Origin: Candidatus Magasanikiibacteriota bacterium | Lineage (GTDB): Bacteria > Patescibacteriota > Patescibacteriia > Magasanikbacterales > GWA2-37-8 | Length of the DNA: 64,000 bases | Assembly: GCA_016182085.1 (NCBI GenBank) | Contig: JACOYB010000008.1 | Span: 10,507 to 74,506, forward strand | Direction of reading: 5' to 3' | Shown: positions 1-64,000 of the stretch, one piece after another | Position numbering within the stretch: position 1 is the stretch's first letter | How the letters are laid out: every line of letters starts with the position of its first letter | Notes under the pieces: model-generated | The model's input: only the letters and a program-made list of their open reading frames with translations | What the model was told of the DNA's origin: nothing | The model's database searches: none | Made by a program: the position numbers and the translations under genes

Positions 1-179
1 GACCGTGCATACTCACTTTCACCTAAATCTCCGTTTATATTATTATCATCTTCATCTAAATCTATTCTTGATGTAAAAATACTTGCATCGCCCACTGGCA
101 TATCATCTGCTTCGGCCGGACCGATTCTCTCTCCTATTATTTCATCGTCTGGTCCAGGAAATCTTGGTTTATCTGGCAT
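1..179 (-). CDS. Hypothetical acidic protein, 5' part only (runs off window start)
   Basis: Manual translation from ATG at 179: MPDKPRFPGPDDEIIGERIGPAEADD..., open to the window edge. Confidence 0.5.
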   Translation of the reverse strand, partial: MPDKPRFPGPDDEIIGERIGPAEADDMPVGDASIFTSRIDLDEDDNNINGDLGESEYAR

Positions 180-300
180 ATAATTTTATGTATAAAAATA
201 TTTCATTTATCATAAGATAAACTGAGAAGTTTGTCCATTGGTTCTACTGGTCTTCCCAACATACCAAAAACACCACTGTTTAAGCGGTGTTTTATCGGTG

Positions 301-372
301 AGCAGGTAGCGGGAGTCGAACCCGCGTCACCAGTTTGGAAAACTGGGATAATAGCCGTTATATGATACCTGC
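301..372 (-). tRNA. tRNA-Gly(TCC)
   Basis: Acceptor GCAGGTA/TACCTGC, anticodon arm CCAGT-TTTCCAA-ACTGG, T-arm GGTTCGACTCC; no encoded CCA. Confidence 0.95.
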
Positions 373-496
373 AGCGCTTCGCATTATAGATACTGTAAAC
401 TGTAGATAATATTTTACTAAAATTTACAAAAAAGTCAACTGTAGGGTATACTACAAGACGGCAAGTGAAACTTCTTAATTTTTAATTATATACCAT

Positions 497-1297
497 ATGT
501 ATAAAAGAATTAGTGGTCTGGCGATGGTTATTGGGGCTGTTGTTCTTTTAGGCGCCGGTTGTTCCAAAGGTTCTTTACTATCAAATAAAGACAAACAGCC
601 AATAGAGCCGGCCATATCTGTTTCACCTCAAGCTTTGGAAGAAAATAACGAAATTCTTGTTAACGAGGCTTCGCTCCCGGAAGACGGCTGGATCGCCATC
701 CATACCAAAGAAAACGGACAGATGGGGGAAATAATTGGTTATACATTTTTGGCCGCTGGCAAGGATTCAAAGATAAAAATTACGGTAGATAGAAATAAAG
801 TAACGCCCTCACTGGTAGCCATGCTCCACTATGACCGCGACCCTAAAGGCACATTTGAATCACCGGGAAGCGACGGACCGGTAATTAAGGATCAGCAGGT
901 TATCCTGAAAGAATTTGCGATTTTAAACCAAAGCGAACTTATTAAAGAATTTGAGCTAAGCAAACCAACTTCCACGTCTAATGACGATACCCCAAAACCT
1001 ACACCACCGACCTCCCAAGGTACTCGCAAAGAATTTGTAATTACTGCCAAACAATGGTCTTTTTCTCCCGCCACTATAAAAGTTAAAAAAGGAGACAGGG
1101 TTGTACTCAAAGTTACCAGTACCGATGTAAGCCATGGCCTCAACTTACCTGCCTTTAATATTAATGAAACTTTAGAACCGGGCGTGACTAAAACGGTGGA
1201 ATTTGTTGCCGATAAAGTTGGCACCTTTACCTTTAGCTGCAGCGTAATGTGCGGCACGGGCCATAAGGCCATGACCGGAACTCTGGTGGTTGAATAA
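497..1297 (+). CDS. Lipoprotein with C-terminal CuA-type cupredoxin domain
   Basis: Lipobox LGAGC; Pro/Thr linker; HG...CSVMCGTGHKAM matches the CuA ligand pattern H...CxxxCxxxHxxM. Confidence 0.85.
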   Translation: MYKRISGLAMVIGAVVLLGAGCSKGSLLSNKDKQPIEPAISVSPQALEENNEILVNEASLPEDGWIAIHTKENGQMGEIIGYTFLAAGKDSKIKITVDRNKVTPSLVAMLHYDRDPKGTFESPGSDGPVIKDQQVILKEFAILNQSELIKEFELSKPTSTSNDDTPKPTPPTSQGTRKEFVITAKQWSFSPATIKVKKGDRVVLKVTSTDVSHGLNLPAFNINETLEPGVTKTVEFVADKVGTFTFSCSVMCGTGHKAMTGTLVVE

Positions 1298-1307
1298 ACT
1301 TTAGATT

Positions 1308-1341
1308 AACAAAAAAGCCCTGATAAAAGGGCTCTTTTGTT
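1308..1341. terminator. Bidirectional intrinsic terminator
   Basis: AACAAAAAAGCCCT-GATAAA-AGGGCTCTTTTGTT between convergent genes. Confidence 0.7.
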
Positions 1342-1351
1342 TTATAATTTT

Positions 1352-1918
1352 CTAGGAATTTGCTCTGGCGGAATAATCACCGGTTTCGGTATTTACGAGC
1401 ACTTCTTCACCTTCTTTGATAAATATCGGCGCTTGTACTTTTAATCCGTTATCCAAAGTAATTTCTTTGGTAACATTGCCGGTAGCGCTATCACCGCGCA
1501 CGGCTGGCGGCGCTTCCACAACTTTATATTTTATTTTCTTTGGCAATTCAATACTTACCGGACGGCCTTCATATAAACCAACAACCACATCCAAGCCTTC
1601 CTTCAAATATTTGGCATCATCGCCGACTAAATCACCATTCATCTCTATCTGCTCATACGTTTCCATATTCATGAACGCTAAATTGTCGCCGCTTTTATAT
1701 AAAAATTGCATGGTGCGAAAATCTACCTGTACAATATCCACGCTTTCGCTGGTTTTATAGGTTACTTCCAACACTTTGCCGCTGCTGAGACTTTTCATGC
1801 GCGCGCGCACAAATGCCGCGCCCTTACCCGGGTTTACATGTTGAAATTCAACGACTACAAATAAATCATTGGGTTGGCGAATGACTACGCCTTTACGAAC
1901 TTCTGAGGTTGAGGCCAT
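1352..1918 (-). CDS. efp: Elongation factor P
   Basis: HVNPGKGAAFVR loop; start placed at MASTSEVRKG. Confidence 0.97.
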   Translation of the reverse strand: MASTSEVRKGVVIRQPNDLFVVVEFQHVNPGKGAAFVRARMKSLSSGKVLEVTYKTSESVDIVQVDFRTMQFLYKSGDNLAFMNMETYEQIEMNGDLVGDDAKYLKEGLDVVVGLYEGRPVSIELPKKIKYKVVEAPPAVRGDSATGNVTKEITLDNGLKVQAPIFIKEGEEVLVNTETGDYSARANS

Positions 1919-1955
1919 ATACGATGAATTAAGAATCAAGAATTATGAATTAAAA

Positions 1956-2987
1956 TTATGTACGCTGATCATTTACGGATTGAAAGATAACTTCATTTAT
2001 ATCTTTCGCTCCGGTAAACAATCCTACCATACGATCCACGCCCAAGGCAATACCCCCAGCCGGAGCCATACCGCTTTTTAGGGCAGCAATAAAATCCTTA
2101 TCAACCGGCCAAACTGGCTTGCCTAGCTGTTTTCTTTTCTCTTTATCTTCTTCTAATTTTTTTTCCTGTTCGGTTGCATCTGTTAATTCCCCAAAGGCGT
2201 TAGCCACCTCTAAACCACCCATATACAGCTCAAACCTTTCTGCATATCTATTATCATATTCGCATAATCTGGACAGCGAGGTCATTTGCACTGGATAATC
2301 ATAGATAAAAACCGGCTTGGCTACGCCCAAATGCGGTTCAATTTCATTCAAAAAAATTTTATAAAAAATATCTTCATAGGCATCTTCTTTTGATACAGTA
2401 CATCCTTTTGACTGCGCCAGCTCTGCTAATTTGTCGGTTTCTAAATAATTATCCAGATTAACGCCAATAAATTGTTGCCACACTTCTTTGACGCTTAAGC
2501 GATCCCATGCTGCAGAGATAGAAACGGTTTTATCTTTATATGTTAAGGAATTTACATTCAATTTTTCTCCAATAAACCTAAACAGGTTTTCCGTATCATC
2601 CATAATTTCCTGATAAGTTCCTGGTGCCCGATACCATTCCAACATCGTAAATTCAGTATTATGGTTGCCGCCGAAACTTTCATAGTCGCGGAAACATTTA
2701 CCAATCTCAAAAATTTTCTCATACCCCGCGGCTAGCAATTTTTTTAATGAATACTCCGGCGAAGTGCGCAGGTAAAAATTTTCCGCTTTGCCGTACGGAT
2801 CATGAATTGTTATGGGCAATGGATTAAGATACGGCTCTTGGCTGGCCAGTTTTACGGCAATCGGCGTATCTGTTTCCACAAAATTTTGCGACCAAAAAAA
2901 CTCGCGGATTAATTTTATAATTTCAATCCGGGTATTATATATTTTTTTTAATCTAGGGTTATTTTTTAATTCAGACCAATTGCTCAT
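1956..2987 (-). CDS. epmA: EF-P lysine aminoacylase (LysRS-like catalytic domain only)
   Basis: YLRTSPEYSLKKLL, HNTEFTMLEWY, ERFELY, GGIALGVDR; no anticodon domain; adjacent to efp. Confidence 0.93.
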   Translation of the reverse strand: MSNWSELKNNPRLKKIYNTRIEIIKLIREFFWSQNFVETDTPIAVKLASQEPYLNPLPITIHDPYGKAENFYLRTSPEYSLKKLLAAGYEKIFEIGKCFRDYESFGGNHNTEFTMLEWYRAPGTYQEIMDDTENLFRFIGEKLNVNSLTYKDKTVSISAAWDRLSVKEVWQQFIGVNLDNYLETDKLAELAQSKGCTVSKEDAYEDIFYKIFLNEIEPHLGVAKPVFIYDYPVQMTSLSRLCEYDNRYAERFELYMGGLEVANAFGELTDATEQEKKLEEDKEKRKQLGKPVWPVDKDFIAALKSGMAPAGGIALGVDRMVGLFTGAKDINEVIFQSVNDQRT

Positions 2988-3036
2988 AAATATTTCTGAA
3001 TTTAAGAAACCTCCTTGCGGAGGCTCTTACTTTTTC

Positions 3037-3276
3037 TTAGGCTGTGTATGGCATGAGTGATGCTTGTCTGGCTCTCTTTACAGCGCTGGCTACCTGACGT
3101 TGATGTTTGGCGCATAGTCCGCTGCGGCGGCGAGGAGCAATCTTCATGTAAGAAGAAACAAAGCGTCTTAGGGTGTTGAAATCTTTATAATCAACAACCA
3201 ATTTATTATTTACGCAGTAATAACAGGCTTTGTCTTTTTGAGCTTGTTCTTTGGAATTAGAATTTTGAATTGACAT
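3037..3276 (-). CDS. rpsR: 30S ribosomal protein S18 (Zn-binding type)
   Basis: CYYC..DYKD..LRRFVS..CAKHQR; rpsF-ssb-rpsR order. Confidence 0.97.
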   Translation of the reverse strand: MSIQNSNSKEQAQKDKACYYCVNNKLVVDYKDFNTLRRFVSSYMKIAPRRRSGLCAKHQRQVASAVKRARQASLMPYTA

Positions 3277-3285
3277 AATTTAATA

Positions 3286-3726
3286 TTAAAACGGAATATC
3301 TTCTACTTTCACTTCTTCTTCAATTACTTCTTGCGGCGCTTCGGATCCAAAGGCGGTATCTGAAGGTCCGGATGAAGGGGCTGAAGTTGTGCCAGCAGAT
3401 TTGGAATCAAGCATGATCATGTTTTCACCCACAATTTCGGTACGGTATCTCTTTACGCCGTCTTGACCAGTCCATTCGCGAGTTTGCAATCTGCCTTCCA
3501 CATACATTTTACCGCCTTTTCGCAAATATTGACTGCAAATTTCGGCCAGCTTCCCCCACATTACCACATTATGGAACTCGGTCTGTTTTTGCTTTTGACC
3601 GTTTCCATCTATCCAGACTCGGTTGGTGGCAAGACCAATGGTGGCCACAGCTTTACCATTTGGAGTATTGCGGAGTTCAGGGTCTCGAGTAAGTCGTCCG
3701 ATGATCATTGCTTTATTTAAATCCAT
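3286..3726 (-). CDS. ssb: Single-stranded DNA-binding protein
   Basis: LNKAMIIGRLTRDPE, VEGRLQTR, acidic tail EDIPF. Confidence 0.98.
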   Translation of the reverse strand: MDLNKAMIIGRLTRDPELRNTPNGKAVATIGLATNRVWIDGNGQKQKQTEFHNVVMWGKLAEICSQYLRKGGKMYVEGRLQTREWTGQDGVKRYRTEIVGENMIMLDSKSAGTTSAPSSGPSDTAFGSEAPQEVIEEEVKVEDIPF

Positions 3727-3840
3727 ATGCGAAATGAATGAGGGAAATAGCCGATGAGATATTTATAACCGCTTGCGAGTTATAAATATTGAAGCTGGAT
3801 ATTTCCGAGTGAATGAGTATATATGGGCTTTAGCCCATAT
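3724..3840 (-). promoter_or_regulatory. Structured leader element ending at ssb ATG (second copy before dnaN)
   Basis: GGGCTAAAGCC-CATATATACTCATTCACTC-[hairpin]-CTCATTCATTTCGCATATG; arms shared with 56986-57069. Confidence 0.75.
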
Positions 3841-3857
3841 AAGTAAAATAATTTAAA

Positions 3858-4349
3858 TTAAACTCCTGGAATTATATTTTCGTTATCAAGGATAGCATTA
3901 AGCTTTTCGTCAATGTCCTTAAGATCTACTTTCTTTTCTTCGCTGATTTCTTTAACAACCGGAGAAGATTTCGGCTCTGCAACAGCGCTTTCTTCCTTCT
4001 CTATCATGGTGGTAACACCTACTTCGTTAGTGCTATAAACGATCTTTTTAGGAGTGGTTGCGTTGGTATTAAAAATTGTGATCATGCTGCGAAGTACATC
4101 TGATCGTAATTTCAATTTACCAGAGATAACACCTACTGCTTCCGGCTCGGCGTTAAAGACGAGTGTGTAATAATATCCGTATCGAATTTGTTTGATAGGA
4201 TAAGCTAACCTAACTTTACCAAGGTTGTTAAGTTCCACGTCTTGACCGCTGGAACTTACTAAATCTTTTATTTCTTGTACTTGTTTACCGGCTTCCTTTT
4301 CATCCAAAGTACCTGGCAAAACCAGTAATAGTTCGTATTTTTTCAACAT
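3858..4349 (-). CDS. rpsF: 30S ribosomal protein S6
   Basis: YELLLVL..GKVRLAYPIK..G.Y..LRSMI; C-terminal extension. Confidence 0.95.
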   Translation of the reverse strand: MLKKYELLLVLPGTLDEKEAGKQVQEIKDLVSSSGQDVELNNLGKVRLAYPIKQIRYGYYYTLVFNAEPEAVGVISGKLKLRSDVLRSMITIFNTNATTPKKIVYSTNEVGVTTMIEKEESAVAEPKSSPVVKEISEEKKVDLKDIDEKLNAILDNENIIPGV

Positions 4350-4659
4350 AATGAATTACTAAACAATATATTATCAATTTCAAATACAGAAAATGACTAT
4401 CGATCTAACCATTTTCACTATTTGAATCATTTTATCTTAGATACCAAAGGTGCGACCATCATACCAATAAAGCTCGAAAAAGTCAAGGTGCGGATAATTT
4501 CAAAAAATTCATGTATTTTTGGCTTAACTGGCAATAAAAACAATATAACGACACCTCTTTATATTTTAACTTTATTTGAGATTAATTATATGTTCTGTAA
4601 ACCACAGAACTATGGTATAATTATTCGGTAAACATAGGTTGTTTCAATCTTGGTTATTT

Positions 4660-6387
4660 ATGCTTTTACCAAAAACCCTCAAACTCATCTTAAAAAAATA
4701 TAAACTGGGCGATGCCGACAGCTTAAAGACTGCTGAAGCTAAGGCCGCAAAAATGAATAAAGATTTGGAAGAAGTCCTTATTGCTGATGGCGTGGTAAAC
4801 GAAACAGATCTATATGAAAAAGCGGCTGACTACCTAGAAATCCCTTATATTAGCCTAAAAGGTAAGGAAATTAAAAAAGAAATTCTCAATTTAATTCCCG
4901 GACCCGTAGCTGGCACCCATCAAGTCGTGGCTTTTGACACCGACAAAGACGAGGTTAAACTTGCCATGACCGACCCCACAGATATTCAAACCATAGAATT
5001 TTTACGCCGTAAAACTGGATTGGAACCCAAAGTCTTTATCACTTCTCCAGGTGACTTAAAAGAGGCCTTACACCGGTATCATGCTGAACTTGAAGATGAT
5101 TTACGCATCGTACAAGACGGTGGCAATGAAGTAAATGGCGGAGACCTGAAAAAAGCCGCTGAAGAAGTGCCGACTATCAATATCGTTAACACGGTGCTGG
5201 AGCACGCGGTGTACGAAGGCGCGTCCGATATTCATATTGAACCGGCTGAAAAGGAGCTGTCCGTACGCTATCGCATTGATGGTATCTTAAAACCGGTCAT
5301 GACCCTGCCCAAAAACGTACAAAGCGGTCTTATTGCTAGAATTAAAATTCTAGCCAATCTTAAAATAGACGAGCACATGGTGCCGCAGGATGGCCGTTTT
5401 AAAATTCAACTTCAGGATGAAAAACTGGCATTCCGCGTCTCTATTATTCCAGTTTATGATGGCGAAAAAATCGTCTTGCGCCTACTCCACGAAACTACAA
5501 AACCGCTAACCTTAGACCAACTTGGGTTTTTAGATGCCCCTAGAAAAATCCTGGAAACTGCCATCAAAAAACCGCACGGCATGATTCTGGTTACCGGCCC
5601 TACCGGATCCGGTAAAACTACCACCCTATACTCCGTCCTGGGAATTTTAAATCAACCCGGCGTAAATATCTGCACGATTGAAGACCCGATAGAATATCGT
5701 ATGCCGGGTGTTAACCAAAGCCAGATAAACGCTAAGGTTGGCTTTACCTTTGCGGCTGGCTTACGCTCCTTCTTGCGTCAAGATCCAAATATCATCATGG
5801 TAGGTGAAATCCGCGACCAAGAAACAGCCGAAATTGCTATTCATGCGGCCATGACCGGACACTTGGTGCTTTCCACCTTGCACACCAATAACGCCCCCAC
5901 TACCCTGCCTCGTTTGGTAGATATGGGTGTGGCGCCGTTTTTGGTGGCTTATACTACCAATATTGTCATGGCTCAGCGTTTGGTCCGCAAAATTTGCACC
6001 TATTGTAAAAAAGAATACAAACTTGATAAAACCGTTGGCAACGAACTAGGCCGCGTCTTTGACGTAAAAAAAATTTCATCTCTATTTAAAGATAATATTC
6101 CAAAAAACTACAAAGATGAAGGCAGTGATGTAGAAAAAATTACTTTCTATAAAGGCGAAGGTTGTAATCGCTGCGGACAAACCGGATATAAAGGCCGCAT
6201 GGGTATTTATGAAATTTTGGAAATGGATGAAGAGTTAATAAAAATGATCAACGCGCACGGCACCGCCGATGATATTAAAAAATACGCTCGTGAAAAAGGC
6301 ATGATTACCATGCTTGAAGACGGACTTATAAAAGCCAAGATGGGAATTACAACCATTAGCGAAGTTCTGCGCGTAACCAAAGAATAA
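4660..6387 (+). CDS. pilB: Type IV pilus assembly ATPase PilB/GspE
   Basis: ASDIHIEP, GPTGSGKTTT, EDPIEY, LRQDPN, two CxxC motifs; ATG at 4660 preferred over TTG at 4639. Confidence 0.93.
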   Translation: MLLPKTLKLILKKYKLGDADSLKTAEAKAAKMNKDLEEVLIADGVVNETDLYEKAADYLEIPYISLKGKEIKKEILNLIPGPVAGTHQVVAFDTDKDEVKLAMTDPTDIQTIEFLRRKTGLEPKVFITSPGDLKEALHRYHAELEDDLRIVQDGGNEVNGGDLKKAAEEVPTINIVNTVLEHAVYEGASDIHIEPAEKELSVRYRIDGILKPVMTLPKNVQSGLIARIKILANLKIDEHMVPQDGRFKIQLQDEKLAFRVSIIPVYDGEKIVLRLLHETTKPLTLDQLGFLDAPRKILETAIKKPHGMILVTGPTGSGKTTTLYSVLGILNQPGVNICTIEDPIEYRMPGVNQSQINAKVGFTFAAGLRSFLRQDPNIIMVGEIRDQETAEIAIHAAMTGHLVLSTLHTNNAPTTLPRLVDMGVAPFLVAYTTNIVMAQRLVRKICTYCKKEYKLDKTVGNELGRVFDVKKISSLFKDNIPKNYKDEGSDVEKITFYKGEGCNRCGQTGYKGRMGIYEILEMDEELIKMINAHGTADDIKKYAREKGMITMLEDGLIKAKMGITTISEVLRVTKE

Positions 6388-6389
6388 AT

Positions 6390-7496
6390 ATGCCCAAAAA
6401 AGAACGGAAACTTTCTCCGCTTGAGATAAAAATCAATGCTTGGATAGAACATCACTTGCACCGCGTACCAATAATGCAAAAAATTCTTTTTGTCAGCCAT
6501 TTAAAGACTATGGTTAAGGCTGGTTTATCTCTGATTGATGCTTTGCGCATTTTGAGCCAGGAAGTTGAAAATAAAAAATTAAAAAATATTATTGCGGATA
6601 TTACCGAGGGTGTAGAGAAAGGCCAGCAATTCAGCGAGGTACTCGCGCGATACCCAAAAATTTTTCCTCCCGTATATGTCAGTATGATCGCGGCCGGAGA
6701 AACCGCGGGAAAAGTTGAAACGGCGCTTGAACAAGTTTCAATACAGATGAAAAAAAATCACGAGTTAACTTCTAGAATTAAAGGCGCCTTAATGTATCCG
6801 GCAGTGATTGTTATCGCTATGGTAGGCATTAGTATTGAAGTCGTGGTATTTATCCTGCCAAAATTACTGATAATGTTTAAAGAATTTGACGCGCAACTGC
6901 CGCTTCCAACCAGAATCCTCATTGGTATTACGGATTTTACCCAGAAATACGGATTGTGGATGGTTATAGTTTTAATTCTTCTAATCATCGGGGCCGTACA
7001 ACTGCTAAAACAATATAAAGTTAAACGGGTGGTACATACAATAAATTTAAAATTGCCCATTATTGGCAGTATTATTAAAAAAATAAATTTGGCTCGTTTT
7101 ACCCTTACCCTTTCATCCCTGCTAGAGAGCACCATTCCAATCATTGACGCCACTCGCATCTCCTCGGATGTATTAAATAACGTAATTTATAAAGAAAAAT
7201 TGATGGCAGTTTCTGAATCCCTTAAAAAAGGCGAGGCATTATCAGATATATTAAGACAGTCGCCGACAATCTTTCCTCCCATGGTAACCGAAATGATCAT
7301 GGTTGGAGAAAAAGCCGGAAAAAGTGAAAGCATGTTAAGAGAACTTTCTGAATACTACGGAAACGAAGTAGATACGACTATGAGGAATTTTACGACTATT
7401 ATTGAACCGATCATTATTTTAGTTATGGGTCTGGCGGTAGCTGGCATCGCTGTAGCAATCATTATGCCTCTATACTCTCTGGCGCAAAATATTTAA
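6390..7496 (+). CDS. pilC: Type IV pilus platform protein PilC/GspF
   Basis: Two T2SSF repeats (AGETAG, VGEKAG), ALMYP, IEP. Confidence 0.93.
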   Translation: MPKKERKLSPLEIKINAWIEHHLHRVPIMQKILFVSHLKTMVKAGLSLIDALRILSQEVENKKLKNIIADITEGVEKGQQFSEVLARYPKIFPPVYVSMIAAGETAGKVETALEQVSIQMKKNHELTSRIKGALMYPAVIVIAMVGISIEVVVFILPKLLIMFKEFDAQLPLPTRILIGITDFTQKYGLWMVIVLILLIIGAVQLLKQYKVKRVVHTINLKLPIIGSIIKKINLARFTLTLSSLLESTIPIIDATRISSDVLNNVIYKEKLMAVSESLKKGEALSDILRQSPTIFPPMVTEMIMVGEKAGKSESMLRELSEYYGNEVDTTMRNFTTIIEPIIILVMGLAVAGIAVAIIMPLYSLAQNI

Positions 7497-7499
7497 AGT

Positions 7500-8609
7500 A
7501 TGTTTTTGCACAATCCTTTCTACGATGCCTTTGGTCTGGATATTGGCGATCTGTCAATAAAACTTGTCCAGCTTGCTCCCGTGTCTTTTTACCACAAGCA
7601 GGTGTTTAAAATTAAAGAACTTCGCACGACGCCACTGCCACCGGGCCTGATTGTAAACGGCGAGATTCAGCAGCCGGAACCCGTACGTAAAAAAATTTTA
7701 CACCTACTTGGCAAAGAAGGCGAGGGTTTTAAACCAATCCGCTCGCCATGGGTGGTAGCCAGTCTTCCGGAACCAAAAACATTCTTCAAATTAATAGATG
7801 TTGATATTAATTATGAAGCGCTCACTTCCGTTGATATTGCCTACCAAGCCAAAAAGCATCTCCCCTATGAACTTGAGGACACATACTTGGATTGGCAAGT
7901 AATTACGGGAACCGTAAAAGAAAAAAATACACAGGTACTCATTTCCGCGACACCAAAAATAATAGCTGATTCGTACACTTACTTACTGGAAAGCACGGGC
8001 TTAAACCCGATAGTCTTGGAAGCGGAAGCCGTAGCTATTGCGAGAACCATGATTACCTATGACAAAGATTATACCGGTGAAGCGCGGGCGATTTTGGATC
8101 TGGGCGCTACCCGTTCTAATTTAACTATTTACGACAATAACAGCATTCAGTTCAGCACCACTCTAAACTTCTCCGGAGAAATAGTTACATCCGCAATCGC
8201 CCAAGAATTAAAAATAGAACACGCGCGGGCTGAAAGTTTAAAAATTAAAAACGGACTCACCTATGATGAAAAACATCCGAAATATTTAGCGGCGGTCTCG
8301 GGAATTGCCGACAAATTGATCGCTGAAATTAAAACAGCTCTAACTTTTTATAAAGAGCATTTTGATAATACAAATGACATAAACAGGATTACCCTCTGCG
8401 GAGGCACGGCAAATATGGAAAATATAGAAACTTTCCTTTCTAAAGAATTAAAAATACCAGCCCAGGCCGGTCATCCATGGAAAAACTTAGAAAATAAAAA
8501 ATTATACGAATTTGAACCAAAAAGGAGTCTTTCTCTGGCGAGCGCTATCGGCCTGGCGCTTCGCGCCACGCAGAATCCACTTTTAAACCACAGGCATGAA
8601 GACTTTTAA
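7500..8609 (+). CDS. pilM: Type IV pilus assembly protein PilM
   Basis: FGLDIGDLSIK, LDLGA, LCGGTA, AIGLALR. Confidence 0.92.
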   Translation: MFLHNPFYDAFGLDIGDLSIKLVQLAPVSFYHKQVFKIKELRTTPLPPGLIVNGEIQQPEPVRKKILHLLGKEGEGFKPIRSPWVVASLPEPKTFFKLIDVDINYEALTSVDIAYQAKKHLPYELEDTYLDWQVITGTVKEKNTQVLISATPKIIADSYTYLLESTGLNPIVLEAEAVAIARTMITYDKDYTGEARAILDLGATRSNLTIYDNNSIQFSTTLNFSGEIVTSAIAQELKIEHARAESLKIKNGLTYDEKHPKYLAAVSGIADKLIAEIKTALTFYKEHFDNTNDINRITLCGGTANMENIETFLSKELKIPAQAGHPWKNLENKKLYEFEPKRSLSLASAIGLALRATQNPLLNHRHEDF

Positions 8610-8632
8610 TTATGGTAAAGTGAGACAAAAAT

Positions 8633-9178
8633 ATGATGAACATAAACCTTAATTTACTTCCCAATACGAAAAAAGCTCGTCTGGAAACTACGATCAAGGT
8701 TTTATTTATTAAAAATATCTTGGAGTTATTTCTCTTAACCGCGGCCGTGGTGGGGGCAACTCTCGTATGGAGCTGGATTTTTCTGGAAAACGACTTTGCC
8801 AATCTGGCAGAAAACGCCAACCTTATCAATCGCGAGTATTATACATATAACCAGGACGCGAAAAATATAAATGGTTTAATTAAAAACATCAATTTATCCA
8901 GCCGAAAGTTTTCACCTCTCAGTCCGAAACTTAAAGATATCACTAGTTCCTTGCCGGCAGATATAAAAATTGGCTCTTTGCAAATAAATATGGCCGAACA
9001 GCAAATTATCATAAGTGGCACGGCACTCTCCCGATCTGCTTTGCTCAACTACCAAGCTGTCCTAAATGAAACGCCTTGGATAACTGCCGTGGAAACTCCG
9101 GTTTCACAGTTATTTCAGAAAGAAAATATCAACTTTGAATTTAAAGCCAAGTTAAAAAATTCATCCATAAAAAATTAG
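8633..9178 (+). CDS. pilN: PilN-like protein
   Basis: INLNLLP motif, one TM helix, ISGTA; follows pilM. Confidence 0.8.
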   Translation: MMNINLNLLPNTKKARLETTIKVLFIKNILELFLLTAAVVGATLVWSWIFLENDFANLAENANLINREYYTYNQDAKNINGLIKNINLSSRKFSPLSPKLKDITSSLPADIKIGSLQINMAEQQIIISGTALSRSALLNYQAVLNETPWITAVETPVSQLFQKENINFEFKAKLKNSSIKN

Positions 9179-9189
9179 GATAATTTTAT

Positions 9190-9732
9190 ATGACCGCCGA
9201 TCCAACCAAAAAAATAATCCTCACCGTGAGTTTTTTCTGCCTAATATTTTTAGGGATATTATTTGGTATTCTGGCCCCTACCCTGATCCGCATTAAAAAA
9301 ACTTCCCAAGAGAGCCTAAAATTAAGGATATTTCTAGAACAAAAATACCAAGAGTCTCTTAATTCACGCATTACCAGGAAAAAACTAAGCGAGATTAAAG
9401 AAGCCACGGCTGACTTTGATCGTTTTATTTTTAAACCCGGGGAAGAGTTGGAGCTCATTACTTTTTTGGAAACCTCGGCTGCCAAACATGATGTCGTTCA
9501 AACCATTACCGCCTCCAACCTAGATCAAATAAGCAATAATCGCCTAGCCACCATTTCCATAAATCTCAAAGGCAACTACTATGATATTTTAAATTATATT
9601 ACCGACCTGGAAACTTCCGATTATTTTATTAATATTGATCAGCTGCAAATCACGCCTGTTTTTTCCAAGGAAGGACAAGTTACGCAAACTGCCAACTTAA
9701 ACATTTCAACCGAATTATATGTTACTGAGTAA
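9190..9732 (+). CDS. pilO: PilO-like protein
   Basis: N-terminal TM, coiled coil, LKGNYYDILNYITDLE; follows pilN. Confidence 0.75.
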   Translation: MTADPTKKIILTVSFFCLIFLGILFGILAPTLIRIKKTSQESLKLRIFLEQKYQESLNSRITRKKLSEIKEATADFDRFIFKPGEELELITFLETSAAKHDVVQTITASNLDQISNNRLATISINLKGNYYDILNYITDLETSDYFINIDQLQITPVFSKEGQVTQTANLNISTELYVTE

Positions 9733-10057
9733 AGACAAAATACTGCCATCGCTAAAAACGGAATACAGCCACTGGCGGCTTATTTATATTTTAATATTTG
9801 GTTTACTGGCTTCCGCTGTGGCCTTAACGTATTATTTCATTTATCAAAATGTGTATAGCGCGATTGCCAATGCCAACGCGATCATATCGCTACAATCAAG
9901 TTTAAACATCTACAACCTGGATATTCCAGCCTTTGAAAAAGCGACGGCGGCAATTGAAAAAAAACAAAAAATAGGAGGGTTTCCCTCAAACTCCAGAAAT
10001 ATTTTTTACTATAATTCTTCTACTTCCACCTATGGTAACTCCAGCACTTCTCGCTAA
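9719..10057 (+). CDS. Hypothetical single-TM protein in the pil operon
   Basis: Overlaps pilO stop; one hydrophobic helix. Confidence 0.7.
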   Translation: MLLSKDKILPSLKTEYSHWRLIYILIFGLLASAVALTYYFIYQNVYSAIANANAIISLQSSLNIYNLDIPAFEKATAAIEKKQKIGGFPSNSRNIFYYNSSTSTYGNSSTSR

Positions 10058-11270
10058 GCCAACGTATTGGTTTGTACTAGGAAGGGAATCAAAAATCGCT
10101 GCGGCTGAAATAGCCGCGATTTTAAATTTTAAAAAGCATACATACGCCTCAACAATATTAAAAATTCAAGACATATCATTTAGAGAACGCCTGTTTACAT
10201 CAGAAATGACACTGGACCCATCTCAGTTGATGCGCCGTTTGGGCGGTACGATTAAAATCGCGAAAGAATTGGCTGTAAATATCACCGAACAGCAAATGAA
10301 CAATCTGATCCGAGAAGAATTGAAAACTATTTCTGGAAAAATAAACTTTGGCATTAGTATTTACCGCGAAAACCAAGATAAGTATGCCGATTTAAAATTG
10401 GCAACCGATATTGGCAAGAAAATAAAAAGGTCTCTAAAAGACGAGGGGTTTTCCGTAAGATACGTAGAAAACCGCGAACCAATCTTATCTTCGGTTACAG
10501 TTGAAAAAAATAATTTGACTGGCCGAGGCCGAGAATTTTTAATTCAAAAAAATATAAACAATACGTTTTCCGTGGCCAAAACCGAGGCTGTCCAGCCATT
10601 TGAGGATTTCAGCGCGCGCGATTTTGGCCGGCCCGGACGCGATGATATAAGCGGCATGCTGCCTCCAAAACTAGCTATGATCATGATTAATCTTGCCCAA
10701 GCTCCTTTGGAGGCTGTAATTATGGATCCATTTTGCGGATCCGGCACGATACTGAGCGAGGCATTACTGATGGGATATACGAACGTAATTGGTACCGATA
10801 TTTCGAAAAAGGCAATTTTAGACACGAAAAAAAATATTGATTGGATAACTGCTAAATTTAATATTTCAACTAATGAGTCGCGTATAACAATTGAACAAAA
10901 AGACGCGGAAGAAATAGGAGCTTTTGTTCCGCCAGCTTCTGTCAGCAGCATTATCGCCGAACCTTATATGGGCAAACCGCTCAAAGGCCGCGAAACTAAA
11001 GAAGAGCTGCTGTTGCAAGCAAACGAACTTAAAAAATTATACGTTTCGGCTTTTGCGCAATTTTATAAAATACTACAACCGGGAGGCGTGGCTGTATTTT
11101 TAATCCCTCGTTTTAAGTATCAAAGTGAATGGATAACCATTAACTGCCAAAAAGAAATAGAGGGGCTTGGTTTTAAATTATTGCCATTTTTTGAAGACAA
11201 CATGCCTCTTATCTACGCCCGCCCCGACCAGAGAGTAGCTAGAGAAATTTGGAGATTTAAAAAAGTGTAA
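10032..11270 (+). CDS. SAM-dependent RNA amino-methyltransferase (Trm11/TrmG10-like)
   Basis: GMLPPKLA, DPFCGSGT, motif IV variant EPYMG. Confidence 0.8.
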   Translation: MVTPALLAKPTYWFVLGRESKIAAAEIAAILNFKKHTYASTILKIQDISFRERLFTSEMTLDPSQLMRRLGGTIKIAKELAVNITEQQMNNLIREELKTISGKINFGISIYRENQDKYADLKLATDIGKKIKRSLKDEGFSVRYVENREPILSSVTVEKNNLTGRGREFLIQKNINNTFSVAKTEAVQPFEDFSARDFGRPGRDDISGMLPPKLAMIMINLAQAPLEAVIMDPFCGSGTILSEALLMGYTNVIGTDISKKAILDTKKNIDWITAKFNISTNESRITIEQKDAEEIGAFVPPASVSSIIAEPYMGKPLKGRETKEELLLQANELKKLYVSAFAQFYKILQPGGVAVFLIPRFKYQSEWITINCQKEIEGLGFKLLPFFEDNMPLIYARPDQRVAREIWRFKKV

Positions 11271-11280
11271 TCACACCTTC

Positions 11281-11730
11281 TATCACCCCATTTTGTCAGC
11301 AAAACGGGGTGATGCCCCAAAACTGCCTCGCGGATGAATATCTCACAGCCAGTTCGGATTAGAATTTTTCCTCTGGACGATACGTCCAGACACGGAAAAA
11401 CTAATCTCGAACTGCTTGGTTCAATATTCATATGCTCGGTTGGACACTTGGGTGTCTGTCGCTTGTCCGTACATTGTCCCGGCGAACATTGGAATTAAGA
11501 GGATAGCAGACAGAGATGAACCGGAACGGTTGCTCCGACGGAACGTCGGAGAATTTGTCCTGCTGTTTGAGCTCACCTGTTATATACAGGTGAGTGAGTT
11601 CAGGACAAAAGTGATGGTGAGTCCTGTCTGGCTCCGAATAATTCCACCGTGAGCGATTTCTTTCCACCCCCTTTCTTTTAAAAGAAAGGGGGTAAGGGAG
11701 GTGTGTTTTTGCTGACAAAATGAGGTGATA
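11281..11730. ncRNA. Candidate large structured non-coding element (~450 nt)
   Basis: 24-nt terminal inverted repeat with one mismatch enclosing many hairpins; no convincing ORF. Confidence 0.6.
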
Positions 11731-11811
11731 AATGTTGGCAAGCGGTTTTCTACTAAGGAAAGCGGCTGTAAGGAATTACACAAGGTGGAAAGCCTAAGAT
11801 AAAAAGAAGAA

Positions 11812-12888
11812 TTAATTAGCTATATGAAAAAAACAAACATCCCCATCCTGCACCGCATAGTCTTTTCCTTCCAACCTCATCTTTCCTGTACTTCTAATTT
11901 TATTCCATCCCCCAGCTTCTACAAAATCCTTCCAGTTTACCACATCGGCTTTCACAAAACCTTTAATAAAATCCGTATGTATTACCCCGGCGGCTTCAGG
12001 CGCTTTAGCGCCATTTCTTACAGTCCAAGCCCTGGTTTCCTGCTCTCCGGAAGTAAAAAATGTAAGTAAATTTAATAATTTATAGCTAGCGGTAATCAAT
12101 TTATCTAATCCGGTTTCACTCATTCCCAATTCTTTTAAATAGTCTTTGGCTTCGGCTTCGGTTAGATCTGCCAGTTCTGCTTCTAGTTTTGCCGATATTT
12201 CTATCTGCGGTGTTGACTCGCTCACCTTTGGAACCTCGGCACTGGCAATATTTTCATCCATATTTACCACATAAAGCATTGGCTTCATGGTCAGTAGCTG
12301 CAATTCTTTCATCAAAATATTCTCATCTTCATTATATTCCAACTCACGAGCCGGCTTACCGGCTTGCAATTGCTGCTCCACTCTTTCCAAAACTGCGATT
12401 TGTTTTTCAAATTCTTTAGCTGACGCGCCTTTGGCAGATCGTTTGGTGTTATCTAATTTTTTGGAAACTGTTTGTAAGTCTGCAAGCGCTAACTCTAAAT
12501 TTATTACTTCTGCGTCATTTTTTGGATCAACTTTATTATGAACATGAATAACATCATGATCGGTAAACGAACGTACTACCTGAACAATTGCGTCCACTTC
12601 GCGGATGTGAGACAAAAATTTATTTCCCAAGCCTTCGCCTTCGGAAGCGCCTTTTACCAAACCAGCAATATCAACAAACTCTATTACTGTGGGGATAATT
12701 TTTAAAGAGGAAGAAGATTCGCTTAATTTTTGCAGCCTGTTATCAGGCACCTCAACTACGCCAACGTTTGGATCAATGGTACAAAAAGGATAATTTTGCG
12801 CGTTTGCCTGTTTACTGCGGGTAAGGGCATTAAACAGCGTAGATTTTCCAACATTTGGTAAACCAACTATACCAACAGATAATGACAT
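11812..12888 (-). CDS. ychF: Redox-regulated ATPase YchF
   Basis: GIVGLPNVGKST, NYPFCTIDPN, DIAGLVKGAS, GEGLGNKFL. Confidence 0.98.
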   Translation of the reverse strand: MSLSVGIVGLPNVGKSTLFNALTRSKQANAQNYPFCTIDPNVGVVEVPDNRLQKLSESSSSLKIIPTVIEFVDIAGLVKGASEGEGLGNKFLSHIREVDAIVQVVRSFTDHDVIHVHNKVDPKNDAEVINLELALADLQTVSKKLDNTKRSAKGASAKEFEKQIAVLERVEQQLQAGKPARELEYNEDENILMKELQLLTMKPMLYVVNMDENIASAEVPKVSESTPQIEISAKLEAELADLTEAEAKDYLKELGMSETGLDKLITASYKLLNLLTFFTSGEQETRAWTVRNGAKAPEAAGVIHTDFIKGFVKADVVNWKDFVEAGGWNKIRSTGKMRLEGKDYAVQDGDVCFFHIAN

Positions 12889-12895
12889 ATGATTG

Positions 12896-12968
12896 TGGAC
12901 CTGATGGGAATCGAACCCATAGTCTCTTCCATGCCATGGAAGCGCGATAGCCGTTACGCTACAGGCCC
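12896..12968 (-). tRNA. tRNA-Ala(GGC)
   Basis: GGGCCTG/CAGGTCC acceptor with G3:U70; CTTCC-ATGGCAT-GGAAG; GGTTCGATTCC. Confidence 0.95.
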
Positions 12969-13031
12969 ATTATTTTTAAACTTGTTGCATTGTAAAACAA
13001 AACTACCGCCGTGTCAACCATGATAATGGGC

Positions 13032-16000
13032 CTAATTCTTCTTTAATTTCACATCAAGATTAATGGTTTCGGCATCCTTGCCTTCCAAATCAATAATGTC
13101 CGTTTTTTGCGGATGATACTCCTTATGTTCGTATGTAACATAATATTTTGCATCTCCGGCCAAGAAATAATACTTACCGCTACTATCGGTAATTTGCGTA
13201 TCTACCAGTTTATTGAACTGTGAATTAAACAGTCTGGCGACTACTCTGGAAACAGGGGTTTTGCTGGCATCATCATAAACAATACCCCAGTTTCTGGCCT
13301 TGGCAGGCATAGCTAATTTGCGGAAAACGAAGAATAATAAAATATGGGCAAATAACAAAACTGCGATATACCATTTAGGAGAGATAAATAAGGAAGCGAT
13401 TGTAACCAAAATGCCGACTACAGACAAAATATTCTGCAACCTGCGTCCAAATTTTTCCCAGGCCAAACGGCTTGGCTTTTTCTGCGCGCCTATTGGATCC
13501 AAAGGTATAGTGGCTGTAATACCGGCTGTACCTGTAACCTCAACTACCTCCCCATGGTAAATATCTACTTTCTGGCCATCGCTCTGGAAACCCTCCAAAA
13601 ACTTGGATGGGAAAATAAAATTACTCTTCTGTGCCTGCAGCCTATACTTTCCCGGGCCAACCATAAAAATAAAGCGGCCTTTTGAATCTGTCACTTTGGA
13701 TTGCATAACCCGTCCATTTTCCGCGTTGATGAGCCGCACCATTGCCAAATCAACCGGTAATTTATTTAATGAATTATATACCAAACCCCATTTTTCTCTT
13801 TTTCTCCAACCAAGAAGCATGAGCGGCTGCAAGAACAACAGTCGCAGGAAAGGCAAAAAATCCAACCACGAAATAAGCGGTACAGCACCGGCCACAACCA
13901 CGGTAATTACCGCGGGTGCTACTACTTGTTCATTTATTTTCTTTACCTCGGGATCCGAAACTACATCTTGAATTTTTTGTACGGCTACGGTTGTTAAAAC
14001 CTTTGTTTGACCGGCTAGCGCTCCAACAATATTTTGAATATTTTCCACGAGCGGAGCTTCCGGATCTATCTCTAAAATAAGTTCCGGTGGACGGGCAATG
14101 AGCGTGAATTCTGGGTTGATTACATTATTACCTACGTTATTTATACTGAGTGTACGGTTATAATACCCATCTTTCTCCAGGCTTATCCTAAAATTTCCGT
14201 TTGGCACCATCCAGCCAAAGCTGCCGTTGGCATCAGTTACAATTGGGTTTAATTCACCATAATTCCCCATGTTTATGGGTTCGTCATTTGCTCCATACAA
14301 CAAAACTAAAACTCCAACCAAACTTTGACGGTCATCATCTACCACCTGGCCCCATGGCAAACTGTTCAATCTAAATCCGACCGAATCACGCTGATTTGAT
14401 CCATAATCAATTTCCACAAATGCTTGGGTGAATCCGAGTTGATTAAAAAATAAGCTGGCATAGTACATCCGGTCGGTAGCATTATAGACAAACTGATGCG
14501 CGTCCGTATCCCCGACACGAAGCACCATACTTTCCGGCCGGCTATATAAAATTTCTTCAGGAATCGCTACGGTAAGATTTGCTCCCGATAAACCAGTTAC
14601 AACTTCGTCAACTGGAAGAAGCCGTATATTACGATTGCCTGCCAAAAATACTAGGCCGTTTAAATTTATTTGCACAAATTCCGGCACGGTAGGTTCGGGT
14701 GGATTATACTCGTCCGTATCACTGCCGCTTTCACACCCCGGGTCAGCGGGAAAATCAACTAAACTATCACCATCATCATCTGCTCCATTATTACAAGCAA
14801 CCAACTGACTTGGCGCGCAACTGCCAAAACCCGCGCAAGCGGTATCGGCGCAATCTACTTGTCCGTTGTTATTATCATCCAAACCATTATCGCATATTTC
14901 CGGACTAGGAGGTGTGGAGGTAGGCGGGGTTTGACCGCATTCGGGTAAAGAAGCGCAAGCGGTATCGGCGCAATCTACTTGTCCGTTGTTATTATCATCT
15001 ATATTATTTCCGCATATTTCTGTCGGAGTGGTGGCTGGTACGACTGCGCCGCTTCTAAAAATGCCCGGGCTGTTGTTACCCGACGTATCAAAGGAAAAAA
15101 TCGTATAAAAATAAGTAACATTTACAATTATATTCGTATCCGTAAATGTTCCATCGGTTCCGGCATATACAACTGTGCCATCGCTGGGATTATTTGAAGC
15201 TGAACCAATTTTTCGCACCACCCTCACCTGGGAAAAATCCGGAGTTCCGGCTATGCTGGGATTTGTCCATGACAATACAATGGAATTACTGGTTGTAACC
15301 AAAACAAAATTAGAAACATCTGGTGGCGGAGTTGTGTCCGCGCCTGTAGTAAATGTCGCGTCGGTTGTGCTGGCGCTATTGCCGCTACTATCTGTGGAAA
15401 TAATTCTAAAATGATAGGTAGTATTAGGGCTTAAATTAAACAACAATGCGGTGTGCGATAAAACTCCGGCGGAATCAAAATAATTACTGCCGTAGACTGC
15501 GGTTGGCCCGTAAATTATTTGCGTGTCAGCTGACTCATTTGTATCCCACCGTATACTGCTTGTAGTTACTCCGGTTGAAATTTGAATACTACTGATAACC
15601 GGCGGCGTAGTATCCGGTGGTTCGGGGGAAGTAGAAAAAGTGCCGGTAAATTCGGTGGTCTGCGGCTTAGTATCAACAACTGAAATTTTAAAATAATATA
15701 AAGTGCCGGTAGCCAAACCGGTTAAACTGGTCTGATAATTTCCCGTAACTGTGCCAGAGTTTCCATAACTAGTATTTAGACCATACACAAAAGTTACACT
15801 GGAAATACCCAAGTCGTCGGTAGCACTCCAACTAATACCGGCCGTAGTAAAGGAAGTGGAAGAAGCGACGTTAAAAATTACTGCCGGCACATCCGATCCG
15901 CCGGGGCCGCCACCGGTTCCGCCACCGCCTCCTCCGCCACCGGAAGGCACGGTAGCATTTACAGTTATGCCCTGATTTACTTCTGCGGCGTGCGCACGCT

Positions 16001-16088
16001 CTCCCTGTTCAGTGTGAATTCCAAACCAAAAAAAGCTGCTAAAAATAACAGCTGCAAATAATATAATTTTTTTTAATTCTTTTGCCAT
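13032..16088 (-). CDS. Membrane-anchored surface protein: FN3 domains, Cys/Asp-rich metal-binding repeats, carboxypeptidase-regulatory-like domains
   Basis: Signal peptide; L..GTLYYFKI and LSPNTTYHFRI FN3 signatures; EICxNxxDDNNNGQVDCADxxC repeats; TDxxG motifs; TM helices near the C-terminus. Confidence 0.8.
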   Translation of the reverse strand: MAKELKKIILFAAVIFSSFFWFGIHTEQGERAHAAEVNQGITVNATVPSGGGGGGGGTGGGPGGSDVPAVIFNVASSTSFTTAGISWSATDDLGISSVTFVYGLNTSYGNSGTVTGNYQTSLTGLATGTLYYFKISVVDTKPQTTEFTGTFSTSPEPPDTTPPVISSIQISTGVTTSSIRWDTNESADTQIIYGPTAVYGSNYFDSAGVLSHTALLFNLSPNTTYHFRIISTDSSGNSASTTDATFTTGADTTPPPDVSNFVLVTTSNSIVLSWTNPSIAGTPDFSQVRVVRKIGSASNNPSDGTVVYAGTDGTFTDTNIIVNVTYFYTIFSFDTSGNNSPGIFRSGAVVPATTPTEICGNNIDDNNNGQVDCADTACASLPECGQTPPTSTPPSPEICDNGLDDNNNGQVDCADTACAGFGSCAPSQLVACNNGADDDGDSLVDFPADPGCESGSDTDEYNPPEPTVPEFVQINLNGLVFLAGNRNIRLLPVDEVVTGLSGANLTVAIPEEILYSRPESMVLRVGDTDAHQFVYNATDRMYYASLFFNQLGFTQAFVEIDYGSNQRDSVGFRLNSLPWGQVVDDDRQSLVGVLVLLYGANDEPINMGNYGELNPIVTDANGSFGWMVPNGNFRISLEKDGYYNRTLSINNVGNNVINPEFTLIARPPELILEIDPEAPLVENIQNIVGALAGQTKVLTTVAVQKIQDVVSDPEVKKINEQVVAPAVITVVVAGAVPLISWLDFLPFLRLLFLQPLMLLGWRKREKWGLVYNSLNKLPVDLAMVRLINAENGRVMQSKVTDSKGRFIFMVGPGKYRLQAQKSNFIFPSKFLEGFQSDGQKVDIYHGEVVEVTGTAGITATIPLDPIGAQKKPSRLAWEKFGRRLQNILSVVGILVTIASLFISPKWYIAVLLFAHILLFFVFRKLAMPAKARNWGIVYDDASKTPVSRVVARLFNSQFNKLVDTQITDSSGKYYFLAGDAKYYVTYEHKEYHPQKTDIIDLEGKDAETINLDVKLKKN

Positions 16089-16125
16089 ACACAAAACGGC
16101 CTATTTCTGAAAAACTATTTTAATA

Positions 16126-19100
16126 TTATTCTGCGGCTGTGCTGGTGTTAACAATATTTTCGGCGGGAGGCTGTTCCAAAACAACCGGTTCCGTGCTGCT
16201 GGCAACCGGCTCAATGGTTTCCGATACGGTAGAGGTGGAGGGGTCTGTAGTAGTAGAAGTTGTTGAACTTGGGCTTTCTTGAGAAACTTCTGGAGTTTCT
16301 GGAATACCTGCACCCCCGGATGATTCATTTATAGCTTCCGGAACAACTTCTTCGGGCTGTAATACTTTGGCAATCACCGTCCAATCAAACGCAGCATTGC
16401 TTTGGCCGTTTTCATTTTCTTTCACTACAAAGCTGTCATAATTTCTTTCTGATACATACACGCCTTTGGTGTCGCCAGACATCGTAATTTGAATATTAAG
16501 CGGTACGGATCTATCTATAATTGCCTGATCAAGATCGGTTAAAACTACTCGTCTTGTCCCATTTTCCAAAGTGCTGGTGCCGGAAATTACGATTTCCTGT
16601 TTACCAGCGCTTTGCAAACCATAAATTTCTTTGTCGCCAACCGCGGTTGTGATTTTTTGTATTAAGTTGCCAAACTCATCAATTTTCCATTTATCATCTT
16701 TGCCAATAATACCGGCCACGTTAATAATGGAATTATTTTGCAAATCAAGATTGCCGCCGGAATATACTAATTGATTATTATTACTTTCCACGCTTAATGT
16801 ACCTGGGTTAGCTCCTGGAGAAAGATTTATACCTTGAGCTATTGCCAACTGTTCTATATTATTATGCAAATTATCTATATCTTTATCTCTGTTATACACC
16901 CAACCGGTTCTAATTAACGCTAAAATTTTACCGGTTGAAGAAGCTGGCAATGGCTCAAGCGCCACCCCAATTATACCTACAACTTTATTATTCTTGTCCT
17001 TGGTCGGATCATATTTCATGGCAAATCCGGCAGTTGACGCGCTCACAAGCAAGTCACCTCTGGCAATGGCGCCATTTTCAGCAGAAACTTTTACCGGCAC
17101 GCGGCCCACCATGGCTAGTACGGCCGTGTAATCTGTCTTGCCATTCCCAACTACGATAGTTGGGTTGGTAGAAATTACACCAGCCACCGATTGTTCGTAA
17201 GCAGAATTGCTACGACGGTATGTATCTGGCGAATTTGGATCTACCATCATTACATCTCCAGCTTCAGCCGTATCGTCAATGGCAATATCTACTCGTTCGG
17301 CTAAATCTCCCGGATTAGTGGAAGTGCCCAAGACCGCGCTTGCGCCATAGTAATTGCCGGAAGTATGAACATCACCATTGGCAGCCACAGAGAATACTGA
17401 ATTATTATTAGCTCGCAGAGAAATAATATAATTATCGGCCAGAGGCGAAGTAAAATTGGCGGCATTAAAGGTAAAGGCTCTTGACCCGGCAAAACTACCA
17501 ACATTAGATTCAAACAATGTGGAGGTGGCAAATGAAAGCTTGTTGACTATGCTGTTATTGGCAAAGGAAATATTGCCGGAAATGATAAGATCAAAAGGAT
17601 TGGTAGAATCGCCAACGGTAATGGTGCTGCTGGTAGTATCTATCGTTAAAGGCGACTGTCCCGGCGCCCAAGAAGGCGAAATAAAGACTTCAATGACGCC
17701 AGTGCCGCTGCCAGCAAACGATTCCAGCGCCCGACCGACAATTACTCCGTCTTTTTTAGCTTTCATACCAACGCCGGGCAACGAGGAAGCGGCAATGGGG
17801 TCGCCAGCCAGGATGGGGCCATTTTCATCGGAGACTTTGGTCGGCACGCGACCCGACAGAGTGACAAGACGCCCATCTTCGCTGCTCGTCCAATCGGAGA
17901 GCCGGATACCGGGGTTCGTGGAAATTACACCAACTACCCCATCATAGGCGCCGGTTGTTTTTTCCACGGTTGGTCTAACGCCGGAAGAAGAAGTGGCTAT
18001 CCGTACGAGGTCGCCGGCCGTGATTGAAAGGTCATCCACACGGTATGACTCGGCCAAGTCAAAGCCTTCAATCTGGAACTGCTTTCCCCAGAAGCTATTG
18101 GCATAGACGTTCATAAAGAAAGCGCCAAGAGAACCGATATTTGAGCCGCCGGTAAAAGAGCCGCCGGTGGTATTTTTACAGCCGGGGGTCGCGCATTTTG
18201 CCGCTCTCAAATCAAGATCTGTGACGTTGTAATAACTAATTACCGGCAAGCCATCCGTGCCAATGGCGATGGAGGTGAACTGGCCCTGATTTCCGGTGCT
18301 GTCAATGGTGGTGGTAACATTACCCGATGAGCAGGAGGCGTTGCCGCATTTTGCTACCCTCAGATCAAGATCTGTACCGTTGTAATAACTAATTACCGGC
18401 AAACCATCTGTGCCAATGGCGATGGAAGAGAGTTGGCCTTGATCTCCGGCGCTGTCAATCGTAGTGGTAACATTACCCGATGAGCAGAACGAGTTGCCAC
18501 ATTTTACTACCCTCAGATCGCCATCTGTACCGTTGTAATAACTAATTACCGGCAAGCCATCTGTGCCAATGGCGATGGAGGTGTCCTGGCCCTGATCTCC
18601 GGTGCTGTCAATCGTAGTGGTCACATTACCCGATGAGCAGGAGGCGTTGCCGCATTTGGCTACCCTAAGATCGCCATTTGTCGCATTGTAATAACTAATT
18701 ACCGGCAAGCCATCTGTGCCAATGGCGATGGAGGTGTCCGTGCCCTGACTTCCAGTGCTGTCAATCGTAGTGGTCACATTACCCGATGAGCAAGAGGCGT
18801 TGCCGCATTTTGCTACCCTAAGATCAAGATCTGTGACGTTGTAATAACTAATTACCGGCAAGCCATCTGTGCCAATGGCAATGGAGGTTTCCTGGCCCTG
18901 ATCTCCGGTGCTGTCAATGGTGGTGGTAACATTACCCGATGAGCAGGAGGCGTTGCCGCATTTGGCTACCCTAAGATCGCCATTTGTCGCATTGTAATAA
19001 CTAATTACCGGCAAGCCATCTGCGCCAATGGCAATGGAGGAATTCGAACCCTGATCTCCGGCGCTGTCAATCGTAGTGGTCACATTACCCGATGAGCAGG

Positions 19101-22100
19101 AGGCGTTGCCGCATTTGACCACTCTCAAATCAAGATCTGTGACGTTGTAATAACTAATTACCGGCAAGCCATCTGCGCCAATGGCGATGGAGGAGTATGA
19201 ACCCTGATCTCCGGCGCTGTCAATGGTGGTGGTCACTTGAGTAGATGCGCCAGCGGTCGGCGAGGCATTTGGCAAGACATTACCATCAAAGGTGGATGTG
19301 CCAACCACGGAAAATATAGAAACTGGCGAAGAGGAATTAACCCCAATATTTCCATTTGCCAGCACTCTTAACATACTAGCACCAGTAGATGAGGCAATAT
19401 CAAATAATGGAGTGCTGGTAGGAGTGCTGAAAATGTTAAATGTCGCTCTTTGCGACGTGGTATTTATACCAACTCTACCAAGAGCATCTATTCTTATTCT
19501 TTCAGTTCCAGCTGTCCAAAAAGCCATGCTGTCAGCACTAAGTTGAGACCCACCAGCAAATGTATATCTAATTACACCTCTATTTTGTGCCGTGGTATCA
19601 AAGAATATATCGCTGGTTCCGTTAGTAGCCGCCGTAATGGCAATAAGTCCTTGCGTTTCTGTAGTATTACCTACTTGTAAATCCGCATTTGGAGCATCCG
19701 TACCAATACCAACATTACCATTTTGTAAAATTCTAAACATGCTGGAGCCGGTAGATGATGCAATTTCCAAAGGATTTGCACTGGCTGCTCCTTGCAAAGC
19801 CAGGCTGGCTATTGGCGAAGTTGTGTTAATGCCAATACGCCCATCGTGTAATATTCTTAAGTAGCTAGCACCGGAAGAAGAAGCCACCTCAAAAATAGAG
19901 TTCCCTCCATTTGTAGATGAAGCTGCAATAGTAAAGAATGCCAAAGGAGTAGTTGTACCGATACCTACTCTACCGGCATTAGTAATAGCCATTTTTTGGA
20001 AAGCCGAACCATTGCCGCCGGTTTCAAACTTTATTCCACCTGCATTTGCATTAAAAACTAACCCACCCGAGATATTAGATTGTGAAGACAAAATTCCGGC
20101 ATCCTGCCAGCCTGTAACAGCTGTATAGCCAGTTCCTGCGGTAAGCAATAAAACTCGATCATCAGTTCCTAAACCTCCATTTCTAAAATCAAATCCCGCA
20201 GAGGCGCTAGATCCAGAATTGTTATTATCAATTCTAAGACCAGACTGAGCAGATTGATCTAGGCGGGCATGGATTAATTCACTTGGTGTAGTCACTCTAA
20301 CTCCAAGGTTGCCAGTCATTACACCCACATCGCCATTTGTTAAAACACGGAATAAACTGGCGCCAGTAGATGAGGCAATTTCCACAGGATCTGCGCTACC
20401 TGTTCCTTGTAAAGCCAGAGTGGCTATTGGCGAAGTTGTGTTTATGCCAACTCTGCCATTTTTATCTATAACAAACAAAGATGTATGATTGCCAGCGCCG
20501 TTTGCCAAAGCATTGGTACCTACATCAAATAAATAAGCATTTGTTGAAGACATGGCCGTGACTAAAGGAGAAACACGCAGAGCGGAAATATATTGACCGT
20601 TATATGATGGGGATGTTGAAACAGTGGGGGCAACATCAAGCCCGATAAAATTTCCTGTACCAGAACCAGGATTAAACGTTCCTCTAACTTGCGCCATAGT
20701 AGAAGTCCCTGAGGTAGCTTGACGTTGGTTGTCATCATTAAAGAATACTGAAACACCGGATAAATTAGTTGCAAGGTTTCCCGCCACACCCATACCGGTA
20801 TTAGTATAGGCACGGATATATGGGTTTGTGCCTGCAAAGAAATACTTACCAAAGCTGGAGGTAAATATAAGCCCGGCGCTTTCTGAGAACTGGAAGCTAT
20901 GACTTCCGCCAGAGCTTTTTAAAGTTAGATCGCCAATTGAATCTGTGCTTAGAACAGAAACTGATGATGTTACTATATTTATAAGAGGAACTCCTCCTTG
21001 ACCGGTAAGCGCAAACGAAGCGACTGGAGTTGATGTGTTTATACCAACCCTGCCATTTGCCACCACCTTTAATATATTTGATCTTTCCGCAGTATCAATA
21101 CTAAATAGAGAAGAACTTGCTCCGGTAGACGAAGCAAAAACAGATATTGATCCTTGCGACATTATGCCTCCGGTTCCAACATTTAATCCTGTGCCGGCCA
21201 TAATGTTGCCCTGAGCAAAAATATCATTTCTGGATTGAATGTTTCCGACTTCGGCGCTGTGGGCGATAAGGCTGGTAACTTCCGTGCCGGAGATATCAAT
21301 AACAAACATAGAATTTAAACCACTGCTTACTGCATAGAGATAACGACCAGAGACAAAAATGGAGTTAGAACCGGCGTTTGTACCTAAAGCAAGCGTGGTA
21401 ATAAGAGTCGGCGCCGAAGAGCTAGAAACATCAACAACAGCAATGGTTTGATTTGATTGATTTGCCACATACGCATAGCGGCCGGAGACAAAGATGGAAG
21501 CAGGACCTGAACTCGCACCCACAGAAGTGGTGGCAATCTGTGTTGGCGCAGACGCATTTGAAATATCAATAACAGAAATACTATCAGATGTGTCGTTGGC
21601 TGTATAAGCGTAACGACCGGAGACATAAATGGACATTGGTCTTGCATCCACAACAGTGCTAGAAACTTGAACGGGGATTGATGGATTGGAAATATCTACA
21701 ACAGAAACAGTATTGGCGGAAAAATTAGTTACATAAGCATATTGGCCGGAAACATAAACTGAGTTTGCCCCATCACCAACAGAAGTGGTGGCAATTTGCA
21801 CTGGCGCTAACGGGTTGGATATATCAACAACAGACATGCTATCTGAAGTAAAGTTCGCCACATAAGCATAGCGGCCGGAGACATAAATTGATCTTGGGCT
21901 TGAACCAACCGCAACGGTAGAAATTTGTCTTGGAACTGCGGCGTTAGAAATATCTATAATTGATATGTTATTACTACCCTGATTTACTGTATAAGCGTAA
22001 CGACCGGAGACAAAAATTGACCGTGGATTTGTGCCAACGGAAGTGGTGGCAATTTGCACTGGCGCTGCCGGGTTGGATATATCAACAACAGATATTGTGC

Positions 22101-25100
22101 TGGAATTATAATTACCAACATAAGCGTAGCGGCCGGAGACAAAAATTGATTGGGGGCTATTTTCCACAGAGGTGGTAGAAATCCTGGAAATAACGGTATT
22201 AGCATCCGTAATGTTGGAAATATTTCCGACTACGGATAATTTTTGGGTTGGGGTAGTCGTGCCAACACCTACATTGCCATTTGCATTTATTCTAAAAATG
22301 TTTGTTGAAGGAGAAGAAGATACTATATCTAAAATAGGATTGCCACTGGCGGCAGCTTGCATGGTGATAAATGCGTTGGCAGAGGTGGTGTTAAATCCAA
22401 AATATGGAGCTTCGCCAATATTAAAGACGGTGTTATTAGAGCCATTTAAAACTTGAAATTCATTTATACCATTGCCATTAGCATCAATTCTCATAAAAAT
22501 TGAGTTATCAGAATTGATATTGAATCCATTATCCCCTTGTCCGTAAATTTCTACGCCTCCCGCGCTATTTACCAAGTTAACAATAGCGCTATCACTGGCA
22601 GTGCTGTGCACTATATCTCCGTTTGTTAAAATTCTAAATAAATCCGCCCCGCTAGAAGATACAACGGCAAAAGGATTTGTTCCGGCCGTACCTTGCAAAG
22701 CAAGGCTAGCAACCGGTGAAGAAGAGTTTATGCCAACTCTGCCATTTGTCAAAATCGTAAACATAGAAGAGGCGGCGGCAGTGTTAGTGACAACCGAGAA
22801 AGGATTTACAGATCCAGATCCTTGGACTGCCAAACTTGCCGACTGAATAGTAGTAGTGCCGACAAATATTCCGGTTTTGGCAAAAATGTAGCGCGGATTT
22901 CTCGTGCCGCCGCCTATATCAAAAGTATTATCGGTGCTAAAACCAACATCGCTGCCGAACAATGTAGCGCCGGTACTATTGCCAACTATGGTTTGATTAG
23001 AAGAATTAAGGCTAATTAAATTTAGATCTCCGGTGTTGGCGGCGTTTCTTATATTTATGCCTGTATTGGTTGAGAGCCGGATAGCGCCGGCGGTGGCTGG
23101 AACATTGCCAATACTTAACGCGCCGTTTCCGCCAATAGTTAACGCGTTGGTTGGAGTGCTTGTACCAATACCGATATTTCCATTGGATAAAACTTTTATA
23201 ATACTGGAAGAGGCGGCGCTATCAATACTAAATATGGAAGATGTGGAGCCTGTAGAAGATGCAAATATAGACAAACCGCCTTGAGAAAAAATTCCTCCAG
23301 CGCCAACATTTAACGATGTCCCAGCCATGATATTGCCTTGAGCAAAAACATCGTTTCTGGATTGAATATTCCCGACTTCGGCAGAGTGAGCAATAAGACT
23401 GGTAACTTCCGTGCCGGAAATATCAATGATGGAAAAGTTGGATGAAGTGTAATTAGCCGTATACGCATAGCGGCCGGAGACATAGACCGATTTAGGAGCC
23501 GAACCAACAGTGACACTGGTTAATAGGGCAGGATTCGTTGAGCTGGCAACATCAATTATAGACATGTTAGTTGAAGCGCTATTAGCCACATAGGCGTAGC
23601 GCCCTGACACATAGATATCTGTAGGGTCGCCTGCGGAAACAGTACCGACTGTTACGGGATTTGATGAACTGGATATATCAACAACAGAAACAGTATTTGC
23701 GGCATCATTTGCCGTATACGCATAGCGGCCGGAAACATAAATAGATGCTGGGCCTGTGCCCACAGAAGTAGAGGCTATAAATACTGGGGCCTGAGGATCG
23801 GAAACATCAATTACCGATACACTGGCTTCGTTATAATTGGCTGTATAAGCAAACCGGCCCGAGACAAAAACACCGTTAGGCTGAGAACCCACGGTAGTAG
23901 TAGAAATTCTTACCGGAGATAAAGGATTAGAAATATCAATAATGGTCATGGTAGTTGCACTGCCATTAACTACATAGAGATAGCGACCGGACACATATGG
24001 TGATTTAGGGCCGCCACCTACAGTTATGGTAGAAACTTGTCTTGGGGCAGACGGATTGGAAATATCAACTATAGAAACATTAGCGCCGTTACCATTTGTT
24101 ACATAAGCATACCGACCGGAGATGTATAAATCATTTGGGTTAGTACCAACTGAAGTGCTGGCAACAAATCTCGGGTACGCTGGGTTAGAAACATCAACAA
24201 TCGATATGCTATTTTCAACTTGATTGGCTGTATAAGCATATTTACCTGAAACAAAAATTCCAAGTGGGTTTGACCCAACCGAACCAGTACCAACTACAGA
24301 AACAGCAGTGCTTGGATCTGTAATATTAGAAATATTTCCCACCACGGATAATTTTTGCGCCGGGGTACTTGTGCTAATACCAACATTGCCATTTGTTAAA
24401 ATGGTAAACATAGAAGTAGCGGCGGCAGTTGAACTTACAACCGAGAAAGGATTGGCTGTGCCCGTTCCTTGGATAGTTAATTTTGCTTGCGGCGTAGTGG
24501 TGCCGATTCCAATTAAACTGGTTGGTAAAATAAACAAAGTGGAAGTGCCAACCAAGGTTGTTCCATTGGAAGCATAATAAGAAAACTGTCCGGCGGTGCC
24601 GCTACTGACCGTGCCGCTGCCACCTATACCCAAAGAAGACGTGGAAACCCAAGTAACTACCGAACCATTACTTTGAAGAAGATAACCATTTACTCCCAGA
24701 CTGGAAACACTATCATAAATTCCACCCGTTAATGCTAAATCGCCTTGAACTGAAAGAGTGGCTATCGGAGAAGAGGAATTTATACCCACTCGGCCATTTG
24801 TCAGAATAGACAACAAAGAAGCTCCTGTAGAAGAGTTTATACTAAAAGGATTAACCCCGGCCGTACCTTGCAATGCCAAACTGGCTATTGGCGAGGAAGA
24901 ATTTATGCCTACTCGGCCATTTGTTAAAATCGTAAACATAGAAGACGCGGCCGCGCTGGAAGATACAATTGAAAACGGATTTTCTGTTCCACTTCCTTGA
25001 ATTGTAAATTTAGCAGACAGGGTAGATGTGCCTATGCCGATTCTTCCGTTGGCAAGGGCTCTAAATATATATGGCGTCTGAACAGAGCCAATGTTAAAAA

Positions 25101-27564
25101 TAGATGAAGTAGCACCGGTAGAAGAAGCAAAAACAGACAACGCTCCTTGCGATTGAATACCGCCGGCCCCAACAAAAAGCGATGTTCCGACCATTACATT
25201 TCCCTGGGCAAAAATATCATTTCTAGATTGAATGTTTCCGACTTCGGCGCTGTGAGCAATAAGACTGGTAACTTCGGTACCGGAAATATCAAGAACTATC
25301 AGGCCGTTGCTTTGATAATTGGCCATGTAAAGATAGCGGCCGGAGACAAAAACATAACTAGGATAATTAAAACCAGCCCCCAAAAAAGTATTAAGCACAG
25401 CCGGAGCTAAAGGATTAGAAAAATCTACGATAGAAATACTATTGTCGGTGGTATTAGCCGTATAACCATAACGACCGGAGATATGTATTGAAAATATTCC
25501 CGCAATAACAGAGCTTGTCGCCACCGGAACCGGGGCTGCCGGATTCTTAACATCTACGACAGAAATAGTTTCAGATCCACTATTTACCACATAGGCATAG
25601 CGTCCGGATACAGAAATAGAAGATGGATTAGTGCCAAGGCTGGTAGTAGCTATGCGAACCGGATTAAGCGGGTTGGAAATATCAATTACAGAAATACTAC
25701 CGCCGCCATAGTTGGCGGTATACGCATAACGACCGGAGACATATATGGAATAAGGACCTAGGCCCTCCATAGTAGTGGTAGCTACTTTAGTTGGGCGCAA
25801 TGGATTAGAGATGTCTACAACCGAAACGCTATCGCCGCCATAGTTTGCAATATAGGCGTACTGACCGGAAATATAAATTGATCTAGGACCTGTGCCGACT
25901 GAAGTAGTGGCCACTTGCCGAGGGGAAGATGGATTAGAAATATCTACAATTGACATGCTATCTTCACCTTGATTGGCGGTATAGGCATAACGGCCGGAAA
26001 TATATACAGAAGCCGGATTAGACCCTGTGTTGCCTATGGAAGTGCTGGCCACATGCGTCGGAGATGATGGATCAGAAACATCAATTATAGACAAACTTCC
26101 GCTATCAAAATTTGTCATATACACATAACGGCCGGAAACAAAAGGAAACCAAGCGCCGACCTCCATAGTCGTAGAAGCAACTTTAGAAATAGTAGTACTA
26201 ACATCGGTAATGTTGGAAATATTTCCTACGACCGATAATCTTTGAGCCGGAGTAGTGGTGCCAATACCTACATTTCCATTTGTATTTATTCTTAACAAAC
26301 TGGCGCCGGTAGATGAAGTAATATCAAAAGGATTAACACCGGCTGTACCTTGCAAAGCAAGACTAGCAATTGGCGAAGAAGAGTTTATGCCAACACGGCC
26401 ATTTGTAAGCACCGTAAACATAGAACTAGCGGCCGCGGTTGAAGTAAGAATTGAAAACGGATTTGCCGAACCAGTTCCTTGGATAGTCAATTTTGCCTGT
26501 GGAGTGCTGGTGCCAATACCAATTAAACTGGTGGGTAATATGAACAAGGTGGAAGTGCCAACCAAGGTTGCTCCACTAGAAGCATAATAAGAAAACTGTC
26601 CGGCGGTGCCGCTACTAATTGTACCGGTACCAAAGGTAGTGCTATTTATCCAAACCGGTCTGCCTGCGCCAGCTGACATGAGCAAGTAACCAAGTGTTCC
26701 AACTTCGGTGGCGTTGTATCTGGTACCATCTGAATAAATTACCGAACCGTTGGCTGCCAAAGTAGAAGAATTAGTGCCGCCATTAGCAATAGATAAAACA
26801 CCCGTAACATCTGAGGCGGAAGCTAAATTGACGGTGGAAGTTGCCCAATTTCCGGCTGTGACGCGAACCAAACCAGTCCAAGCTTGCGAGTTTTGTCCGG
26901 TACCGCCATATGTAGATGAGATTACCGTTCCGTTCCAAATTCCGGCGGTAATAGTGGCAAAACTAGATCCACCAAAAACATTCAAACTGCCAAGGATGGT
27001 GGAAGTAGAAACCGTAGTGCTGTTAAACGTAAAATTGCCACTACTATCTGATCTGGGAATATAGGGGGTAGTAGAGAGAGTATTTACACCGTAACCGTCC
27101 AAGTATTTTGAATTAAATGCATACGGTGTAGCGGTAATTCTTTTTCTTGGAGTCAAGGTATCGGAACCAATTCTGACTTCTAAATATACGGAACTGTTAT
27201 TTTGAAAAATTGCCGGTTCTAATGAATTTGTGCCAGTATCGCCCAAATTTATACTAAACAAACCTTGGGATGGAGTTGTGCTAACAGCCACAGGAGTGCC
27301 AATCGTACCGCTGGCGGTATATAAAACATTCCCACCACTTGAAGCATCGTACAAAATAAAATACATGTTTTGGCTGGTCGTGGCCAAACGATTACTTATT
27401 AAAAGTTTACCCTGATAGGTAATAATTGATGGAGCAACGGCCGCATTGGCTTTATTTGAAACAAAACCAATAATTGCAAAAAGCAAAACTAGCCCAAATA
27501 TCAAAAAAATGGGAAGGTTTTTCGCATTTCTGCCGCTTCTACGTGGCGTTTCCTCCATAATCAT
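16126..27564 (-). CDS. Giant (3812 aa) fibre-like surface adhesin with LVIVD propellers, a 51-aa repeat block and two putative autocleavage chaperone domains
   Basis: N-terminal TM/signal; repeated GRVGIxTxxP; three blocks of VSGRYAY..S..DIS repeats; two DLAE..GVIST.P..GRVP.KV..GxALE domains. Confidence 0.85.
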   Translation of the reverse strand: MIMEETPRRSGRNAKNLPIFLIFGLVLLFAIIGFVSNKANAAVAPSIITYQGKLLISNRLATTSQNMYFILYDASSGGNVLYTASGTIGTPVAVSTTPSQGLFSINLGDTGTNSLEPAIFQNNSSVYLEVRIGSDTLTPRKRITATPYAFNSKYLDGYGVNTLSTTPYIPRSDSSGNFTFNSTTVSTSTILGSLNVFGGSSFATITAGIWNGTVISSTYGGTGQNSQAWTGLVRVTAGNWATSTVNLASASDVTGVLSIANGGTNSSTLAANGSVIYSDGTRYNATEVGTLGYLLMSAGAGRPVWINSTTFGTGTISSGTAGQFSYYASSGATLVGTSTLFILPTSLIGIGTSTPQAKLTIQGTGSANPFSILTSTAAASSMFTVLTNGRVGINSSSPIASLALQGTAGVNPFDITSSTGASLLRINTNGNVGIGTTTPAQRLSVVGNISNITDVSTTISKVASTTMEVGAWFPFVSGRYVYMTNFDSGSLSIIDVSDPSSPTHVASTSIGNTGSNPASVYISGRYAYTANQGEDSMSIVDISNPSSPRQVATTSVGTGPRSIYISGQYAYIANYGGDSVSVVDISNPLRPTKVATTTMEGLGPYSIYVSGRYAYTANYGGGSISVIDISNPLNPVRIATTSLGTNPSSISVSGRYAYVVNSGSETISVVDVKNPAAPVPVATSSVIAGIFSIHISGRYGYTANTTDNSISIVDFSNPLAPAVLNTFLGAGFNYPSYVFVSGRYLYMANYQSNGLIVLDISGTEVTSLIAHSAEVGNIQSRNDIFAQGNVMVGTSLFVGAGGIQSQGALSVFASSTGATSSIFNIGSVQTPYIFRALANGRIGIGTSTLSAKFTIQGSGTENPFSIVSSSAAASSMFTILTNGRVGINSSSPIASLALQGTAGVNPFSINSSTGASLLSILTNGRVGINSSSPIATLSVQGDLALTGGIYDSVSSLGVNGYLLQSNGSVVTWVSTSSLGIGGSGTVSSGTAGQFSYYASNGTTLVGTSTLFILPTSLIGIGTTTPQAKLTIQGTGTANPFSVVSSTAAATSMFTILTNGNVGISTSTPAQKLSVVGNISNITDPSTAVSVVGTGSVGSNPLGIFVSGKYAYTANQVENSISIVDVSNPAYPRFVASTSVGTNPNDLYISGRYAYVTNGNGANVSIVDISNPSAPRQVSTITVGGGPKSPYVSGRYLYVVNGSATTMTIIDISNPLSPVRISTTTVGSQPNGVFVSGRFAYTANYNEASVSVIDVSDPQAPVFIASTSVGTGPASIYVSGRYAYTANDAANTVSVVDISSSSNPVTVGTVSAGDPTDIYVSGRYAYVANSASTNMSIIDVASSTNPALLTSVTVGSAPKSVYVSGRYAYTANYTSSNFSIIDISGTEVTSLIAHSAEVGNIQSRNDVFAQGNIMAGTSLNVGAGGIFSQGGLSIFASSTGSTSSIFSIDSAASSSIIKVLSNGNIGIGTSTPTNALTIGGNGALSIGNVPATAGAIRLSTNTGINIRNAANTGDLNLISLNSSNQTIVGNSTGATLFGSDVGFSTDNTFDIGGGTRNPRYIFAKTGIFVGTTTIQSASLAVQGSGSVNPFSVVTNTAAASSMFTILTNGRVGINSSSPVASLALQGTAGTNPFAVVSSSGADLFRILTNGDIVHSTASDSAIVNLVNSAGGVEIYGQGDNGFNINSDNSIFMRIDANGNGINEFQVLNGSNNTVFNIGEAPYFGFNTTSANAFITMQAAASGNPILDIVSSSPSTNIFRINANGNVGVGTTTPTQKLSVVGNISNITDANTVISRISTTSVENSPQSIFVSGRYAYVGNYNSSTISVVDISNPAAPVQIATTSVGTNPRSIFVSGRYAYTVNQGSNNISIIDISNAAVPRQISTVAVGSSPRSIYVSGRYAYVANFTSDSMSVVDISNPLAPVQIATTSVGDGANSVYVSGQYAYVTNFSANTVSVVDISNPSIPVQVSSTVVDARPMSIYVSGRYAYTANDTSDSISVIDISNASAPTQIATTSVGASSGPASIFVSGRYAYVANQSNQTIAVVDVSSSSAPTLITTLALGTNAGSNSIFVSGRYLYAVSSGLNSMFVIDISGTEVTSLIAHSAEVGNIQSRNDIFAQGNIMAGTGLNVGTGGIMSQGSISVFASSTGASSSLFSIDTAERSNILKVVANGRVGINTSTPVASFALTGQGGVPLINIVTSSVSVLSTDSIGDLTLKSSGGSHSFQFSESAGLIFTSSFGKYFFAGTNPYIRAYTNTGMGVAGNLATNLSGVSVFFNDDNQRQATSGTSTMAQVRGTFNPGSGTGNFIGLDVAPTVSTSPSYNGQYISALRVSPLVTAMSSTNAYLFDVGTNALANGAGNHTSLFVIDKNGRVGINTTSPIATLALQGTGSADPVEIASSTGASLFRVLTNGDVGVMTGNLGVRVTTPSELIHARLDQSAQSGLRIDNNNSGSSASAGFDFRNGGLGTDDRVLLLTAGTGYTAVTGWQDAGILSSQSNISGGLVFNANAGGIKFETGGNGSAFQKMAITNAGRVGIGTTTPLAFFTIAASSTNGGNSIFEVASSSGASYLRILHDGRIGINTTSPIASLALQGAASANPLEIASSTGSSMFRILQNGNVGIGTDAPNADLQVGNTTETQGLIAITAATNGTSDIFFDTTAQNRGVIRYTFAGGSQLSADSMAFWTAGTERIRIDALGRVGINTTSQRATFNIFSTPTSTPLFDIASSTGASMLRVLANGNIGVNSSSPVSIFSVVGTSTFDGNVLPNASPTAGASTQVTTTIDSAGDQGSYSSIAIGADGLPVISYYNVTDLDLRVVKCGNASCSSGNVTTTIDSAGDQGSNSSIAIGADGLPVISYYNATNGDLRVAKCGNASCSSGNVTTTIDSTGDQGQETSIAIGTDGLPVISYYNVTDLDLRVAKCGNASCSSGNVTTTIDSTGSQGTDTSIAIGTDGLPVISYYNATNGDLRVAKCGNASCSSGNVTTTIDSTGDQGQDTSIAIGTDGLPVISYYNGTDGDLRVVKCGNSFCSSGNVTTTIDSAGDQGQLSSIAIGTDGLPVISYYNGTDLDLRVAKCGNASCSSGNVTTTIDSTGNQGQFTSIAIGTDGLPVISYYNVTDLDLRAAKCATPGCKNTTGGSFTGGSNIGSLGAFFMNVYANSFWGKQFQIEGFDLAESYRVDDLSITAGDLVRIATSSSGVRPTVEKTTGAYDGVVGVISTNPGIRLSDWTSSEDGRLVTLSGRVPTKVSDENGPILAGDPIAASSLPGVGMKAKKDGVIVGRALESFAGSGTGVIEVFISPSWAPGQSPLTIDTTSSTITVGDSTNPFDLIISGNISFANNSIVNKLSFATSTLFESNVGSFAGSRAFTFNAANFTSPLADNYIISLRANNNSVFSVAANGDVHTSGNYYGASAVLGTSTNPGDLAERVDIAIDDTAEAGDVMMVDPNSPDTYRRSNSAYEQSVAGVISTNPTIVVGNGKTDYTAVLAMVGRVPVKVSAENGAIARGDLLVSASTAGFAMKYDPTKDKNNKVVGIIGVALEPLPASSTGKILALIRTGWVYNRDKDIDNLHNNIEQLAIAQGINLSPGANPGTLSVESNNNQLVYSGGNLDLQNNSIINVAGIIGKDDKWKIDEFGNLIQKITTAVGDKEIYGLQSAGKQEIVISGTSTLENGTRRVVLTDLDQAIIDRSVPLNIQITMSGDTKGVYVSERNYDSFVVKENENGQSNAAFDWTVIAKVLQPEEVVPEAINESSGGAGIPETPEVSQESPSSTTSTTTDPSTSTVSETIEPVASSTEPVVLEQPPAENIVNTSTAAE
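18195..19235 (-). repeat. Seven tandem 153-bp (51-aa) coding repeats
   Basis: TAACTAATTACCGGCAA recurs every 153 bp; unit TTTIDSxGxQGxxxSIAIGxDGLPVISYYNxTxxDLRVxKCGNASCSSGNV. Confidence 0.95.
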
Positions 27565-27703
27565 GCGTCTTCTTTATAATTACAGTAAAGTGAGAAAAAA
27601 GGTCGCTTGCGAACTTTTCCGAACGCACTGTAATTATATCTATTATATATATACATTATACAACTTTTTTATCGCCATTTCTATCAAAATTAGAGGCTTT
27701 AGA

Positions 27704-27712
27704 TGTGGATAA
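27704..27712 (-). promoter_or_regulatory. Isolated perfect DnaA box
   Basis: TTATCCACA upstream of the giant adhesin gene; could be chance. Confidence 0.35.
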
Positions 27713-27855
27713 GTAGGCAGAAAAATGATAAACAAAAAATTCTGCTATTTTCTACTAAAAAAACACAAAAAATCATCGTAATTTTGAAACTAAAAACATG
27801 GAATTTTGATCCAAATTCCAAATAATTCTCTAATTTAGAGAAACAGGGTCTTTCG

Positions 27856-28734
27856 TTAACTTTTTCTCAATTTTTTTATCAACAAAAATACGAGAAAAGC
27901 CATACATAAACCACCTGCCGCCAAAACAACCTTGCTCCAAATTGGGAAATACCAAATATAATCAATCGCGGATACTGCCTGATTCGTGCGGCCGTAGTTT
28001 ACCTGTATCTGTGCCTGATAAATGCCCGGCAGGCTAATATTATTTTTTAAACTAATTTCCGGTGAAAGTACGCGCCGAGAACCGGCAAGCAACGTGTTGC
28101 CCAAAACTACTGGTTCTATAAATATTTCTTCTCCCCGCCAATTTTTAATAGCTGCCGTACCTTTAAGCGGCACTTCCACAGTGCCATTATTTTGCAAACC
28201 TAAGGCAAATTTCCAACTTTTATTTCCAACAGATCCTTTTATAACATCCCACTTTTCTATTATCACTGATTCTTGCACCAAACCTTTTACCTGCAAAGTA
28301 AGCAGGGAAAGCAACCGTGAAGTTATTGCGTTTTGATTTGTATTTTTTAATGCCGGCTCAACCGCAAGCCCCACATAATGCGAACCGGCGGAAGCGTTTT
28401 CCGGAACTCTAATGATAAAATTAACCGCTCTCGTCTCTCCGGGTTTTAATGTTACCAAACTCTCTTCTGGAAAAATCCAAGCTTCAGCTTCATCAACCCC
28501 TCGCTCAAAAACAGGCAGCCCCATTTCGTCTTGCTTTGTCCCTAAAACGCTTAATTTAAACGTCAAATTTGTTTTGTCTGAATTGTTTATTCTTACCACT
28601 ACGGTTTGACTTGTGGCCGGGTCGGCAGTTACGAGCATTTTTACCGGTGTAATACCAAAGGCATGCACCGGAGAAATTGCGATAAAAAGAATAAAAATCA
28701 TTGATAAAAAAAATGTTTTAGCGAAAAATTGCAT
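27856..28734 (-). CDS. DUF916-like / WxL-partner-like secreted protein with C-terminal TM anchor
   Basis: Signal peptide, GITP, WI..VTLKPGE..V.F.I.VP.NA.AGSHY, NNGTV, TM followed by basic tail. Confidence 0.65.
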   Translation of the reverse strand: MQFFAKTFFLSMIFILFIAISPVHAFGITPVKMLVTADPATSQTVVVRINNSDKTNLTFKLSVLGTKQDEMGLPVFERGVDEAEAWIFPEESLVTLKPGETRAVNFIIRVPENASAGSHYVGLAVEPALKNTNQNAITSRLLSLLTLQVKGLVQESVIIEKWDVIKGSVGNKSWKFALGLQNNGTVEVPLKGTAAIKNWRGEEIFIEPVVLGNTLLAGSRRVLSPEISLKNNISLPGIYQAQIQVNYGRTNQAVSAIDYIWYFPIWSKVVLAAGGLCMAFLVFLLIKKLRKS

Positions 28735-28740
28735 ACAAAA

Positions 28741-29376
28741 TTAAATATTTGTTGAAGCTGAAATGGTCACCGTTTGACTGCGAGAACCTGCGGTGGTTGC
28801 CGAACTAATCGCCGCCTTAAATGTTAAGGTTGTTTCCGCGCTTACAACCGCCGTACTGGATGAAGACAAATTCAAACCTGCGGCTATTCCCCTATCATCA
28901 CTAAAGGCCCTATCAACTCCGCTCACCGCCACACCATACTCTTGTGATCCGGCAGTTACCGTTCCATCCGTAACTGCGGTTAAACTCGTCCCACTTACAC
29001 TGCCAACGGACAACACATAACCGGTGCTCGCGTCCGCGGTAACGGAAAATATGGTCGAGGTGCTCTCCACAGTTAAAACACTTAACGTACCCAGGTCTAG
29101 AGTCGTACTGCTTACTTCCACGACGAGCACACTCCAATCCATTGCCTGATACCCTCCAAGCACTTCATATACGCCACCGGTAGAAGTTCCGGCCGGAGAC
29201 TCGCCTAATGTATCTTCCAAACTATATGTACCGCTGGTACTTAAAATTCCTCCCGCATCTATACTATCGGAAAAAATCGTGTAATTGGTAGAAGACATTA
29301 CACCAAAAGATACGGAAGGAAAAGCAAAAATCCCCACGAGCAGCACTATCACAAACAGACTCAGTGTACGGCGCAT
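28741..29376 (-). CDS. Secreted Ser/Thr-rich beta protein (possibly WxL-like)
   Basis: Signal peptide; SSTNY..DSI..GG; C-terminal TAGSRSQTVTISA strand. Confidence 0.6.
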   Translation of the reverse strand: MRRTLSLFVIVLLVGIFAFPSVSFGVMSSTNYTIFSDSIDAGGILSTSGTYSLEDTLGESPAGTSTGGVYEVLGGYQAMDWSVLVVEVSSTTLDLGTLSVLTVESTSTIFSVTADASTGYVLSVGSVSGTSLTAVTDGTVTAGSQEYGVAVSGVDRAFSDDRGIAAGLNLSSSSTAVVSAETTLTFKAAISSATTAGSRSQTVTISASTNI

Positions 29377-29394
29377 AATTTATTTGGAATTTTA

Positions 29395-31677
29395 CTAATT
29401 CACCCCAGCCAACAATGATTTTATCTTATCAATTATATCCTTGTTATTTGGATTTAGATCTTTCACTTTATAATAATATTCCAAAGCTTTGGCCTTATCG
29501 CCTCTATTTTCATATAACAAACCAAGACTGTATAACGCATTGGAGTAACTTGGTTGCAATTTTACTGCTTCCAACCATAATTTTTCCGCGTCGTTTTTGT
29601 CGGCTCTGGTGCCACGGTTGTACAGCAGTCTTCCAAAGTTGAACAAAATTTCCGGATTATTTCCCGCGCCGGATTGCAATAAATTTTTATATACCTCTAT
29701 CGCCTTATCTGTTTCCTTGTTTAATTCATACGCGCTGCTGAGCGTTACATATGCGCCCAGATAATCTCTTTTTAGAGAAACCGCTTTTTCATAATATTCA
29801 ATGGCTTTGGGAATATTTTTTTGCAGCATATAATTATTTCCCAAGCGCCACATAAGAATTGGGTTGGTAGGTTCTAGCTCGCTTGCTTTATCCAAAGATT
29901 TTATTGCCCAATCGGTGGCTTCAGGAATTAAGGCTGATGTATTTTCATACATCGTAGCCAAATTTTCCCAAATAGCCACGCTGTTTGGAGAAAGTTCAGT
30001 TGCCACCCTAGCTTCATTTACAGCCCTGGATAATAAATCCGTAACAGCCTGCACATTGGGATTGTTTTCTTTTGAAAGCTGGCTTGCCTGTACTAAATAG
30101 GCGCTCGCAATCGCGGTATGATAAATGTCCGAACTGCGACGCAAGGACAACGCTTTTTGTAAACTCATTTCTGTTTGCTCATAACCGCTTTCCTGCAAAC
30201 CGCGAGCAAACACGCGATCGGCCACATAAAATCTTGCGCCAAGAATTCCCACCATTACTACCATCGCCATTACCACGATCGCGCTAAAAGAAAATACCAA
30301 ATTGTACTGAGGCGTATCTTCCAAAGTCCAGTGTTTTTCTTTCACCATATTATGACCAAGGAGTGACAAGCCGGAGATTACAATTCCAAGCAACAACCAC
30401 CAAAAAACCCACAACGAAACACTGTAAAAATTAGTTATAAGTCCTACACATAAAACTACCCAGGCGACTACAACTAAAAATACATCCAACCGAATATTGG
30501 TCTTGGTTAAATGCAAACTATGTGAAATACCAAAGGCCGAGCCCCTGGCTTTAAACCAAGTGCTAAACACATGTCCTAAAACAAAAAGCAGTATAAATAC
30601 AAACCCTAATACTACAAGCACCCCGCCTTCAGCCAGCATCGCGAAGAATGAATTAAGCGGCTGCGTGAATCGCAAAGACCAGGCCGTCGGGTGATAATTA
30701 AAATCCGTTGTTCTAAACTTAGAAAAATCAGATGCGAATGTGCCAAGCCCGCTGCCAACCAAAAAATTCTTGGCGCCGGAAAATAATACATTTTTAGTTA
30801 TTGCCCAAGAAGGAGCCATATCAAGAGAAATTTCTGCCGGCACTATGGACTGCAAAGATTTTGGACTGCCAAAAATTATAAAAATACAAGACAGGATTAG
30901 TAGCGCGAATAATGCCGAAAGCCATCCAAGTCTGGCATCCTGCAAAAAACTTACACCGAGCAGCAATAATAAAATTAAACCGATGAGCATTACCCACCAG
31001 AAAAATCCAAAACCCATAATAAGCAATACTCCTAAGCACAAGATCATTACGAAAAAATAAAACAAGGCGCGGCCAACTTCCACATTCTTTTTTATAAGCG
31101 ATCCGGCCGCGATTATAAATACCGGCATAATCCACAAACCAAACGAGCTATTAATTCCGTCTACCGTATTCCAGAATTGATTTATAAACGGCAAGTCCAA
31201 ACCAAAAGCGGTTTTTAAAATAAATAAAATTGAAGCAAATCCCCCTACTCCGAGTATGGCATCTAGAACTCCGCGCCACCTATCGGGCGTATGCAATAAA
31301 TTGACAAGAATAAAATAAAATAAAACTAAAAAAACAAAAAAACTAAAGTTAAAGACAAAATATTCCGTGCGACCCAAAAAGCTGTCATAAATACTAGCTG
31401 AAAAGAGAGATGATACAAGCGCGACAGATAAAAATATGAGAAGCGGTACATCTAAAATTGACTTACGATAGTGCACTTTCTTGGAAAGAATTGTCTTTAA
31501 GGCAAATAGCAAAAGATTAACCAACAGAAATCCTGAAAAGATATATTGTTTAGGAAGCGCGTACGCGTTAAGCAAATTTCTATCCACAAACAACGGCACG
31601 ACAATAATATTTAACAGAACTAAACCATACGAAAACCAGTCAAAAAATTTAATAGCTTTTTCATTCTGACTAAGCAT
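29395..31677 (-). CDS. O-antigen-ligase-like polytopic membrane protein with C-terminal TPRs
   Basis: About 12 TM helices, GSGLGTF and LAEGG (Wzy_C-like), TPR repeats. Confidence 0.8.
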   Translation of the reverse strand: MLSQNEKAIKFFDWFSYGLVLLNIIVVPLFVDRNLLNAYALPKQYIFSGFLLVNLLLFALKTILSKKVHYRKSILDVPLLIFLSVALVSSLFSASIYDSFLGRTEYFVFNFSFFVFLVLFYFILVNLLHTPDRWRGVLDAILGVGGFASILFILKTAFGLDLPFINQFWNTVDGINSSFGLWIMPVFIIAAGSLIKKNVEVGRALFYFFVMILCLGVLLIMGFGFFWWVMLIGLILLLLLGVSFLQDARLGWLSALFALLILSCIFIIFGSPKSLQSIVPAEISLDMAPSWAITKNVLFSGAKNFLVGSGLGTFASDFSKFRTTDFNYHPTAWSLRFTQPLNSFFAMLAEGGVLVVLGFVFILLFVLGHVFSTWFKARGSAFGISHSLHLTKTNIRLDVFLVVVAWVVLCVGLITNFYSVSLWVFWWLLLGIVISGLSLLGHNMVKEKHWTLEDTPQYNLVFSFSAIVVMAMVVMVGILGARFYVADRVFARGLQESGYEQTEMSLQKALSLRRSSDIYHTAIASAYLVQASQLSKENNPNVQAVTDLLSRAVNEARVATELSPNSVAIWENLATMYENTSALIPEATDWAIKSLDKASELEPTNPILMWRLGNNYMLQKNIPKAIEYYEKAVSLKRDYLGAYVTLSSAYELNKETDKAIEVYKNLLQSGAGNNPEILFNFGRLLYNRGTRADKNDAEKLWLEAVKLQPSYSNALYSLGLLYENRGDKAKALEYYYKVKDLNPNNKDIIDKIKSLLAGVN

Positions 31678-31843
31678 AGATAAAAATATGAATTAACGTA
31701 TTGATTATATCACAGTTATAGAAACCGGCAAAAATATTATCCTCTTTTGCTCTTGGCTATCTGGTTTCTAGTTTTTCTAGGCTTCTACAATTAAAAATTA
31801 AACCACAGTTTATAATAATATAAATTATTTTAATTTTATTGAT

Positions 31844-31872
31844 TTGACATTGAACTTAAAAATATTTATAAT
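31844..31872 (+). promoter_or_regulatory. Consensus sigma70 promoter
   Basis: TTGACA-17 bp-TATAAT. Confidence 0.85.
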
Positions 31873-31897
31873 AAGTATGTTCCTTTTAACAACATAA

Positions 31898-31913
31898 TGT
31901 TACATGTGAAACA
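31898..31913. promoter_or_regulatory. parS-like palindrome
   Basis: TGTTACATGTGAAACA, 14/16 to TGTTTCACGTGAAACA. Confidence 0.65.
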
Positions 31914-31921
31914 TATATATT

Positions 31922-32287
31922 ATGAATTCTTTAATATCTCCTTCTTTAGACTTTATAGCCGGTTTCTTTAGCACAGGCGCTACCTTTATGTGGGTAAAGC
32001 AAAAAAACTTAAAGGTTCCCGTATTCCAAATAAAAATGCAGATTTCGGACCGAGACTTGCTTGAAACGGTAAAATTAAAACTCGGTCTTAAGGAAAAAAT
32101 ATATGAATATAAGTATAAAAATACAAATTATCTTCTTTTACTAGTCCGAAAACGATCAAGTATAGAAAATGTCATAATTCCAACTTTTGACGGGAGATTA
32201 TTTGGAAATAAAGCAATTCAATTTGAAAACTGGAAAAATAAGTATTATCAAGAGAAGCTTAACTTTGTTTATAAACACTATAGATAG
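31922..32287 (+). CDS. Stand-alone LAGLIDADG-like protein, degenerate active site
   Basis: FIAGFFSTGATF versus typical YIAGFFDGEGSF; VFQIKM..DRDLLE..LG; IIPTFD..L.GNK...FE.W. Confidence 0.7.
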   Translation: MNSLISPSLDFIAGFFSTGATFMWVKQKNLKVPVFQIKMQISDRDLLETVKLKLGLKEKIYEYKYKNTNYLLLLVRKRSSIENVIIPTFDGRLFGNKAIQFENWKNKYYQEKLNFVYKHYR

Positions 32288-32295
32288 ATACAAAA

Positions 32296-32311
32296 TGTTT
32301 CACGGGAAACT
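32296..32311. promoter_or_regulatory. parS-like palindrome
   Basis: TGTTTCACGGGAAACT, 14/16 to consensus. Confidence 0.6.
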
Positions 32312-32586
32312 TTTGTAGGAATAAGTTCTATTTATAGCTACTTTAGTTAACAAAGTTACTAATAGTAGTAGTTACACAAATTCAAGTTTAATATAGTTAA
32401 AAATCTTCTAAAATTAGCCACTATTTATAATTAAAGTGTATAAATTTGTATAGACTAATGTATACAAATATCCCCATATCCACCTAGTTATACACAGACT
32501 TATCCACTTATTTTTTACCTTAAAACCATTGACAAATGGCCTATTTTAAGGTATATGTACCTTCATTAACCGCCAAGGAGATACAC

Positions 32587-33558
32587 ATGCCCAGAACTTT
32601 CTGGCTAGTCGTTGCCTTTCTGGTGGTTTTGTCCACCACTGGCTGCACCAAGTGCTCCCAATCAAATGGGACACCGACTTCCACAGATCCGTGTGCGGAT
32701 CAAGGAGAGCGGGATGCCCTCCTGACCATGTGGGAGTCCGACATGGCAACCGCCCAAGTGGAGTTTGGCCTCTCACAGGCCTGGACCAACTGGGTCAACG
32801 AACACAAAGGTTCCTACCAGAATCCCTACATCCACACTCGCTGCCGAGACAAGGCCGCGGAAATTCTGGTCCTTCTAACCTATTATGGAGGAGCTGGACG
32901 AAAGCCGACCTTCTTCAGAGATGGGTGGACGCAGGAAAAAGAAGATCACTTCCGTGACCTTATGGAAAGGTACATGGAAAAGGTCTTTTCAGGCTTTGAC
33001 TTTTATCTCACCTTCAACTCTGAGGGTTCCAGATGGGTCAACGCCGAAGAAGCTCGTTTGATTTTGGCTGTCGGATACAACGGACCAGCGTCGTTTGCAA
33101 CAGACAAGTACCTCTACCTCATTTATCCGGCTATCGTTGGACATGAGGCGGCACACTTGTGCCCTCAACCTTATGACCAGAATGGCTGGTGTATGGGGTA
33201 CGACCACCATTACTGCAATGACGAAATAGACAATCATGAGCGTTGCGCGCCACCAGGTGAATTTGAAGTAGGCTGCATCATGCACCGCAACGCCCTAACA
33301 TTCGGACCAATGGAGCAAAAGATCTCCGGACTTGATTATCCTTTCTCGCCAGAAGCCCGACAAGCGCTGGAAGACGAGATTGAGGGTATAGGACTGGAGA
33401 TCAAAACCATGTTGCCCGAAGAAATGGTTGCTCGCGGCGAAGCCGAACTTGAAGCGCCACTCAACCACGGTCTTGAGCTGACACCGCAGCAGCGACAAGA
33501 CCACATTGCTCACAAGCAACTTCTCCAGAATGGCCAGTACTGGCTTTCTGGAGAGTAG
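32587..33558 (+). CDS. Orphan lipoprotein, putative metzincin-type zinc peptidase
   Basis: AAGGAG SD before ATG 32587; lipobox-like STTGC; HEAAH...GYDH and CIM Met-turn; GC-richer than flanks. Confidence 0.7.
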   Translation: MPRTFWLVVAFLVVLSTTGCTKCSQSNGTPTSTDPCADQGERDALLTMWESDMATAQVEFGLSQAWTNWVNEHKGSYQNPYIHTRCRDKAAEILVLLTYYGGAGRKPTFFRDGWTQEKEDHFRDLMERYMEKVFSGFDFYLTFNSEGSRWVNAEEARLILAVGYNGPASFATDKYLYLIYPAIVGHEAAHLCPQPYDQNGWCMGYDHHYCNDEIDNHERCAPPGEFEVGCIMHRNALTFGPMEQKISGLDYPFSPEARQALEDEIEGIGLEIKTMLPEEMVARGEAELEAPLNHGLELTPQQRQDHIAHKQLLQNGQYWLSGE

Positions 33559-33593
33559 GCGAGCAATCAAGGAAGCCACCGGCTTCCGTCGTC

Positions 33594-33623
33594 CACCACC
33601 CTAAAAGGTGGTGTTTTGTTTTT
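33594..33623 (+). terminator. Intrinsic terminator
   Basis: CACCACC-CTAAAA-GGTGGTG followed by a T-rich tract. Confidence 0.75.
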
Positions 33624-33670
33624 TACAAAAGTTTCTTAACTAGAATAATCTTGGATCGCTGTGCATATCC

Positions 33671-33687
33671 TACTACATAGTGTAGTA
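33671..33687. promoter_or_regulatory. BlaI-type operator, third copy
   Basis: TACTACA-tag-TGTAGTA within a longer palindrome 33665-33693. Confidence 0.6.
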
Positions 33688-33750
33688 GGATATGAGTTTG
33701 CTTATTAAAATACAAAAGCCGCCAAAATTTACACACATCTTGACGGCGCC

Positions 33751-34035
33751 TCACCATACACAATATGCAATAGTGAAAACAACTGAACCTCCAATCCACA
33801 ACCGGGTTGTCCATGAAATCTTTCTACGCTCTTGCCAATCCCGAATCATTTTCCCGAATACACGACTGTTTAAGAGCCGCTTGTGGAATTTTTCCGATCC
33901 CTTGTTGTAACAACCGGCTGCCAGAAACGCAAACAGGGCGGCCGGCACATGCGGCAATACTAACCCCAGAAAGGCGAGGATTGCTGCCAAATGCCCGGCA
34001 AAAACAAAAAGCCATTTCGGGACTTTGACCTTCAT
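33751..34035 (-). CDS. YbaN/DUF454 family membrane protein
   Basis: LGLVLPHVPAALF..LAA.CY.KGS.KFH..LL...FG..I.DW; SD-like AAAGGAG upstream. Confidence 0.8.
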   Translation of the reverse strand: MKVKVPKWLFVFAGHLAAILAFLGLVLPHVPAALFAFLAAGCYNKGSEKFHKRLLNSRVFGKMIRDWQERRKISWTTRLWIGGSVVFTIAYCVW

Positions 34036-34089
34036 TACTTTCTCCTTTAGTTCCCTTAGCCAAACTACTTTTTCGTTTAAGTTTCTTTG

Positions 34090-34160
34090 TGGACCTGGCG
34101 AGAATCGAACTCGCGTCTGAGCAATGCGAATGCCCTATACTACCACTGTAATACAGGCCC
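34090..34160 (-). tRNA. tRNA-Ala(CGC)
   Basis: GGGCCTG/CAGGTCC with G3:U70; GGGCA-TTCGCAT-TGCTC; GTTCGATTC. Confidence 0.92.
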
Positions 34161-34166
34161 TAATAT

Positions 34167-34338
34167 TTTGTGCCCCCAGCATGAATTGGCTTCGGCTCTT
34201 ACTCGCTTCCACTCATTCGGCCTAGCCACCGCCTCGCGGCCGCACTCGCCAGCCTGCGTCGTGCGACATCACTCCGGCGTTCAATTCATATCGCAACACA
34301 CGCAGGTGTGTTGCGCTTTGTGCCCCCAGCATGAATTG
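34167..34338. repeat. 22-bp direct repeat of the tRNA-Arg 3' end around a structured spacer
   Basis: TTTGTGCCCCCAGCATGAATTG at 34167-34188 and 34317-34338. Confidence 0.9.
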
Positions 34339-34392
34339 AACACACATCTTACCCTTAGGACGGGTCTGTTCTATCCGTTGAACTATGGGGGC
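34321..34392 (-). tRNA. tRNA-Arg(CCT)
   Basis: GCCCCCA/TGGGGGC acceptor, GTTC/GAAC D-arm, ACCC-GTCCTAA-GGGT, T-loop TTCAATT; TTGTCA-17-TATAGT promoter upstream. Confidence 0.88.
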
Positions 34393-34495
34393 AAATTGAA
34401 TTGATAAATGAAACTATATAGGAAAAATGTTGTTTTGACAATGAGCCTATCCCGATTTGAAACTTTCCTTGTTCAAGGCTATAATTGCAAGTGCT

Positions 34496-35575
34496 ATGCA
34501 AACCATTCTCTTCATATTTCTAATCATACTTTCACTTGGCTTGGCCGCGGCGGTTTTTTTACTTATCAAAAAACAAGGAACTAAACCAAACGACGGCGAA
34601 CAAAATCTTTTCTTAATGCTGCAAAACCAAATCCAGGATTTAAATAGGCTGGTAGAACAAAAGATTACCGACACGCATAAAGTAATGAGCGATACTCAGG
34701 CAAATTTAAACAAAACTATCCAATCGCAATTTGGCCAAAGCATGAAAATAATTACCGATGTCACGGAACGCCTGGCCAAACTGGACGAAACTAATCGCCA
34801 GGTTATCAGTTTCACCGACCAGTTACAAAATTTGCAAGATATTTTAAAAAATCCAAAGCAGAGAGGGATTTTGGGGGAATATTATCTGGAAACACTCCTC
34901 AAAAATGTCTTGGCTCCTAGCCAATACCAAATGCAATACGGATTTAAAAACGGCGAAATTGTGGACGCGGTTGTATTTGTAAAGGATAAAATTATTCCGG
35001 TTGATTCTAAATTTTCTTTAGAAAATTATAATAGAATGATTGAAACAACTGATGCGACAGAGAAATCCAGATTAGAAAAACTTTTTGTAAATGATCTGAA
35101 ATTGCGCATTACCGAAACCGCCAAATATATCAGGCCCGAAGAGGGGACAATGGAATTTGCTTTTATGTTCATTCCTCATGAGGCTATATATTACGATCTT
35201 CTTATAAATAAAATTGGCGCCATCACCGAAGATACCGAAAACCTGATCCAGCGCGCCGCCGGTAAGTATAAAGTTATAATTGTTTCACCCACCTCATTTT
35301 TGGCATACTTACAAACTGTCTTGCAGGGCCTAAAAGCCATGCAGATAGAAGAAACAACCAAAGATATCATAAAGCGCGTTGGGGAAATTGGCACCCACTT
35401 AAAAAAATATGAAGAGTACCATAATAAGTTAGGCAGCTCTCTCGGCACGACAGTCAACCATTTCAATAGTTCAAGCAAGGAATTCAAAAAGATAGATAAA
35501 GATGTGGTTCGTATTACCGGTGGTTCGGCCGGTTTTGAAATTGCCCTCATAGACAAGCCGGACTCTGAAGAATAG
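34496..35575 (+). CDS. rmuC: DNA recombination protein RmuC
   Basis: N-terminal TM, KQRGILGE, VDSKF, KYI.P..TMEFAFMFIP.E, VSPTS; TTGAAA-17-TATAAT just upstream. Confidence 0.93.
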   Translation: MQTILFIFLIILSLGLAAAVFLLIKKQGTKPNDGEQNLFLMLQNQIQDLNRLVEQKITDTHKVMSDTQANLNKTIQSQFGQSMKIITDVTERLAKLDETNRQVISFTDQLQNLQDILKNPKQRGILGEYYLETLLKNVLAPSQYQMQYGFKNGEIVDAVVFVKDKIIPVDSKFSLENYNRMIETTDATEKSRLEKLFVNDLKLRITETAKYIRPEEGTMEFAFMFIPHEAIYYDLLINKIGAITEDTENLIQRAAGKYKVIIVSPTSFLAYLQTVLQGLKAMQIEETTKDIIKRVGEIGTHLKKYEEYHNKLGSSLGTTVNHFNSSSKEFKKIDKDVVRITGGSAGFEIALIDKPDSEE

Positions 35576-35681
35576 CAACCCTTGACTTTTACTGTAAAAA
35601 GTAGTACTGTATGCAAGTTGGAATTAATAAACTTCACTCTCATTTTTATTTATTCTGCCTTAAATCAACATTTTAAACACT

Positions 35682-35927
35682 ATGCCTAATATTCAAAGTG
35701 CGAGAAAAGAACTTCGTAAAGCCAAAAAACGCGCCGCCTTAAATAAATTGCGCCGCGATACATATAAAAATTTGCTAAAAACCGCCGTGGTTTCCAAATC
35801 TGCAGATGCAGTCAAGGCCGCTCAAAAAGCCCTAGACAAAGCCGCTAAAAACGGTGTTATCAAAAAGAACACCGCCGCCCGCAAATTGTCCCGCTTGATG
35901 AAAAAATTGAATAAGACCAAAAAATAA
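35682..35927 (+). CDS. rpsT: 30S ribosomal protein S20
   Basis: MPNIQSARK..LDKAAKNGVIKKNTAARKLSRL. Confidence 0.97.
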   Translation: MPNIQSARKELRKAKKRAALNKLRRDTYKNLLKTAVVSKSADAVKAAQKALDKAAKNGVIKKNTAARKLSRLMKKLNKTKK

Positions 35928-35942
35928 AGCTTAGTATAAATT

Positions 35943-36057
35943 AAAATAGGTATTGTATTTTGCAACACACCGGAGGCCGATTCGCATCGGCCGAGGTCTG
36001 AAGCGACCAGTCGCCACAGCGACTGGGACGCTGTTTGCAAAAGACAATACCTGTTTT
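35943..36057. ncRNA. Three-way-junction element, copy 1
   Basis: Core nearly identical to 54717-54835; closing stems differ in sequence but both pair. Confidence 0.65.
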
Positions 36058-36093
36058 ATTTATGTTTGCTAAATATAGCTTCCTCTTTTTAAT

Positions 36094-37059
36094 TTAACTC
36101 AATCTCGCTACAAACAAATCAATAAGCCAAGACTGGTCCGCAAGACCGGTCTTTGTTTTTATATCTATTTCCAAAAGCTGATTATAAATATCTTTTAATT
36201 TATCAAGCGAATATCTTTTAATAAGCGGTAATGATTTTTTTACCACAAACGGATGAAGCCCGAGCATTTTTGCCATCTGGTCGCTGGAAATATTTTCTTC
36301 TCTATTAAATAAATCACGAAGTGAAATAAGAATTCTAAACTGGCGCAAAATCATACTAAATAAATATCCGTCGTCTTGTCCCAAGCGCCTCTGATCTTCA
36401 ATTAGTTTGAACGCCAACTTTTGATTGCCGGCGACGATCGCATCAACCATATTAAAGATATTATCATCGGATTTTTCTTCCAAAAACAACTGTACATCAG
36501 AAAGAGCGATCTCTTTTGTGCCAGCATACGCCACCAGCTGATCAATGAGCGAACTGGCATGCCACATATCGCTCCCCGCGTGCTCTGCCAAATAATTTAA
36601 CGCGGCGGCGGAAATTGTACCACCGCGCGCAACAACTTCATTTTTTATCCAAGAAGTAAGTGCTGCGCCGCTAAGCAATGCAAATTCTTTAGCCCATGTT
36701 GCTTTAGCCAATATTTTATGCAATTCCTGAACGACCTTGGATTTTCCCATTGGCTCGGATTGGTAAAAAATTACAACGTTTTTTTCGGGGATTTTATTCT
36801 CTTTCACTCCTTGGATAAAGGACTCCAGTGTATCTGCATCTTTAGTAGATAAAATATTTTGAATAACTACAAGTCTTTTCTCCGCCAAAAATGGCATGGC
36901 AGTTATTTCATTCCACAAACGGCTGCTTTCTTCCTTTTGCCCATTCAAAATCACCACATTCATGCCTTGCGGGTCTCTTTCTTTTTTAAATCTTTCTATC
37001 TGTAATTTTAGATAGTTGTGGCTGGAAAATGTATCTTCGCCGTAAATATATATAATCAT
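36094..37059 (-). CDS. holA: DNA polymerase III delta subunit
   Basis: MIIYIYGED, MPFLAEKRLVVI, IFNMVDAI, LHPFVVKK, D..KTG. Confidence 0.92.
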   Translation of the reverse strand: MIIYIYGEDTFSSHNYLKLQIERFKKERDPQGMNVVILNGQKEESSRLWNEITAMPFLAEKRLVVIQNILSTKDADTLESFIQGVKENKIPEKNVVIFYQSEPMGKSKVVQELHKILAKATWAKEFALLSGAALTSWIKNEVVARGGTISAAALNYLAEHAGSDMWHASSLIDQLVAYAGTKEIALSDVQLFLEEKSDDNIFNMVDAIVAGNQKLAFKLIEDQRRLGQDDGYLFSMILRQFRILISLRDLFNREENISSDQMAKMLGLHPFVVKKSLPLIKRYSLDKLKDIYNQLLEIDIKTKTGLADQSWLIDLFVARLS

Positions 37060-37241
37060 AATAATTAGCTTTCCAATAAGCATTACAATTTTAATGCTTA
37101 TCTTCTTTTTTAGCAATATTTTACATTGACAAAATCAAAAAAATATAGTAGTGTGGGTCTCACCCATATATGGTGATTCCTTCGGCGGAACTAATATCCG
37201 CCAGCACCTAACAGGGCTTTTCCCTTCCGAAACGGAGCATC

Positions 37242-37631
37242 ATGAACAACCCCGATCCTTTCGATCCGCCCGATGAACTGGACCAGACGCTGCACGGCGA
37301 CGAGGTGCCGCCGACAACTACGACCAGCGACGAGACTGGCGAAGACGATGAGTCCACGGCCGATACCATGGACCGGAACCGACCCCCGTCCGACGGCTCC
37401 CCGCTTGCAGATGAGGCCGTGTTCATTGAGCTCGGCGAGATCGCCGATGCCATTGACGAGGTGATTGATGACGATCTGAAGTTTGATCGTAATCAGCCCG
37501 TCACCATGAGCGGTCAAATCGGCACTGCCAAGTCCAGTCCGGCCCATGACGCCAGGCTTCACCAATGGAAAGCCATTAACGTGGACGCTTCCATTGGCGG
37601 CGGTACGGATGCGAGTAATCGCCTTCCCTAG
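37242..37631 (+). CDS. Acidic GC-rich orphan protein
   Basis: GGAG SD; TTGACA at 37126; Asp/Glu/Pro-rich. Confidence 0.55.
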   Translation: MNNPDPFDPPDELDQTLHGDEVPPTTTTSDETGEDDESTADTMDRNRPPSDGSPLADEAVFIELGEIADAIDEVIDDDLKFDRNQPVTMSGQIGTAKSSPAHDARLHQWKAINVDASIGGGTDASNRLP

Positions 37632-38202
37632 CGAGGGCGAACAAGGAGAATATGGTAGCTGTTCTGAGGAAACAGAACAGCTACCACCTATAAATTAAAG
37701 CATCGCGCCTCAAGCGCGTTTTTTTAATGGTCCCAGACCATAGAGGGGTTGACTAACCCCTCAAAATATGGTAAGTTATCTTCGCCCTAGCGACAGCCTG
37801 CAAGGCTTTCCCGCTAGCGCACAGGAACTACATGCAGAAGAACAACATCGCCAACCCCCGCGGTCGTCCGACCAGCAACACGGAGGCCCTCGTTCATAGC
37901 GATCGCAAGAATCTCGACAACACCGGCGCCGGCGCCAACTGATCCCAGCTCGACGCCGACGACAACGGTCTCGCGACCTGAATCCTCATCCTGAGGAGCC
38001 GGGCCGGGGCCGATCCTCCGCGCTGCGGGAGAGCATCATGGAGAACTTCCTGACAACAGGATGTTCCACCTGGCTCAAGCAGCCACCGGAAGGGCGGCGG
38101 CACCAAGTCTTCGGACACGGTGCCGCCGCCCACTCCGTCTATAATTAACTCAGCCATTACTTAGCTCACGCATACCTTGCGGGCTTTTTTTGTTTTATGC
38201 TA

Positions 38203-38219
38203 TACTACACATTGTAGTA
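38203..38219. promoter_or_regulatory. BlaI-type operator overlapping the -10 box of the repressor gene
   Basis: TACTACA-cat-TGTAGTA overlapping TGcTATACT. Confidence 0.85.
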
Positions 38220-38241
38220 AATTTTTTATCCTAAAAAATAT

Positions 38242-38628
38242 ATGCGATATAACGCTACCACTTCTTCCTTAGGAAGTTTGGAAGAAGAAATCATGCAAAT
38301 AATTTGGAAAGAGCCCGCGGCTTCGGTGCGTTTGGTTTTTGAAAAAATAAAAAAAAGACGCGAGATTGCCTATACTACCGTTATGACCATTATGTCCCGC
38401 TTGCACGCCAAAGGCATACTAAACCGCAAACAAAAAGACGGCGGCGCTTATGTTTACGCCCCGGCGCAAAGCAAAGAAAAATTCTTGGAACAAATTTCCG
38501 AACGGGTAATAAAAAACTTAATAAAAAATTGCGGCGAGGTAGCCGTGGCCAGATTTATAGATATAGTGGAAGCGGGTAATTTTAAAAAATCAGCTCAGTG
38601 GAGAAAAAAACTGAAAAAGATTAAATGA
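38242..38628 (+). CDS. BlaI/MecI/CopY family transcriptional repressor
   Basis: LGSLEEEIMQIIW, IAYTTVMTIMSRL..KG. Confidence 0.93.
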   Translation: MRYNATTSSLGSLEEEIMQIIWKEPAASVRLVFEKIKKRREIAYTTVMTIMSRLHAKGILNRKQKDGGAYVYAPAQSKEKFLEQISERVIKNLIKNCGEVAVARFIDIVEAGNFKKSAQWRKKLKKIK

Positions 38629-38643
38629 TTCCGGTTTTAAATT

Positions 38644-39702
38644 ATGATTTTTAACATGCGGCAAAAATCCAACTGGCTGTTTGCTCAAATTATAATCTTG
38701 GGAACGATTATAACTATTCTTATCGCCGGTTTATTTTATAAAATTTATAATTTCACATTCGGCGCTTTAGGCAATATTACTCTAAACCGCATACAAAATG
38801 CTTGCGGCTGCCAAATACCTTCATCCGCCAACAACTCTGTCCTTACGGGGTTTGCTGTTCTGCTGGGATCGGCTATAGTCATATCTTTTATTTTTGCCTT
38901 ATCCAAAATAATTATTTCTTTAATAAAAACCAAAAAATTTATAAGCCTGCAAAAAATAAACTTCGTTAAAAGCTCTAAAAAATTAACCCAGGTAGCGGCC
39001 ACCATCGGCATCCAAAATCAGGTGGTAGAAATAAATACAACCCAACCCCTTATTTTTTGCCACGGACTAAAAAGCGAAAAAATATACATATCATCTACGG
39101 TAGTAAAAGCTTTGAGTTTTGCCCAGTTACAAACAGCTCTGCTACACGAGACCCATCATTTGCTTACAAAAGAGCCGGCTCGATTATTAATCCTAAAACT
39201 CATCGGGGTATTTGGTTTTATCCCGGGCATCAATAGTTTAATAAAAAAATATTTGTCTTTTTCGGAGATCGCGGCCGACGAACTGGCTACAGATAACTTT
39301 AAAGAAAAAAACCATCTGGCCGCGGCTATGGCCAAAATTTTGGAACTGGAAGAAAAAAACATTATCCAAAAAGAGTTAGCCGTATCTTTCTTCAGCCAGA
39401 TGACAGAAGAACGAGTTGTAAATTTAAGCGAAGCTGGTTATAAACCAACATTTAAAACAGAGCTGCTAAAAGCAGCTTTTGGCATAGCTGGTGCAGCTAT
39501 ATTTATTTTATTTTTTAGCTCCAACCTAAATGTTCAACAGTCCAAGGCCCAAGAAATATATACAAAATCCGGCTGCGCCGAACAAATTTATAAAATTGAA
39601 AAATGCCAAAACGGCTGGACAAAATGCGCCGAACAAAATTATCATCAAGAAAAAACCAATTGTCAAAAATCTATCAAATACTTTGATAAGTTAAAAAATT
39701 AA
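38644..39702 (+). CDS. M56/BlaR1-like membrane zinc peptidase with Cys-rich ends and no penicillin-binding domain
   Basis: LLHETHH, EIAADE, TM helices; CGC loop; four Cys in the C-terminal domain. Confidence 0.85.
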   Translation: MIFNMRQKSNWLFAQIIILGTIITILIAGLFYKIYNFTFGALGNITLNRIQNACGCQIPSSANNSVLTGFAVLLGSAIVISFIFALSKIIISLIKTKKFISLQKINFVKSSKKLTQVAATIGIQNQVVEINTTQPLIFCHGLKSEKIYISSTVVKALSFAQLQTALLHETHHLLTKEPARLLILKLIGVFGFIPGINSLIKKYLSFSEIAADELATDNFKEKNHLAAAMAKILELEEKNIIQKELAVSFFSQMTEERVVNLSEAGYKPTFKTELLKAAFGIAGAAIFILFFSSNLNVQQSKAQEIYTKSGCAEQIYKIEKCQNGWTKCAEQNYHQEKTNCQKSIKYFDKLKN

Positions 39703-39756
39703 TTACTTGCCTGCAGGGTAGTGAGTTTAACTCTACTGCCCTGTGGATAAATAAAT

Positions 39757-39793
39757 TTTACAATTAAAGCCATACCTACTACAATATGTAGTA
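39757..39793 (+). promoter_or_regulatory. Promoter TTTACA-17-TACAAT overlapped by BlaI-type operator (39777-39793)
   Basis: TACTACA-ata-TGTAGTA; a perfect DnaA box also lies at 39742-39750. Confidence 0.85.
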
Positions 39794-39812
39794 ATAAATA
39801 ATTATATCACTT

Positions 39813-40562
39813 ATGCAAATAAACAAAGGCTGGTTAAAAAATAATCTAAACACGCTTCTCCTGGTGCTGCTTACCGTTTCGGTGGCTTCCAACCAGTTTA
39901 TCTTGGCAAAAACACAAAAAGTAGTCGGTATAAAAAATAATACCGCTCTCAGCTCTCTTACCGTGCGATTCCAAAAAATTATTAAGGGCGGCGTGGGTCT
40001 TTCCGGAAATCTGGGCGAAGATGCGGTAAAATTGGCCTTTATACAGGGCATACCGGAGGTATACGGCGCTGAATTAAATGTTAATTTTGACCAGCCGGCA
40101 GAATCAATGGGGGCGCTCAAACAATTTGATCTGGGTTATGGAAGAAATAAGCCCGACCTTTCCGCAGAAGAAAAAAAGCGATATACGGATATAAACTTGA
40201 AAATTTCTTGCGAATTTTGCTGTGGAGCAAAGGCGATAGTTTTTGAAAATGGCGAACCTTCCTGCGGCTGCGCCCATTCGCAGGCCATGAGAGGACTAAC
40301 TGCTTATTTAATAAAAAACCATGGGACCGAATATTCCGATGATCAAATTTTAAGAGAGCTGGCCAGTTGGAAAAGCCGCTGGTATCCAAAACAGATGGTG
40401 CAAAAAATGTCGGACCAATTAAAAAGCGGCAGCTACACCCCAGATATTGCCTCCTTGCTTCTGGATGTAAAATTGCCAAAATACGATGGAGCCGCCCACA
40501 GCGGAGCCGCGCCTTTGCCATCAGACATACAAAACGCGCCTAGTATGGTAGGCGGATGCTAG
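39813..40562 (+). CDS. Exported Cys-rich protein ending MVGGC
   Basis: N-terminal TM; CEFCC...CGCAH; C-terminus APSMVGGC. Confidence 0.85.
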   Translation: MQINKGWLKNNLNTLLLVLLTVSVASNQFILAKTQKVVGIKNNTALSSLTVRFQKIIKGGVGLSGNLGEDAVKLAFIQGIPEVYGAELNVNFDQPAESMGALKQFDLGYGRNKPDLSAEEKKRYTDINLKISCEFCCGAKAIVFENGEPSCGCAHSQAMRGLTAYLIKNHGTEYSDDQILRELASWKSRWYPKQMVQKMSDQLKSGSYTPDIASLLLDVKLPKYDGAAHSGAAPLPSDIQNAPSMVGGC

Positions 40563-40633
40563 ATTGAAAGTTAAAAGTTTAAAGTAGAAAGTTATAAAGT
40601 TAAAAAATAAAATTATTTAATAAATATAATTAT

Positions 40634-40900
40634 ATGGATGAACAAAAAAATTCCAGCGGGCTGGAATCTATAAAAAACGAAATTATCACTAAACTAAACG
40701 ACCAAAATAAAAAATCTTTGTCTTGGAATAATATGGTGGTAACGGCCGTTTTAGCGGTACTGACCATTGTCTCTCTTTCGCAAATGGCCGCTTCTATTAC
40801 TATTTTTAACAAACTAAAAACCGGCGATGTCCAAGCCGCTTCCGGAGCGCCTCAAAATAACTCTCTGCAAAGCTTGCCGGATATGGTGGGCGGATGCTAA
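40634..40900 (+). CDS. Small single-TM protein ending MVGGC
   Basis: One TM helix; C-terminus LPDMVGGC. Confidence 0.85.
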   Translation: MDEQKNSSGLESIKNEIITKLNDQNKKSLSWNNMVVTAVLAVLTIVSLSQMAASITIFNKLKTGDVQAASGAPQNNSLQSLPDMVGGC

Positions 40901-41742
40901 ATCGTATGAATGAACAACAAAACAATTTAAAAGTTAATTACTGGTTTTTAATGGCTGCTTCCGGGTTTATACTTATTGGCGGCATTGTTTCTACCGCGTT
41001 CTTCTTAAAAACCAACTCTCTGGCGAACAAAAATATCACGGCCGCAACCGAAACCAAACGTCCGGCTAATTTGGAATGGATAGCTATTCTAGACGAATCT
41101 TGCAAAGATTGTTTTGATATAAATCCGGTCTTTGATTACCTTAAAAAAGAAAATGTAAATTTTACTTCTCAAAAAAATCTGGATAAAAACAGCGAGGAAG
41201 GCAAAAATTTAATTGAAAAATATTCCATAAAAAAACTACCGACCTTTATTCTAAAGGGCGAGCTGCAAAAAAACTCCGTCCTGGCCCAATTTTTTTCTAA
41301 AACCGGAGATACCGAAGAAAACACTTTTGTTTTTAGGCAAGTAGGCGCTCCATATAGTTTAGCTGCTACTGGAGAAGTAAAGGGCCAAGTAAACTTTACC
41401 ATGATTACTGACACTTCCTGTACCGAGTGCTATGACGTAACCCAACACGAAATAATTTTACAGCAGTTTGGTATTGCGAGTCCGGGCACCGTAATTGATG
41501 CCAAATCCGCGGCTGGCCAAGCGCTCATTAAAAAATATAGAATAACTCTTGTACCAACATTTATTCTATCCGGAGACATGAACGAGTATCCAAGTCTTAA
41601 GCCGGTCTGGGCACAGGTTGGCGTGATAGCCAGTGATGGCACGTATGTATTTACCTCTGGCACGCCATTTATGGGAACATACAAAAACCTAACGACCAAC
41701 AAAGTAATTTCTCCTCCGGTTCAAAATAGTTCACAGCAATAA
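40894..41742 (+). CDS. Membrane-anchored tandem thioredoxin-like protein
   Basis: Two repeats D.SCxxC.D...LI.KY.I...PTFI (CKDC, CTEC). Confidence 0.8.
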   Translation: MLNRMNEQQNNLKVNYWFLMAASGFILIGGIVSTAFFLKTNSLANKNITAATETKRPANLEWIAILDESCKDCFDINPVFDYLKKENVNFTSQKNLDKNSEEGKNLIEKYSIKKLPTFILKGELQKNSVLAQFFSKTGDTEENTFVFRQVGAPYSLAATGEVKGQVNFTMITDTSCTECYDVTQHEIILQQFGIASPGTVIDAKSAAGQALIKKYRITLVPTFILSGDMNEYPSLKPVWAQVGVIASDGTYVFTSGTPFMGTYKNLTTNKVISPPVQNSSQQ

Positions 41743-41743
41743 T

Positions 41744-42208
41744 ATGCTTAAAAACATTGCCCTAATAATACTAGTTGCAGGCGCAGCCACGGCCATGGTC
41801 TGGGCTATCATAAAACAGCCCTCGGCCACAACAGTTTCTCCGGCCACCGAAAATTACACTATATCTAAAACCGGCATCCATTATCATCCAAAGTTGGATA
41901 TTTATATCAAAGGCCAGTTGCAAACTATTCCGACTAATATTGGCATAGGCGCGGTGCACCTGCCAATACATACTCACGCGGCAGATCATATAATTCACTT
42001 GGAATTCTCTCGGTTAGTAACTCTGGACGATACAAGACTGCAGGAATTCTTCAAAATCTGGAATAAAAAATTTGACGCTAATTGTATTTTTGATAATTGC
42101 AATGGACCAAGCGGAACGGTAAAAATGTTTGTCAACGGCCAGCCGAATAGTGAGTTTGAAAAATACCCAATGAAAAATGATGATAGAATTGAAATTCGCT
42201 ACGAATAA
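41744..42208 (+). CDS. Exported His-rich protein
   Basis: Signal/TM; HYH, HTH..DHIIH; C-terminal MFVNG...NDDRIEI. Confidence 0.8.
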   Translation: MLKNIALIILVAGAATAMVWAIIKQPSATTVSPATENYTISKTGIHYHPKLDIYIKGQLQTIPTNIGIGAVHLPIHTHAADHIIHLEFSRLVTLDDTRLQEFFKIWNKKFDANCIFDNCNGPSGTVKMFVNGQPNSEFEKYPMKNDDRIEIRYE

Positions 42209-42213
42209 CTTGC

Positions 42214-42411
42214 ATGATTAAAGAAATAACTATTCCAATTTTAAAAAGAAAAAAATACGCTCTTGTTGCCCTAGCCGCGGCTATTATAATGGCTGGCCTT
42301 TCTTATTACCTCACGATTGTTAATGTGGCCTTTCACAGTTTTTTTGTTCTTATCCAAATGGACGGCTGGGCCTTTACCACCGTTTCCTTAGGGCTTTCTT
42401 TGATTATTTAG
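42214..42411 (+). pseudogene. Probably truncated membrane protein, last gene of the BlaI-regulated operon
   Basis: Ends within a second hydrophobic helix and overlaps a convergent ORF; no terminator. Confidence 0.55.
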
Positions 42412-43671
42412 CATGAATTTGGCGGAGTCGCTGATTTTGAATCCTGCCTTTACTAACTCTGCCTCCAGTTGTTTGGCAGTTTTACCGCCGATCTCTACGG
42501 TTCCACGGCGGATTTTGCCTTCGGGGAACCAAAACTCGGAATAAATATGATTGATTATATCGGGTAGGGTTTTAAAAATACCAGGATACAAGGGGCCGAT
42601 ATATATTTTGGTACCTCTGTTTACTTCATTTTCTTTTTGCGCTATTTCCTCCGGTTTCACTTTAATGCCAATAAAAATTTGTGCGATTTTGGCAACATCT
42701 ATTTTGGACAACCCTTCCAGTGGCATGGCGCCCGCTTTTAAATACGGGGATTCGGTATTCGGGTTAAAATCTCGATAATGCACCTCGCCATTTTCAGTTA
42801 AAAGATGCTGGTCTTTGACTTCAATATCATCGAGTTCGTCGGGTGAAATATTGGAAAAATCTCTCGGTTCGCCAGTGTCAGTGGTAGTTTTTCCAACTTG
42901 CTTTATAACGCCAAACAAATCAAGGCCTGCAATATCTTGATTGGTAATCAAATCATCATTGGCTTTTTTTATTTGTATAACTATCTTGTTTTTTGGATCA
43001 TATTCAATAGTCAAAATCGGACTGTCTCCTTCCAGCTCACCCATTTGACCTAGTTTTTCATTAAATACGGGCACGGTACGCAGAGAAAATATCTCAATTT
43101 CACCTCTCTTCATTCTGTTTATATACGAATCACTCGTGCCAACACAGTGCCCCATATAATCAGATTCTTTTTCTAAATGCGGCATATTAAGAAGTTTGGC
43201 CAGATAAAATTTGCCGGAATTAGTGGTAAAAAAAGCCTCGTACGGATTAAGTTCTTGGTTGCCGGTAATTTCGGCGCGTCGTTTGCGTATCTCGGCAATT
43301 TTATACAGGGTTTTTTGTTCGTGAATTTTAAGCAAACGATGCAATCCGCCTTTTTCAATAGAAATAAAATTTGGCGTTTCAATAATGGCATCAAAAAGAG
43401 TATTTTCATCAACAGTGTTTTCTCTCTGAAAATATCGCGCTAATTTTAATTTTAAAATTGCCTGTTCTTGCTCGCCAAATAAAAACCCTTCCTGTCTGGA
43501 AAGACGCGCTTGCAAAGTATTAAAAGCAGCGGAAATAAGAGGTTCTTTTTGCGAACGTACATCTTCCGAAAAGATGGCGAGAGTATCTTGGTATAATTTT
43601 TCTACACTCGCTTTAGCGGGGCTGGCTGCTTCGGCTTTGGCATAGTCGTGCCGGATTCTTTCTGGGGTCAT
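42388..43671 (-). CDS. Hypothetical protein with PcfJ-like motif, possibly 3'-truncated
   Basis: LEKESDYMGHCVG..Y..IFSLR..TIEY..QIK. Confidence 0.7.
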   Translation of the reverse strand: MTPERIRHDYAKAEAASPAKASVEKLYQDTLAIFSEDVRSQKEPLISAAFNTLQARLSRQEGFLFGEQEQAILKLKLARYFQRENTVDENTLFDAIIETPNFISIEKGGLHRLLKIHEQKTLYKIAEIRKRRAEITGNQELNPYEAFFTTNSGKFYLAKLLNMPHLEKESDYMGHCVGTSDSYINRMKRGEIEIFSLRTVPVFNEKLGQMGELEGDSPILTIEYDPKNKIVIQIKKANDDLITNQDIAGLDLFGVIKQVGKTTTDTGEPRDFSNISPDELDDIEVKDQHLLTENGEVHYRDFNPNTESPYLKAGAMPLEGLSKIDVAKIAQIFIGIKVKPEEIAQKENEVNRGTKIYIGPLYPGIFKTLPDIINHIYSEFWFPEGKIRRGTVEIGGKTAKQLEAELVKAGFKISDSAKFMLNNQRKP

Positions 43672-43703
43672 ATTTAATAGTGGTTTATTTAAATATTAAG
43701 AGA

Positions 43704-43763
43704 GGGATCCTTCAATTCGCTCAGCTCGCTCAGAGCCTGCCCCGAGCTTGTCGAAGGGATGAC
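43704..43763. repeat. REP-like palindromic element
   Basis: GGATCCTTC...GCTCAG...GAAGGGATGAC; ends in the GATGAC shared with other copies. Confidence 0.5.
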
Positions 43764-43782
43764 GCAACATGCGAACATTGCG

Positions 43783-46509
43783 TCACTTCATTTCGCCCCA
43801 GCTGCGATTGATGCTCAACCCAACTTTTACCGGTACGCGCAGAGTAACCACATTTTCCATTATATTTTTTACAAGATTGGCCACTTCTTCGGCCAATTCT
43901 TTTTTTACTTCCAAAACCAATTCATCATGCACCTGCAAAAGTATTTTTGGGCAATTGTCATTCCCGCCAAAGCGGGAATCCAGTCGATTGAATACTGGAT
44001 CCCCGTTTTTACGGGGATGGCAAAAAGCATCCTTGATGCCTTTTGCCACTTCTATCATGGCCATCTTCATCAAGTCGGCAGCCGTGCCCTGAATAGGATG
44101 ATTTACAGCCATACGTTCGGCAGCGGCGCGCATCTGAAAATTAGACGCATTTAATTCCGGCAAATAACGTCTGCGGCCAAACAGAGTTTCGCAATATCCT
44201 TCTTTTTTTGTAAATTCCAATGTCCGATCTATATATTCCCGCACTCCGCTAAACGCTTCAAAATATTTTTTAATAAAATCTCTGGCTTCAAATTGGGAAA
44301 TGCCGGCACGCCAGCTTAGTCCATACGAACCCATGCCATAGAGCACGCCAAAATTTACTTCTTTGGCCGCATAACGCATCTCTTTGGTAACTTCCGATAA
44401 TGGCACATTGTTTATAGCGGCGGCGGTGGCCTTATGAATATCTTCATCTTTATTAAAAATCTCTATCATGCGTTTATCTTGGGCCAGCGAGGCTACAATA
44501 CGCAATTCAATCTGCGAATAATCGGCGCTTACCAGAGTGTTTCCCGGTTCGGCTATAAAGGCTTTGCGTATTTCCCGTCCCAATTCACTGCGGATAGGAA
44601 TGTTTTGTAAATTTGGATCCAAACTAGACAAGCGTCCGGTAGCCGCCACCGTCTGATTAAAATGAGAATGAATTCTACCGGTTTTTTTGTTTACCAAATC
44701 CGGCAAAACATCTATGTAGGTATTTTGCAGTTTGGCTAATTCGCGATAAGCAGAAATCTCTTCTATTATTGGATGCAAGCCATGTAATTTTTCCAGTTCT
44801 TCGGCCGAAGTAGATAGGCCCGTCTTGCCTTTTTTTATACCGGCTGCAGACAAGTCTAATTTATCAAATAAAACTTCCCGCAGCTGAACTGGTGAAGCGA
44901 TATTAAATTCCATGCCGGCCAGTTTATAAATCTTTTTGGTTAATTTTTCCAAACTCTCTTTCGCTTCCACAGATAATTTCTTAAACATCGCTTTGTCTAC
45001 CGCAATACCGTTTAATTCCATCTCGGCCAAAACATATTCTAGCTGCATTTCCATTTTTTGAAACAAACCAAAATTACCGGCTTTTTCCAAATCGGTTTTT
45101 AATTTTTCTTTGGCCTGATTTATCAAAAATAATTCCTCGGCCAGACTCTTTTTATCTATGCCAAACAAACTTGTCTGGGCCGTATTTTGTGGCAAAATCT
45201 TACCCAAAACTTTTAGTAATATGCTGGTAATATCGTGCGCTCTGGTACCGGAGCTAAGCAGATACGAAGCTACCATCACATCAAACAGTGCATTTTCCGG
45301 CACTACATTAAAATTGTATTGCAAAGCTTTTATAAGCTCCTTTAGGTCATGCCCCACCAACTCTATATCTTTATCGGCAAACAACGGTAAAACTTTTTTT
45401 GTTATTTTGGCATCAACAAAAAATACTTGATGGCCCACAACAATCATAAGCCCCAGAAATTCGCTGTCCAAAACTTCTTTACCGCTTAACACCGCCCGAC
45501 AAGCAAACGATTTTTTCTCCTTTACTAATTTAAATAATTTTTCCAATTCACTTTCTTTGTCTATTTCAGAAAAAATCATCTTCTCGGTGTTTTTATGCTT
45601 CTCTGTTTTTTCTTCCTCTGCTTGAAACCCTGGTATTCTTTTTAATAATGAAACAAATTCAAACTTTTGAAACAGATGACTTATTTTTTCTTTATCAAAT
45701 TCACCAATTTCACAATGTTTAAAATCAAATTTCAGATCCGGCACATCGCAATCTATAGTAGAAAGTTCTTTACTCATCTTGGCGCTGTCTTCTCCTTCTA
45801 CCAGCTTGGCAATTACGCCCGGTTTTAATTCCTTAGCAATTTTTTCTCTGTTTTTTAATTGTTTGTAGATATTTTCTACACTGCCAAATTTTAAAATTAA
45901 TTCCAAAGCGGTTTTTTCGCCAATGCCGGGCACGCCGGGAATGTTATCTGAAGCATCACCGCGCAAAGCTTTGTAATCAATCATTTTTTCCGGCCCAAAC
46001 CCAAACCTGGCTTTTACGCCCGCCACATCATAAATCACAATATCGCTTATGCCTTTTCGCAAGGTGTAAACTTTTACATTATCGCGTACCAGCTGCAGAG
46101 TATCCATATCGCCGGTAACGATAAACACTTCTGCATCTTTCTTTTTTTCAAAATGTTTGGCAATGGTGCCGATTACATCATCAGCTTCGTAGCCTTTTTT
46201 TTCATAAATCGGCAAACCAAAAGCTTCTACCACTTCGTGTACCAAGGGAATTTGGTCGTATAGTGCCTGGTCGGCTTTTACGCGAGTGGCTTTATACTCT
46301 TTGTACTGCACATGCCGGAATGTCGGCCCGGCCATATCAAAAGTAACGGCAATACAGTCCGGTTTTAAATCTTTCCAAACTTTGAGCAGCATGGAAGTAA
46401 ATCCATACACAGCATTTACCATAACTCCGTCTTTGGTAGTAAGCGGAGGGATAGCATGGTACGCGCGATGGATAATGGCATTACCGTCAAAAATAACAAG
46501 TTTTTGCAT
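43783..46509 (-). CDS. polA: DNA polymerase I
   Basis: DGNAIIHRAYHA, YEADD, ADYSQIELR, AKEVNFGVLYG, LQVHDEL; start MQKLV at 46509 (the longer ORF overlaps tRNA-Cys). Confidence 0.98.
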   Translation of the reverse strand: MQKLVIFDGNAIIHRAYHAIPPLTTKDGVMVNAVYGFTSMLLKVWKDLKPDCIAVTFDMAGPTFRHVQYKEYKATRVKADQALYDQIPLVHEVVEAFGLPIYEKKGYEADDVIGTIAKHFEKKKDAEVFIVTGDMDTLQLVRDNVKVYTLRKGISDIVIYDVAGVKARFGFGPEKMIDYKALRGDASDNIPGVPGIGEKTALELILKFGSVENIYKQLKNREKIAKELKPGVIAKLVEGEDSAKMSKELSTIDCDVPDLKFDFKHCEIGEFDKEKISHLFQKFEFVSLLKRIPGFQAEEEKTEKHKNTEKMIFSEIDKESELEKLFKLVKEKKSFACRAVLSGKEVLDSEFLGLMIVVGHQVFFVDAKITKKVLPLFADKDIELVGHDLKELIKALQYNFNVVPENALFDVMVASYLLSSGTRAHDITSILLKVLGKILPQNTAQTSLFGIDKKSLAEELFLINQAKEKLKTDLEKAGNFGLFQKMEMQLEYVLAEMELNGIAVDKAMFKKLSVEAKESLEKLTKKIYKLAGMEFNIASPVQLREVLFDKLDLSAAGIKKGKTGLSTSAEELEKLHGLHPIIEEISAYRELAKLQNTYIDVLPDLVNKKTGRIHSHFNQTVAATGRLSSLDPNLQNIPIRSELGREIRKAFIAEPGNTLVSADYSQIELRIVASLAQDKRMIEIFNKDEDIHKATAAAINNVPLSEVTKEMRYAAKEVNFGVLYGMGSYGLSWRAGISQFEARDFIKKYFEAFSGVREYIDRTLEFTKKEGYCETLFGRRRYLPELNASNFQMRAAAERMAVNHPIQGTAADLMKMAMIEVAKGIKDAFCHPRKNGDPVFNRLDSRFGGNDNCPKILLQVHDELVLEVKKELAEEVANLVKNIMENVVTLRVPVKVGLSINRSWGEMK
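43955..44023. repeat. 69-bp REP-like doublet inside the polA CDS
   Basis: TTGTCATTCCCGCCAAAGCGGGAATC...GGATGGCAA; homologous to 54229-54297. Confidence 0.92.
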
Positions 46510-46542
46510 ATAGTTTGAGGTGCCGGCCAAAAATGAGTATTG

Positions 46543-46614
46543 AGGTCGGGATGGGAATCGCACCCACGCATAAGAGTTTTGCAGACTCCTGCCTTACTGC
46601 TTGGCTACCCGACC
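46543..46614 (-). tRNA. tRNA-Cys(GCA)
   Basis: GGTCGGG/CCCGACC, U73, GGAGT-CTGCAAA-ACTCT; T-loop TGCGATT. Confidence 0.92.
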
Positions 46615-46662
46615 ATGGAAGTGATAAAACAATATCACTTCACGCCTATTTTTTCAACCCCT

Positions 46663-47979
46663 TTATTTAACAAACCTAAACGGATTAGTGCGAACGCCGT
46701 TTACCCATACTTCAAAGTGAATATGGATACCGGTACGACCGCGAACATTGCCAGTGTTGCCCATCAAACCAATTGTCTGTCCGGTTTCCACACGATCACC
46801 GGCGCTCACAAGCAAGCGAGAATTGTGGCCATAGAGCGTCTTGATACCACCGCCATGATCAATAATGATTACGCAGCCATAGCCCGAATTCCAACCACAC
46901 TGTGATTTCTCTACCACACCGGCTTTAGCCGCATAGTTAGGCGTAGACAAGCTTCCGCCCGCAATATCAAGACCATGATGCTTCCAAGTAAAGTACTGGG
47001 TAATAAGCCGAACCGCGGTTGGCCATACATAACCGGAAACCGTTGGGATTTGTCTGGATGCCGCTGGCTTGGCAATTTGACTTACGGCCCGAGATGGCGA
47101 TACCGGAACTCTAACCGCAACTTTTACGCCATTTGGAATCAAAATCTTTTCTCCAATTACCAAATCCGAACCATCCGTCTTTAGTTTATTGTATTTTACA
47201 ATGTCTTCAACTGTAGCCGAATATGCCGCGGCGATCTTTTTAAGCGTATCACCCCTCTTTACCGCATGAATTACGCCGTTTATTGGTAAAATTCTTAATT
47301 TATCCCCTGGTTGCAGATAGGATCTGATACTTAAATTATTCTCCCAGAGAATTGTATTGACGCTAATTTGAAATTTGCCGGCAATACTTCCAAGCGAATC
47401 GCCTGATTGAACTATATATTCTATAATTCTATCTCTACCTCCGCTTACCGTTGCTCCAGATAAAATAGTGGGTTTAGATAAAGCCGTACCCCCAGCCACT
47501 ACCGTGCCAAGTTCCACGGTTTCAAACCCGCTATGAGTAAATTGATCGGGGCTTAATGCGCCGGTTTTCCAATCCGGAGTTACCGTATTATCAAAATTCG
47601 TAGCTACCGTGGCAGTGATTTCCTCTACGCTATAGTCTTCCTCATCGGAAGGCGTTAGAGAATAGGCCACGGTCTGTCTGCCGGGGACATCAAGTTCTTT
47701 TTTGGCATACAGCTTGGTCTGGGGCAAAGCCACCACAAACAAAACCACAAATATTATGACTTGCAGGTTGTCTCGTTTTACCAGCTGGCCATCCAGCCCG
47801 GCTGCGCCCAGGATCCTCTTTATAAAGTAGTTTATTTTATAGTGTAATAACCCTATAAAACGTAAGGGCAGAACAAATATTTTGGCTAAAACAAAAAAAA
47901 TTTTGGCTCCAGTCCACCAAAACAGTCTTTTCAGGTATATCAACCCTTTCAGGCTTTTTAACAGAATTTTATAGCGCAT
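46663..47979 (-). CDS. LysM/M23 family peptidoglycan endopeptidase
   Basis: Two LysM repeats; HHGLD, YGHN, HIHFEV. Confidence 0.93.
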   Translation of the reverse strand: MRYKILLKSLKGLIYLKRLFWWTGAKIFFVLAKIFVLPLRFIGLLHYKINYFIKRILGAAGLDGQLVKRDNLQVIIFVVLFVVALPQTKLYAKKELDVPGRQTVAYSLTPSDEEDYSVEEITATVATNFDNTVTPDWKTGALSPDQFTHSGFETVELGTVVAGGTALSKPTILSGATVSGGRDRIIEYIVQSGDSLGSIAGKFQISVNTILWENNLSIRSYLQPGDKLRILPINGVIHAVKRGDTLKKIAAAYSATVEDIVKYNKLKTDGSDLVIGEKILIPNGVKVAVRVPVSPSRAVSQIAKPAASRQIPTVSGYVWPTAVRLITQYFTWKHHGLDIAGGSLSTPNYAAKAGVVEKSQCGWNSGYGCVIIIDHGGGIKTLYGHNSRLLVSAGDRVETGQTIGLMGNTGNVRGRTGIHIHFEVWVNGVRTNPFRFVK

Positions 47980-48124
47980 ACAGCTTGACGTAGAACGTAT
48001 CTTAACATATCATACTGTTTAAAACAACCGACCGGTATGTTCCGGTTAATGCCTAATTACAGCCATTATACCAACCGTTTTTCATCAAAATTTATCGTTT
48101 TAATCATTTTTAACTTAGGAATCT

Positions 48125-50110
48125 ATGACCGTAGTTCTCTACGCAATATTGCCGGCAGTTTTGGCAATAGTTTATGGTGTAATTTTAATTGGCTGGATCA
48201 ACAAACAGCCATCGGGCGATGACCGCATGAAGGCTATTGCTAAAGCTATTCAGGAAGGAGCCAATGCCTACCTTGGCAGACAGTATAAAACTATTGCCTT
48301 GGTTGCGGCGGCAGTATTTGTGTTAATAGCTGTTAAGGTAAATTTGGTCACTGGTCTTGGATTCTTAACCGGAGCCGTACTATCCGGACTCGCCGGCATC
48401 ATTGGCATGAACGTATGCGTACGAGCCAATATCCGCACGGCTGAAGCTGCCAAAAAGGGCATGGCTGAAGCGTTAAACGTTGCCGTACGCGGCGGTGCAA
48501 CTACTGGATTACTGGTTGTCGGTTTAGGATTACTCGGTGTCGCCGGTTTTTATATTATTACTAAAGATTTATCTGCTTTAATCGGCCTGGCTTTTGGCGG
48601 CAGTTTGATTTCAGTTTTTGCCAGAATTGGCGGCGGCATTTTCACCAAAGCTGCGGATGTGGGCGCGGATTTGGTTGGCAAGGTGGAAAAAGGTATTCCT
48701 GAAGACGATCCTCGCAACCCGGCCGTAATTGCCGATAATGTGGGCGATAATGTTGGCGATGATGCTGGTATGGCTGCTGACCTATTTGAAACATACGCCG
48801 TAACCGCAATCGCAGCTATGGTACTGGCCGGATTACTATTTGTGGGCAACGAAAAAGCTATCATCTACCCACTGGTTTTAGGTGGCGTATCTGTTGTTGC
48901 TTCAATTGTCGGAACATTCTTTATCCGCTTAGGTAAAAAACAAAATATCATGCATGCTTTATACAAAGGTTTGGTTGCGGCTGGTGTTCTATCGGCAATT
49001 GCCTTTTATCCGGTTACCAAATGGCTCATGAGCGGATTAAATGGTTATAGTGTAACTAATATTTACCTCTCCGCCTTGGTTGGCTTGGTATTATCCGGCC
49101 TTATGGTTTGGATTACTGAATATTACACTTCTACCGAATATGCTCCGGTAAAACAAATTGCCAAAGCCAGCGAAACCGGCCACGGCACCAATGTTATTGC
49201 CGGTTTGGCAGTTTCCATGAAATCCACCGCTTGGCCAGTGTTATTTATCGTGGCTGCTATCCTTACTACTTATTGGCTGGCCGGATTATACGGTGTGGCT
49301 GTAGCTGCCATGAGCATGTTATCTCTGGCTGGAATTATTGTAACCATTGATGCCTACGGCCCAATTACCGATAATGCGGGCGGTATCGCAGAAATGAGCG
49401 AGCTTCCAGAAAATGTTCGTGAAATTACCGACAAATTAGACGCGGTTGGCAATACCACCAAAGCCGTTACCAAAGGTTATGCAATTGCCAGCGCGGCACT
49501 AGCATCACTTGTGCTATTTGCCGACTTCACCCATAAACTTCCAGATTCCGTACAATTCTTAATCAATGATCCAAAAGTGCTTGCCGGTCTATTTATCGGC
49601 GGATTATTGCCATATTTATTTGGCTCTCTGCTTATGGAATCCGTTGGCAAGGTAGCTGGAAAGGTTGTAGAAGAAGTTCGTAGACAATTTAGAGAAATCC
49701 CAGGAATCATGGAACGCACCAACAAACCGGATTACGGTAAAGCCGTAGATATTGTTACCAAAGGCGCAATTAACCAGATGGTCTTACCGGCTGTTATTCC
49801 TGTACTTGCACCAATATTAGTTGGTTGGTTATTGGGCGTAGAGGCTTTGGGCGGATTATTGCTTGGTACAATCATTACCGGTTTGTTTGTAGCAATTTCC
49901 ATGACTACCGGCGGCGGCGCTTGGGATAATGCTAAAAAATATATTGAAAAAGGAAACTACGGCGGCAAGGGTTCTTTTGCCCACCAGGCCGCGGTAACCG
50001 GCGATACGGTTGGCGATCCATACAAAGATACTGCCGGCCCAGCCATTAACCCGATGATTAAAGTGGCAAATATTGTGGCGCTACTAATAGTGGGATTACT
50101 AATAAAATAA
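48125..50110 (+). CDS. hppA: Membrane-bound ion-translocating pyrophosphatase, K+-independent signature
   Basis: [26 protein letters not shown] (Lys variant). Confidence 0.96.
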
Positions 50111-50128
50111 AATTTTACATTAACTTAC

Positions 50129-50156
50129 TGTCATCCTGAACTTGTTTCAGGATCTA
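50129..50156. repeat. REP-like palindrome
   Basis: TGTCATCCTGAACTTGTTTCAGGATCT; exact inverted copy at 61794-61820. Confidence 0.85.
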
Positions 50157-50263
50157 AAAGAAGGTTACTAAACACGACCTTCTTTTTGTTAATTAAAAAA
50201 GTCCCGGGCAGAAACTTGTTCTGCGACAGGACTTGGACCGTGGTAACCGAGGTACGCGCCGAG

Positions 50264-50518
50264 CTACCTCGCCAGGTTTCTCTCATGCTCCTCCTTGGTC
50301 ATGCACCCGCATTCGCCTCGCTTACACTCCTCCTTGTAGGCAGAACGCAACCGATTGGCGAGATCCTGGAGACACGTTGGACACTCCTGGACGGGAATGC
50401 CCAAGGCGTCGAGGAAACCGTCCTTCTCGCGCTGAATGCACTGCTTCTCCAGATCGCTTCCGGGTTGTGCCGTGTGCACATGACCGGACGGACATTGAAC
50501 ATTGTATTTGGTCTCCAT
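50264..50518 (-). CDS. Small Cys/His-rich orphan protein
   Basis: TTGACT-17-TAGACT promoter, AAGGGG SD, CxxxH, CxxC, CGC; hairpin followed by T-run downstream. Confidence 0.65.
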   Translation of the reverse strand: METKYNVQCPSGHVHTAQPGSDLEKQCIQREKDGFLDALGIPVQECPTCLQDLANRLRSAYKEECKRGECGCMTKEEHERNLAR

Positions 50519-50649
50519 GGATTCCCCTTTGAAACGAGTCTAGCATAAAATATCTCTAAAGTCAATGTATCCCGTATCTAAACATGATTACCCGTTGCCT
50601 TGACATTTTACTATTTTTCCATTAAAATTAGCGGGTAATAAACTCATTT

Positions 50650-50793
50650 TTGTCATTCCCGCCACAAGCGGGAATCCAAACAATTAATTGTACACTGAAT
50701 TCCCAATCAAGCCTGCCTGTAGGCAGACAGGTTGGGATGACAGACAGAGATCCCTCGTCATCCCGAGTACTCGGGACTCGCTCGGGATGACAA
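50650..50793. repeat. Cluster of REP-like palindromes upstream of tig
   Basis: TGTCATTCCCGCCACAAGCGGGAATCC, CCTGCCTGTAGGCAGACAGG, GGGATGACA twice. Confidence 0.8.
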
Positions 50794-50833
50794 ATCCGCG
50801 TAATCCACACTTTAAATCTGTGTAATCAATAAT

Positions 50834-52120
50834 ATGAAATACGAACTCAAAACCATAGAAAAATCCCAAGTGGAACTAACCATTACCGTGGAACCAAATG
50901 ATTATAAAAAGAATCTTGAAGACGCGGCTGTGCGCATTTCTGAGCGGGCCGCTATTGCCGGTTTCCGCCCGGGCAAAGCCCCTTATGACAAAGTAAAACA
51001 ACAGGTCGGTGAAATCCGCATTATTGAAGAAGCTATGCAGAGCATTGTGGAAAAGAATTTTTTCCACGCTGCCAAAGAAGCCAAAATTGATACGGTGGGT
51101 ATGCCGCAAATTACCATCACCAAAATCGCTCCGGGCAATGACTTGGTTTTCACTGCCACTGTGGCCTTACTCCCTAAAATTACCTTGGGTGATTTGGCAA
51201 CTGTAAAAGTAAAACATCAAGCCAAGGAAATTACTGATGCTGAAGTTGATACGGTTTTAAACGATTTGAAAAAAATGCAGACCAAAGAAATTCTTAAATC
51301 CGGCCCGGCTGCCAAAGAAGACAAACTGATAGTAAACCTGGAAATGTTTTTGGACAAAGTTCCGGTTGAAGGCGGACAAGCTCCAAACCACCAAGTATAC
51401 TTAAACGAACCCCACTATATTCCCGGCCTCGCCGAACAACTGATCGGCCTGCAAAAAGATGATACCAAAGAATTTTCTTTGAAATTTCCCAAAGATCATT
51501 ACCAAAAACATTTAGCTGGCAAAGACACGGATTTTAAAGTAAGAGTAAACGATGTGTTTGAATTGCAATACCCGGAACTTAATGACGAGTTTGCCAAATC
51601 TTTGGGTCAAAAAAACATGGAAAAACTAAAAAATATCATTAAAGAAAACTTGGTTCAGGAAGCTAAACAAAAAGACGACCAAAAAATTGAAATAGAAATT
51701 TTGGATCAAATGATTGAAGCGAGCGCTATTTCCGAAATTCCAGATGTGCTTATTAACACCGAAAAGAATAAAATCTTCCAGGAACTTAAACGCAGTTTGG
51801 AAACCCAGGGCATTGAAATGGAAAAATACCTAAATGACTTAAAGAAAACCGAAGAGGATATTTATAAGGACTTCACCGAGCAAGCTACTCGTCGTGTTAA
51901 AGCCGCGCTGGTTTCTCGCCAAGTAGCTTTGGATAATAATATCAAAGCTGAAAAAACGGATATTGATGAAGAGGTAAAACAAATTAAAGCCGCTTATCCG
52001 GATAATAAAAATGTGGAAGAGAACCTAAAAAAACCGGAAGTAATTGACACCTTGGCTCTCACTATACAGAATAGAAAAGTAATGGCTTGGCTAAAGGAAA
52101 AAATTGCGGGGGAAAAATAA
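50834..52120 (+). CDS. tig: Trigger factor
   Basis: GFRPGKAP; YIPGLAEQLIG; FPKDHY. Confidence 0.97.
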   Translation: MKYELKTIEKSQVELTITVEPNDYKKNLEDAAVRISERAAIAGFRPGKAPYDKVKQQVGEIRIIEEAMQSIVEKNFFHAAKEAKIDTVGMPQITITKIAPGNDLVFTATVALLPKITLGDLATVKVKHQAKEITDAEVDTVLNDLKKMQTKEILKSGPAAKEDKLIVNLEMFLDKVPVEGGQAPNHQVYLNEPHYIPGLAEQLIGLQKDDTKEFSLKFPKDHYQKHLAGKDTDFKVRVNDVFELQYPELNDEFAKSLGQKNMEKLKNIIKENLVQEAKQKDDQKIEIEILDQMIEASAISEIPDVLINTEKNKIFQELKRSLETQGIEMEKYLNDLKKTEEDIYKDFTEQATRRVKAALVSRQVALDNNIKAEKTDIDEEVKQIKAAYPDNKNVEENLKKPEVIDTLALTIQNRKVMAWLKEKIAGEK

Positions 52121-52204
52121 AGGCACTATATTTACTTCTATAAAAAAATAATATACCATTACCTGGTATATTATTTTTTAACTGTCATTTTAATACTTTA
52201 ACGT

Positions 52205-53050
52205 ATGTACTTCGGCGCGCACGTCTCTATTGCCGGCGGACTGCCCAATGCCCCTATTAACGCGGCTGCAATCGGCTGTGAGGTTTTTCAGATGTTTTCC
52301 CGCTCTCCCCGTGGCGGCTGGGTAGCTCCGCTAGACAAAAAAATTGCCAAGCAATTTAAAGATAACTGCAAAGCCAATAACCAAAAAGAGTGGTATATTC
52401 ACGCGCCCTACTTTATCAATTTTGCTTCTATAAATCCCAAAATAAAATACGGATCTGTATCTGTCTTAAAGCAAGAATTGGAACGCGGCTCCATGCTCGG
52501 CGCTACCTATGTTATGACCCACCTGGGCAGTTATAAAGATGTGGGAAAAGAGGAAGGATATAAACAGTTGGCCGAGGGATTAGAACAAGTAATGAAAGGA
52601 TACAAAGGCTCAACTCAATTTTTAATTGAAATTTCTGCCGGCGCAGGCACGGTTATTGGCGATACATTTGATGAAGTTGGCAAAGCATTGCACCATAAAA
52701 AAATAGAAAAATATAATATTGGTGTTTGTTACGATACACAGCATGCGTTTGCCAGCGGCTATGATTGCCGCACTCCAGAGGTTTTTAAAAAAACATTAAA
52801 CGAGTTTGATAAATACATTGGGCTGGACAGGCTAAAAATGTTCCACTGCAACGACTCCAAGACTGAGCTGGGTTCTCATAAAGATAGGCATGAACATATC
52901 GGCAAAGGCAATATCGGCTTAGCCGGTTTTAAAACTATTTTATCCGACAAAAGATTACAAAATATAAACTTCATTGCCGAAACCGAACATGATGAAATTG
53001 TGGAGGATTTAAAAATCCTCAAAAAAATAAGACAGAAATCCCTGAACTAA
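52205..53050 (+). CDS. nfo: Endonuclease IV
   Basis: GAHVSIAGG, HAPY.IN, DTQH, HCNDSK, DRHEHIG. Confidence 0.97.
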   Translation: MYFGAHVSIAGGLPNAPINAAAIGCEVFQMFSRSPRGGWVAPLDKKIAKQFKDNCKANNQKEWYIHAPYFINFASINPKIKYGSVSVLKQELERGSMLGATYVMTHLGSYKDVGKEEGYKQLAEGLEQVMKGYKGSTQFLIEISAGAGTVIGDTFDEVGKALHHKKIEKYNIGVCYDTQHAFASGYDCRTPEVFKKTLNEFDKYIGLDRLKMFHCNDSKTELGSHKDRHEHIGKGNIGLAGFKTILSDKRLQNINFIAETEHDEIVEDLKILKKIRQKSLN

Positions 53051-53716
53051 TTATTGCCTCAAATTTCTCGCAGTAGCCTTATATGCTTTATTTAATATTT
53101 GAAATAAATAATTAACACCGGCTACATAATTTCCGCCATCAGCAGCATTCAAAGCGTCCAAATATTTATCCTTGTTTTTATTTATAATAGAATTTATCAT
53201 AACTGGGTATGTCAATTCTGACAGGTGCTCAAAGCGTAAAACCAAGCACATTAATAATCTTGCCATTTTACCATTTCCATCAGTAAATGGATGGATTATA
53301 ACGAACTTATGGTGAATATACCAAGCAATAAATAATTTAATAGTTAATTCCCTATCAATCTTTTTTGTTGGTTTATTTACTACATATTTCAAAAATGCTT
53401 TTTTATACATTGGCGCCCATCTACGCTTATTATTAATAAATTCAATTAAATTTAAAATCTCGGCTTGTATAAGCCACGGCTCACTTGGATTAAAAGTTTT
53501 TCCCTCTATTTTCAATTCGTGCAAAGCTGTTCTGTATTTTCCTGCTTCCTTTATATTGTGCGCTAAAAGAATTTTATGTATGCCTAGAAAAAAACTCCCT
53601 GGTAATTGGAGTTTTTTTCGTTCAATTTTATCAAGCTGCCCTGCGGCTGCTGAAGTAGCACGCCGAAGATCATTTATTTTGCGCCGCATGCTTGGTATCA
53701 TATTTAACATGGGCAA
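53051..53716 (-). CDS. Fic family protein
   Basis: HPFTDGNGKMAR. Confidence 0.88.
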   Translation of the reverse strand: MPMLNMIPSMRRKINDLRRATSAAAGQLDKIERKKLQLPGSFFLGIHKILLAHNIKEAGKYRTALHELKIEGKTFNPSEPWLIQAEILNLIEFINNKRRWAPMYKKAFLKYVVNKPTKKIDRELTIKLFIAWYIHHKFVIIHPFTDGNGKMARLLMCLVLRFEHLSELTYPVMINSIINKNKDKYLDALNAADGGNYVAGVNYLFQILNKAYKATARNLRQ

Positions 53717-53895
53717 AATTTATGTTTTTCTTCTATTTCTACTGAGCTTTGACTTTCTGCGTCAATCAACCTATTAGTTATTTCCTTTCTATCATTCTCG
53801 TTTAATTTTTTGAATTCGCCAAAAGAATCCCTATATATTCTTATAGCACCATGCAAGCCCTTTAGTTGTTTTGTATCAATTTTTAATTTTTTCAT
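53704..53895 (-). CDS. Small ORF with Fic inhibitory-helix-like motif (antitoxin or frameshifted N-terminus)
   Basis: ESQSSVEIEE; overlaps the Fic start. Confidence 0.6.
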   Translation of the reverse strand: MKKLKIDTKQLKGLHGAIRIYRDSFGEFKKLNENDRKEITNRLIDAESQSSVEIEEKHKFCPC

Positions 53896-53953
53896 ACTAT
53901 ATCACCTTACAGTTATTATATTACTATAAAAAATCTAATTTTGCAACCTACTT

Positions 53954-54226
53954 TTACGGAAGATCCTCTCCACCCTTACCCCATGGATTACAACGCAAAA
54001 TCCTCCAAGCTGCCTTAAAACCGCCTACCACTAGGCCGTTTTTTTTTATTGTTTGGTAGCCATACTCGCTGCAAGTGGGATAAAACCGGCAATACCCATA
54101 AGGAAACGCCCGTTTAAATAGGCCGTGGTCAGGAGAAATAGTTTTTTGATAAAGTTTTATTAATAATAAAATAGGCATTCTTGGCAGAAATAAGAGAAAA
54201 TTTATTATTCTTTTAATCATAATCAT
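53954..54226 (-). CDS. yidD: Membrane protein insertion efficiency factor
   Basis: [25 protein letters not shown]; start uncertain (54220, 54226 or 54235). Confidence 0.95.
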
Positions 54227-54228
54227 CT

Positions 54229-54297
54229 TTGTCATTCCCGCCAAAGCGGGAATCTAGTCGACAATTGTCTGGATTCCCGCTTTGGCGGGAATGACAA
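54229..54297. repeat. 69-bp REP-like doublet between rnpA and yidD
   Basis: Two inverted GTCATTCCCGCCAAAGCGGGAATC units. Confidence 0.92.
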
Positions 54298-54302
54298 TAA
54301 AA

Positions 54303-54698
54303 CTAAACTTTTAAAACCTTCGCTTTAGATAATAATACTTTTATTTCTTGGCTAATCTCTGGGTAATTTTTATTCAAAATATCTTTTTTTGCTACCACAA
54401 GTATATAGTAGCCATTTTTTATGGCCCCATCCTTAATTAACAGCCGAACAGCCTCACGGATCTGTCTGCGAACTCGGTTGCGCTTCACGGCGCTTTTATG
54501 CACTTTTAATCCCGTAGAAATTGCTAGCTTTAGCTGATTTTTAAAACTTTCCGGATCCTCTTTTTTTGGAAAAAAGTTTTGATTTTTGGCTAATTCTAGG
54601 GCCTTTATATCCAAAAACTGGCCATTTACCCAGCGACCATGCTTTAAAATTAAATTAAAATCCCTAACTTTTCTTAAACGATTGTCTTGTTGCAGCAT
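54303..54698 (-). CDS. rnpA: Ribonuclease P protein component
   Basis: RL.K..DF, KVHKSAVKRNRVRR. Confidence 0.95.
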   Translation of the reverse strand: MLQQDNRLRKVRDFNLILKHGRWVNGQFLDIKALELAKNQNFFPKKEDPESFKNQLKLAISTGLKVHKSAVKRNRVRRQIREAVRLLIKDGAIKNGYYILVVAKKDILNKNYPEISQEIKVLLSKAKVLKV

Positions 54699-54716
54699 AA
54701 TAAAAATATTATATCA

Positions 54717-54835
54717 GGATACCACCTTTTTGTCTTGGCAACACACCGCGGGCCAATTCGCATCGGCCGAGGTCTGAAGCGGCCAATCGCCACAGCGATT
54801 GGAACGCTGTTTGCCGAGATAAATAGGTGGTATCT
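54717..54835. ncRNA. Three-way-junction element, copy 2
   Basis: Core nearly identical to 35943-36057. Confidence 0.65.
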
Positions 54836-54836
54836 A

Positions 54837-54881
54837 AATTAAACATAAAACCCGCGTTTCTAGCGGGTTTTATGTTTAATT
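54837..54881 (-). terminator. Terminator-like hairpin after rpmH
   Basis: AATTAAACATAAAACCCGC-GTTTCTA-GCGGGTTTTATGTTTAATT. Confidence 0.75.
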
Positions 54882-55059
54882 ACCAGGTTTTTCTTGTTCT
54901 CTTGCCCTTGCGTTCGTCTGAAACCGTGAGCTTCTTTCTACCCTTAGCGCGTCTGCGGCTTAGTACCGCACGTCCACCCTTGGTTGCCATTCTGGATCGA
55001 AAACCATGGGATTTTGCTCTCTTTCTTTTTTTAGGTTGATAAGTTCTTTTTGTTGCCAT
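54880..55059 (-). CDS. rpmH: 50S ribosomal protein L34 (59 aa, missing from the ORF track)
   Basis: Manual translation [59 protein letters not shown]. Confidence 0.97.
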
Positions 55060-55164
55060 AAACTAGCATTAAAAGTTTAAATTAAGTACCCTCATTATAG
55101 GGTTTATTTTAACAATTGTCAAGTTATACCCTGACACCAAATGGTTTAGTATGGGTTATACAGT

Positions 55165-55184
55165 TTGTCCACAACTTGTCCCCA
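55165..55184 (+). promoter_or_regulatory. DnaA-box-like sites upstream of dnaA
   Basis: TTGTCCACA, TTGTCCCCA. Confidence 0.6.
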
Positions 55185-55276
55185 GTCTTTCCCCCACCCA
55201 TTTTTAGCTAACTATTGGTCAGTTTATCTTCTTGTGATAAGATTAAAAACACTTATCATAATAAGCTCTTTATCGT

Positions 55277-56671
55277 ATGTCTAACCACGAAATATGGCAG
55301 GCCGTCCTAGCTGAACTTGAGCTTTCCATTTCCAAACCAAACTTTGTTACCTGGTTTAAAAATACAGATATCTTGTCCTATCAGGATAATTATGTTGTTT
55401 TGTGCGTCCCAAATGACTTTTACCGCGCTTGGATAGAAAAAAACTACCACCAAACCATCGTAAAATCTTTAGAGAGGGTTACCGAAAAGCCTGTAAAAAA
55501 ACTGGAATATAAAATTTTCAACATTAAAAACATTGTTCCTCAAACTCATGAGGTAAAAACTGAAAACCCCGTTCCCGAAACAAATTTAAGCACACCCGAC
55601 TTTTCTTCAAGCGAGGGTAAAATACCGCCTCGTGTCGGTGAGTTTGGCTTAAACCCAAAGTATAATTTTGAAACCTTTGTGGTTGGTGGCGGTTCAGAGC
55701 TGGCTTTTGCCGCAGCCCAGGCTGTGGTAAATAAACCCGGTGAAGCCTATAACCCACTATTTATTTATGGCGGCGTAGGGCTTGGCAAAACCCACTTGGT
55801 CCAGGCTATTGGCAACCACTTGTTAAAGGCCAGACCCAACATTAGCATCATGTATGCCAGCGCCGAGAAATTTTCCAATGATTATATTGCCTCGGTTAGA
55901 GATGGTAATGCCAAAAACTTTCAAAATCGCTATCGCAATATTGATGTGCTTTTAATTGATGATATCCAATTTATCTCGGGCAAAGACAAAACCCAAGAAT
56001 CTTTTTTCCACACCTTCAACGAACTCCACCAGCAAAACAAGCAAGTAGTAATGACCTCTGACCGCCCGCCAAAAGCTATCCCGGCCCTGGAAGACCGCTT
56101 AAAATCCCGTTTTGAATGGGGTATGATTGTGGATGTGGCTCCACCAGACCTGGAAACCAGAATCGCGATTTTGCAAAAAAAATGTGTAGAGAAGAATTTT
56201 CCGCTTAACCAAGAAATTTTACAGCTGGTTGCTACCACTATTTTCCGCAATATCCGCGAACTAGAGGGGGCTTTAAACAAAATTATCGCCCTACATCAGC
56301 TCAAAAACATGGAACCAACTGTGGAATCGGTAAAATCTCTCCTAGCTAACTCCGAGGTCAGGACTACCTACAAATCCATCACCCCCCAACAAATTATTGA
56401 AGCTGCCAGCGAATTCTTTACCATCAACATTGCTGACTTACTTGGCCAAAGCCGAGAAAAAAAATTCTCCTATCCACGCCAAATTATCATGCATCTCATG
56501 CGTAAAGAGCTGAACATGTCGTATCCGGCAATTGGCAACGAACTCGGTGGCCGCGACCACACCACCGCCATGCATGCCGACAACAAAATTAGCAATGATA
56601 TTGAACGAGACAACAAATTAAAACAAGAGATTGAACTGATTAAACAAAAATTGTATATCAATATTACCTAG
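55277..56671 (+). CDS. dnaA: Chromosomal replication initiator
   Basis: YNPLFIYGGVGLGKTHL, LLIDDIQF, NIRELEGAL, GGRDHTT. Confidence 0.99.
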   Translation: MSNHEIWQAVLAELELSISKPNFVTWFKNTDILSYQDNYVVLCVPNDFYRAWIEKNYHQTIVKSLERVTEKPVKKLEYKIFNIKNIVPQTHEVKTENPVPETNLSTPDFSSSEGKIPPRVGEFGLNPKYNFETFVVGGGSELAFAAAQAVVNKPGEAYNPLFIYGGVGLGKTHLVQAIGNHLLKARPNISIMYASAEKFSNDYIASVRDGNAKNFQNRYRNIDVLLIDDIQFISGKDKTQESFFHTFNELHQQNKQVVMTSDRPPKAIPALEDRLKSRFEWGMIVDVAPPDLETRIAILQKKCVEKNFPLNQEILQLVATTIFRNIRELEGALNKIIALHQLKNMEPTVESVKSLLANSEVRTTYKSITPQQIIEAASEFFTINIADLLGQSREKKFSYPRQIIMHLMRKELNMSYPAIGNELGGRDHTTAMHADNKISNDIERDNKLKQEIELIKQKLYINIT

Positions 56672-56985
56672 CAAATATAAAAATACCTGAGCATAAGTTG
56701 TGGATAAGGGAGGTAAAAACAACACTTCTTACACACTCTTTATTAACACTACCAAACACTTATAAACAGATAAAATAAATTCCGAAAAATCCGCCCACAC
56801 TTTATTAGTCCAGTCCGCACAATTTACCAACAGCTATAATTAAGAAAGGTTTGCTAGATATAACGCTTTTTCCGACTTATCCACCCTTATCCACCGCATT
56901 ATAGTAACGATTGTAATTTATTTATAAATAAATCGATATACAATAATAGACAATAAAAATTTACCCACGGTTTTTAATAAAATTT
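56672..56985. other. Probable oriC
   Basis: TGTGGATAA at 56699, tandem TTATCCACC at 56877 and 56887, then an AT-rich tract; between dnaA and dnaN. Confidence 0.8.
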
Positions 56986-57069
56986 TATAGGGGCTAAAGC
57001 CGCATATATACTCGTTCGCTCATATAAAGTTAAAAACATTTAACTTTATATTCACTCATTTCGCATATG
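56986..57069 (+). promoter_or_regulatory. Structured leader element ending at dnaN ATG (second copy before ssb)
   Basis: GGGCTAAAGCCGCATATATACTCGTTCGCTC-[hairpin]-TCACTCATTTCGCATATG. Confidence 0.75.
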
Positions 57070-58194
57070 AAATTCTTTTGCACAAAGGAGAACTTGTCAA
57101 AAGCTTTGGCGCTGGTAATTGGGGTGGCCGGTAAAAATATTAACCTGCCAATACTTGGCAATGTCCTTATCAAGGCGACTGAACAAAAAGTAGAATTTAT
57201 GGCCACTAATTTAGAGTTGGCTATAACTTCCAATCTACGAGCCAAGGTAGAAGTTCCGGGTGTGTTTACGGTACCGGCCAGAACCCTCAATGACTTTGTG
57301 AATTTATTATCTGAAGAAAAAGTTGAGTTAACCCTAAAAGATAACGAGTTAGAGGTGGTGTGTGGGAGGTCTTCAACCAAGATAAAAGGCGCGCCAGCCG
57401 ATGAGTTCCCGGTTGTGCCGGTGGTAGGCGAAGGAAAGGGTTATTTAATAGAGGTAGAGGCCCTTAAGAGCGGTTTAGGACAGGTTTTTCAGGCGGCGTC
57501 AAAGAATGAAATTAGGCCAGAGCTCGCCGGTGTTTTGTTTAATTTCAATGATCAACCAGGGGTGCTTACTTTGGCCGCAACTGACAGTTATAGGTTGGCA
57601 GAAAAGAAGGTAAAAGTGCTGCAAGGAGAAGATAAGGCACGGATAATTATTCCAGCTCGCACGGCGCAGGAAATGAACCACATTTTAATAATTTCCCTAT
57701 CCAAAGGAGCAGAAAGCGAAAAAAACATCCGACTGCTGGTAACCGAAAATCAAATAGTTTTGCGCTGCAATGATGTGGAACTCGTGTCTCGCCTGGTAGA
57801 CGGCCAATATCCGGATTATACCCAGATTATTCCAACCAGCTTTAAAACCGAGGCGGACTTCTCTACAAACCAGATAACCAAGGAAATAAAGGCTGCTAGT
57901 TTGTTCACCACAACTGGTGTAAATGCTGTAAGTTTTGAGTTTGACCCCACAGCCGGGGTTATTCATTTGTCTTCGGTTTCCACCCAGACCGGTGAGTACA
58001 AATCCGAAGTTTCGGCAGATGTTAAGGGTGAAAAGAATAATACGCTTTTGAACCACCGGTATATTTTAGACGGTCTTTCAAATATCAACACCGAGAACGC
58101 GGTGTTAAAGGTAATAAATGCGGACAGCCCGTGCGTGCTTGCGCCAAAGGGCGATCAAAGCTTTGTTTATATTGTGATGCCTATAAGACAATAA
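57067..58194 (+). CDS. dnaN: DNA polymerase III beta clamp
   Basis: PILGNVLI, ATNLE, ATDSYRL, SRLVDGQYPDY, VMPIR. Confidence 0.98.
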   Translation: MKFFCTKENLSKALALVIGVAGKNINLPILGNVLIKATEQKVEFMATNLELAITSNLRAKVEVPGVFTVPARTLNDFVNLLSEEKVELTLKDNELEVVCGRSSTKIKGAPADEFPVVPVVGEGKGYLIEVEALKSGLGQVFQAASKNEIRPELAGVLFNFNDQPGVLTLAATDSYRLAEKKVKVLQGEDKARIIIPARTAQEMNHILIISLSKGAESEKNIRLLVTENQIVLRCNDVELVSRLVDGQYPDYTQIIPTSFKTEADFSTNQITKEIKAASLFTTTGVNAVSFEFDPTAGVIHLSSVSTQTGEYKSEVSADVKGEKNNTLLNHRYILDGLSNINTENAVLKVINADSPCVLAPKGDQSFVYIVMPIRQ

Positions 58195-58201
58195 AAATTC
58201 A

Positions 58202-58240
58202 AATAAAAAATATCCGACGTAACGTCGAATATTTTTTATT
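58202..58240. terminator. Bidirectional terminator
   Basis: AATAAAAAATATCCGACG-TAA-CGTCGAATATTTTTTATT between convergent genes. Confidence 0.7.
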
Positions 58241-60921
58241 TATTCTATATTCACCTGTAAAGTCTTCTCAACCGTATTACCAAAATTATCCAATAGTACT
58301 GCCTTGAGCGAATGTTCTCCAGCGCCCGGACTATTTTTCCAGGTAAATGTGAGCATGTTGTTAAACAATTTATCTTCTTGATGGTTAAAGTTATAAATCA
58401 ACCTCTGGCTGCCGCCGTTTGAAGACAGATAAATATCAATTTTTTTCATATCATCCCATCTAAACGGTACGATATTAAACACGCGTGGATAATCATCTGG
58501 CCGTAAGGTAAGCGGGCCAGAATCAAACCACTCAAAGTTTGGCGGATCAAAATCCGCCTGCATCGCAAAAGTAATGCTCTTTTGTGAACTGTGTCCCGCG
58601 TCATCAACAGCTACGGCGCTTAGGGTGTGCGGACCTTTTGAAAGTTTTTGCGCGTAGTAATTTAAAGTAAATGGGAATTCCGTAGCTGTGCCAATCGGTT
58701 GGTTATCTATTTGATAGATTATTTTGCTAACCCCGCCCGGAGCCGTGGCGCGCGTTTCAATATTCATTTCTCTGGAAGTAAGCACCACGCCTTCAACCGG
58801 AGAAATAAATTCTATCTTTGGAGCCAGTTCAGCCGCAAGTTCGCTGTCATATTCGGTTGGCGGTTCTAGGAAAGTTACATTTTCGCTGGATTGTAGCTTT
58901 ACCACCCAAACTTGTAATGCTTGCTCCCAATTTAAATATTGCGGATCATCGGCCGGAAATGGCGGCGCAGGTCCGCGCGGATCTTCTCTATCTACATAAT
59001 GAAGAATATCGTGTGGAGGCAGATAAGTGCGTTCTGTAATTAAATTTTCTGGAGTGGAGCTGGAAGCAATTTTACCGGTTTCAGAATTAATTTTTAAGGT
59101 AATACCGTTGTTGCCGCCGCGCAGTACGGGTTTCTGCGCGTCATTTGGTGGTGGGGCCGGGAAATATTCTACAGGAGTTCCTTTTACCGCTTCCTTCATG
59201 AACTTATTCCAAATCGTACCGGCCAAGGCATTGCCGCCGGCTTTCATTGAAGTTGGTACGGTATTGCCTACCCAAACACCCGCAACTATTGATGGGGTAT
59301 TTTGTCCTTCATTTTCCTCCGGTTTCCATTCATACAATACTTCTCCAGTCGGGTCTGTAACTTTCAAAATACTAACCGGTTTATTATATACGCCGTTATT
59401 TGCCAGTGTGGCATAACCATTGGTATGTTCCAGCAAATTTACCTCACCACCGCCAAGCACAAGACTTAAGCCATAGTCACCGGTAAAGGTGGTGTAGCCA
59501 AACCGTTTGGCAAAATCTATCGTGTTTTTTGTGCCAACCAAATACATAGTCTTTACTGCTGGAATATTTAATGATCCTTGCAAGGCTCGGCGGATTGTAA
59601 CTAGCCCATGTTCTTTGCCGTCAAAATTTTTGGGCGTATAGTTTGCGCCCGCACGCGCATCAAAATTAGTGGTGACATCATATAGCACAGTATCTGGTGT
59701 ATAACCTTTTTCAAAAGCCAACGTATAGACAAATGGTTTAAACGAAGAACCAGGCTGGCGTTTCCCCAAAGTGGCCACGTCAAACTGGCCATTAATTTCA
59801 TCATTGTTATAATCGCGTGAACCGACCAGGGTTAGGATTTGGCCGGTTTTTGGATCAATGGCCACTAGCGCGGCGTTATTGGCATTGGCGGTTTTGGCAT
59901 TTTTATCTCCCAGTTCTTTTACAATTGCTTCCGCGGCTTTTTGTTTATCATAATCTAATGAGGTGATAATTTTTAATCCGCCCCCATCTACAGTTTTTTC
60001 ACCAAATTCTTCGGCCAAAAGTTGTTTTACATATAATACGAAATGCGGCGCTTCCATTGGTCCGCCAGATTTGAAAATTCGCAGCGCCACTCCTTGCGCT
60101 TCTTTTTTTTGTTCCTCGGTTATCATTCCTTGGTCATACATGAGCGCGAGTACCACATCTCGTCTATCTCGCAGCGCGTCTAAATTTTTTAAGAAACGAC
60201 TAGGAGACGGCAAAATGGCCGCCAGCGTAGCTGCTTCGGCCAGGGTTAAGTCTTTAGCGCTTTTTTGAAAATATGATTGACTGGCAGACTCAATACCATA
60301 ATTGGTAGAGCCGTATGGAATCTCATTTAAATACAGTTTTAAAATTTCATCCTTGGTATATTTTTTTTCCAGACGCACCGCCAGAATTGCTTCCTTTATT
60401 TTTCTAAAATAACCCCAGATGCCGCGGCGTTCATCTCCGACAATAGTATTTTTAATTACTTGTTGAGTAATAGTGGAAGCGCCGCCTGAACCGCTTTTAC
60501 GGCCGATTAGGTTGTTGAATCCAGCTCTAATGATACTGACCACACGTACGCCGCTATGTTCATAGAAGTGTTTATCTTCAATGGCCACGGTAGCTTGTTT
60601 GGCATAATCCGAAATCTGATCCAGGTTAACCAGGGTACGTTTTTGGTTGTGGTAGACCTCATACAGCAGATGTTCGCCCGTACGATCGTAGATTTTGGTG
60701 CTTTGCGATACGCGACGATCGTTTAATTTGTTTGGGTCTGGGAGGTCGCGACTAATGATTGCTATGGTAATCGTGCCAATAATAAAAGAAGCGCAAAAAA
60801 TAGCGGCCGCGGCCAGACCAGCAGTTTTAAGGAGTTTTTTTCTTTTTTCCGGAGATGACCAGGGTTCACTGCCGGGAATATGGCCATATTGCCGTCTTTG
60901 GTTAAGTTGAGGGATGGGCAT
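58240..60921 (-). CDS. Class A penicillin-binding protein with C-terminal Ig-like domains; transpeptidase lacks KTG
   Basis: EDKHFYEH, GASTITQQ, RKIKE; SSFK; SLN; start placed at MPIPQL. Confidence 0.9.
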   Translation of the reverse strand: MPIPQLNQRRQYGHIPGSEPWSSPEKRKKLLKTAGLAAAAIFCASFIIGTITIAIISRDLPDPNKLNDRRVSQSTKIYDRTGEHLLYEVYHNQKRTLVNLDQISDYAKQATVAIEDKHFYEHSGVRVVSIIRAGFNNLIGRKSGSGGASTITQQVIKNTIVGDERRGIWGYFRKIKEAILAVRLEKKYTKDEILKLYLNEIPYGSTNYGIESASQSYFQKSAKDLTLAEAATLAAILPSPSRFLKNLDALRDRRDVVLALMYDQGMITEEQKKEAQGVALRIFKSGGPMEAPHFVLYVKQLLAEEFGEKTVDGGGLKIITSLDYDKQKAAEAIVKELGDKNAKTANANNAALVAIDPKTGQILTLVGSRDYNNDEINGQFDVATLGKRQPGSSFKPFVYTLAFEKGYTPDTVLYDVTTNFDARAGANYTPKNFDGKEHGLVTIRRALQGSLNIPAVKTMYLVGTKNTIDFAKRFGYTTFTGDYGLSLVLGGGEVNLLEHTNGYATLANNGVYNKPVSILKVTDPTGEVLYEWKPEENEGQNTPSIVAGVWVGNTVPTSMKAGGNALAGTIWNKFMKEAVKGTPVEYFPAPPPNDAQKPVLRGGNNGITLKINSETGKIASSSTPENLITERTYLPPHDILHYVDREDPRGPAPPFPADDPQYLNWEQALQVWVVKLQSSENVTFLEPPTEYDSELAAELAPKIEFISPVEGVVLTSREMNIETRATAPGGVSKIIYQIDNQPIGTATEFPFTLNYYAQKLSKGPHTLSAVAVDDAGHSSQKSITFAMQADFDPPNFEWFDSGPLTLRPDDYPRVFNIVPFRWDDMKKIDIYLSSNGGSQRLIYNFNHQEDKLFNNMLTFTWKNSPGAGEHSLKAVLLDNFGNTVEKTLQVNIE

Positions 60922-61137
60922 ATTTGTTGACTCAGAAACGATATTATTAGCACAGCCAGTTGGTTTTGTAAATGTAGGCAAGTTCACGCAGAGCTTTTGA
61001 TATTTTATATCATTTTTTTGTTTTTTACCACCCGGCAAAATGACAGGCGGAAGGGTTGACAAAAATGGCAATTTGTGATATATTATGCCGTTAACAAAGC
61101 AGGGGTACCTTAAGGGTATCTTTTAATTTTAACAAAT

Positions 61138-61701
61138 ATGCGCTTAGTTAAGAGAAATTTGACCGTTAAAGGCTTAGAAATAGCCCTGCATACAGTGGTA
61201 GGAATCGCTTTAATTAGCCAAATTACCTTGCCAATGACTGCGAAAGCCCTAATGGGCCAAGAAATGGCTAATTCTACACAAAAAATAGCTTTAGAGGTGG
61301 CAAAACCAGCCACTAAACCGCAAGATAGCATAAAATTGGCTATCGCGGATAAAGAAGAACGGGAAGAAAAGCCGGATAGAGTAATGAATGCGGTAATTAC
61401 TGCTTATACCAGTACCCCAGATCAAACCGATGACAGCCCATTTATTGCGGCTTCCGGTAAAAGGGTGCATGACGGTATGATTGCGGCCAATGGCTTGCCA
61501 TTTGGTACCAGAATCAAGATCCCGGCTTTATATGGAGATAAGATCTTCTATGTAGAAGACCGCATGAATTCCAGATACGGCCTGGGTCGTATGGATATCT
61601 GGTTGGATACTACCAGAGCCGAAGCCAGAAAGTTTGGTGTTAAGCGAGTAGAGGTAGAAATCTTTTACCCGGAAAAGAAAGCTCTTACTAGAGCTAGATA
61701 A
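61138..61701 (+). CDS. 3D-domain (lytic transglycosylase-like) exported protein
   Basis: TAYTS..TDDSP, EDRM, MDIW; TTGACA-17-TATTAT promoter. Confidence 0.85.
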   Translation: MRLVKRNLTVKGLEIALHTVVGIALISQITLPMTAKALMGQEMANSTQKIALEVAKPATKPQDSIKLAIADKEEREEKPDRVMNAVITAYTSTPDQTDDSPFIAASGKRVHDGMIAANGLPFGTRIKIPALYGDKIFYVEDRMNSRYGLGRMDIWLDTTRAEARKFGVKRVEVEIFYPEKKALTRAR

Positions 61702-61707
61702 GCACTC

Positions 61708-61750
61708 AAAAAAACAAAAAGGCCCTTTAATTGGGGCCTTTTTGTTTTTG
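61708..61750. terminator. Intrinsic terminator
   Basis: AAAAACAAAAAGGCCC-TTTAATTG-GGGCCTTTTTGTTTTT. Confidence 0.75.
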
Positions 61751-61751
61751 G

Positions 61752-61821
61752 TTGTCATGCTGAACAGGTTTTCAGCATCTCGTCAATATAATTAGATCCT
61801 GAAACAAGTTCAGGATGACAA
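61752..61821. repeat. REP-like doublet
   Basis: TTGTCATGCTGAA..TTCAGCATCT..AGATCCTGAAACAAGTTCAGGATGACAA. Confidence 0.85.
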
Positions 61822-61822
61822 A

Positions 61823-62548
61823 CTATTTCTCTACGATCTCTACCGATAAAATTTTTACCGGGTTAACTGGTTTTGACATAGCCCCATCCGCGCCAAGCGT
61901 AGTTTCGGCTTCAGCAATTTTATCAACCGCATCTAGTCCGGCAGTGACTCGGCCGAAGATCACATAGTTTGGCGGCAAAGGATATTCTTGGTGCATGATG
62001 AAAAATTGACTGCCATTGGTGTTGGCTCCGGAATTGGCCATGGCAATTGTGCCGCGCAAGTATTCTCCGGTAAATGGTTCATCGTCAAACTTGTATCCTG
62101 GGCCGCCGCTGCCAGTGCCGGTCGGGTCGCCGCCTTGGATCATAAACCCTTTTATCACACGATGAAAAATCACATTTTCATAAAAACCCTTTTTAGATAA
62201 GAAAACAAAATTGTTTACCGTAATTGGCGTGGCGGCCGCGTTTAGAGAAATTTCTATGTCTCCAGCCGTAGTTTTCATTTTGGCTGTGTAGGTTTTATTT
62301 TTGTCTACTATCATAATTGGTGTTTTGTATTGCGATAAGTCTAAGGGCTTATCTGAATTAGGTTTGTTATTTTCCTGCTCTTCAACAATCATTTCTGTGG
62401 TGGTTGTTCCAGGCACCGGCATTGTATTGGTTATCTCTGGTTGGGAGTTCTCTACTTCAGTTATAGGTGTTGATGTTGTTTTGACGCAACCAGCGCCAGC
62501 TAGTACAACTATTGATAAAAGTACGGCGAGAAAAGAAACTTTTTGCAT
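61823..62548 (-). CDS. Cyclophilin-type peptidyl-prolyl isomerase, lipoprotein
   Basis: LAGAGC lipobox; FHRVIKGFMIQGGDP; MANSG.NTNGSQFFI. Confidence 0.95.
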   Translation of the reverse strand: MQKVSFLAVLLSIVVLAGAGCVKTTSTPITEVENSQPEITNTMPVPGTTTTEMIVEEQENNKPNSDKPLDLSQYKTPIMIVDKNKTYTAKMKTTAGDIEISLNAAATPITVNNFVFLSKKGFYENVIFHRVIKGFMIQGGDPTGTGSGGPGYKFDDEPFTGEYLRGTIAMANSGANTNGSQFFIMHQEYPLPPNYVIFGRVTAGLDAVDKIAEAETTLGADGAMSKPVNPVKILSVEIVEK

Positions 62549-62612
62549 AGCAAAAAAATTAATTTTAAGTGTTAGAATTGTAACAGAACTATAAATTATA
62601 GACAAGTTTTTA

Positions 62613-63149
62613 TTAAATTCCTTTTATTTTTTTCCATGCATTTACAAACTCTCCTGATTCTGCAAGTTCTTGCAACTTTTCCCACTGTATAATGAATTCG
62701 CGGGAATTTTGAGGATTTGTCTCTAAAGCCAAATGCTCATATAATTTTTTTAGGCCCGGGCTACCTCCGCGAAAAATTATATTTATAGGCCTAGGGATTT
62801 TACCAGTTTTTAACATGGTTAATAAATCTTGGCGTTCATAAATTTTTCCCGATTCCTGAGTCATTATTTTATTGTAAGCTTTAATTGTTTCTCCCCAACT
62901 TTCCATTCTTTTTAACTTTTCATCCAGCTCTACATTTTTATTTTCAGTGACAAACATGTGCATGATAGCATTATCGGTTGAATTATCTACGCCCCAAAAA
63001 TCCAACATGATTTTATTCATTTCTAGGTATAAATCGTCTTTAGTTAAGTTTGCTGTTAATTTTTTTTGACCCCCCTCTATATCTAAATTAACAACAAAAT
63101 GTTCTTGTATTTTTTCTTTTTCAGGATAAAATGGCATTTCTTTTTTCAT
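62613..63149 (-). CDS. Hypothetical protein
   Basis: 178-aa ORF packed between co-oriented genes. Confidence 0.7.
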   Translation of the reverse strand: MKKEMPFYPEKEKIQEHFVVNLDIEGGQKKLTANLTKDDLYLEMNKIMLDFWGVDNSTDNAIMHMFVTENKNVELDEKLKRMESWGETIKAYNKIMTQESGKIYERQDLLTMLKTGKIPRPINIIFRGGSPGLKKLYEHLALETNPQNSREFIIQWEKLQELAESGEFVNAWKKIKGI

Positions 63150-63151
63150 AT

Positions 63152-64000
63152 TTATTCTATTTTAGCACGGAACTGTAATGCTTCGGCGACGTGACTTAAT
63201 TCAATATTATCACTCTTGCCTAAATCGGCAATAGTGCGAGAAAGTTTTAAGATGCGGTTATAGGCTCGGGCGGACAAATGCATCTGGGTTACAGCCGCGC
63301 GCAACAGGTCTGCAGATTCGTCATTTAGTTTACAAAACTCTCTTATCTCGGCATTGCGCATTTCGCTATTGGCGTGAATGTTACAATTTTTAAATCTTTT
63401 TGTTTGAATATTTCTAGCATCTTCCACTCGTTCGCGAATACTTTTTGATGACTCGGCCAACGTTTCGGAAGATAATTTTTCAAACTGCACCCTCGGCACT
63501 TCTACATGCAAATCAATACGGTCTAGCAGCGGCCCGCTGATTCTTTTTTGATACCGAATAATTTGGCTTGGCCCGCAGACACATTGTCTGTCGGGGTCGC
63601 TGCTAAGTCCGCAGGGACAAGGGTTTTGGCTGGCGACCAAAATAAATCTTGCCGGAAATTTTAAGACGCTTTGAATTCTAGAAATTGTAATCACTCCATC
63701 TTCCAAAGGTTGGCGAAGGCTTTCTAAAACCGAACGGGGAAATTCCGGAAATTCATCAAGGAATAATACGCCACGATGAGCCAAGGAAATTTCTCCGGGT
63801 CGCGGATATTTGCCACCGCCAACCAGCGATACTCCCGAAGCTGTATGATGCGGCGAACGGAACGGGCGTTCTTTGATAAAGCCGTTTTGGAGCAGTCCGG
63901 CTACTGAATATATTTTAGTAACTTCCAAAGCTTCTTCAGCCGTAAGTTTTGGCAGGATTGACGAGAAGCTTCGGGCCAGCAAGGTTTTGCCCGATCCAGG
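63152..64000 (-). CDS. comM: YifB/ComM family Mg-chelatase-like AAA+ ATPase, 3' part
   Basis: PGSGKT at the window edge, RPFRSPHH, GEISLAHRGVLFLDE, NPCPCG, SGPLLDRID. Confidence 0.93.
   Translation of the reverse strand, partial: PGSGKTLLARSFSSILPKLTAEEALEVTKIYSVAGLLQNGFIKERPFRSPHHTASGVSLVGGGKYPRPGEISLAHRGVLFLDEFPEFPRSVLESLRQPLEDGVITISRIQSVLKFPARFILVASQNPCPCGLSSDPDRQCVCGPSQIIRYQKRISGPLLDRIDLHVEVPRVQFEKLSSETLAESSKSIRERVEDARNIQTKRFKNCNIHANSEMRNAEIREFCKLNDESADLLRAAVTQMHLSARAYNRILKLSRTIADLGKSDNIELSHVAEALQFRAKIE

Follow-up and report, generated by a model that had tools for sequence, protein, structure and literature searches.

The closest described systems are the IS200/IS605 elements. As described for IS608 (PMC3201880), these have subterminal hairpins and no terminal inverted repeats, and the target is picked by pairing with a guide sequence; the same account has them using the lagging-strand template. 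IS605B/ISC elements are described as having the target N|ATGA and inserting before ATGA (Kapitonov 2016, PMC4810608). According to Di Nocera (2013, PMC3733652), REP and BIME repeats carry a GTAG or CGTC tag, and REPs lie mostly near the 3' ends of genes. The Ssn nuclease has been described together with the NTS/SRM hairpins (Chenal 2025, PMC11893778), and Neisseria REP2 and Borrelia IR-A/IR-B are among the repeats reviewed by Delihas (2011, PMC3184786).

We analyzed a window of 64,000 nucleotides (64 kb) from a Candidatus Magasanikiibacteriota bacterium. The original prediction was that ssb and dnaN are preceded by the same structured leader. Both leaders are present, and both gene identities are confirmed: the ssb leader is on the minus strand, with the ATG at 3726-3724 and an inner hairpin of 66 nt, and the dnaN leader is on the plus strand at 56986-57069, with an inner hairpin of 30 nt. 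They are the only two units of a repeat within the window. Each unit is laid out as a copy of the target, stem-loop A, the complement of the target, a pyrimidine-rich left arm, a variable hairpin B, a right arm, and the target itself. In both units, the right arm is followed by three bases and then the ATG. The folding z-scores of the sense strands are -5.45 for the ssb copy and -2.28 for the dnaN copy. The features are:

3286-3726, minus strand: ssb, single-stranded DNA-binding protein; host gene, whose ATG abuts the element
3727-3841, minus strand: whole unit before ssb, with the long form of the inner hairpin; 112 bases are missing in a relative and in co-occurring contigs
3820-3841, minus strand: hairpin A of the ssb unit; the 5' arm is the target copy (TATATG), the loop is TAAA, and the 3' arm is the target complement
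about 3818-3825, minus strand: target complement of the ssb unit, as a putative guide
3807-3817, minus strand: left arm of the ssb unit (CTCATTCACTC), whose antisense strand would be one side of the G·A zipper
3742-3806, minus strand: hairpin B of the ssb unit, a long variant, exchangeable among copies
3730-3741, minus strand: right arm of the ssb unit (TCATTCATTTCG), the other side of the putative zipper, 3 nt from the ATG
3858-4349, minus strand: rpsF, ribosomal protein S6, the upstream gene in ssb's run; the element occupies the gap between rpsF and ssb
55277-56671, plus strand: dnaA (context)
56672-56985, no strand: dnaA-dnaN interval, oriC-like, with DnaA-box-like 9-mers; relatives have this interval without the element
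56986-57066, plus strand: whole unit before dnaN, short form
56986-57009, 57011-57021, 57022-57051, and 57052-57063, plus strand: hairpin A, left arm, hairpin B, and right arm of the dnaN unit
57067-58194, plus strand: dnaN, sliding clamp; host gene, whose ATG abuts the element

The tip of the long hairpin B (3742-3806) is in the opposite orientation from that of a copy on another contig of this genome (C8, near 61200), as in a flip-flop inversion. Elsewhere in the window, at 1352-2987, efp adjoins a gene for an EpmA (GenX)-type EF-P lysine aminoacylase, which scores above the NCBIfam cut-off. The minus strand also contains an ORF of 3812 amino acids (16126-27564).

A dispersed repeat at start codons

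The genome that contains the window (G000) comprises 1.06 Mb in 11 contigs. Using a definition of the repeat that is blind to start codons, we found 34 units in it, versus 0, 1, and 0 in three local shuffles. A wider definition gave 52 matches; after discarding 8 without a credible left arm, we had 44 units. These are dispersed and the repeat is 70-155 bp long. The ATG of an ORF of at least 60 amino acids is the end point of 27 units, and that of a shorter ORF is the end point of 2; another 9 are internal units of tandems, and 6 end elsewhere (mostly at TATA). Put differently, 27/35 terminal units end at the ATG of an ORF of at least 60 amino acids.

The genes with a docked unit include gap, nusG, topA, ribH, ftsA, metG, priA, rpsA, rplI, rny, ssb, and dnaN, as well as genes for an Smr protein, a thioredoxin-like protein, a glycosyltransferase, and a response regulator. 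Five of the 27 have no Pfam match. The downstream ORFs in relatives (112 scanned out of 115 collected) are also functionally mixed and span ribosomal, glycosyltransferase, and metabolic genes; ssb appears three times and ligA once.

As an alternative, the original prediction had proposed a small element that targets (C)ATATG start codons. Docking at ATG across the genome supports the targeting of start codons, but the target is not strictly CATATG: the end motif is NNTATG. Across 207 units, the end is TATG in 152 and TATA in 24. A start-blind scan of GTDB gave 117 unique matches, and 79 hairpin-bearing ones end at the ATG of a frame that is open or has at least 60 amino acids. Among the units of this genome that end in TATG, 27/29 are at starts, where crude gene calls would predict 44% (p = 4e-8). 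This is a real excess, because TATG in non-coding DNA (by the same crude calls) is at starts in 740 cases and elsewhere in 929. The preference for TATG at start codons over other intergenic TATG likely goes beyond sequence alone, with selection involved.

It is true, as originally noted, that ssb and dnaN lack a Shine-Dalgarno (SD) sequence, yet this is ordinary for the genome and not special to these genes, as GGAG, GAGG, or AGGA is found upstream of only 49/504 long ORFs (about 10%) and T is at position -1 of 82% of the 504 starts. The 3' end of the 16S rRNA retains CCTCC despite the scarcity of SD-like motifs. The units contain no SD, and their promoter-like matches (0 and 2) are comparable to those expected by chance (0.9 and 1.3). 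With crude gene calls, we saw no peak of fixed spacing from a -10 element to the ATG, as leaderless genes would have. The region from -15 to +3 is predicted to be more open than background (0.60 vs. 0.48 unpaired), while the AUG itself is predicted to be less open (0.32 vs. 0.43). In Rfam, only tRNAs in the window matched at the gathering level, and units from 12 loci had no credible match at E values up to 5, so we rejected a known Rfam RNA.

Some related sequences do not fit the usual pattern. On contig C11 near 306920, the ATG at the end of a unit begins a frame of just 14 codons, and the unit at this site in the relative G004 has a different hairpin B. Start codons are also the end points of some derivatives that are short or divergent and that have hairpin A together with an arm that is fused or altered; these are on contigs C1 (near 157415 and 39454), C5 (near 11108), and C8 (near 32283), and by translation, their genes are engA-, mraY-, and mreB-like.

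Gain and loss among relatives

A search pattern for the repeat matches 14/15 other genomes of the genus (0 to 39 copies) and 3/9 from the rest of the family; the controls gave no matches. It is found in 39 copies in G012, 28 in G000, 23 in G004, 1 in G010, and 0 in G009. Named records in sequence collections that contain the motif are largely Patescibacteria, and several are labelled Ca. Magasanikbacteria. Within the genus, an intact unit lies before dnaN in 3/16 loci and before ssb in 5/15 loci; two more loci have a degenerate unit and a remnant.

The relative G004 is about 94% identical in genes, and its DnaN is 98.7% identical, and it lacks the unit at both ssb and dnaN. Our comparison with G004 covered about 740 kb of roughly 1 Mb. 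At 26/32 sites in register, the repeat is present in one genome only, and it is present in both at the other 6 (one of these was re-classed by eye). In 9 of the 26 filled/empty pairs, the flanks match at 26/30 positions or better around an insert of 69-155 bp. In the other 17, the left flanks are untidy. The position of the left boundary also shifts by a TA step. In the tidy pairs that we inspected, the empty site is TATG, and a repeat of TAT (up to 6 nt) borders the insert; this repeat may be a duplication or an end of the element that resembles the target. Hairpin B also differs between the two genomes at the same site. Not all copies sit flush before a gene: one in G004 is four codons inside a gene and supplies a new ATG, and one in G000 is inverted just upstream of a start.

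Gain or loss is also visible within populations. Contigs from two groundwater runs of one study carry a joint that skips exactly the 112-bp insert at ssb; this joint is the weaker one, with a short side of only 25 bases and 85% likeness. At clpP, the same two runs skip a 153-bp tandem, with 95% likeness and a 3-nt repeat at the joint. Separately, inside a gene at 2689-2690 of locus L299, contigs of runs X2 and X3 carry 119 other letters.

No effect on the second codon is shown: it differs in 6/15 one-sided pairs versus 59/376 others, and it also differs in 32/92 controls with divergent leaders. As for a phage or viral carrier, we rejected this, since viral contigs gave one match and its flanks do not pair.

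The dnaN copy had been said to abut oriC. It does lie at the end of an oriC-like interval, but we rejected the idea that it is part of oriC, because G004 has the same interval without the element.

A predicted fold of the antisense strand

On the antisense strand, the two arms are purine-rich runs that could form three tandem G·A steps with two ordinary pairs between them. The original prediction described such a zipper on the template strand, made of normal pairs and tandem sheared G-A pairs, and covariation of the arms across 180 unique units supports it as a model. At one pair of positions, we found C:A in 109 units, T:A in 70, C:G in 1, and T:G in 0. To have C:A and T:A without T:G is what a G·T wobble on the antisense strand would give. 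The adjacent pair is Watson-Crick in 167 units (123 if shuffled), and two variable outer pairs are so in 128 and 162 units (67 and 89 if shuffled); these shuffle controls overstate the significance because the units are related. The invariance of the G·A positions is not independent evidence, as our search patterns fixed those positions. There are counter-signs as well: sense-strand G:T occurs at two nearly fixed positions (6 and 4 units), and wobble in hairpin B is symmetric (18 vs. 14).

The loops give independent support for a fold of the antisense strand. In hairpin A, we found GCGNAGC on the antisense strand of 42/214 units but on the sense strand of just 1/214. GCGNAGC is described as an unusually stable DNA mini-hairpin, and the RNA form of a related 8-mer as much less stable than the DNA (PMC13037366). 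The corresponding idea for RNA, a C(UNCG)G tetraloop on the sense strand of hairpin A, fits just 6/214 units, so we rejected it. The loops of hairpin B are T-rich on the antisense strand (250 T of 399 bases). Overall, the conserved pairing looks like that of DNA, on the antisense strand. In NMR studies of DNA hairpins, consecutive pyrimidine-GA-purine blocks with sheared pairs are reported to be favorable (PMC10085684). The zipper remains a prediction, since standard DNA energy parameters do not yield it.

Two sequences are complementary to the 3' arm of hairpin A: the target copy at the left end of the unit, and the target itself at the right end. Among 401 genomes from the phylum, we found matches to the pattern in 17, in some cases by chance in coding DNA. 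In the genus g156, units end at YAAATAA and have a T-rich internal complement that fits. Among 16 terminal copies in g156, which we classified by eye, 9 abut a hairpin and T-run on the opposite strand, resembling a terminator; 4 are 16-28 nt before a start; and none is flush with an ATG. In the genome G398, all four units end at the 5' ends of tRNAs (three called by ARAGORN and one cut by the end of a contig), and the two units with enough flank carry a left copy of the tRNA end and a fitting complement. The tRNA boundary in G398 overlaps the last 1-2 bases of the arm and is not flush. So, the target and its internal complement covary within and between lineages. From the sequences, this would fit an element that is targeted by a guide, and it would equally fit selection for a closed fold after insertion.

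Explanations and relation to known systems

We conclude that the ssb and dnaN leaders are copies of a dispersed repeat that close relatives gain and lose, and that this repeat is probably mobile but non-autonomous and acts in the form of folded single-stranded DNA. By analogy to IS200/IS605 elements, it is likely guide-targeted. The antisense strand would form a single long hairpin: blocks of 2 bp would be interspersed with three tandem sheared G·A steps, and pairing of the target with its internal complement would add about 5 bp. A putative single-stranded DNA nuclease or transposase, acting in trans, would recognize this fold and attach the element to the 3' side of CATA (or TATA) in the antisense strand, with this target chosen by pairing with the internal segment, as with IS200/IS605 guide sequences. 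Because 82% of starts in G000 read TATG, the target in non-coding DNA would mostly be a start codon. Insertion would keep the ATG intact behind a pyrimidine-rich, weakly structured stretch of 15 nt, so an SD-poor cell would tolerate it, and insertions within genes would be purged.

More speculatively, these might be single-stranded DNA mobile elements that are programmed by a guide and have a triple sheared-G·A zipper as their scaffold. Their enzyme would be neither a Y1 transposase nor an Ssn nuclease, different Patescibacteria would have reset the guide to start codons, to tRNA 5' ends, or to terminators, and the elements would repeatedly rewrite the leaders of essential genes in SD-poor genomes. 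This would be a class not yet described. We offer this broader version tentatively and would not be surprised if it were wrong.

We searched for a mobilizing enzyme in a sample of genomes, several of which are incomplete. A Y1 transposase was found in 1/15 genomes of the genus, and in neither G000 itself (0/1) nor the element-bearing genomes (0/5); in the genomes searched, we found no autonomous parent that shares the ends of the repeat. Small GIY-YIG genes are common in the family. No arm lies within about 300 nt of the gene at any of 48 GIY-YIG, DUF559, or reverse transcriptase (RT) loci. A targeted scan of metagenomes for a right arm followed by a GIY-YIG-like start gave 20 matches, including 3 real units before ordinary genes and no cassettes. 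RVT_1 was found in 1/5 genomes tested, and not in G000. We therefore rejected Y1 transposase, small GIY-YIG, DUF559, and RT as partners, as none is linked to the arms in the genomes and loci searched. We also found no bias in the direction of replication: with the leading strand judged from local GC skew, 19/29 units are co-directional, as compared to 679/943 genes (72%; p = 0.41).

Some GIY-YIG loci have an arrangement of their own. On contig C11 of G000 at about 28900-29400 (L217), and at L394 and L397, a small GIY-YIG gene has part of a duplicated tRNA 5' end on one side and the intact tRNA gene on the other, which is the arrangement that insertion of a nuclease mini-cassette at the 5' end of the tRNA would leave. 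At L215 and L218, Ssn-type GIY-YIG genes are bracketed by GTCAT-type hairpins, and the left repeat is a few bases before a TATG start. In G114 (L336 and L319), a hairpin unit that is related and rich in pyrimidines forms a tandem array, which is cut off by the ends of two contigs; one end is beside a tRNA and the other is before a small GIY-YIG gene, which is a possible lead to a mobilizer.

One alternative to a guide-targeted element is that the repeat, however it is copied, persists at start codons as a portable leader that improves SD-independent initiation. This would account for the placement of TATG-ending units at real starts beyond what the available sites predict, and it suits a genome in which just 49/504 genes have SD-like motifs, the predicted openness of the pyrimidine-rich stretch before the AUG, the docking at ssb in 5/15 loci of the genus, and the G004 copy that supplies a new ATG. 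However, it is the antisense strand whose pairing is conserved, this pairing is of the DNA type, turnover is fast (26/32 sites are unshared), none of the 16 terminal copies in g156 is flush with an ATG, and a copy in G000 is inverted, so we consider this explanation unlikely.

Another alternative dispenses with a dedicated enzyme: replication stalled at hairpins, or the uptake of single-stranded DNA by transformation, would lead to template switching at TAT/ATATG microhomologies, and gene conversion would swap the modules. We did not find a mobilizer in the genomes searched, the boundary repeats vary (3-6 nt), genomes can have different hairpins B at a shared site, and a gene for a PilB-like type IV pilus ATPase is present in the window, all of which favor this account. 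Still, it does not readily explain why the right boundary is fixed, why distant lineages retain the G·A scaffold, or why the internal complement and the target change in step, and we think that it is improbable.

A third mechanism would be RNA-templated insertion, in which a reverse transcriptase runs off the 5' end of an RNA (a tRNA, or an mRNA cut at the start codon) and continues on the element, after which the chromosome takes up the cDNA by recombination. Docking in three lineages is at RNA landmarks, namely start codons, the tRNA 5' ends of G398 (4/4), and the terminator-like hairpins of g156 (9/16). We consider this quite improbable, as RVT_1 is present in just one of the five genomes tested (and not in G000), many targets are internal genes of operons, and the tRNA boundary overlaps the end of the arm rather than being flush.

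Last, a cis-regulatory leader or single-stranded DNA priming signal that is specific to replication genes and sensed by SSB or DnaN, as originally proposed, is very improbable, because the copies precede genes of scattered function in G000 and in relatives, not one pathway, and are patchy before orthologs of dnaN (3/16) and ssb (5/15). The replication genes ssb, dnaN, priA, and topA are 4 of the 27 targets in G000; the other 23 are not replication genes. Those frequencies at ssb and dnaN do exceed the roughly 0.2 genomes expected per gene (a hand estimate), so ssb is docked more often than the average gene, which favors the earlier view, and mini-hairpins are reported in known priming signals (PMC13037366). 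But the 112 ORFs of relatives include ssb three times and ligA once, other genes recur likewise (DUF167, rplX, thioredoxin, and frr), and the nearest relative lacks the element at both ssb and dnaN. We thus rejected a replisome regulon.

If a mobile repeat is the correct explanation, then a mobile unit of 80 bp has replaced the translation leader of about 3% of the genes in this small genome, including many essential ones, in the time that it took for two genomes to diverge to 94% identity. The repeat would also be a natural, selected case of a repeated sheared G·A DNA fold that is known mainly from NMR of short oligonucleotides. The matching changes of target and complement across lineages may point to a re-programmable insertion system. 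For annotation, a structured leader that is shared by several genes in these genomes should not be taken as evidence of a regulon.

We found no description of this repeat in print, although the supplementary repeat lists of PMC3733652 and PMC11893778 could hold related families. The available part of a recent preprint on non-coding mining does not mention Patescibacteria. TIGR arrays and kink-turns were set aside on their layout, as generally described.

Correia and ERIC repeats are TA-duplicating MITEs: short, gene-less, and with AT-rich ends that contain TA. Our repeat is similar in all of these latter respects, but it lacks Watson-Crick terminal inverted repeats, and it docks at starts in one orientation. 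Like REPs and BIMEs, it consists of small, dispersed palindromic units that are intergenic and form tandem mosaics. Unlike theirs, the foot of its palindrome carries neither a GTAG nor a CGTC tag, and in the G000 lineage the repeat ends at start codons (27/35 terminal units); placement downstream of coding sequence is seen only in g156. The NTS repeats of Ssn are also strand-specific hairpins of single-stranded DNA in many copies, and Ssn-type cassettes exist in G000 and also abut a TATG start. However, our repeat has a different sequence, and its arms flank none of the 48 nuclease or RT loci. As reviewed in PMC3184786, Neisseria REP2 and Borrelia IR-A/IR-B share with it a copy number of about 20-30, two internal stem-loops, the lack of terminal inverted repeats, and an end in the downstream ATG. 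REP2 is described there as carrying a promoter and a ribosome-binding site and marking co-regulated genes, whereas our repeat has no SD, no promoter above chance, and quick turnover.

The likeness to IS200/IS605 elements and PATEs is more extensive. These share subterminal imperfect hairpins without terminal inverted repeats; a fixed, short target (4-5 nt) that contains ATG and is kept on one flank, in line with the TATG that remains at empty sites in the G000/G004 pairs; and an internal sequence that is able to pair with the target. The differences from IS200/IS605 are that no Y1 (TnpA) transposase was found with the repeat, that it has no replication-strand bias, that it has an apparent boundary repeat of 3-6 nt, and that its ends would form a G·A zipper, which is not described for any family in the portions of the sources that we compared. 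Because it fails the tests of transposase and strand bias, we do not file the repeat under IS200/IS605; by analogy, it would work most like a gene-less derivative of this group. In sum, the repeat is real and is not a regulator of replication genes. It is most likely a mobile repeat that acts as single-stranded DNA hairpins, and docking at start codons is most likely its target in this lineage.

Follow-up and report, generated by a model that had tools for sequence, protein, structure and literature searches.

Among the described systems closest to the locus reported here are the REP, REPIN and BIME repeats (RAYT, Y1 HUH), which in the cited parts of PMC3116915 and PMC3733652 appear as gene-less intergenic palindromic units that form inverted doublets with a preference for unlike partners, build mosaic clusters by insertion into or beside older copies and carry a short unpaired tag at one end. 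The CGTC-tagged REPs and the Ssn-related motifs (SRM/NTS), which go with Ssn GIY-YIG nucleases, have a GTC-containing tag 5' of the stem, the SRMs being 20-50 nt long (PMC11893778, in the part cited). In integron attC sites and the attC-like DUF1874 motif structure matters over sequence, one strand is active, and extrahelical bases and a variable tip are present (PMC5737381, in the part cited). Finally, the Flavo-1-type motifs of Rfam occur in many intergenic copies with a conserved fold and an orientation unrelated to the neighbouring transcripts (PMC2864571, PMC9723704, in the parts cited).

The element and its parts

The stretch analysed here, called the window, comprises 64,000 nt of the forward strand of contig JACOYB010000008.1 (positions 10,507 to 74,506) from a Candidatus Magasanikiibacteriota bacterium, whose genome (GCA_016182085.1, here G000) amounts to 1.06 Mb in 11 contigs. 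The element lies in the 541-nt gap between two convergent genes, a methyltransferase gene ending at 11270 and ychF ending at 11812. The original prediction had regarded this stretch as a single non-coding element closed by a 24-bp stem, and all the pairings that it named were located: the stem 11281-11304 with 11707-11730 (one mismatch), the hairpin 11666-11693, a local fold at 11282-11313 and the inner helices at 11372, 11442, 11519, 11533, 11554/11601 and 11572/11586, as well as the ORF at 11732-11797. The fold of 11271-11800 was also far better than those of 100 shuffled controls on both strands (z -11.2 on the plus and -10.9 on the minus strand, with 0/100 as good on either), and a comparably strong fold on both strands points away from one RNA. 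The flagged stretch is in fact made of two unlike units placed head to head, one read on each strand, rather than of one RNA. The features are:

10032..11270, plus strand: RNA-methyltransferase-like gene, left flank, outside the element (PF01170, E 2.7e-11; ORF list)
11282..11313, minus strand: terminal hairpin of the left unit, type H1, which is the alternative local fold of the original prediction (inverted repeat I3)
11314..11325, minus strand: T-rich linker from the left arm to its terminal hairpin (from the sequence; like the linker after most arms)
11326..11439, minus strand: left arm, of the rod type, read outwards from the spacer, with a tip 30 nt shorter than in the run X1 allele
11440..11481, no strand: 42-nt spacer built from short GTCC/GGAC-type units that occur in both orientations, mostly at 7-nt intervals
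11482..11654, plus strand: right arm, read outwards from the spacer (model R1, 81.8 bits, E 1.4e-16; covariation; loop census)
11655..11693, plus strand: T-rich linker, then the right unit's terminal hairpin at 11666-11693, type H2 (inverted repeat I2)
11706..11730, plus strand: 3' part of a terminal hairpin of type H1, probably left over from an older unit, forming the right arm of the 24-bp stem
11732..11797, plus strand: 21-codon ORF, incidental, lying over remnants (ATG at 1/8 homologous positions; no Pfam match)
11746..11766, plus strand: 3' part of a terminal hairpin of type H2, probably a second remnant (matches the 3' part of complete H2 hairpins of relatives)
11776..11790, plus strand: third remnant, a degenerate H1-type 3' end (by eye; resembles the outermost end of many relatives)
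11812..12888, minus strand: ychF, right flank, outside the element (PF06071 and PF01926)

The right arm is a ladder of helices with GA/GA 2x2 loops, leading to a three-way junction and an inner module at about 11552-11611. Since the GA/GA loops lie on the minus strand in the left arm and on the plus strand in the right one, no single strand is favoured, although the predicted lean of G-U pairs to the plus strand was correct as a count (6 vs 3 over the two arms). The predicted rod is in place, but its ATA apex is probably not normal sequence: a run X1 contig spanning 11307-11668 is 30 bases longer after 11379, which restores the inner loop of the family, the short tip is in no listed contig, and at the matching point the sister copy on contig C1 is interrupted by an N gap (G000:C1:85643-85726). 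The 30 bases missing between 11379 and 11380 are a deletion allele or an assembly collapse.

Elsewhere the window holds a type IV pilus cluster (4639-10057) and, on the minus strand, a predicted membrane-anchored protein of 1020 aa (13032-16094) adjoining a predicted surface protein of 3812 aa with repeated propeller-like blocks (16126-27564).

With Rfam 15 at the gathering threshold the window gave five tRNAs and nothing on the element, for which no family came even near threshold; at E values up to 10 the region had chance hairpin matches only, and 29 related loci (12 + 1 + 16) matched no family at threshold. RNase P and tmRNA were rejected as the identity of the element, both genes having been found elsewhere in G000, and covariance-model scores for RNase P, tmRNA, SRP, 6S and Flavo-1 fell short of threshold.

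Anatomy of the family and comparison with known repeats

We collected 89 distinct arms, 74 of which remained after removal of near-duplicates. The units, which are about 200 nt long and carry no genes, have the order 5'-(GTC tag)-arm-T-run-terminal hairpin-3', with arms of 114-208 nt among those collected and typically of 130-190 nt. Single units with a sharp 5' start were found in genera g5, g7, g8, g9 and g14, and inverted pairs in g1 and g4. In the pairs the 5' ends of the arms face each other across a spacer of 22-46 nt made of short GTCC/GGAC units; 21 distinct spacers were seen, in which the commonest GTC-to-GTC spacing was 7 (17/48). The 32 distinct pairs represent 16 combinations of types, none of them of like type, with an arm-to-arm identity of 0.46-0.62, and the partner arms fold separately. 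Identical sub-hairpins reappear with different partners, so that sub-hairpins too are shuffled between copies.

These units share several features with the REP repeats, being gene-less, intergenic (in all five G000 copies) and arranged as inverted doublets of unlike partners in mosaic clusters. Nevertheless the REP units are palindromes of 20-40 bp, whereas here branched arms of 130-190 nt with GA/GA ladders are followed by a terminal hairpin, and unlike in REP doublets, as far as the sources cited describe them, the two arms do not pair with each other. Moreover GTAG was found within 9 nt of the arm start in 0/74 arms, and G000 has no Y1 transposase. The family is therefore REP/BIME-like in its behaviour and not a member of that group.

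Any likeness to the SRM repeats would lie in the tag: GTC occurs within 9 nt 5' of the arm in 53/74 arms (GAC in 3/74) but is absent at several single arms of other genera. None of the 74 arms matched the SRM pattern as published in the cited part of PMC11893778, and none of 30 GIY-YIG loci had an arm or terminal hairpin of the family nearby. The CGTC/Ssn-type repeats were seen nested inside some arms (G003) or directly after the terminal hairpin (G021) at L014:1659-1834, L026:176-351, L018 and L035. A further Magasanikbacteria-type family consists of single long rods around the same inner module, with neither three-way junction nor terminal hairpin (L096, L101, L106, L116, L161, L167 and L170).

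With attC sites the arms have in common the predominance of structure over sequence, a single active strand, extrahelical bases and a tip that varies, but the RYYYAAC / GTTRRRY pair surrounded 0/72 arms in either polarity, there were no gene-cassette arrays, and the one tyrosine recombinase gene of G000 (PF00589) has no arm near it. Conserved folds in many intergenic copies, oriented without relation to the transcripts around them, recall the Flavo-1-type motifs; RF01705 itself was rejected, having no match in G000 at E up to 1. No published description of the family was found in a search that lay outside most subscription journals and bioRxiv supplements.

Conservation of the fold and its polarity

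Covariation was evaluated on 37 class I arms selected out of the 89, using the structure of the window's right arm. Changes on both sides were found for 50 of 59 pairs, a count inflated by related sequences, and 87% of cells paired as against 65.7% in shuffles (0/500 as good) and 34-47% when the partners were slid. A consensus fold obtained independently gave 20 of 24 pairs with changes on both sides, related sequences inflating this count as well.

Read from the spacer outwards, 149 of 226 internal loops of 2x2 type are GA/GA, and 124 of these have Y-GA-R on both strands, while the opposite strand has 0/84 and shuffled sequences 7/56. Sheared tandem GA pairs are stable in the Y-GA-R context in both DNA and RNA. 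G-U/T pairs number 301 on the folded polarity vs 126, and the basal helix has Watson-Crick pairs in some copies and GA/GA in others. A difference in folding energy between the strands was seen in 45 of 48 arms, an observation that is in part circular, since GA mismatches are scored favourably by the RNA model. The arm fold is kept by compensatory change and by GA/GA loops on one strand only. Template switching can also produce compensatory change in palindromes when there is no selection; that the GA/GA loops are fixed speaks against this as the full explanation, though not decisively.

Copies, empty sites and refilled sites

The original prediction had listed a non-autonomous mobile element among its options, and this is the one that found support. 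G000 contains five copies of the element dispersed among ordinary genes, and BLAST located pieces of it in 12 of 61 genomes. With a covariance model for one arm class, arms were detected in 16/61 relatives, in 14/36 others in the family and in 3/151 genomes drawn from the phylum, the window's own included; as the counts come from the class II arm model, they are lower bounds. A metagenome scan gave 46 loci, of which about 36 were judged to be true arms and the rest chance matches. Many copies lie at contig ends, the element being one that breaks assemblies.

At the site of the window's copy the element is absent from 13 of the 14 other genus genomes with ychF, and in G004, whose ychF is 98% identical, the site is filled with other arms across a contig break. 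Three further sites of G000, at typA, gatB and RNase J, were compared in five genomes, copy C1:85544 being left out. Different arm types occupy them in G000, G001 and G012, and empty sites were found in 2/5, 2/5 and 3/5 genomes, respectively, one genome being uninformative at typA and at gatB. The typA and gatB copies lie, as read by eye, between a terminator-like hairpin and promoter-like sequence. In run X3 a contig with an empty site was present alongside the filled allele and probably comes from a related strain. The closest empty sites are too different for the exact insertion junction to be read. The common flanks at typA are explained equally well by repeated insertion and by a single old insertion that later underwent gene conversion and loss.

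Comparison of G004 with G000 at the typA and RNase J sites showed an identity of 96-98% on one side of the element position and of 86-87% on the other, which looks as if an empty allele had entered by recombination ending there.

The gap between the methyltransferase gene and ychF has other occupants as well. In G008, G001, G002 and G015 (L083, L084, L087, L092) it contains another kind of branched palindrome, about 100 nt in length and closed by a long A+T-rich stem, in G007 a CGTC-type hairpin (L090) and in G003 an inserted gene (L091). These differing occupants across relatives mark the gap as a hot spot for several elements. In G001 (L084) the last codons of ychF are duplicated a few bases apart.

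Terminal hairpins and their probable remnants

The tails of 81 arms were surveyed, 6 of which had no motif, against a background of 0.1 motif per shuffled 200 nt. The first motif after the arm was a complete hairpin in 71 of 75 cases, whereas the later ones, about 25 nt apart, were 3' halves only in 43 of 49. These outer half-hairpins are probable remnants of older units. In the window the 24-bp stem is the terminal hairpin of the left unit pairing with a half-hairpin on the right side; it pairs as predicted, but it is not the defining end of the element. It can form in only 3 of the 5 G000 copies.

The ORF at 11732-11797 overlies two further half-hairpins. Of 8 homologous positions in the genome, only that of the ORF itself has the ATG, and the GAGGTGA ahead of it is replaced by GGGGTGA at the other seven. 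The peptide of 21 residues has no Pfam match and, by inspection, no hydrophobic segment.

Related repeats in other phyla, plasmids and viruses

The inner module was found at 100 loci of the genome collection, often in multiple copies, as in Anoxynatronum, Tindallia, Draconibacterium, Azoarcus and Polyangiaceae, each with its own long stem. In an unbiased tally GC-GNA-GC was the commonest tip of the module (26 + 5 + 3 matches, dominated by two Anoxynatronum genomes), while the tips of Magasanikbacteria arms are mostly longer hairpins and GNA triloops are not the rule there. According to the cited part of PMC13037366, only GNA triloops form the DNA mini-hairpin GC-GNA-GC, which is very stable, its RNA counterpart melting far lower. 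Some records titled Gammaproteobacteria or Udaeobacter carry Magasanikbacteria-type arms themselves; since these titles may be wrong, the records were not counted as other phyla.

A related core was present at 17 loci of viral contigs, many of them with a T-run and a terminal hairpin like those of the family described here, and one such unit occurs at 518 places in 147 plasmid records, mostly Ralstonia megaplasmids, being unannotated in 30 of the 30 listed. In P2-like prophages the related core was observed in an intergenic element of 200 nt in the gap between capsid and head genes (L291, L292, L302, L304). The arm pattern itself had no match in the viral contigs, where the inner-module pattern gave two chance matches inside a coding region, and the plasmids had no match to the right arm. 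Model R1 scored 3 of 32 inner-module loci from other phyla, the best with E 0.003. The link to other phyla rests on a short inner module and a similar tail. Clustering of the genes neighbouring 82 inner-module loci revealed no common family of mobile type, only housekeeping families and ORFs overlapping the repeats.

It is conceivable, and we propose it tentatively, that the arms belong to an undescribed superfamily of DNA folded as a single strand, with one inner module and one terminal-hairpin design, in CPR, Firmicutes, Bacteroidota and Proteobacteria. The enzyme that moves its members may be a recombinase or nuclease acting on single strands, from a family that has so far had no known link to mobility, and in Magasanikbacteria new units would overwrite older ones and leave a readable stack of footprints.

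Search for a putative mobilising enzyme

The Y1 transposase (PF01797), absent from G000, is present in 1 of the 15 other genus genomes. There were no arms beside 67 loci of Y1, GIY-YIG, GxxExxY, four-helix-bundle and tyrosine-recombinase genes, none at 18 Y1 loci scanned with R1 and none alongside 36 DUF559 loci. Complete terminal hairpins were found at 1 of 103 candidate-enzyme loci, and in the metagenome scan no arm flanked a gene on its spacer side. Small GIY-YIG genes occur in all 16 genus genomes, and G000 codes for four such proteins. Within the genus, GxxExxY genes are present in 6 of 10 genomes bearing the element vs 0 of 6 free of it, and the counts for small DUF559 genes are identical (Fisher p 0.034 each, the genomes being kin and not independent). 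The DUF559 association was rejected because it breaks down at family level, where DUF559 is lacking in 5 of 6 arm-bearing genomes of other genera.

Some of these genes have framing sequences of their own. Small DUF559 genes (L387-L392) are framed by inverted ends consisting of a hairpin and a purine tail, which loosely resemble the H2 hairpin of the window's right unit; this hairpin, with its purine tail, is somewhat like the DUF559-cassette ends, the sequence being of low complexity and the resemblance a likeness only. Inverted runs of 7-9-nt units stand on both sides of the GxxExxY and four-helix-bundle genes of the genus (L226-L243), and at L237 the framing units are closely like the spacer units of the element.

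Proposed mechanism and alternative explanations

The element is a head-to-head pair of unlike gene-less, multi-copy units of about 200 bases with a strand-specific fold, and on balance we think it probable that these units enter and are exchanged at their sites in the form of folded single-stranded DNA, through an enzyme encoded in trans. The fold would then be read on DNA rather than on RNA. A putative trans-acting single-strand nuclease or transposase would recognise it, with one cut at the 5' foot of the arm and another within the terminal hairpin or next to it, and the unit would be cut and joined as single-stranded DNA, landing at gene boundaries and on older units. Where a new unit landed on an old one, the old arm would tend to be removed and the 3' half of its terminal hairpin left outside, with short units of old insertions staying in the spacer. 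Overwriting of this kind, with residues left behind, would build the observed tail stacks and spacers, and recombination between copies may then shuffle arms and sub-hairpins. The DNA reading is favoured by the placement at boundaries of transcription units, by the lack of a promoter-like site, by loops of palindromic rather than RNA type and by the mini-hairpin of the relatives.

The single large ncRNA that had been proposed does not agree with halves that fold on opposite strands and recombine freely between copies, nor with the lack of a promoter-like site. A different RNA explanation takes each unit as a small ncRNA gene or an RNA-mobilised repeat, giving two RNAs of 150-200 nt that diverge from the spacer and could be protein-binding scaffolds or templates for spread driven by reverse transcriptase. 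The fold is compatible with RNA, and tandem GA and G-U pairs are stable in RNA too; a G-U pair next to a tandem GA loop is a frequent motif of RNA. The strong covariation, the polarity to one strand, the sharp 5' start of the arms and the U-run after them would also suit such genes, and folded DNA and RNA are described as hard to tell apart computationally in the cited part of PMC5737381. However, a sigma-70-like promoter site was found 5' of 0/73 arms, with no conserved -10 position and none in the window region, GNRA and UNCG are not among the common loops of the arms, the terminal hairpin is not followed by a U-run, and neither the Rfam searches nor the patchy presence among close relatives agrees with an ncRNA. 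We consider this explanation rather unlikely.

Another explanation would have the arms serve the host as signals on single-stranded DNA, for instance for primosome assembly or priming, or as hot spots for recombination or DNA uptake, the inverted pair providing one signal per strand. The arms may resemble primosome-assembly sites, a likeness which our literature search did not confirm. One folded arm per strand is what this predicts, the fall in identity between G000 and G004 across the element position at two sites is as at a recombination junction, and the cited part of PMC13037366 reports that replication origins have GA-rich ladders and GNA mini-hairpins. On the other side, the element was not found in 6 of the 15 other genus genomes, several of them about 100% complete, and in Anoxynatronum the folded strand of the related repeat shows no replichore bias (11 vs 14). 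We regard a host signal as a quite improbable reading.

A classical MITE of 450 bp, with terminal inverted repeats of 24 bp and a DDE transposase, would account for a multi-copy intergenic element with the repeat (0-1 mismatch) at both ends of 3 of the 5 G000 copies. Yet one end is missing in the other 2, the end pattern is absent in 3 of 5 element-bearing relatives searched, and both ends are without the repeat in most relatives. The interiors are mosaic, single arms exist, and no target duplication was visible at three comparisons of filled and empty sites, the empty sites being diverged. This explanation is already largely refuted and we hold it to be very unlikely.

The switch or type I toxin, in which an alternative 5' fold of a long RNA frees the ribosome-binding site of the 21-residue peptide, can draw on GAGGTGA ahead of the ATG and on a closed fold about 20 kcal/mol better than the local folds, were the whole region one RNA, but it is largely refuted by a short ORF neither conserved nor hydrophobic, lying over terminal-hairpin remnants with no promoter-like site in the window region, and is hardly credible.

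Significance

An element of this kind imitates large ncRNAs in covariation screens. Branched folds of single-stranded DNA beyond the hairpin are described as rare in the cited part of PMC5737381. If the DNA reading is true, a structure-reading enzyme remains to be found, and as the inner module is also present in cultured bacteria, this enzyme can be sought in the laboratory. CPR genomes are streamlined and regarded as poor in selfish DNA, yet this lineage maintains an elaborate repeat, of which the fold and not the letters is conserved and the parts are swapped at fixed gene boundaries.

Follow-up and report, generated by a model that had tools for sequence, protein, structure and literature searches.

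An interspersed, structurally constrained three-way-junction repeat at gene ends in Magasanikbacteria-type genomes

Several described families of small folded repeats come close to the element reported here, a branched repeat of roughly 120 bases that was noticed in the window, i.e. the whole stretch of 64,000 nucleotides of a Candidatus Magasanikiibacteriota contig (JACOYB010000008.1) that was analysed. REP, BIME and REPIN sequences, as presented in the accessible part of PMC6006769, are multi-copy extragenic palindromes with lineage-specific variants and a presumed recognition as single-stranded DNA hairpins, and the element resembles them in all these respects. The inverted doublets described in the same part of that source are frequent in one distant carrier of the element (G243), and none was seen in the family of the window. 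The element differs from REP sequences (PMC6006769, in part) in being three to four times longer, in having a three-way junction and in possessing a hypervariable closing stem of 20 bp. REP repeats carry a GT[AG]G tetranucleotide at the foot of the hairpin (PMC6006769, in part); within 30 nt of the two core ends of the element we found GTAG in 2 and 4 of 48 copies and GTGG in 1 and 1 of 48, and no RAYT (TnpA-REP) gene was present among 183 flanking ORFs or in the source genome (G000). Rickettsia palindromic elements (RPE) and the prokaryotic MITEs ERIC, RUP and QMITE, in the accessible part of PMC10969869, share with the element a length of ~100-150 bp, a non-autonomous nature, strong folding and a mostly intergenic location near the 3' ends of genes, with sometimes an in-frame location in conserved genes. 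Compared with the account in that part of the source, the element is unlike them: the sequence of its terminal inverted repeats varies, the search for a target duplication found none, it has no known parent IS, and the conservation resides in unpaired purines of one strand.

NTS/dRS3 repeats and Ssn-related motifs, described together with the Ssn GIY-YIG single-stranded DNA nucleases in the available part of PMC11893778, are also relevant: such repeats surround small GIY-YIG genes in G000, and one related repeat family has the same arm-1 hairpin module as the element. The published SRM pattern, taken from that part of the source, matched none of 48 copies and 17 places elsewhere in G000. The attC sites of integrons (PMC5027507, in part) have in common with the element a structure that is kept while the sequence varies, a G-T and purine bias to one strand (G-T 1.24 against 0.39 per site in attC, about 3 to 1, or 63 against 22, in the element), a conserved extrahelical base and a better-folding strand that is antisense to the upstream gene. 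Unlike attC as described there, the element has no cassettes, no integrase and no conserved R boxes, and it is branched rather than rod-like; by inspection, the boxes RYYYAAC and GTTRRRY are not conserved across the element family. Finally, the pneumococcal SPRITE (PMC3049150, in part) is similar in its duplex of ~18-20 bp, its T-tracts, its location near stop codons and its enrichment between convergent genes, but SPRITE is a simple duplex followed by a U-tract, whereas the element has a GC-rich conserved three-way core capping a variable stem. The element behaves like a REP/RPE/MITE sequence but fails the specific tests for REP, SRM, MITE terminal repeats and attC. An Rfam scan, which an earlier note on this DNA had proposed, matched only tRNAs at the gathering score in the window, gave nothing credible over the element at E <=10 or in 12 divergent loci at E <=1, and matched the element to no Rfam family. 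Among the openly accessible papers listed in our literature searches, none described this repeat family or the tRNA-associated family B introduced below.

The two window copies (Table 1) have cores of 77 nt that are ~90% identical over 80 nt and occupy the positions assigned to them by the earlier note. Its description of closing stems of about 20 bp, unlike in sequence yet both paired, and of a compensatory change in one arm was also borne out, with a two-sided change in arm 2 between the copies. As full units, copies 1 and 2 have folding z-scores of -9.1 and -8.5 on the + strand, where 0 of 200 shuffles were as stable, and of -8.2 and -7.1 on the - strand. The closing stem of copy 1 has 19 pairs (17 Watson-Crick, one G-T and one other mismatch), and its core contains a 4-bp P1, a 3-bp P2 closed by C-G, a G-G-A / G-A internal loop and a P3 with a bulged A. 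Copy 1 scores 88.1 bits with the covariance model R2, to whose training set it belonged. The core of copy 2 has copy 1 as its nearest neighbour among 98 copies; its defects are a mismatched A-C pair in arm 1 and, in a loop, a G where 91 of 93 copies have A, and the bare core without the closing stem folds weakly (z -1.8).

Table 1. Coordinates of the element copies, their neighbours and the family B copy in the window.
Feature	Position	Strand	Remarks
Family B copy	34167..34314	-	behind tRNA-Arg(cct) (34321-34392)
rpsT (S20)	35682..35927	+	left neighbour of copy 1; Pfam PF01649; convergent with holA
Copy 1 closing stem (P0), 5' arm	35943..35961	+	pairs with 36039..36057
Copy 1 core	35962..36038	+	P1, P2, internal loop, arm-1 hairpin, junction, P3, arm-2 hairpin
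Copy 1 closing stem, 3' arm	36039..36057	+	
holA (DNA polymerase III delta)	36094..37116	-	Pfam PF06144; stop codon 36 nt from copy 1
Terminator-like hairpin 3' of rpsT	36129..36153	+	outside the element
rnpA	54303..54698	-	left neighbour of copy 2; Pfam PF00825
Copy 2 closing stem, 5' arm	54717..54737	+	pairs with 54815..54835
Copy 2 core	54738..54814	+	77 nt, slightly degraded
Copy 2 closing stem, 3' arm	54815..54835	+	
Hairpin directly 3' of rpmH stop	54837..54881	-	between rpmH and copy 2; outside the element
rpmH (L34)	54880..55059	-	right neighbour of copy 2; Pfam PF00468

Across the family of copies, the + strand presents a variable closing stem (median 18-21 bp, depending on the context class), a 4-bp P1 whose sequence varies freely by inspection, a 3-bp P2 closed by C-G and a G[G/C]A / GA internal loop. 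Next come a hairpin of 7-8 bp with an expandable tip, a short junction rich in purines, a P3 of 3 bp that bulges an A, and the second hairpin. At its foot, the closing stem has a GA/GA mismatch in 25 of 48 copies. In an alignment of 48 distinct copies, which was fitted to the model and leans towards the structure, 93.8% of the cells are paired and 33 of 36 pairs, with examples in every helix, show two-sided changes, counts to which related genomes contribute non-independently; 0 of 500 shuffles match this, and slid controls are 30-47% paired. Among the first 93 of the 98 copies as aligned, a few unpaired letters are nearly invariant: the 3' side of the arm-1 loop reads G-A-G in all 93, the letters facing it are G in 92 and A in 91, and the bulged A is found in 92.

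The + strand is the strand that carries the conserved fold as modelled here, because of the G-T bias, the invariant G·A loops and the stronger folding of +. On this strand, the non-Watson-Crick transition pairs are G-T rather than A-C in the closing stems (63 against 22 in 88 stems, after five short ones were dropped) as well as in the core helices (27 against 9), and the + strand folds better in 43 of 48 copies as RNA and in 39 of 48 as DNA. The earlier note had weighed G-U pairs and purine-rich loops for + against a GCGA tetraloop for -. The G-T counts agree with the former, and many hairpin loops do read as GCGA or cYNNGg on the minus strand, which we take to be RNA-stable loops of the GNRA or cUNCGg type.

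The source genome holds five copies, as found by each of two covariance models, and not the two initially noticed; of the three others, one follows pilB, one follows secY and one separates an arginase gene from gatB. The covariance-model search that the earlier note had suggested also revealed copies across the family, the class and the phylum. With model R2, the element was detected in at least 16 of 100 genomes and 9 of 41 genera of the Magasanikbacteria-type family, with at least 1-14 copies each, and in at least 7 of 151 genomes of the class; with model R3, it was detected in at least 6 of 151 genomes of the phylum and in at least 11 of 101 genomes around G323, all of these being lower bounds because the best 26-40 candidates per genome were scored. 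The element is rarer outside the family. Nonetheless, G243, one of the genomes around G323, has at least 29 copies, many of them as inverted pairs ~40-90 nt apart. The hits of a strict pattern comprised 13 stretches in genome contigs and 20 in metagenomes; viral contigs gave none. Three loose patterns applied to viral carriers were dominated by chance: 15 of 361 listed loci passed a crude structure filter, which passes just 60 of the 98 known copies, and none of the 15 resembled the element by eye. The element is an interspersed, structurally constrained, non-autonomous repeat.

The occupancy of individual sites is patchy. Of 15 genus members with readable DNA, 2 have the element after rpsT, and the closest relative, with an S20 protein 96% identical, has no element there; the gap between rpmH and rnpA is occupied in 3 of 15. 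Three more sites of G000 and two of G004 are empty or have unrelated hairpins in relatives. Relatives show nothing, a plain hairpin or an unrelated repeat at these sites, and clean empty sites are not available because the whole spacer differs between relatives. A ribosomal-protein leader or trailer was rejected on account of this patchiness (absence after rpsT in 13 of 15 and at rpmH-rnpA in 12 of 15). The earlier note had placed both copies just 3' of a small ribosomal protein gene. The neighbours rpsT and rpmH are confirmed, but the link to ribosomal-protein genes does not hold, and an sRNA, ribozyme or processing signal tied to such genes is not supported, given the patchy presence, the many unrelated flanking genes and the mostly antisense orientation of the better-folding strand. 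Among the 183 nearest flanking ORFs, those with a Pfam family are housekeeping genes, many of them unrelated, and about one fifth has no Pfam family. The terminator-like hairpin of rpsT is found in 15 of 15 genus loci with or without the element, and the 3' hairpin of rpmH is retained in relatives without it.

Certain gene ends recur as sites of the element across genera, namely those of secY, rplL, tsf and ndk. The holA/rpsT gap of G173 contains two tandem copies in the opposite orientation, and this pair is an independent arrival. In distant members, in-frame copies are found inside uvrA and leuC, each absent from a sister genome, and also in dnaX-like and dinB-like ORFs named by eye. The suggestion in the earlier note of a structure under selection, or of a mobile single-stranded DNA hairpin, is supported by the covariation, the patchiness, the in-frame insertions and the presence of up to 29 copies per genome. 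Its contrary picture of an ordinary REP, with many randomly placed copies lacking covariation, is right about the many scattered copies and wrong about both covariation and placement, which is non-random. In sister species (G003, G001, G014, G004 and G012; loci L050, L053, L038, L141 and L137), the rpmH-rnpA, rpsT-holA and secY-adk intervals contain other, unrelated long hairpin repeats, and these three gene ends look like insertion hot spots. At the nfo/yidD site of G004 (L255 17943-18046), a stem arm overlaps the last codons and the stop of yidD. The C-terminus of YidD there is unlike that of relatives, which, with the overlap, raises the possibility that the gene acquired its present end from the element. 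In the window, the space between nfo and yidD is taken up by a Fic-domain gene and a 63-aa ORF (53051-53895, -); G004 and G001 carry the element there instead. Between rnpA and yidD (window 54231-54297) lies an inverted pair of repeats of a dRS3/SRM-like type (PMC11893778).

The orientation of the copies follows a rule. Among 82 copies from the family and from metagenomes, 41 have both neighbours on the minus strand, 4 have both on the plus strand, 33 lie between convergent and 3 between divergent genes, and one is undetermined; in the full set of 98, ten gene contexts were hand-corrected before counting where the ORF caller had overlooked short genes such as rpmH. In 41 of the 45 co-directional sites, then, the minus strand is mRNA-sense and the + strand antisense, so that the better-folding strand is usually kept out of the mRNA. 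Convergent sites account for 33 of the 82 copies, compared with 88 of 876 gene pairs in G000. Outside the family, the 16 copies divide 6 to 4, a balance that comes in part from the inverted pairs, each of which contributes one copy to either side. The two window copies had been described as lying in opposite orientation relative to their ribosomal protein genes. Copy 1, however, sits between the convergent rpsT and holA, and relative to the gene on the minus strand (holA or rpmH) both copies are oriented alike, as most members are; holA, a gene ending on the minus strand, is the typical neighbour type. We also considered replication-strand bias as the cause of the orientation and rejected it: with local GC skew as a rough proxy for the replication strand, all five G000 copies are consistent with it, but only 17 of 26 convergent sites fit and 7 of 30 co-directional sites are contrary.

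We consider it probable that the element is a gene-less, REP/RPE-like repeat, gained and lost at gene ends, and that a putative single-stranded DNA nuclease or recombinase, which would read the + fold and not the sequence, likely copies it in trans to new sites. The mobility is deduced from the distribution. The substrate would be the + strand folded as single-stranded DNA, and the copies that persist might mostly be those at gene ends whose orientation leaves the mRNA free of the stronger fold. Within a genome, the cores could be homogenised by gene conversion or by fresh insertion, whereas the closing stems would drift and be re-perfected arm against arm. When transcribed, the minus strand may serve secondarily as a terminator or 3' protector.

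The search for a mobilising enzyme covered the neighbourhoods and the source genome. A Pfam scan of 185 proteins, two of them added controls, found no transposase, integrase, GIY-YIG or DUF559 protein among the 183 nearest flanking ORFs, and neither Pfam nor tblastn, in two queries, found a Y1 transposase in G000. The GIY-YIG genes of G000 are at least 8 kb from any copy, with no copy flanking one, and the small ones inspected are bracketed by other repeats. A direct repeat of a stem arm within 600 nt was absent from 86 copies, the single hit being an assembly gap; with fuzzy ends and diverged empty sites, this comparison covers repeats of an arm and not short target duplications. Two candidates for an autonomous parent were rejected. 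In G243 (L300 2174-3887), two inverted copies with longer 5' extensions stand 1.5 kb apart and bracket comEC, with no mobile gene between them. At the RAYT-like locus of G141, the repeat is another one, with only the arm-1 module in common with the element. This locus (L086 950-1915) encodes a 238-aa RAYT-like protein scoring 74.5 bits with NF047646, below the cut-off of 80, with GTAG/GGAG-footed repeats on both sides of the gene and one in frame inside it; Pfam at 1e-6 missed this protein, so that distant RAYTs could be overlooked. The arm-1 hairpin module also occurs in other repeat families of these genomes, namely an SRM-like family, the repeats around the RAYT-like gene and family B. As a module shared by several repeat families, it points to no single enzyme. 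This separate SRM-like family with the same arm-1 hairpin was seen in relatives (L003, L005, L011, L013, L014, L016, L017, L019, L021-L023 and L025-L027), which implies that hairpin modules are interchangeable across the repeat families of these genomes.

How the copies evolve bears on the origin of their stems. Cores cluster by genome: the two window cores share an identity of 0.91, as do the two G012 cores at the same sites, but between the two genomes the same-site values are only 0.70 and 0.72. Divergence is faster in the stems than in the cores (identity 0.39 against 0.77 in G000 and 0.53 against 0.85 in G030), the mean identity of closing-stem arms within a genome being 0.37-0.73. The stem differences in G030 are mostly two-sided (521 two-sided against 174 one-sided in pairwise comparison). 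The stems at rpmH and nfo/yidD show a tendency to be similar to those of other genomes at the same site (0.61-0.78). A weak stem consensus exists across unrelated sites and genera, and nearly the same stem occurs at three G030 sites.

A second repeat, family B, is found behind tRNA genes. In its window copy, a hairpin precedes a stretch antisense to the T-arm of the tRNA and a three-way core similar to that of the element; the 3' end of the tRNA is then repeated directly over 22 nt. A scan with the arm-1 module identified seven full copies in G000, each behind a tRNA gene on its sense strand (the others at C1:10393, C1:64461, C3:64282, C6:93118, C11:28586 and C11:288749), with a direct repeat of the tRNA 3' end of 12-22 nt and an antisense arm that matches each tRNA's own T-arm. 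The family B pattern was present in 37 of 100 family genomes, and reversed-pattern controls gave 0. Among 30 loci, one per genome drawn from these 37, 29 sit 33-92 nt behind a tRNA gene, and in 26 the tRNA tail recurs as a direct repeat over at least 10 nt, the 5' arm being antisense to the tRNA T-arm. The core has a 3-bp P2 with a G[G/C]A / GA loop, a bulged A and often a GA/GA mismatch at the foot of the stem. Judged from these matches, the closing stem of family B appears to be derived from its target. A truncated copy, reduced to the antisense arm and the beginning of the core, lies behind tRNA-Leu(caa) near 153188 of C11 (+) in G000. A family B copy also lies behind the gene at C11:288821-288910, ~700 nt from tRNA-Ser(GCT), for which ARAGORN predicts a tRNA-Ser with the anticodon ACT. 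An ACT anticodon is unusual in bacteria.

Family B raises an alternative for the element, in which the stem would be written anew at each insertion, with one arm taken from the target and the other its inverted copy, so that stems would be insertion records or guides. The family B loci (29 of 30 behind a tRNA gene, 26 of 30 with a repeat of its tail) and their arms antisense to the T-arm, the similarity of the two cores in P2, the G[G/C]A / GA loop and the bulged A, and the tendency of the element's stems to outpace the cores in divergence and to follow the site are compatible with it. The empty rpsT site of G001 has a sequence like the right arm of the G012 copy, but this site may be a relic of a deletion. 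In the element, no duplication of either arm was found within 600 nt in 86 copies, and the weak stem consensus together with the three nearly identical G030 stems implies that stems travel with the element. The best family B score with model R3 was 17.1 bits (E 0.07), below significance, and for that reason homology of the two families is not demonstrated. We regard this alternative as unlikely. A broader version, in which the element and family B are two branches of one undescribed gene-less mobile class, with a three-way handle read in trans and a stem rewritten at each insertion as the antisense of the target, is a tentative and doubtful proposal, and the link between the two families is an analogy, not a result.

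The probable reading as a gene-less repeat copied in trans must also be weighed against retention by the host as RNA, in which the minus strand would act at the ends of abundant mRNAs, as an extended terminator or as a 3' stabiliser, or the + strand would be a small structured RNA or a ribozyme, and selection on the RNA would explain the covariation. The RNA-stable loops of the minus strand and the recurrent gene ends fit selection on the transcript as well. So do the mRNA sense of the minus strand in 41 of 45 co-directional sites and the T-tracts (six or more T among the 8 nt that follow the final G-C pair of the stem) found on the minus strand of 19 of 31 convergent sites, counted with 4 of the 10 hand-corrected contexts, the enrichment between convergent genes being as in SPRITE (PMC3049150, in part). 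However, a T-tract is present in just 14 of 46 co-directional sites, and the wobble bias, like the invariant G·A loops, points to the strand that in most cases is not the mRNA. Presence at a site is patchy even among close relatives, rpsT and rpmH retain their own hairpins with or without the element, copies are found in frame inside genes, and Rfam gave no match. Copy 2, moreover, has the rpmH hairpin on one side and a promoter-like site for rnpA on the other: a consensus scan of the minus strand of its 5' arm places a -35-like hexamer 17 nt from a TG-TATAAT box. This box stands 9 nt before the ATG of rnpA (window 54708-54736, -), and a similar one is retained in relatives, which suggests that rnpA has its own short-leader promoter, apart from rpmH. 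Taken together, these observations make retention as a host RNA quite improbable.

An attC-like folded site, with which a tyrosine recombinase would move the adjacent gene as a cassette, could account for the location 3' of stop codons, the better folding of the antisense strand and the G-T ratio of ~3 to 1, but it is very improbable and largely refuted by the shared gene order, as the core genes keep their conserved order (secY-adk, rpmH-rnpA, groES-groEL, atpD-atpC) with or without the element, no integrase is found among the flanking ORFs, the AAC/GTT boxes are not conserved and the stem arms change together, which cassette shuffling would break.

In summary, a false lead has been removed in that the element is not a ribosomal-protein regulator. 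The spread of REP- and RPE-type repeats is poorly understood, and this family offers a handle on it with its invariant unpaired bases, exchangeable stems and orientation rule. Family B may be more surprising than the element at rpsT and rpmH itself, and its arm matched to each tRNA makes stem writing directly testable. If the two families were indeed branches of one class, they would represent a self-reprogramming guide within a 120-base element, and an enzyme reading a shape plus a programmable arm, if there is one, would be of interest as a tool. The analysis delimits a repeat family, so far unannotated, by which gene ends are remodelled and loops are added to proteins in the streamlined genomes of Patescibacteria.
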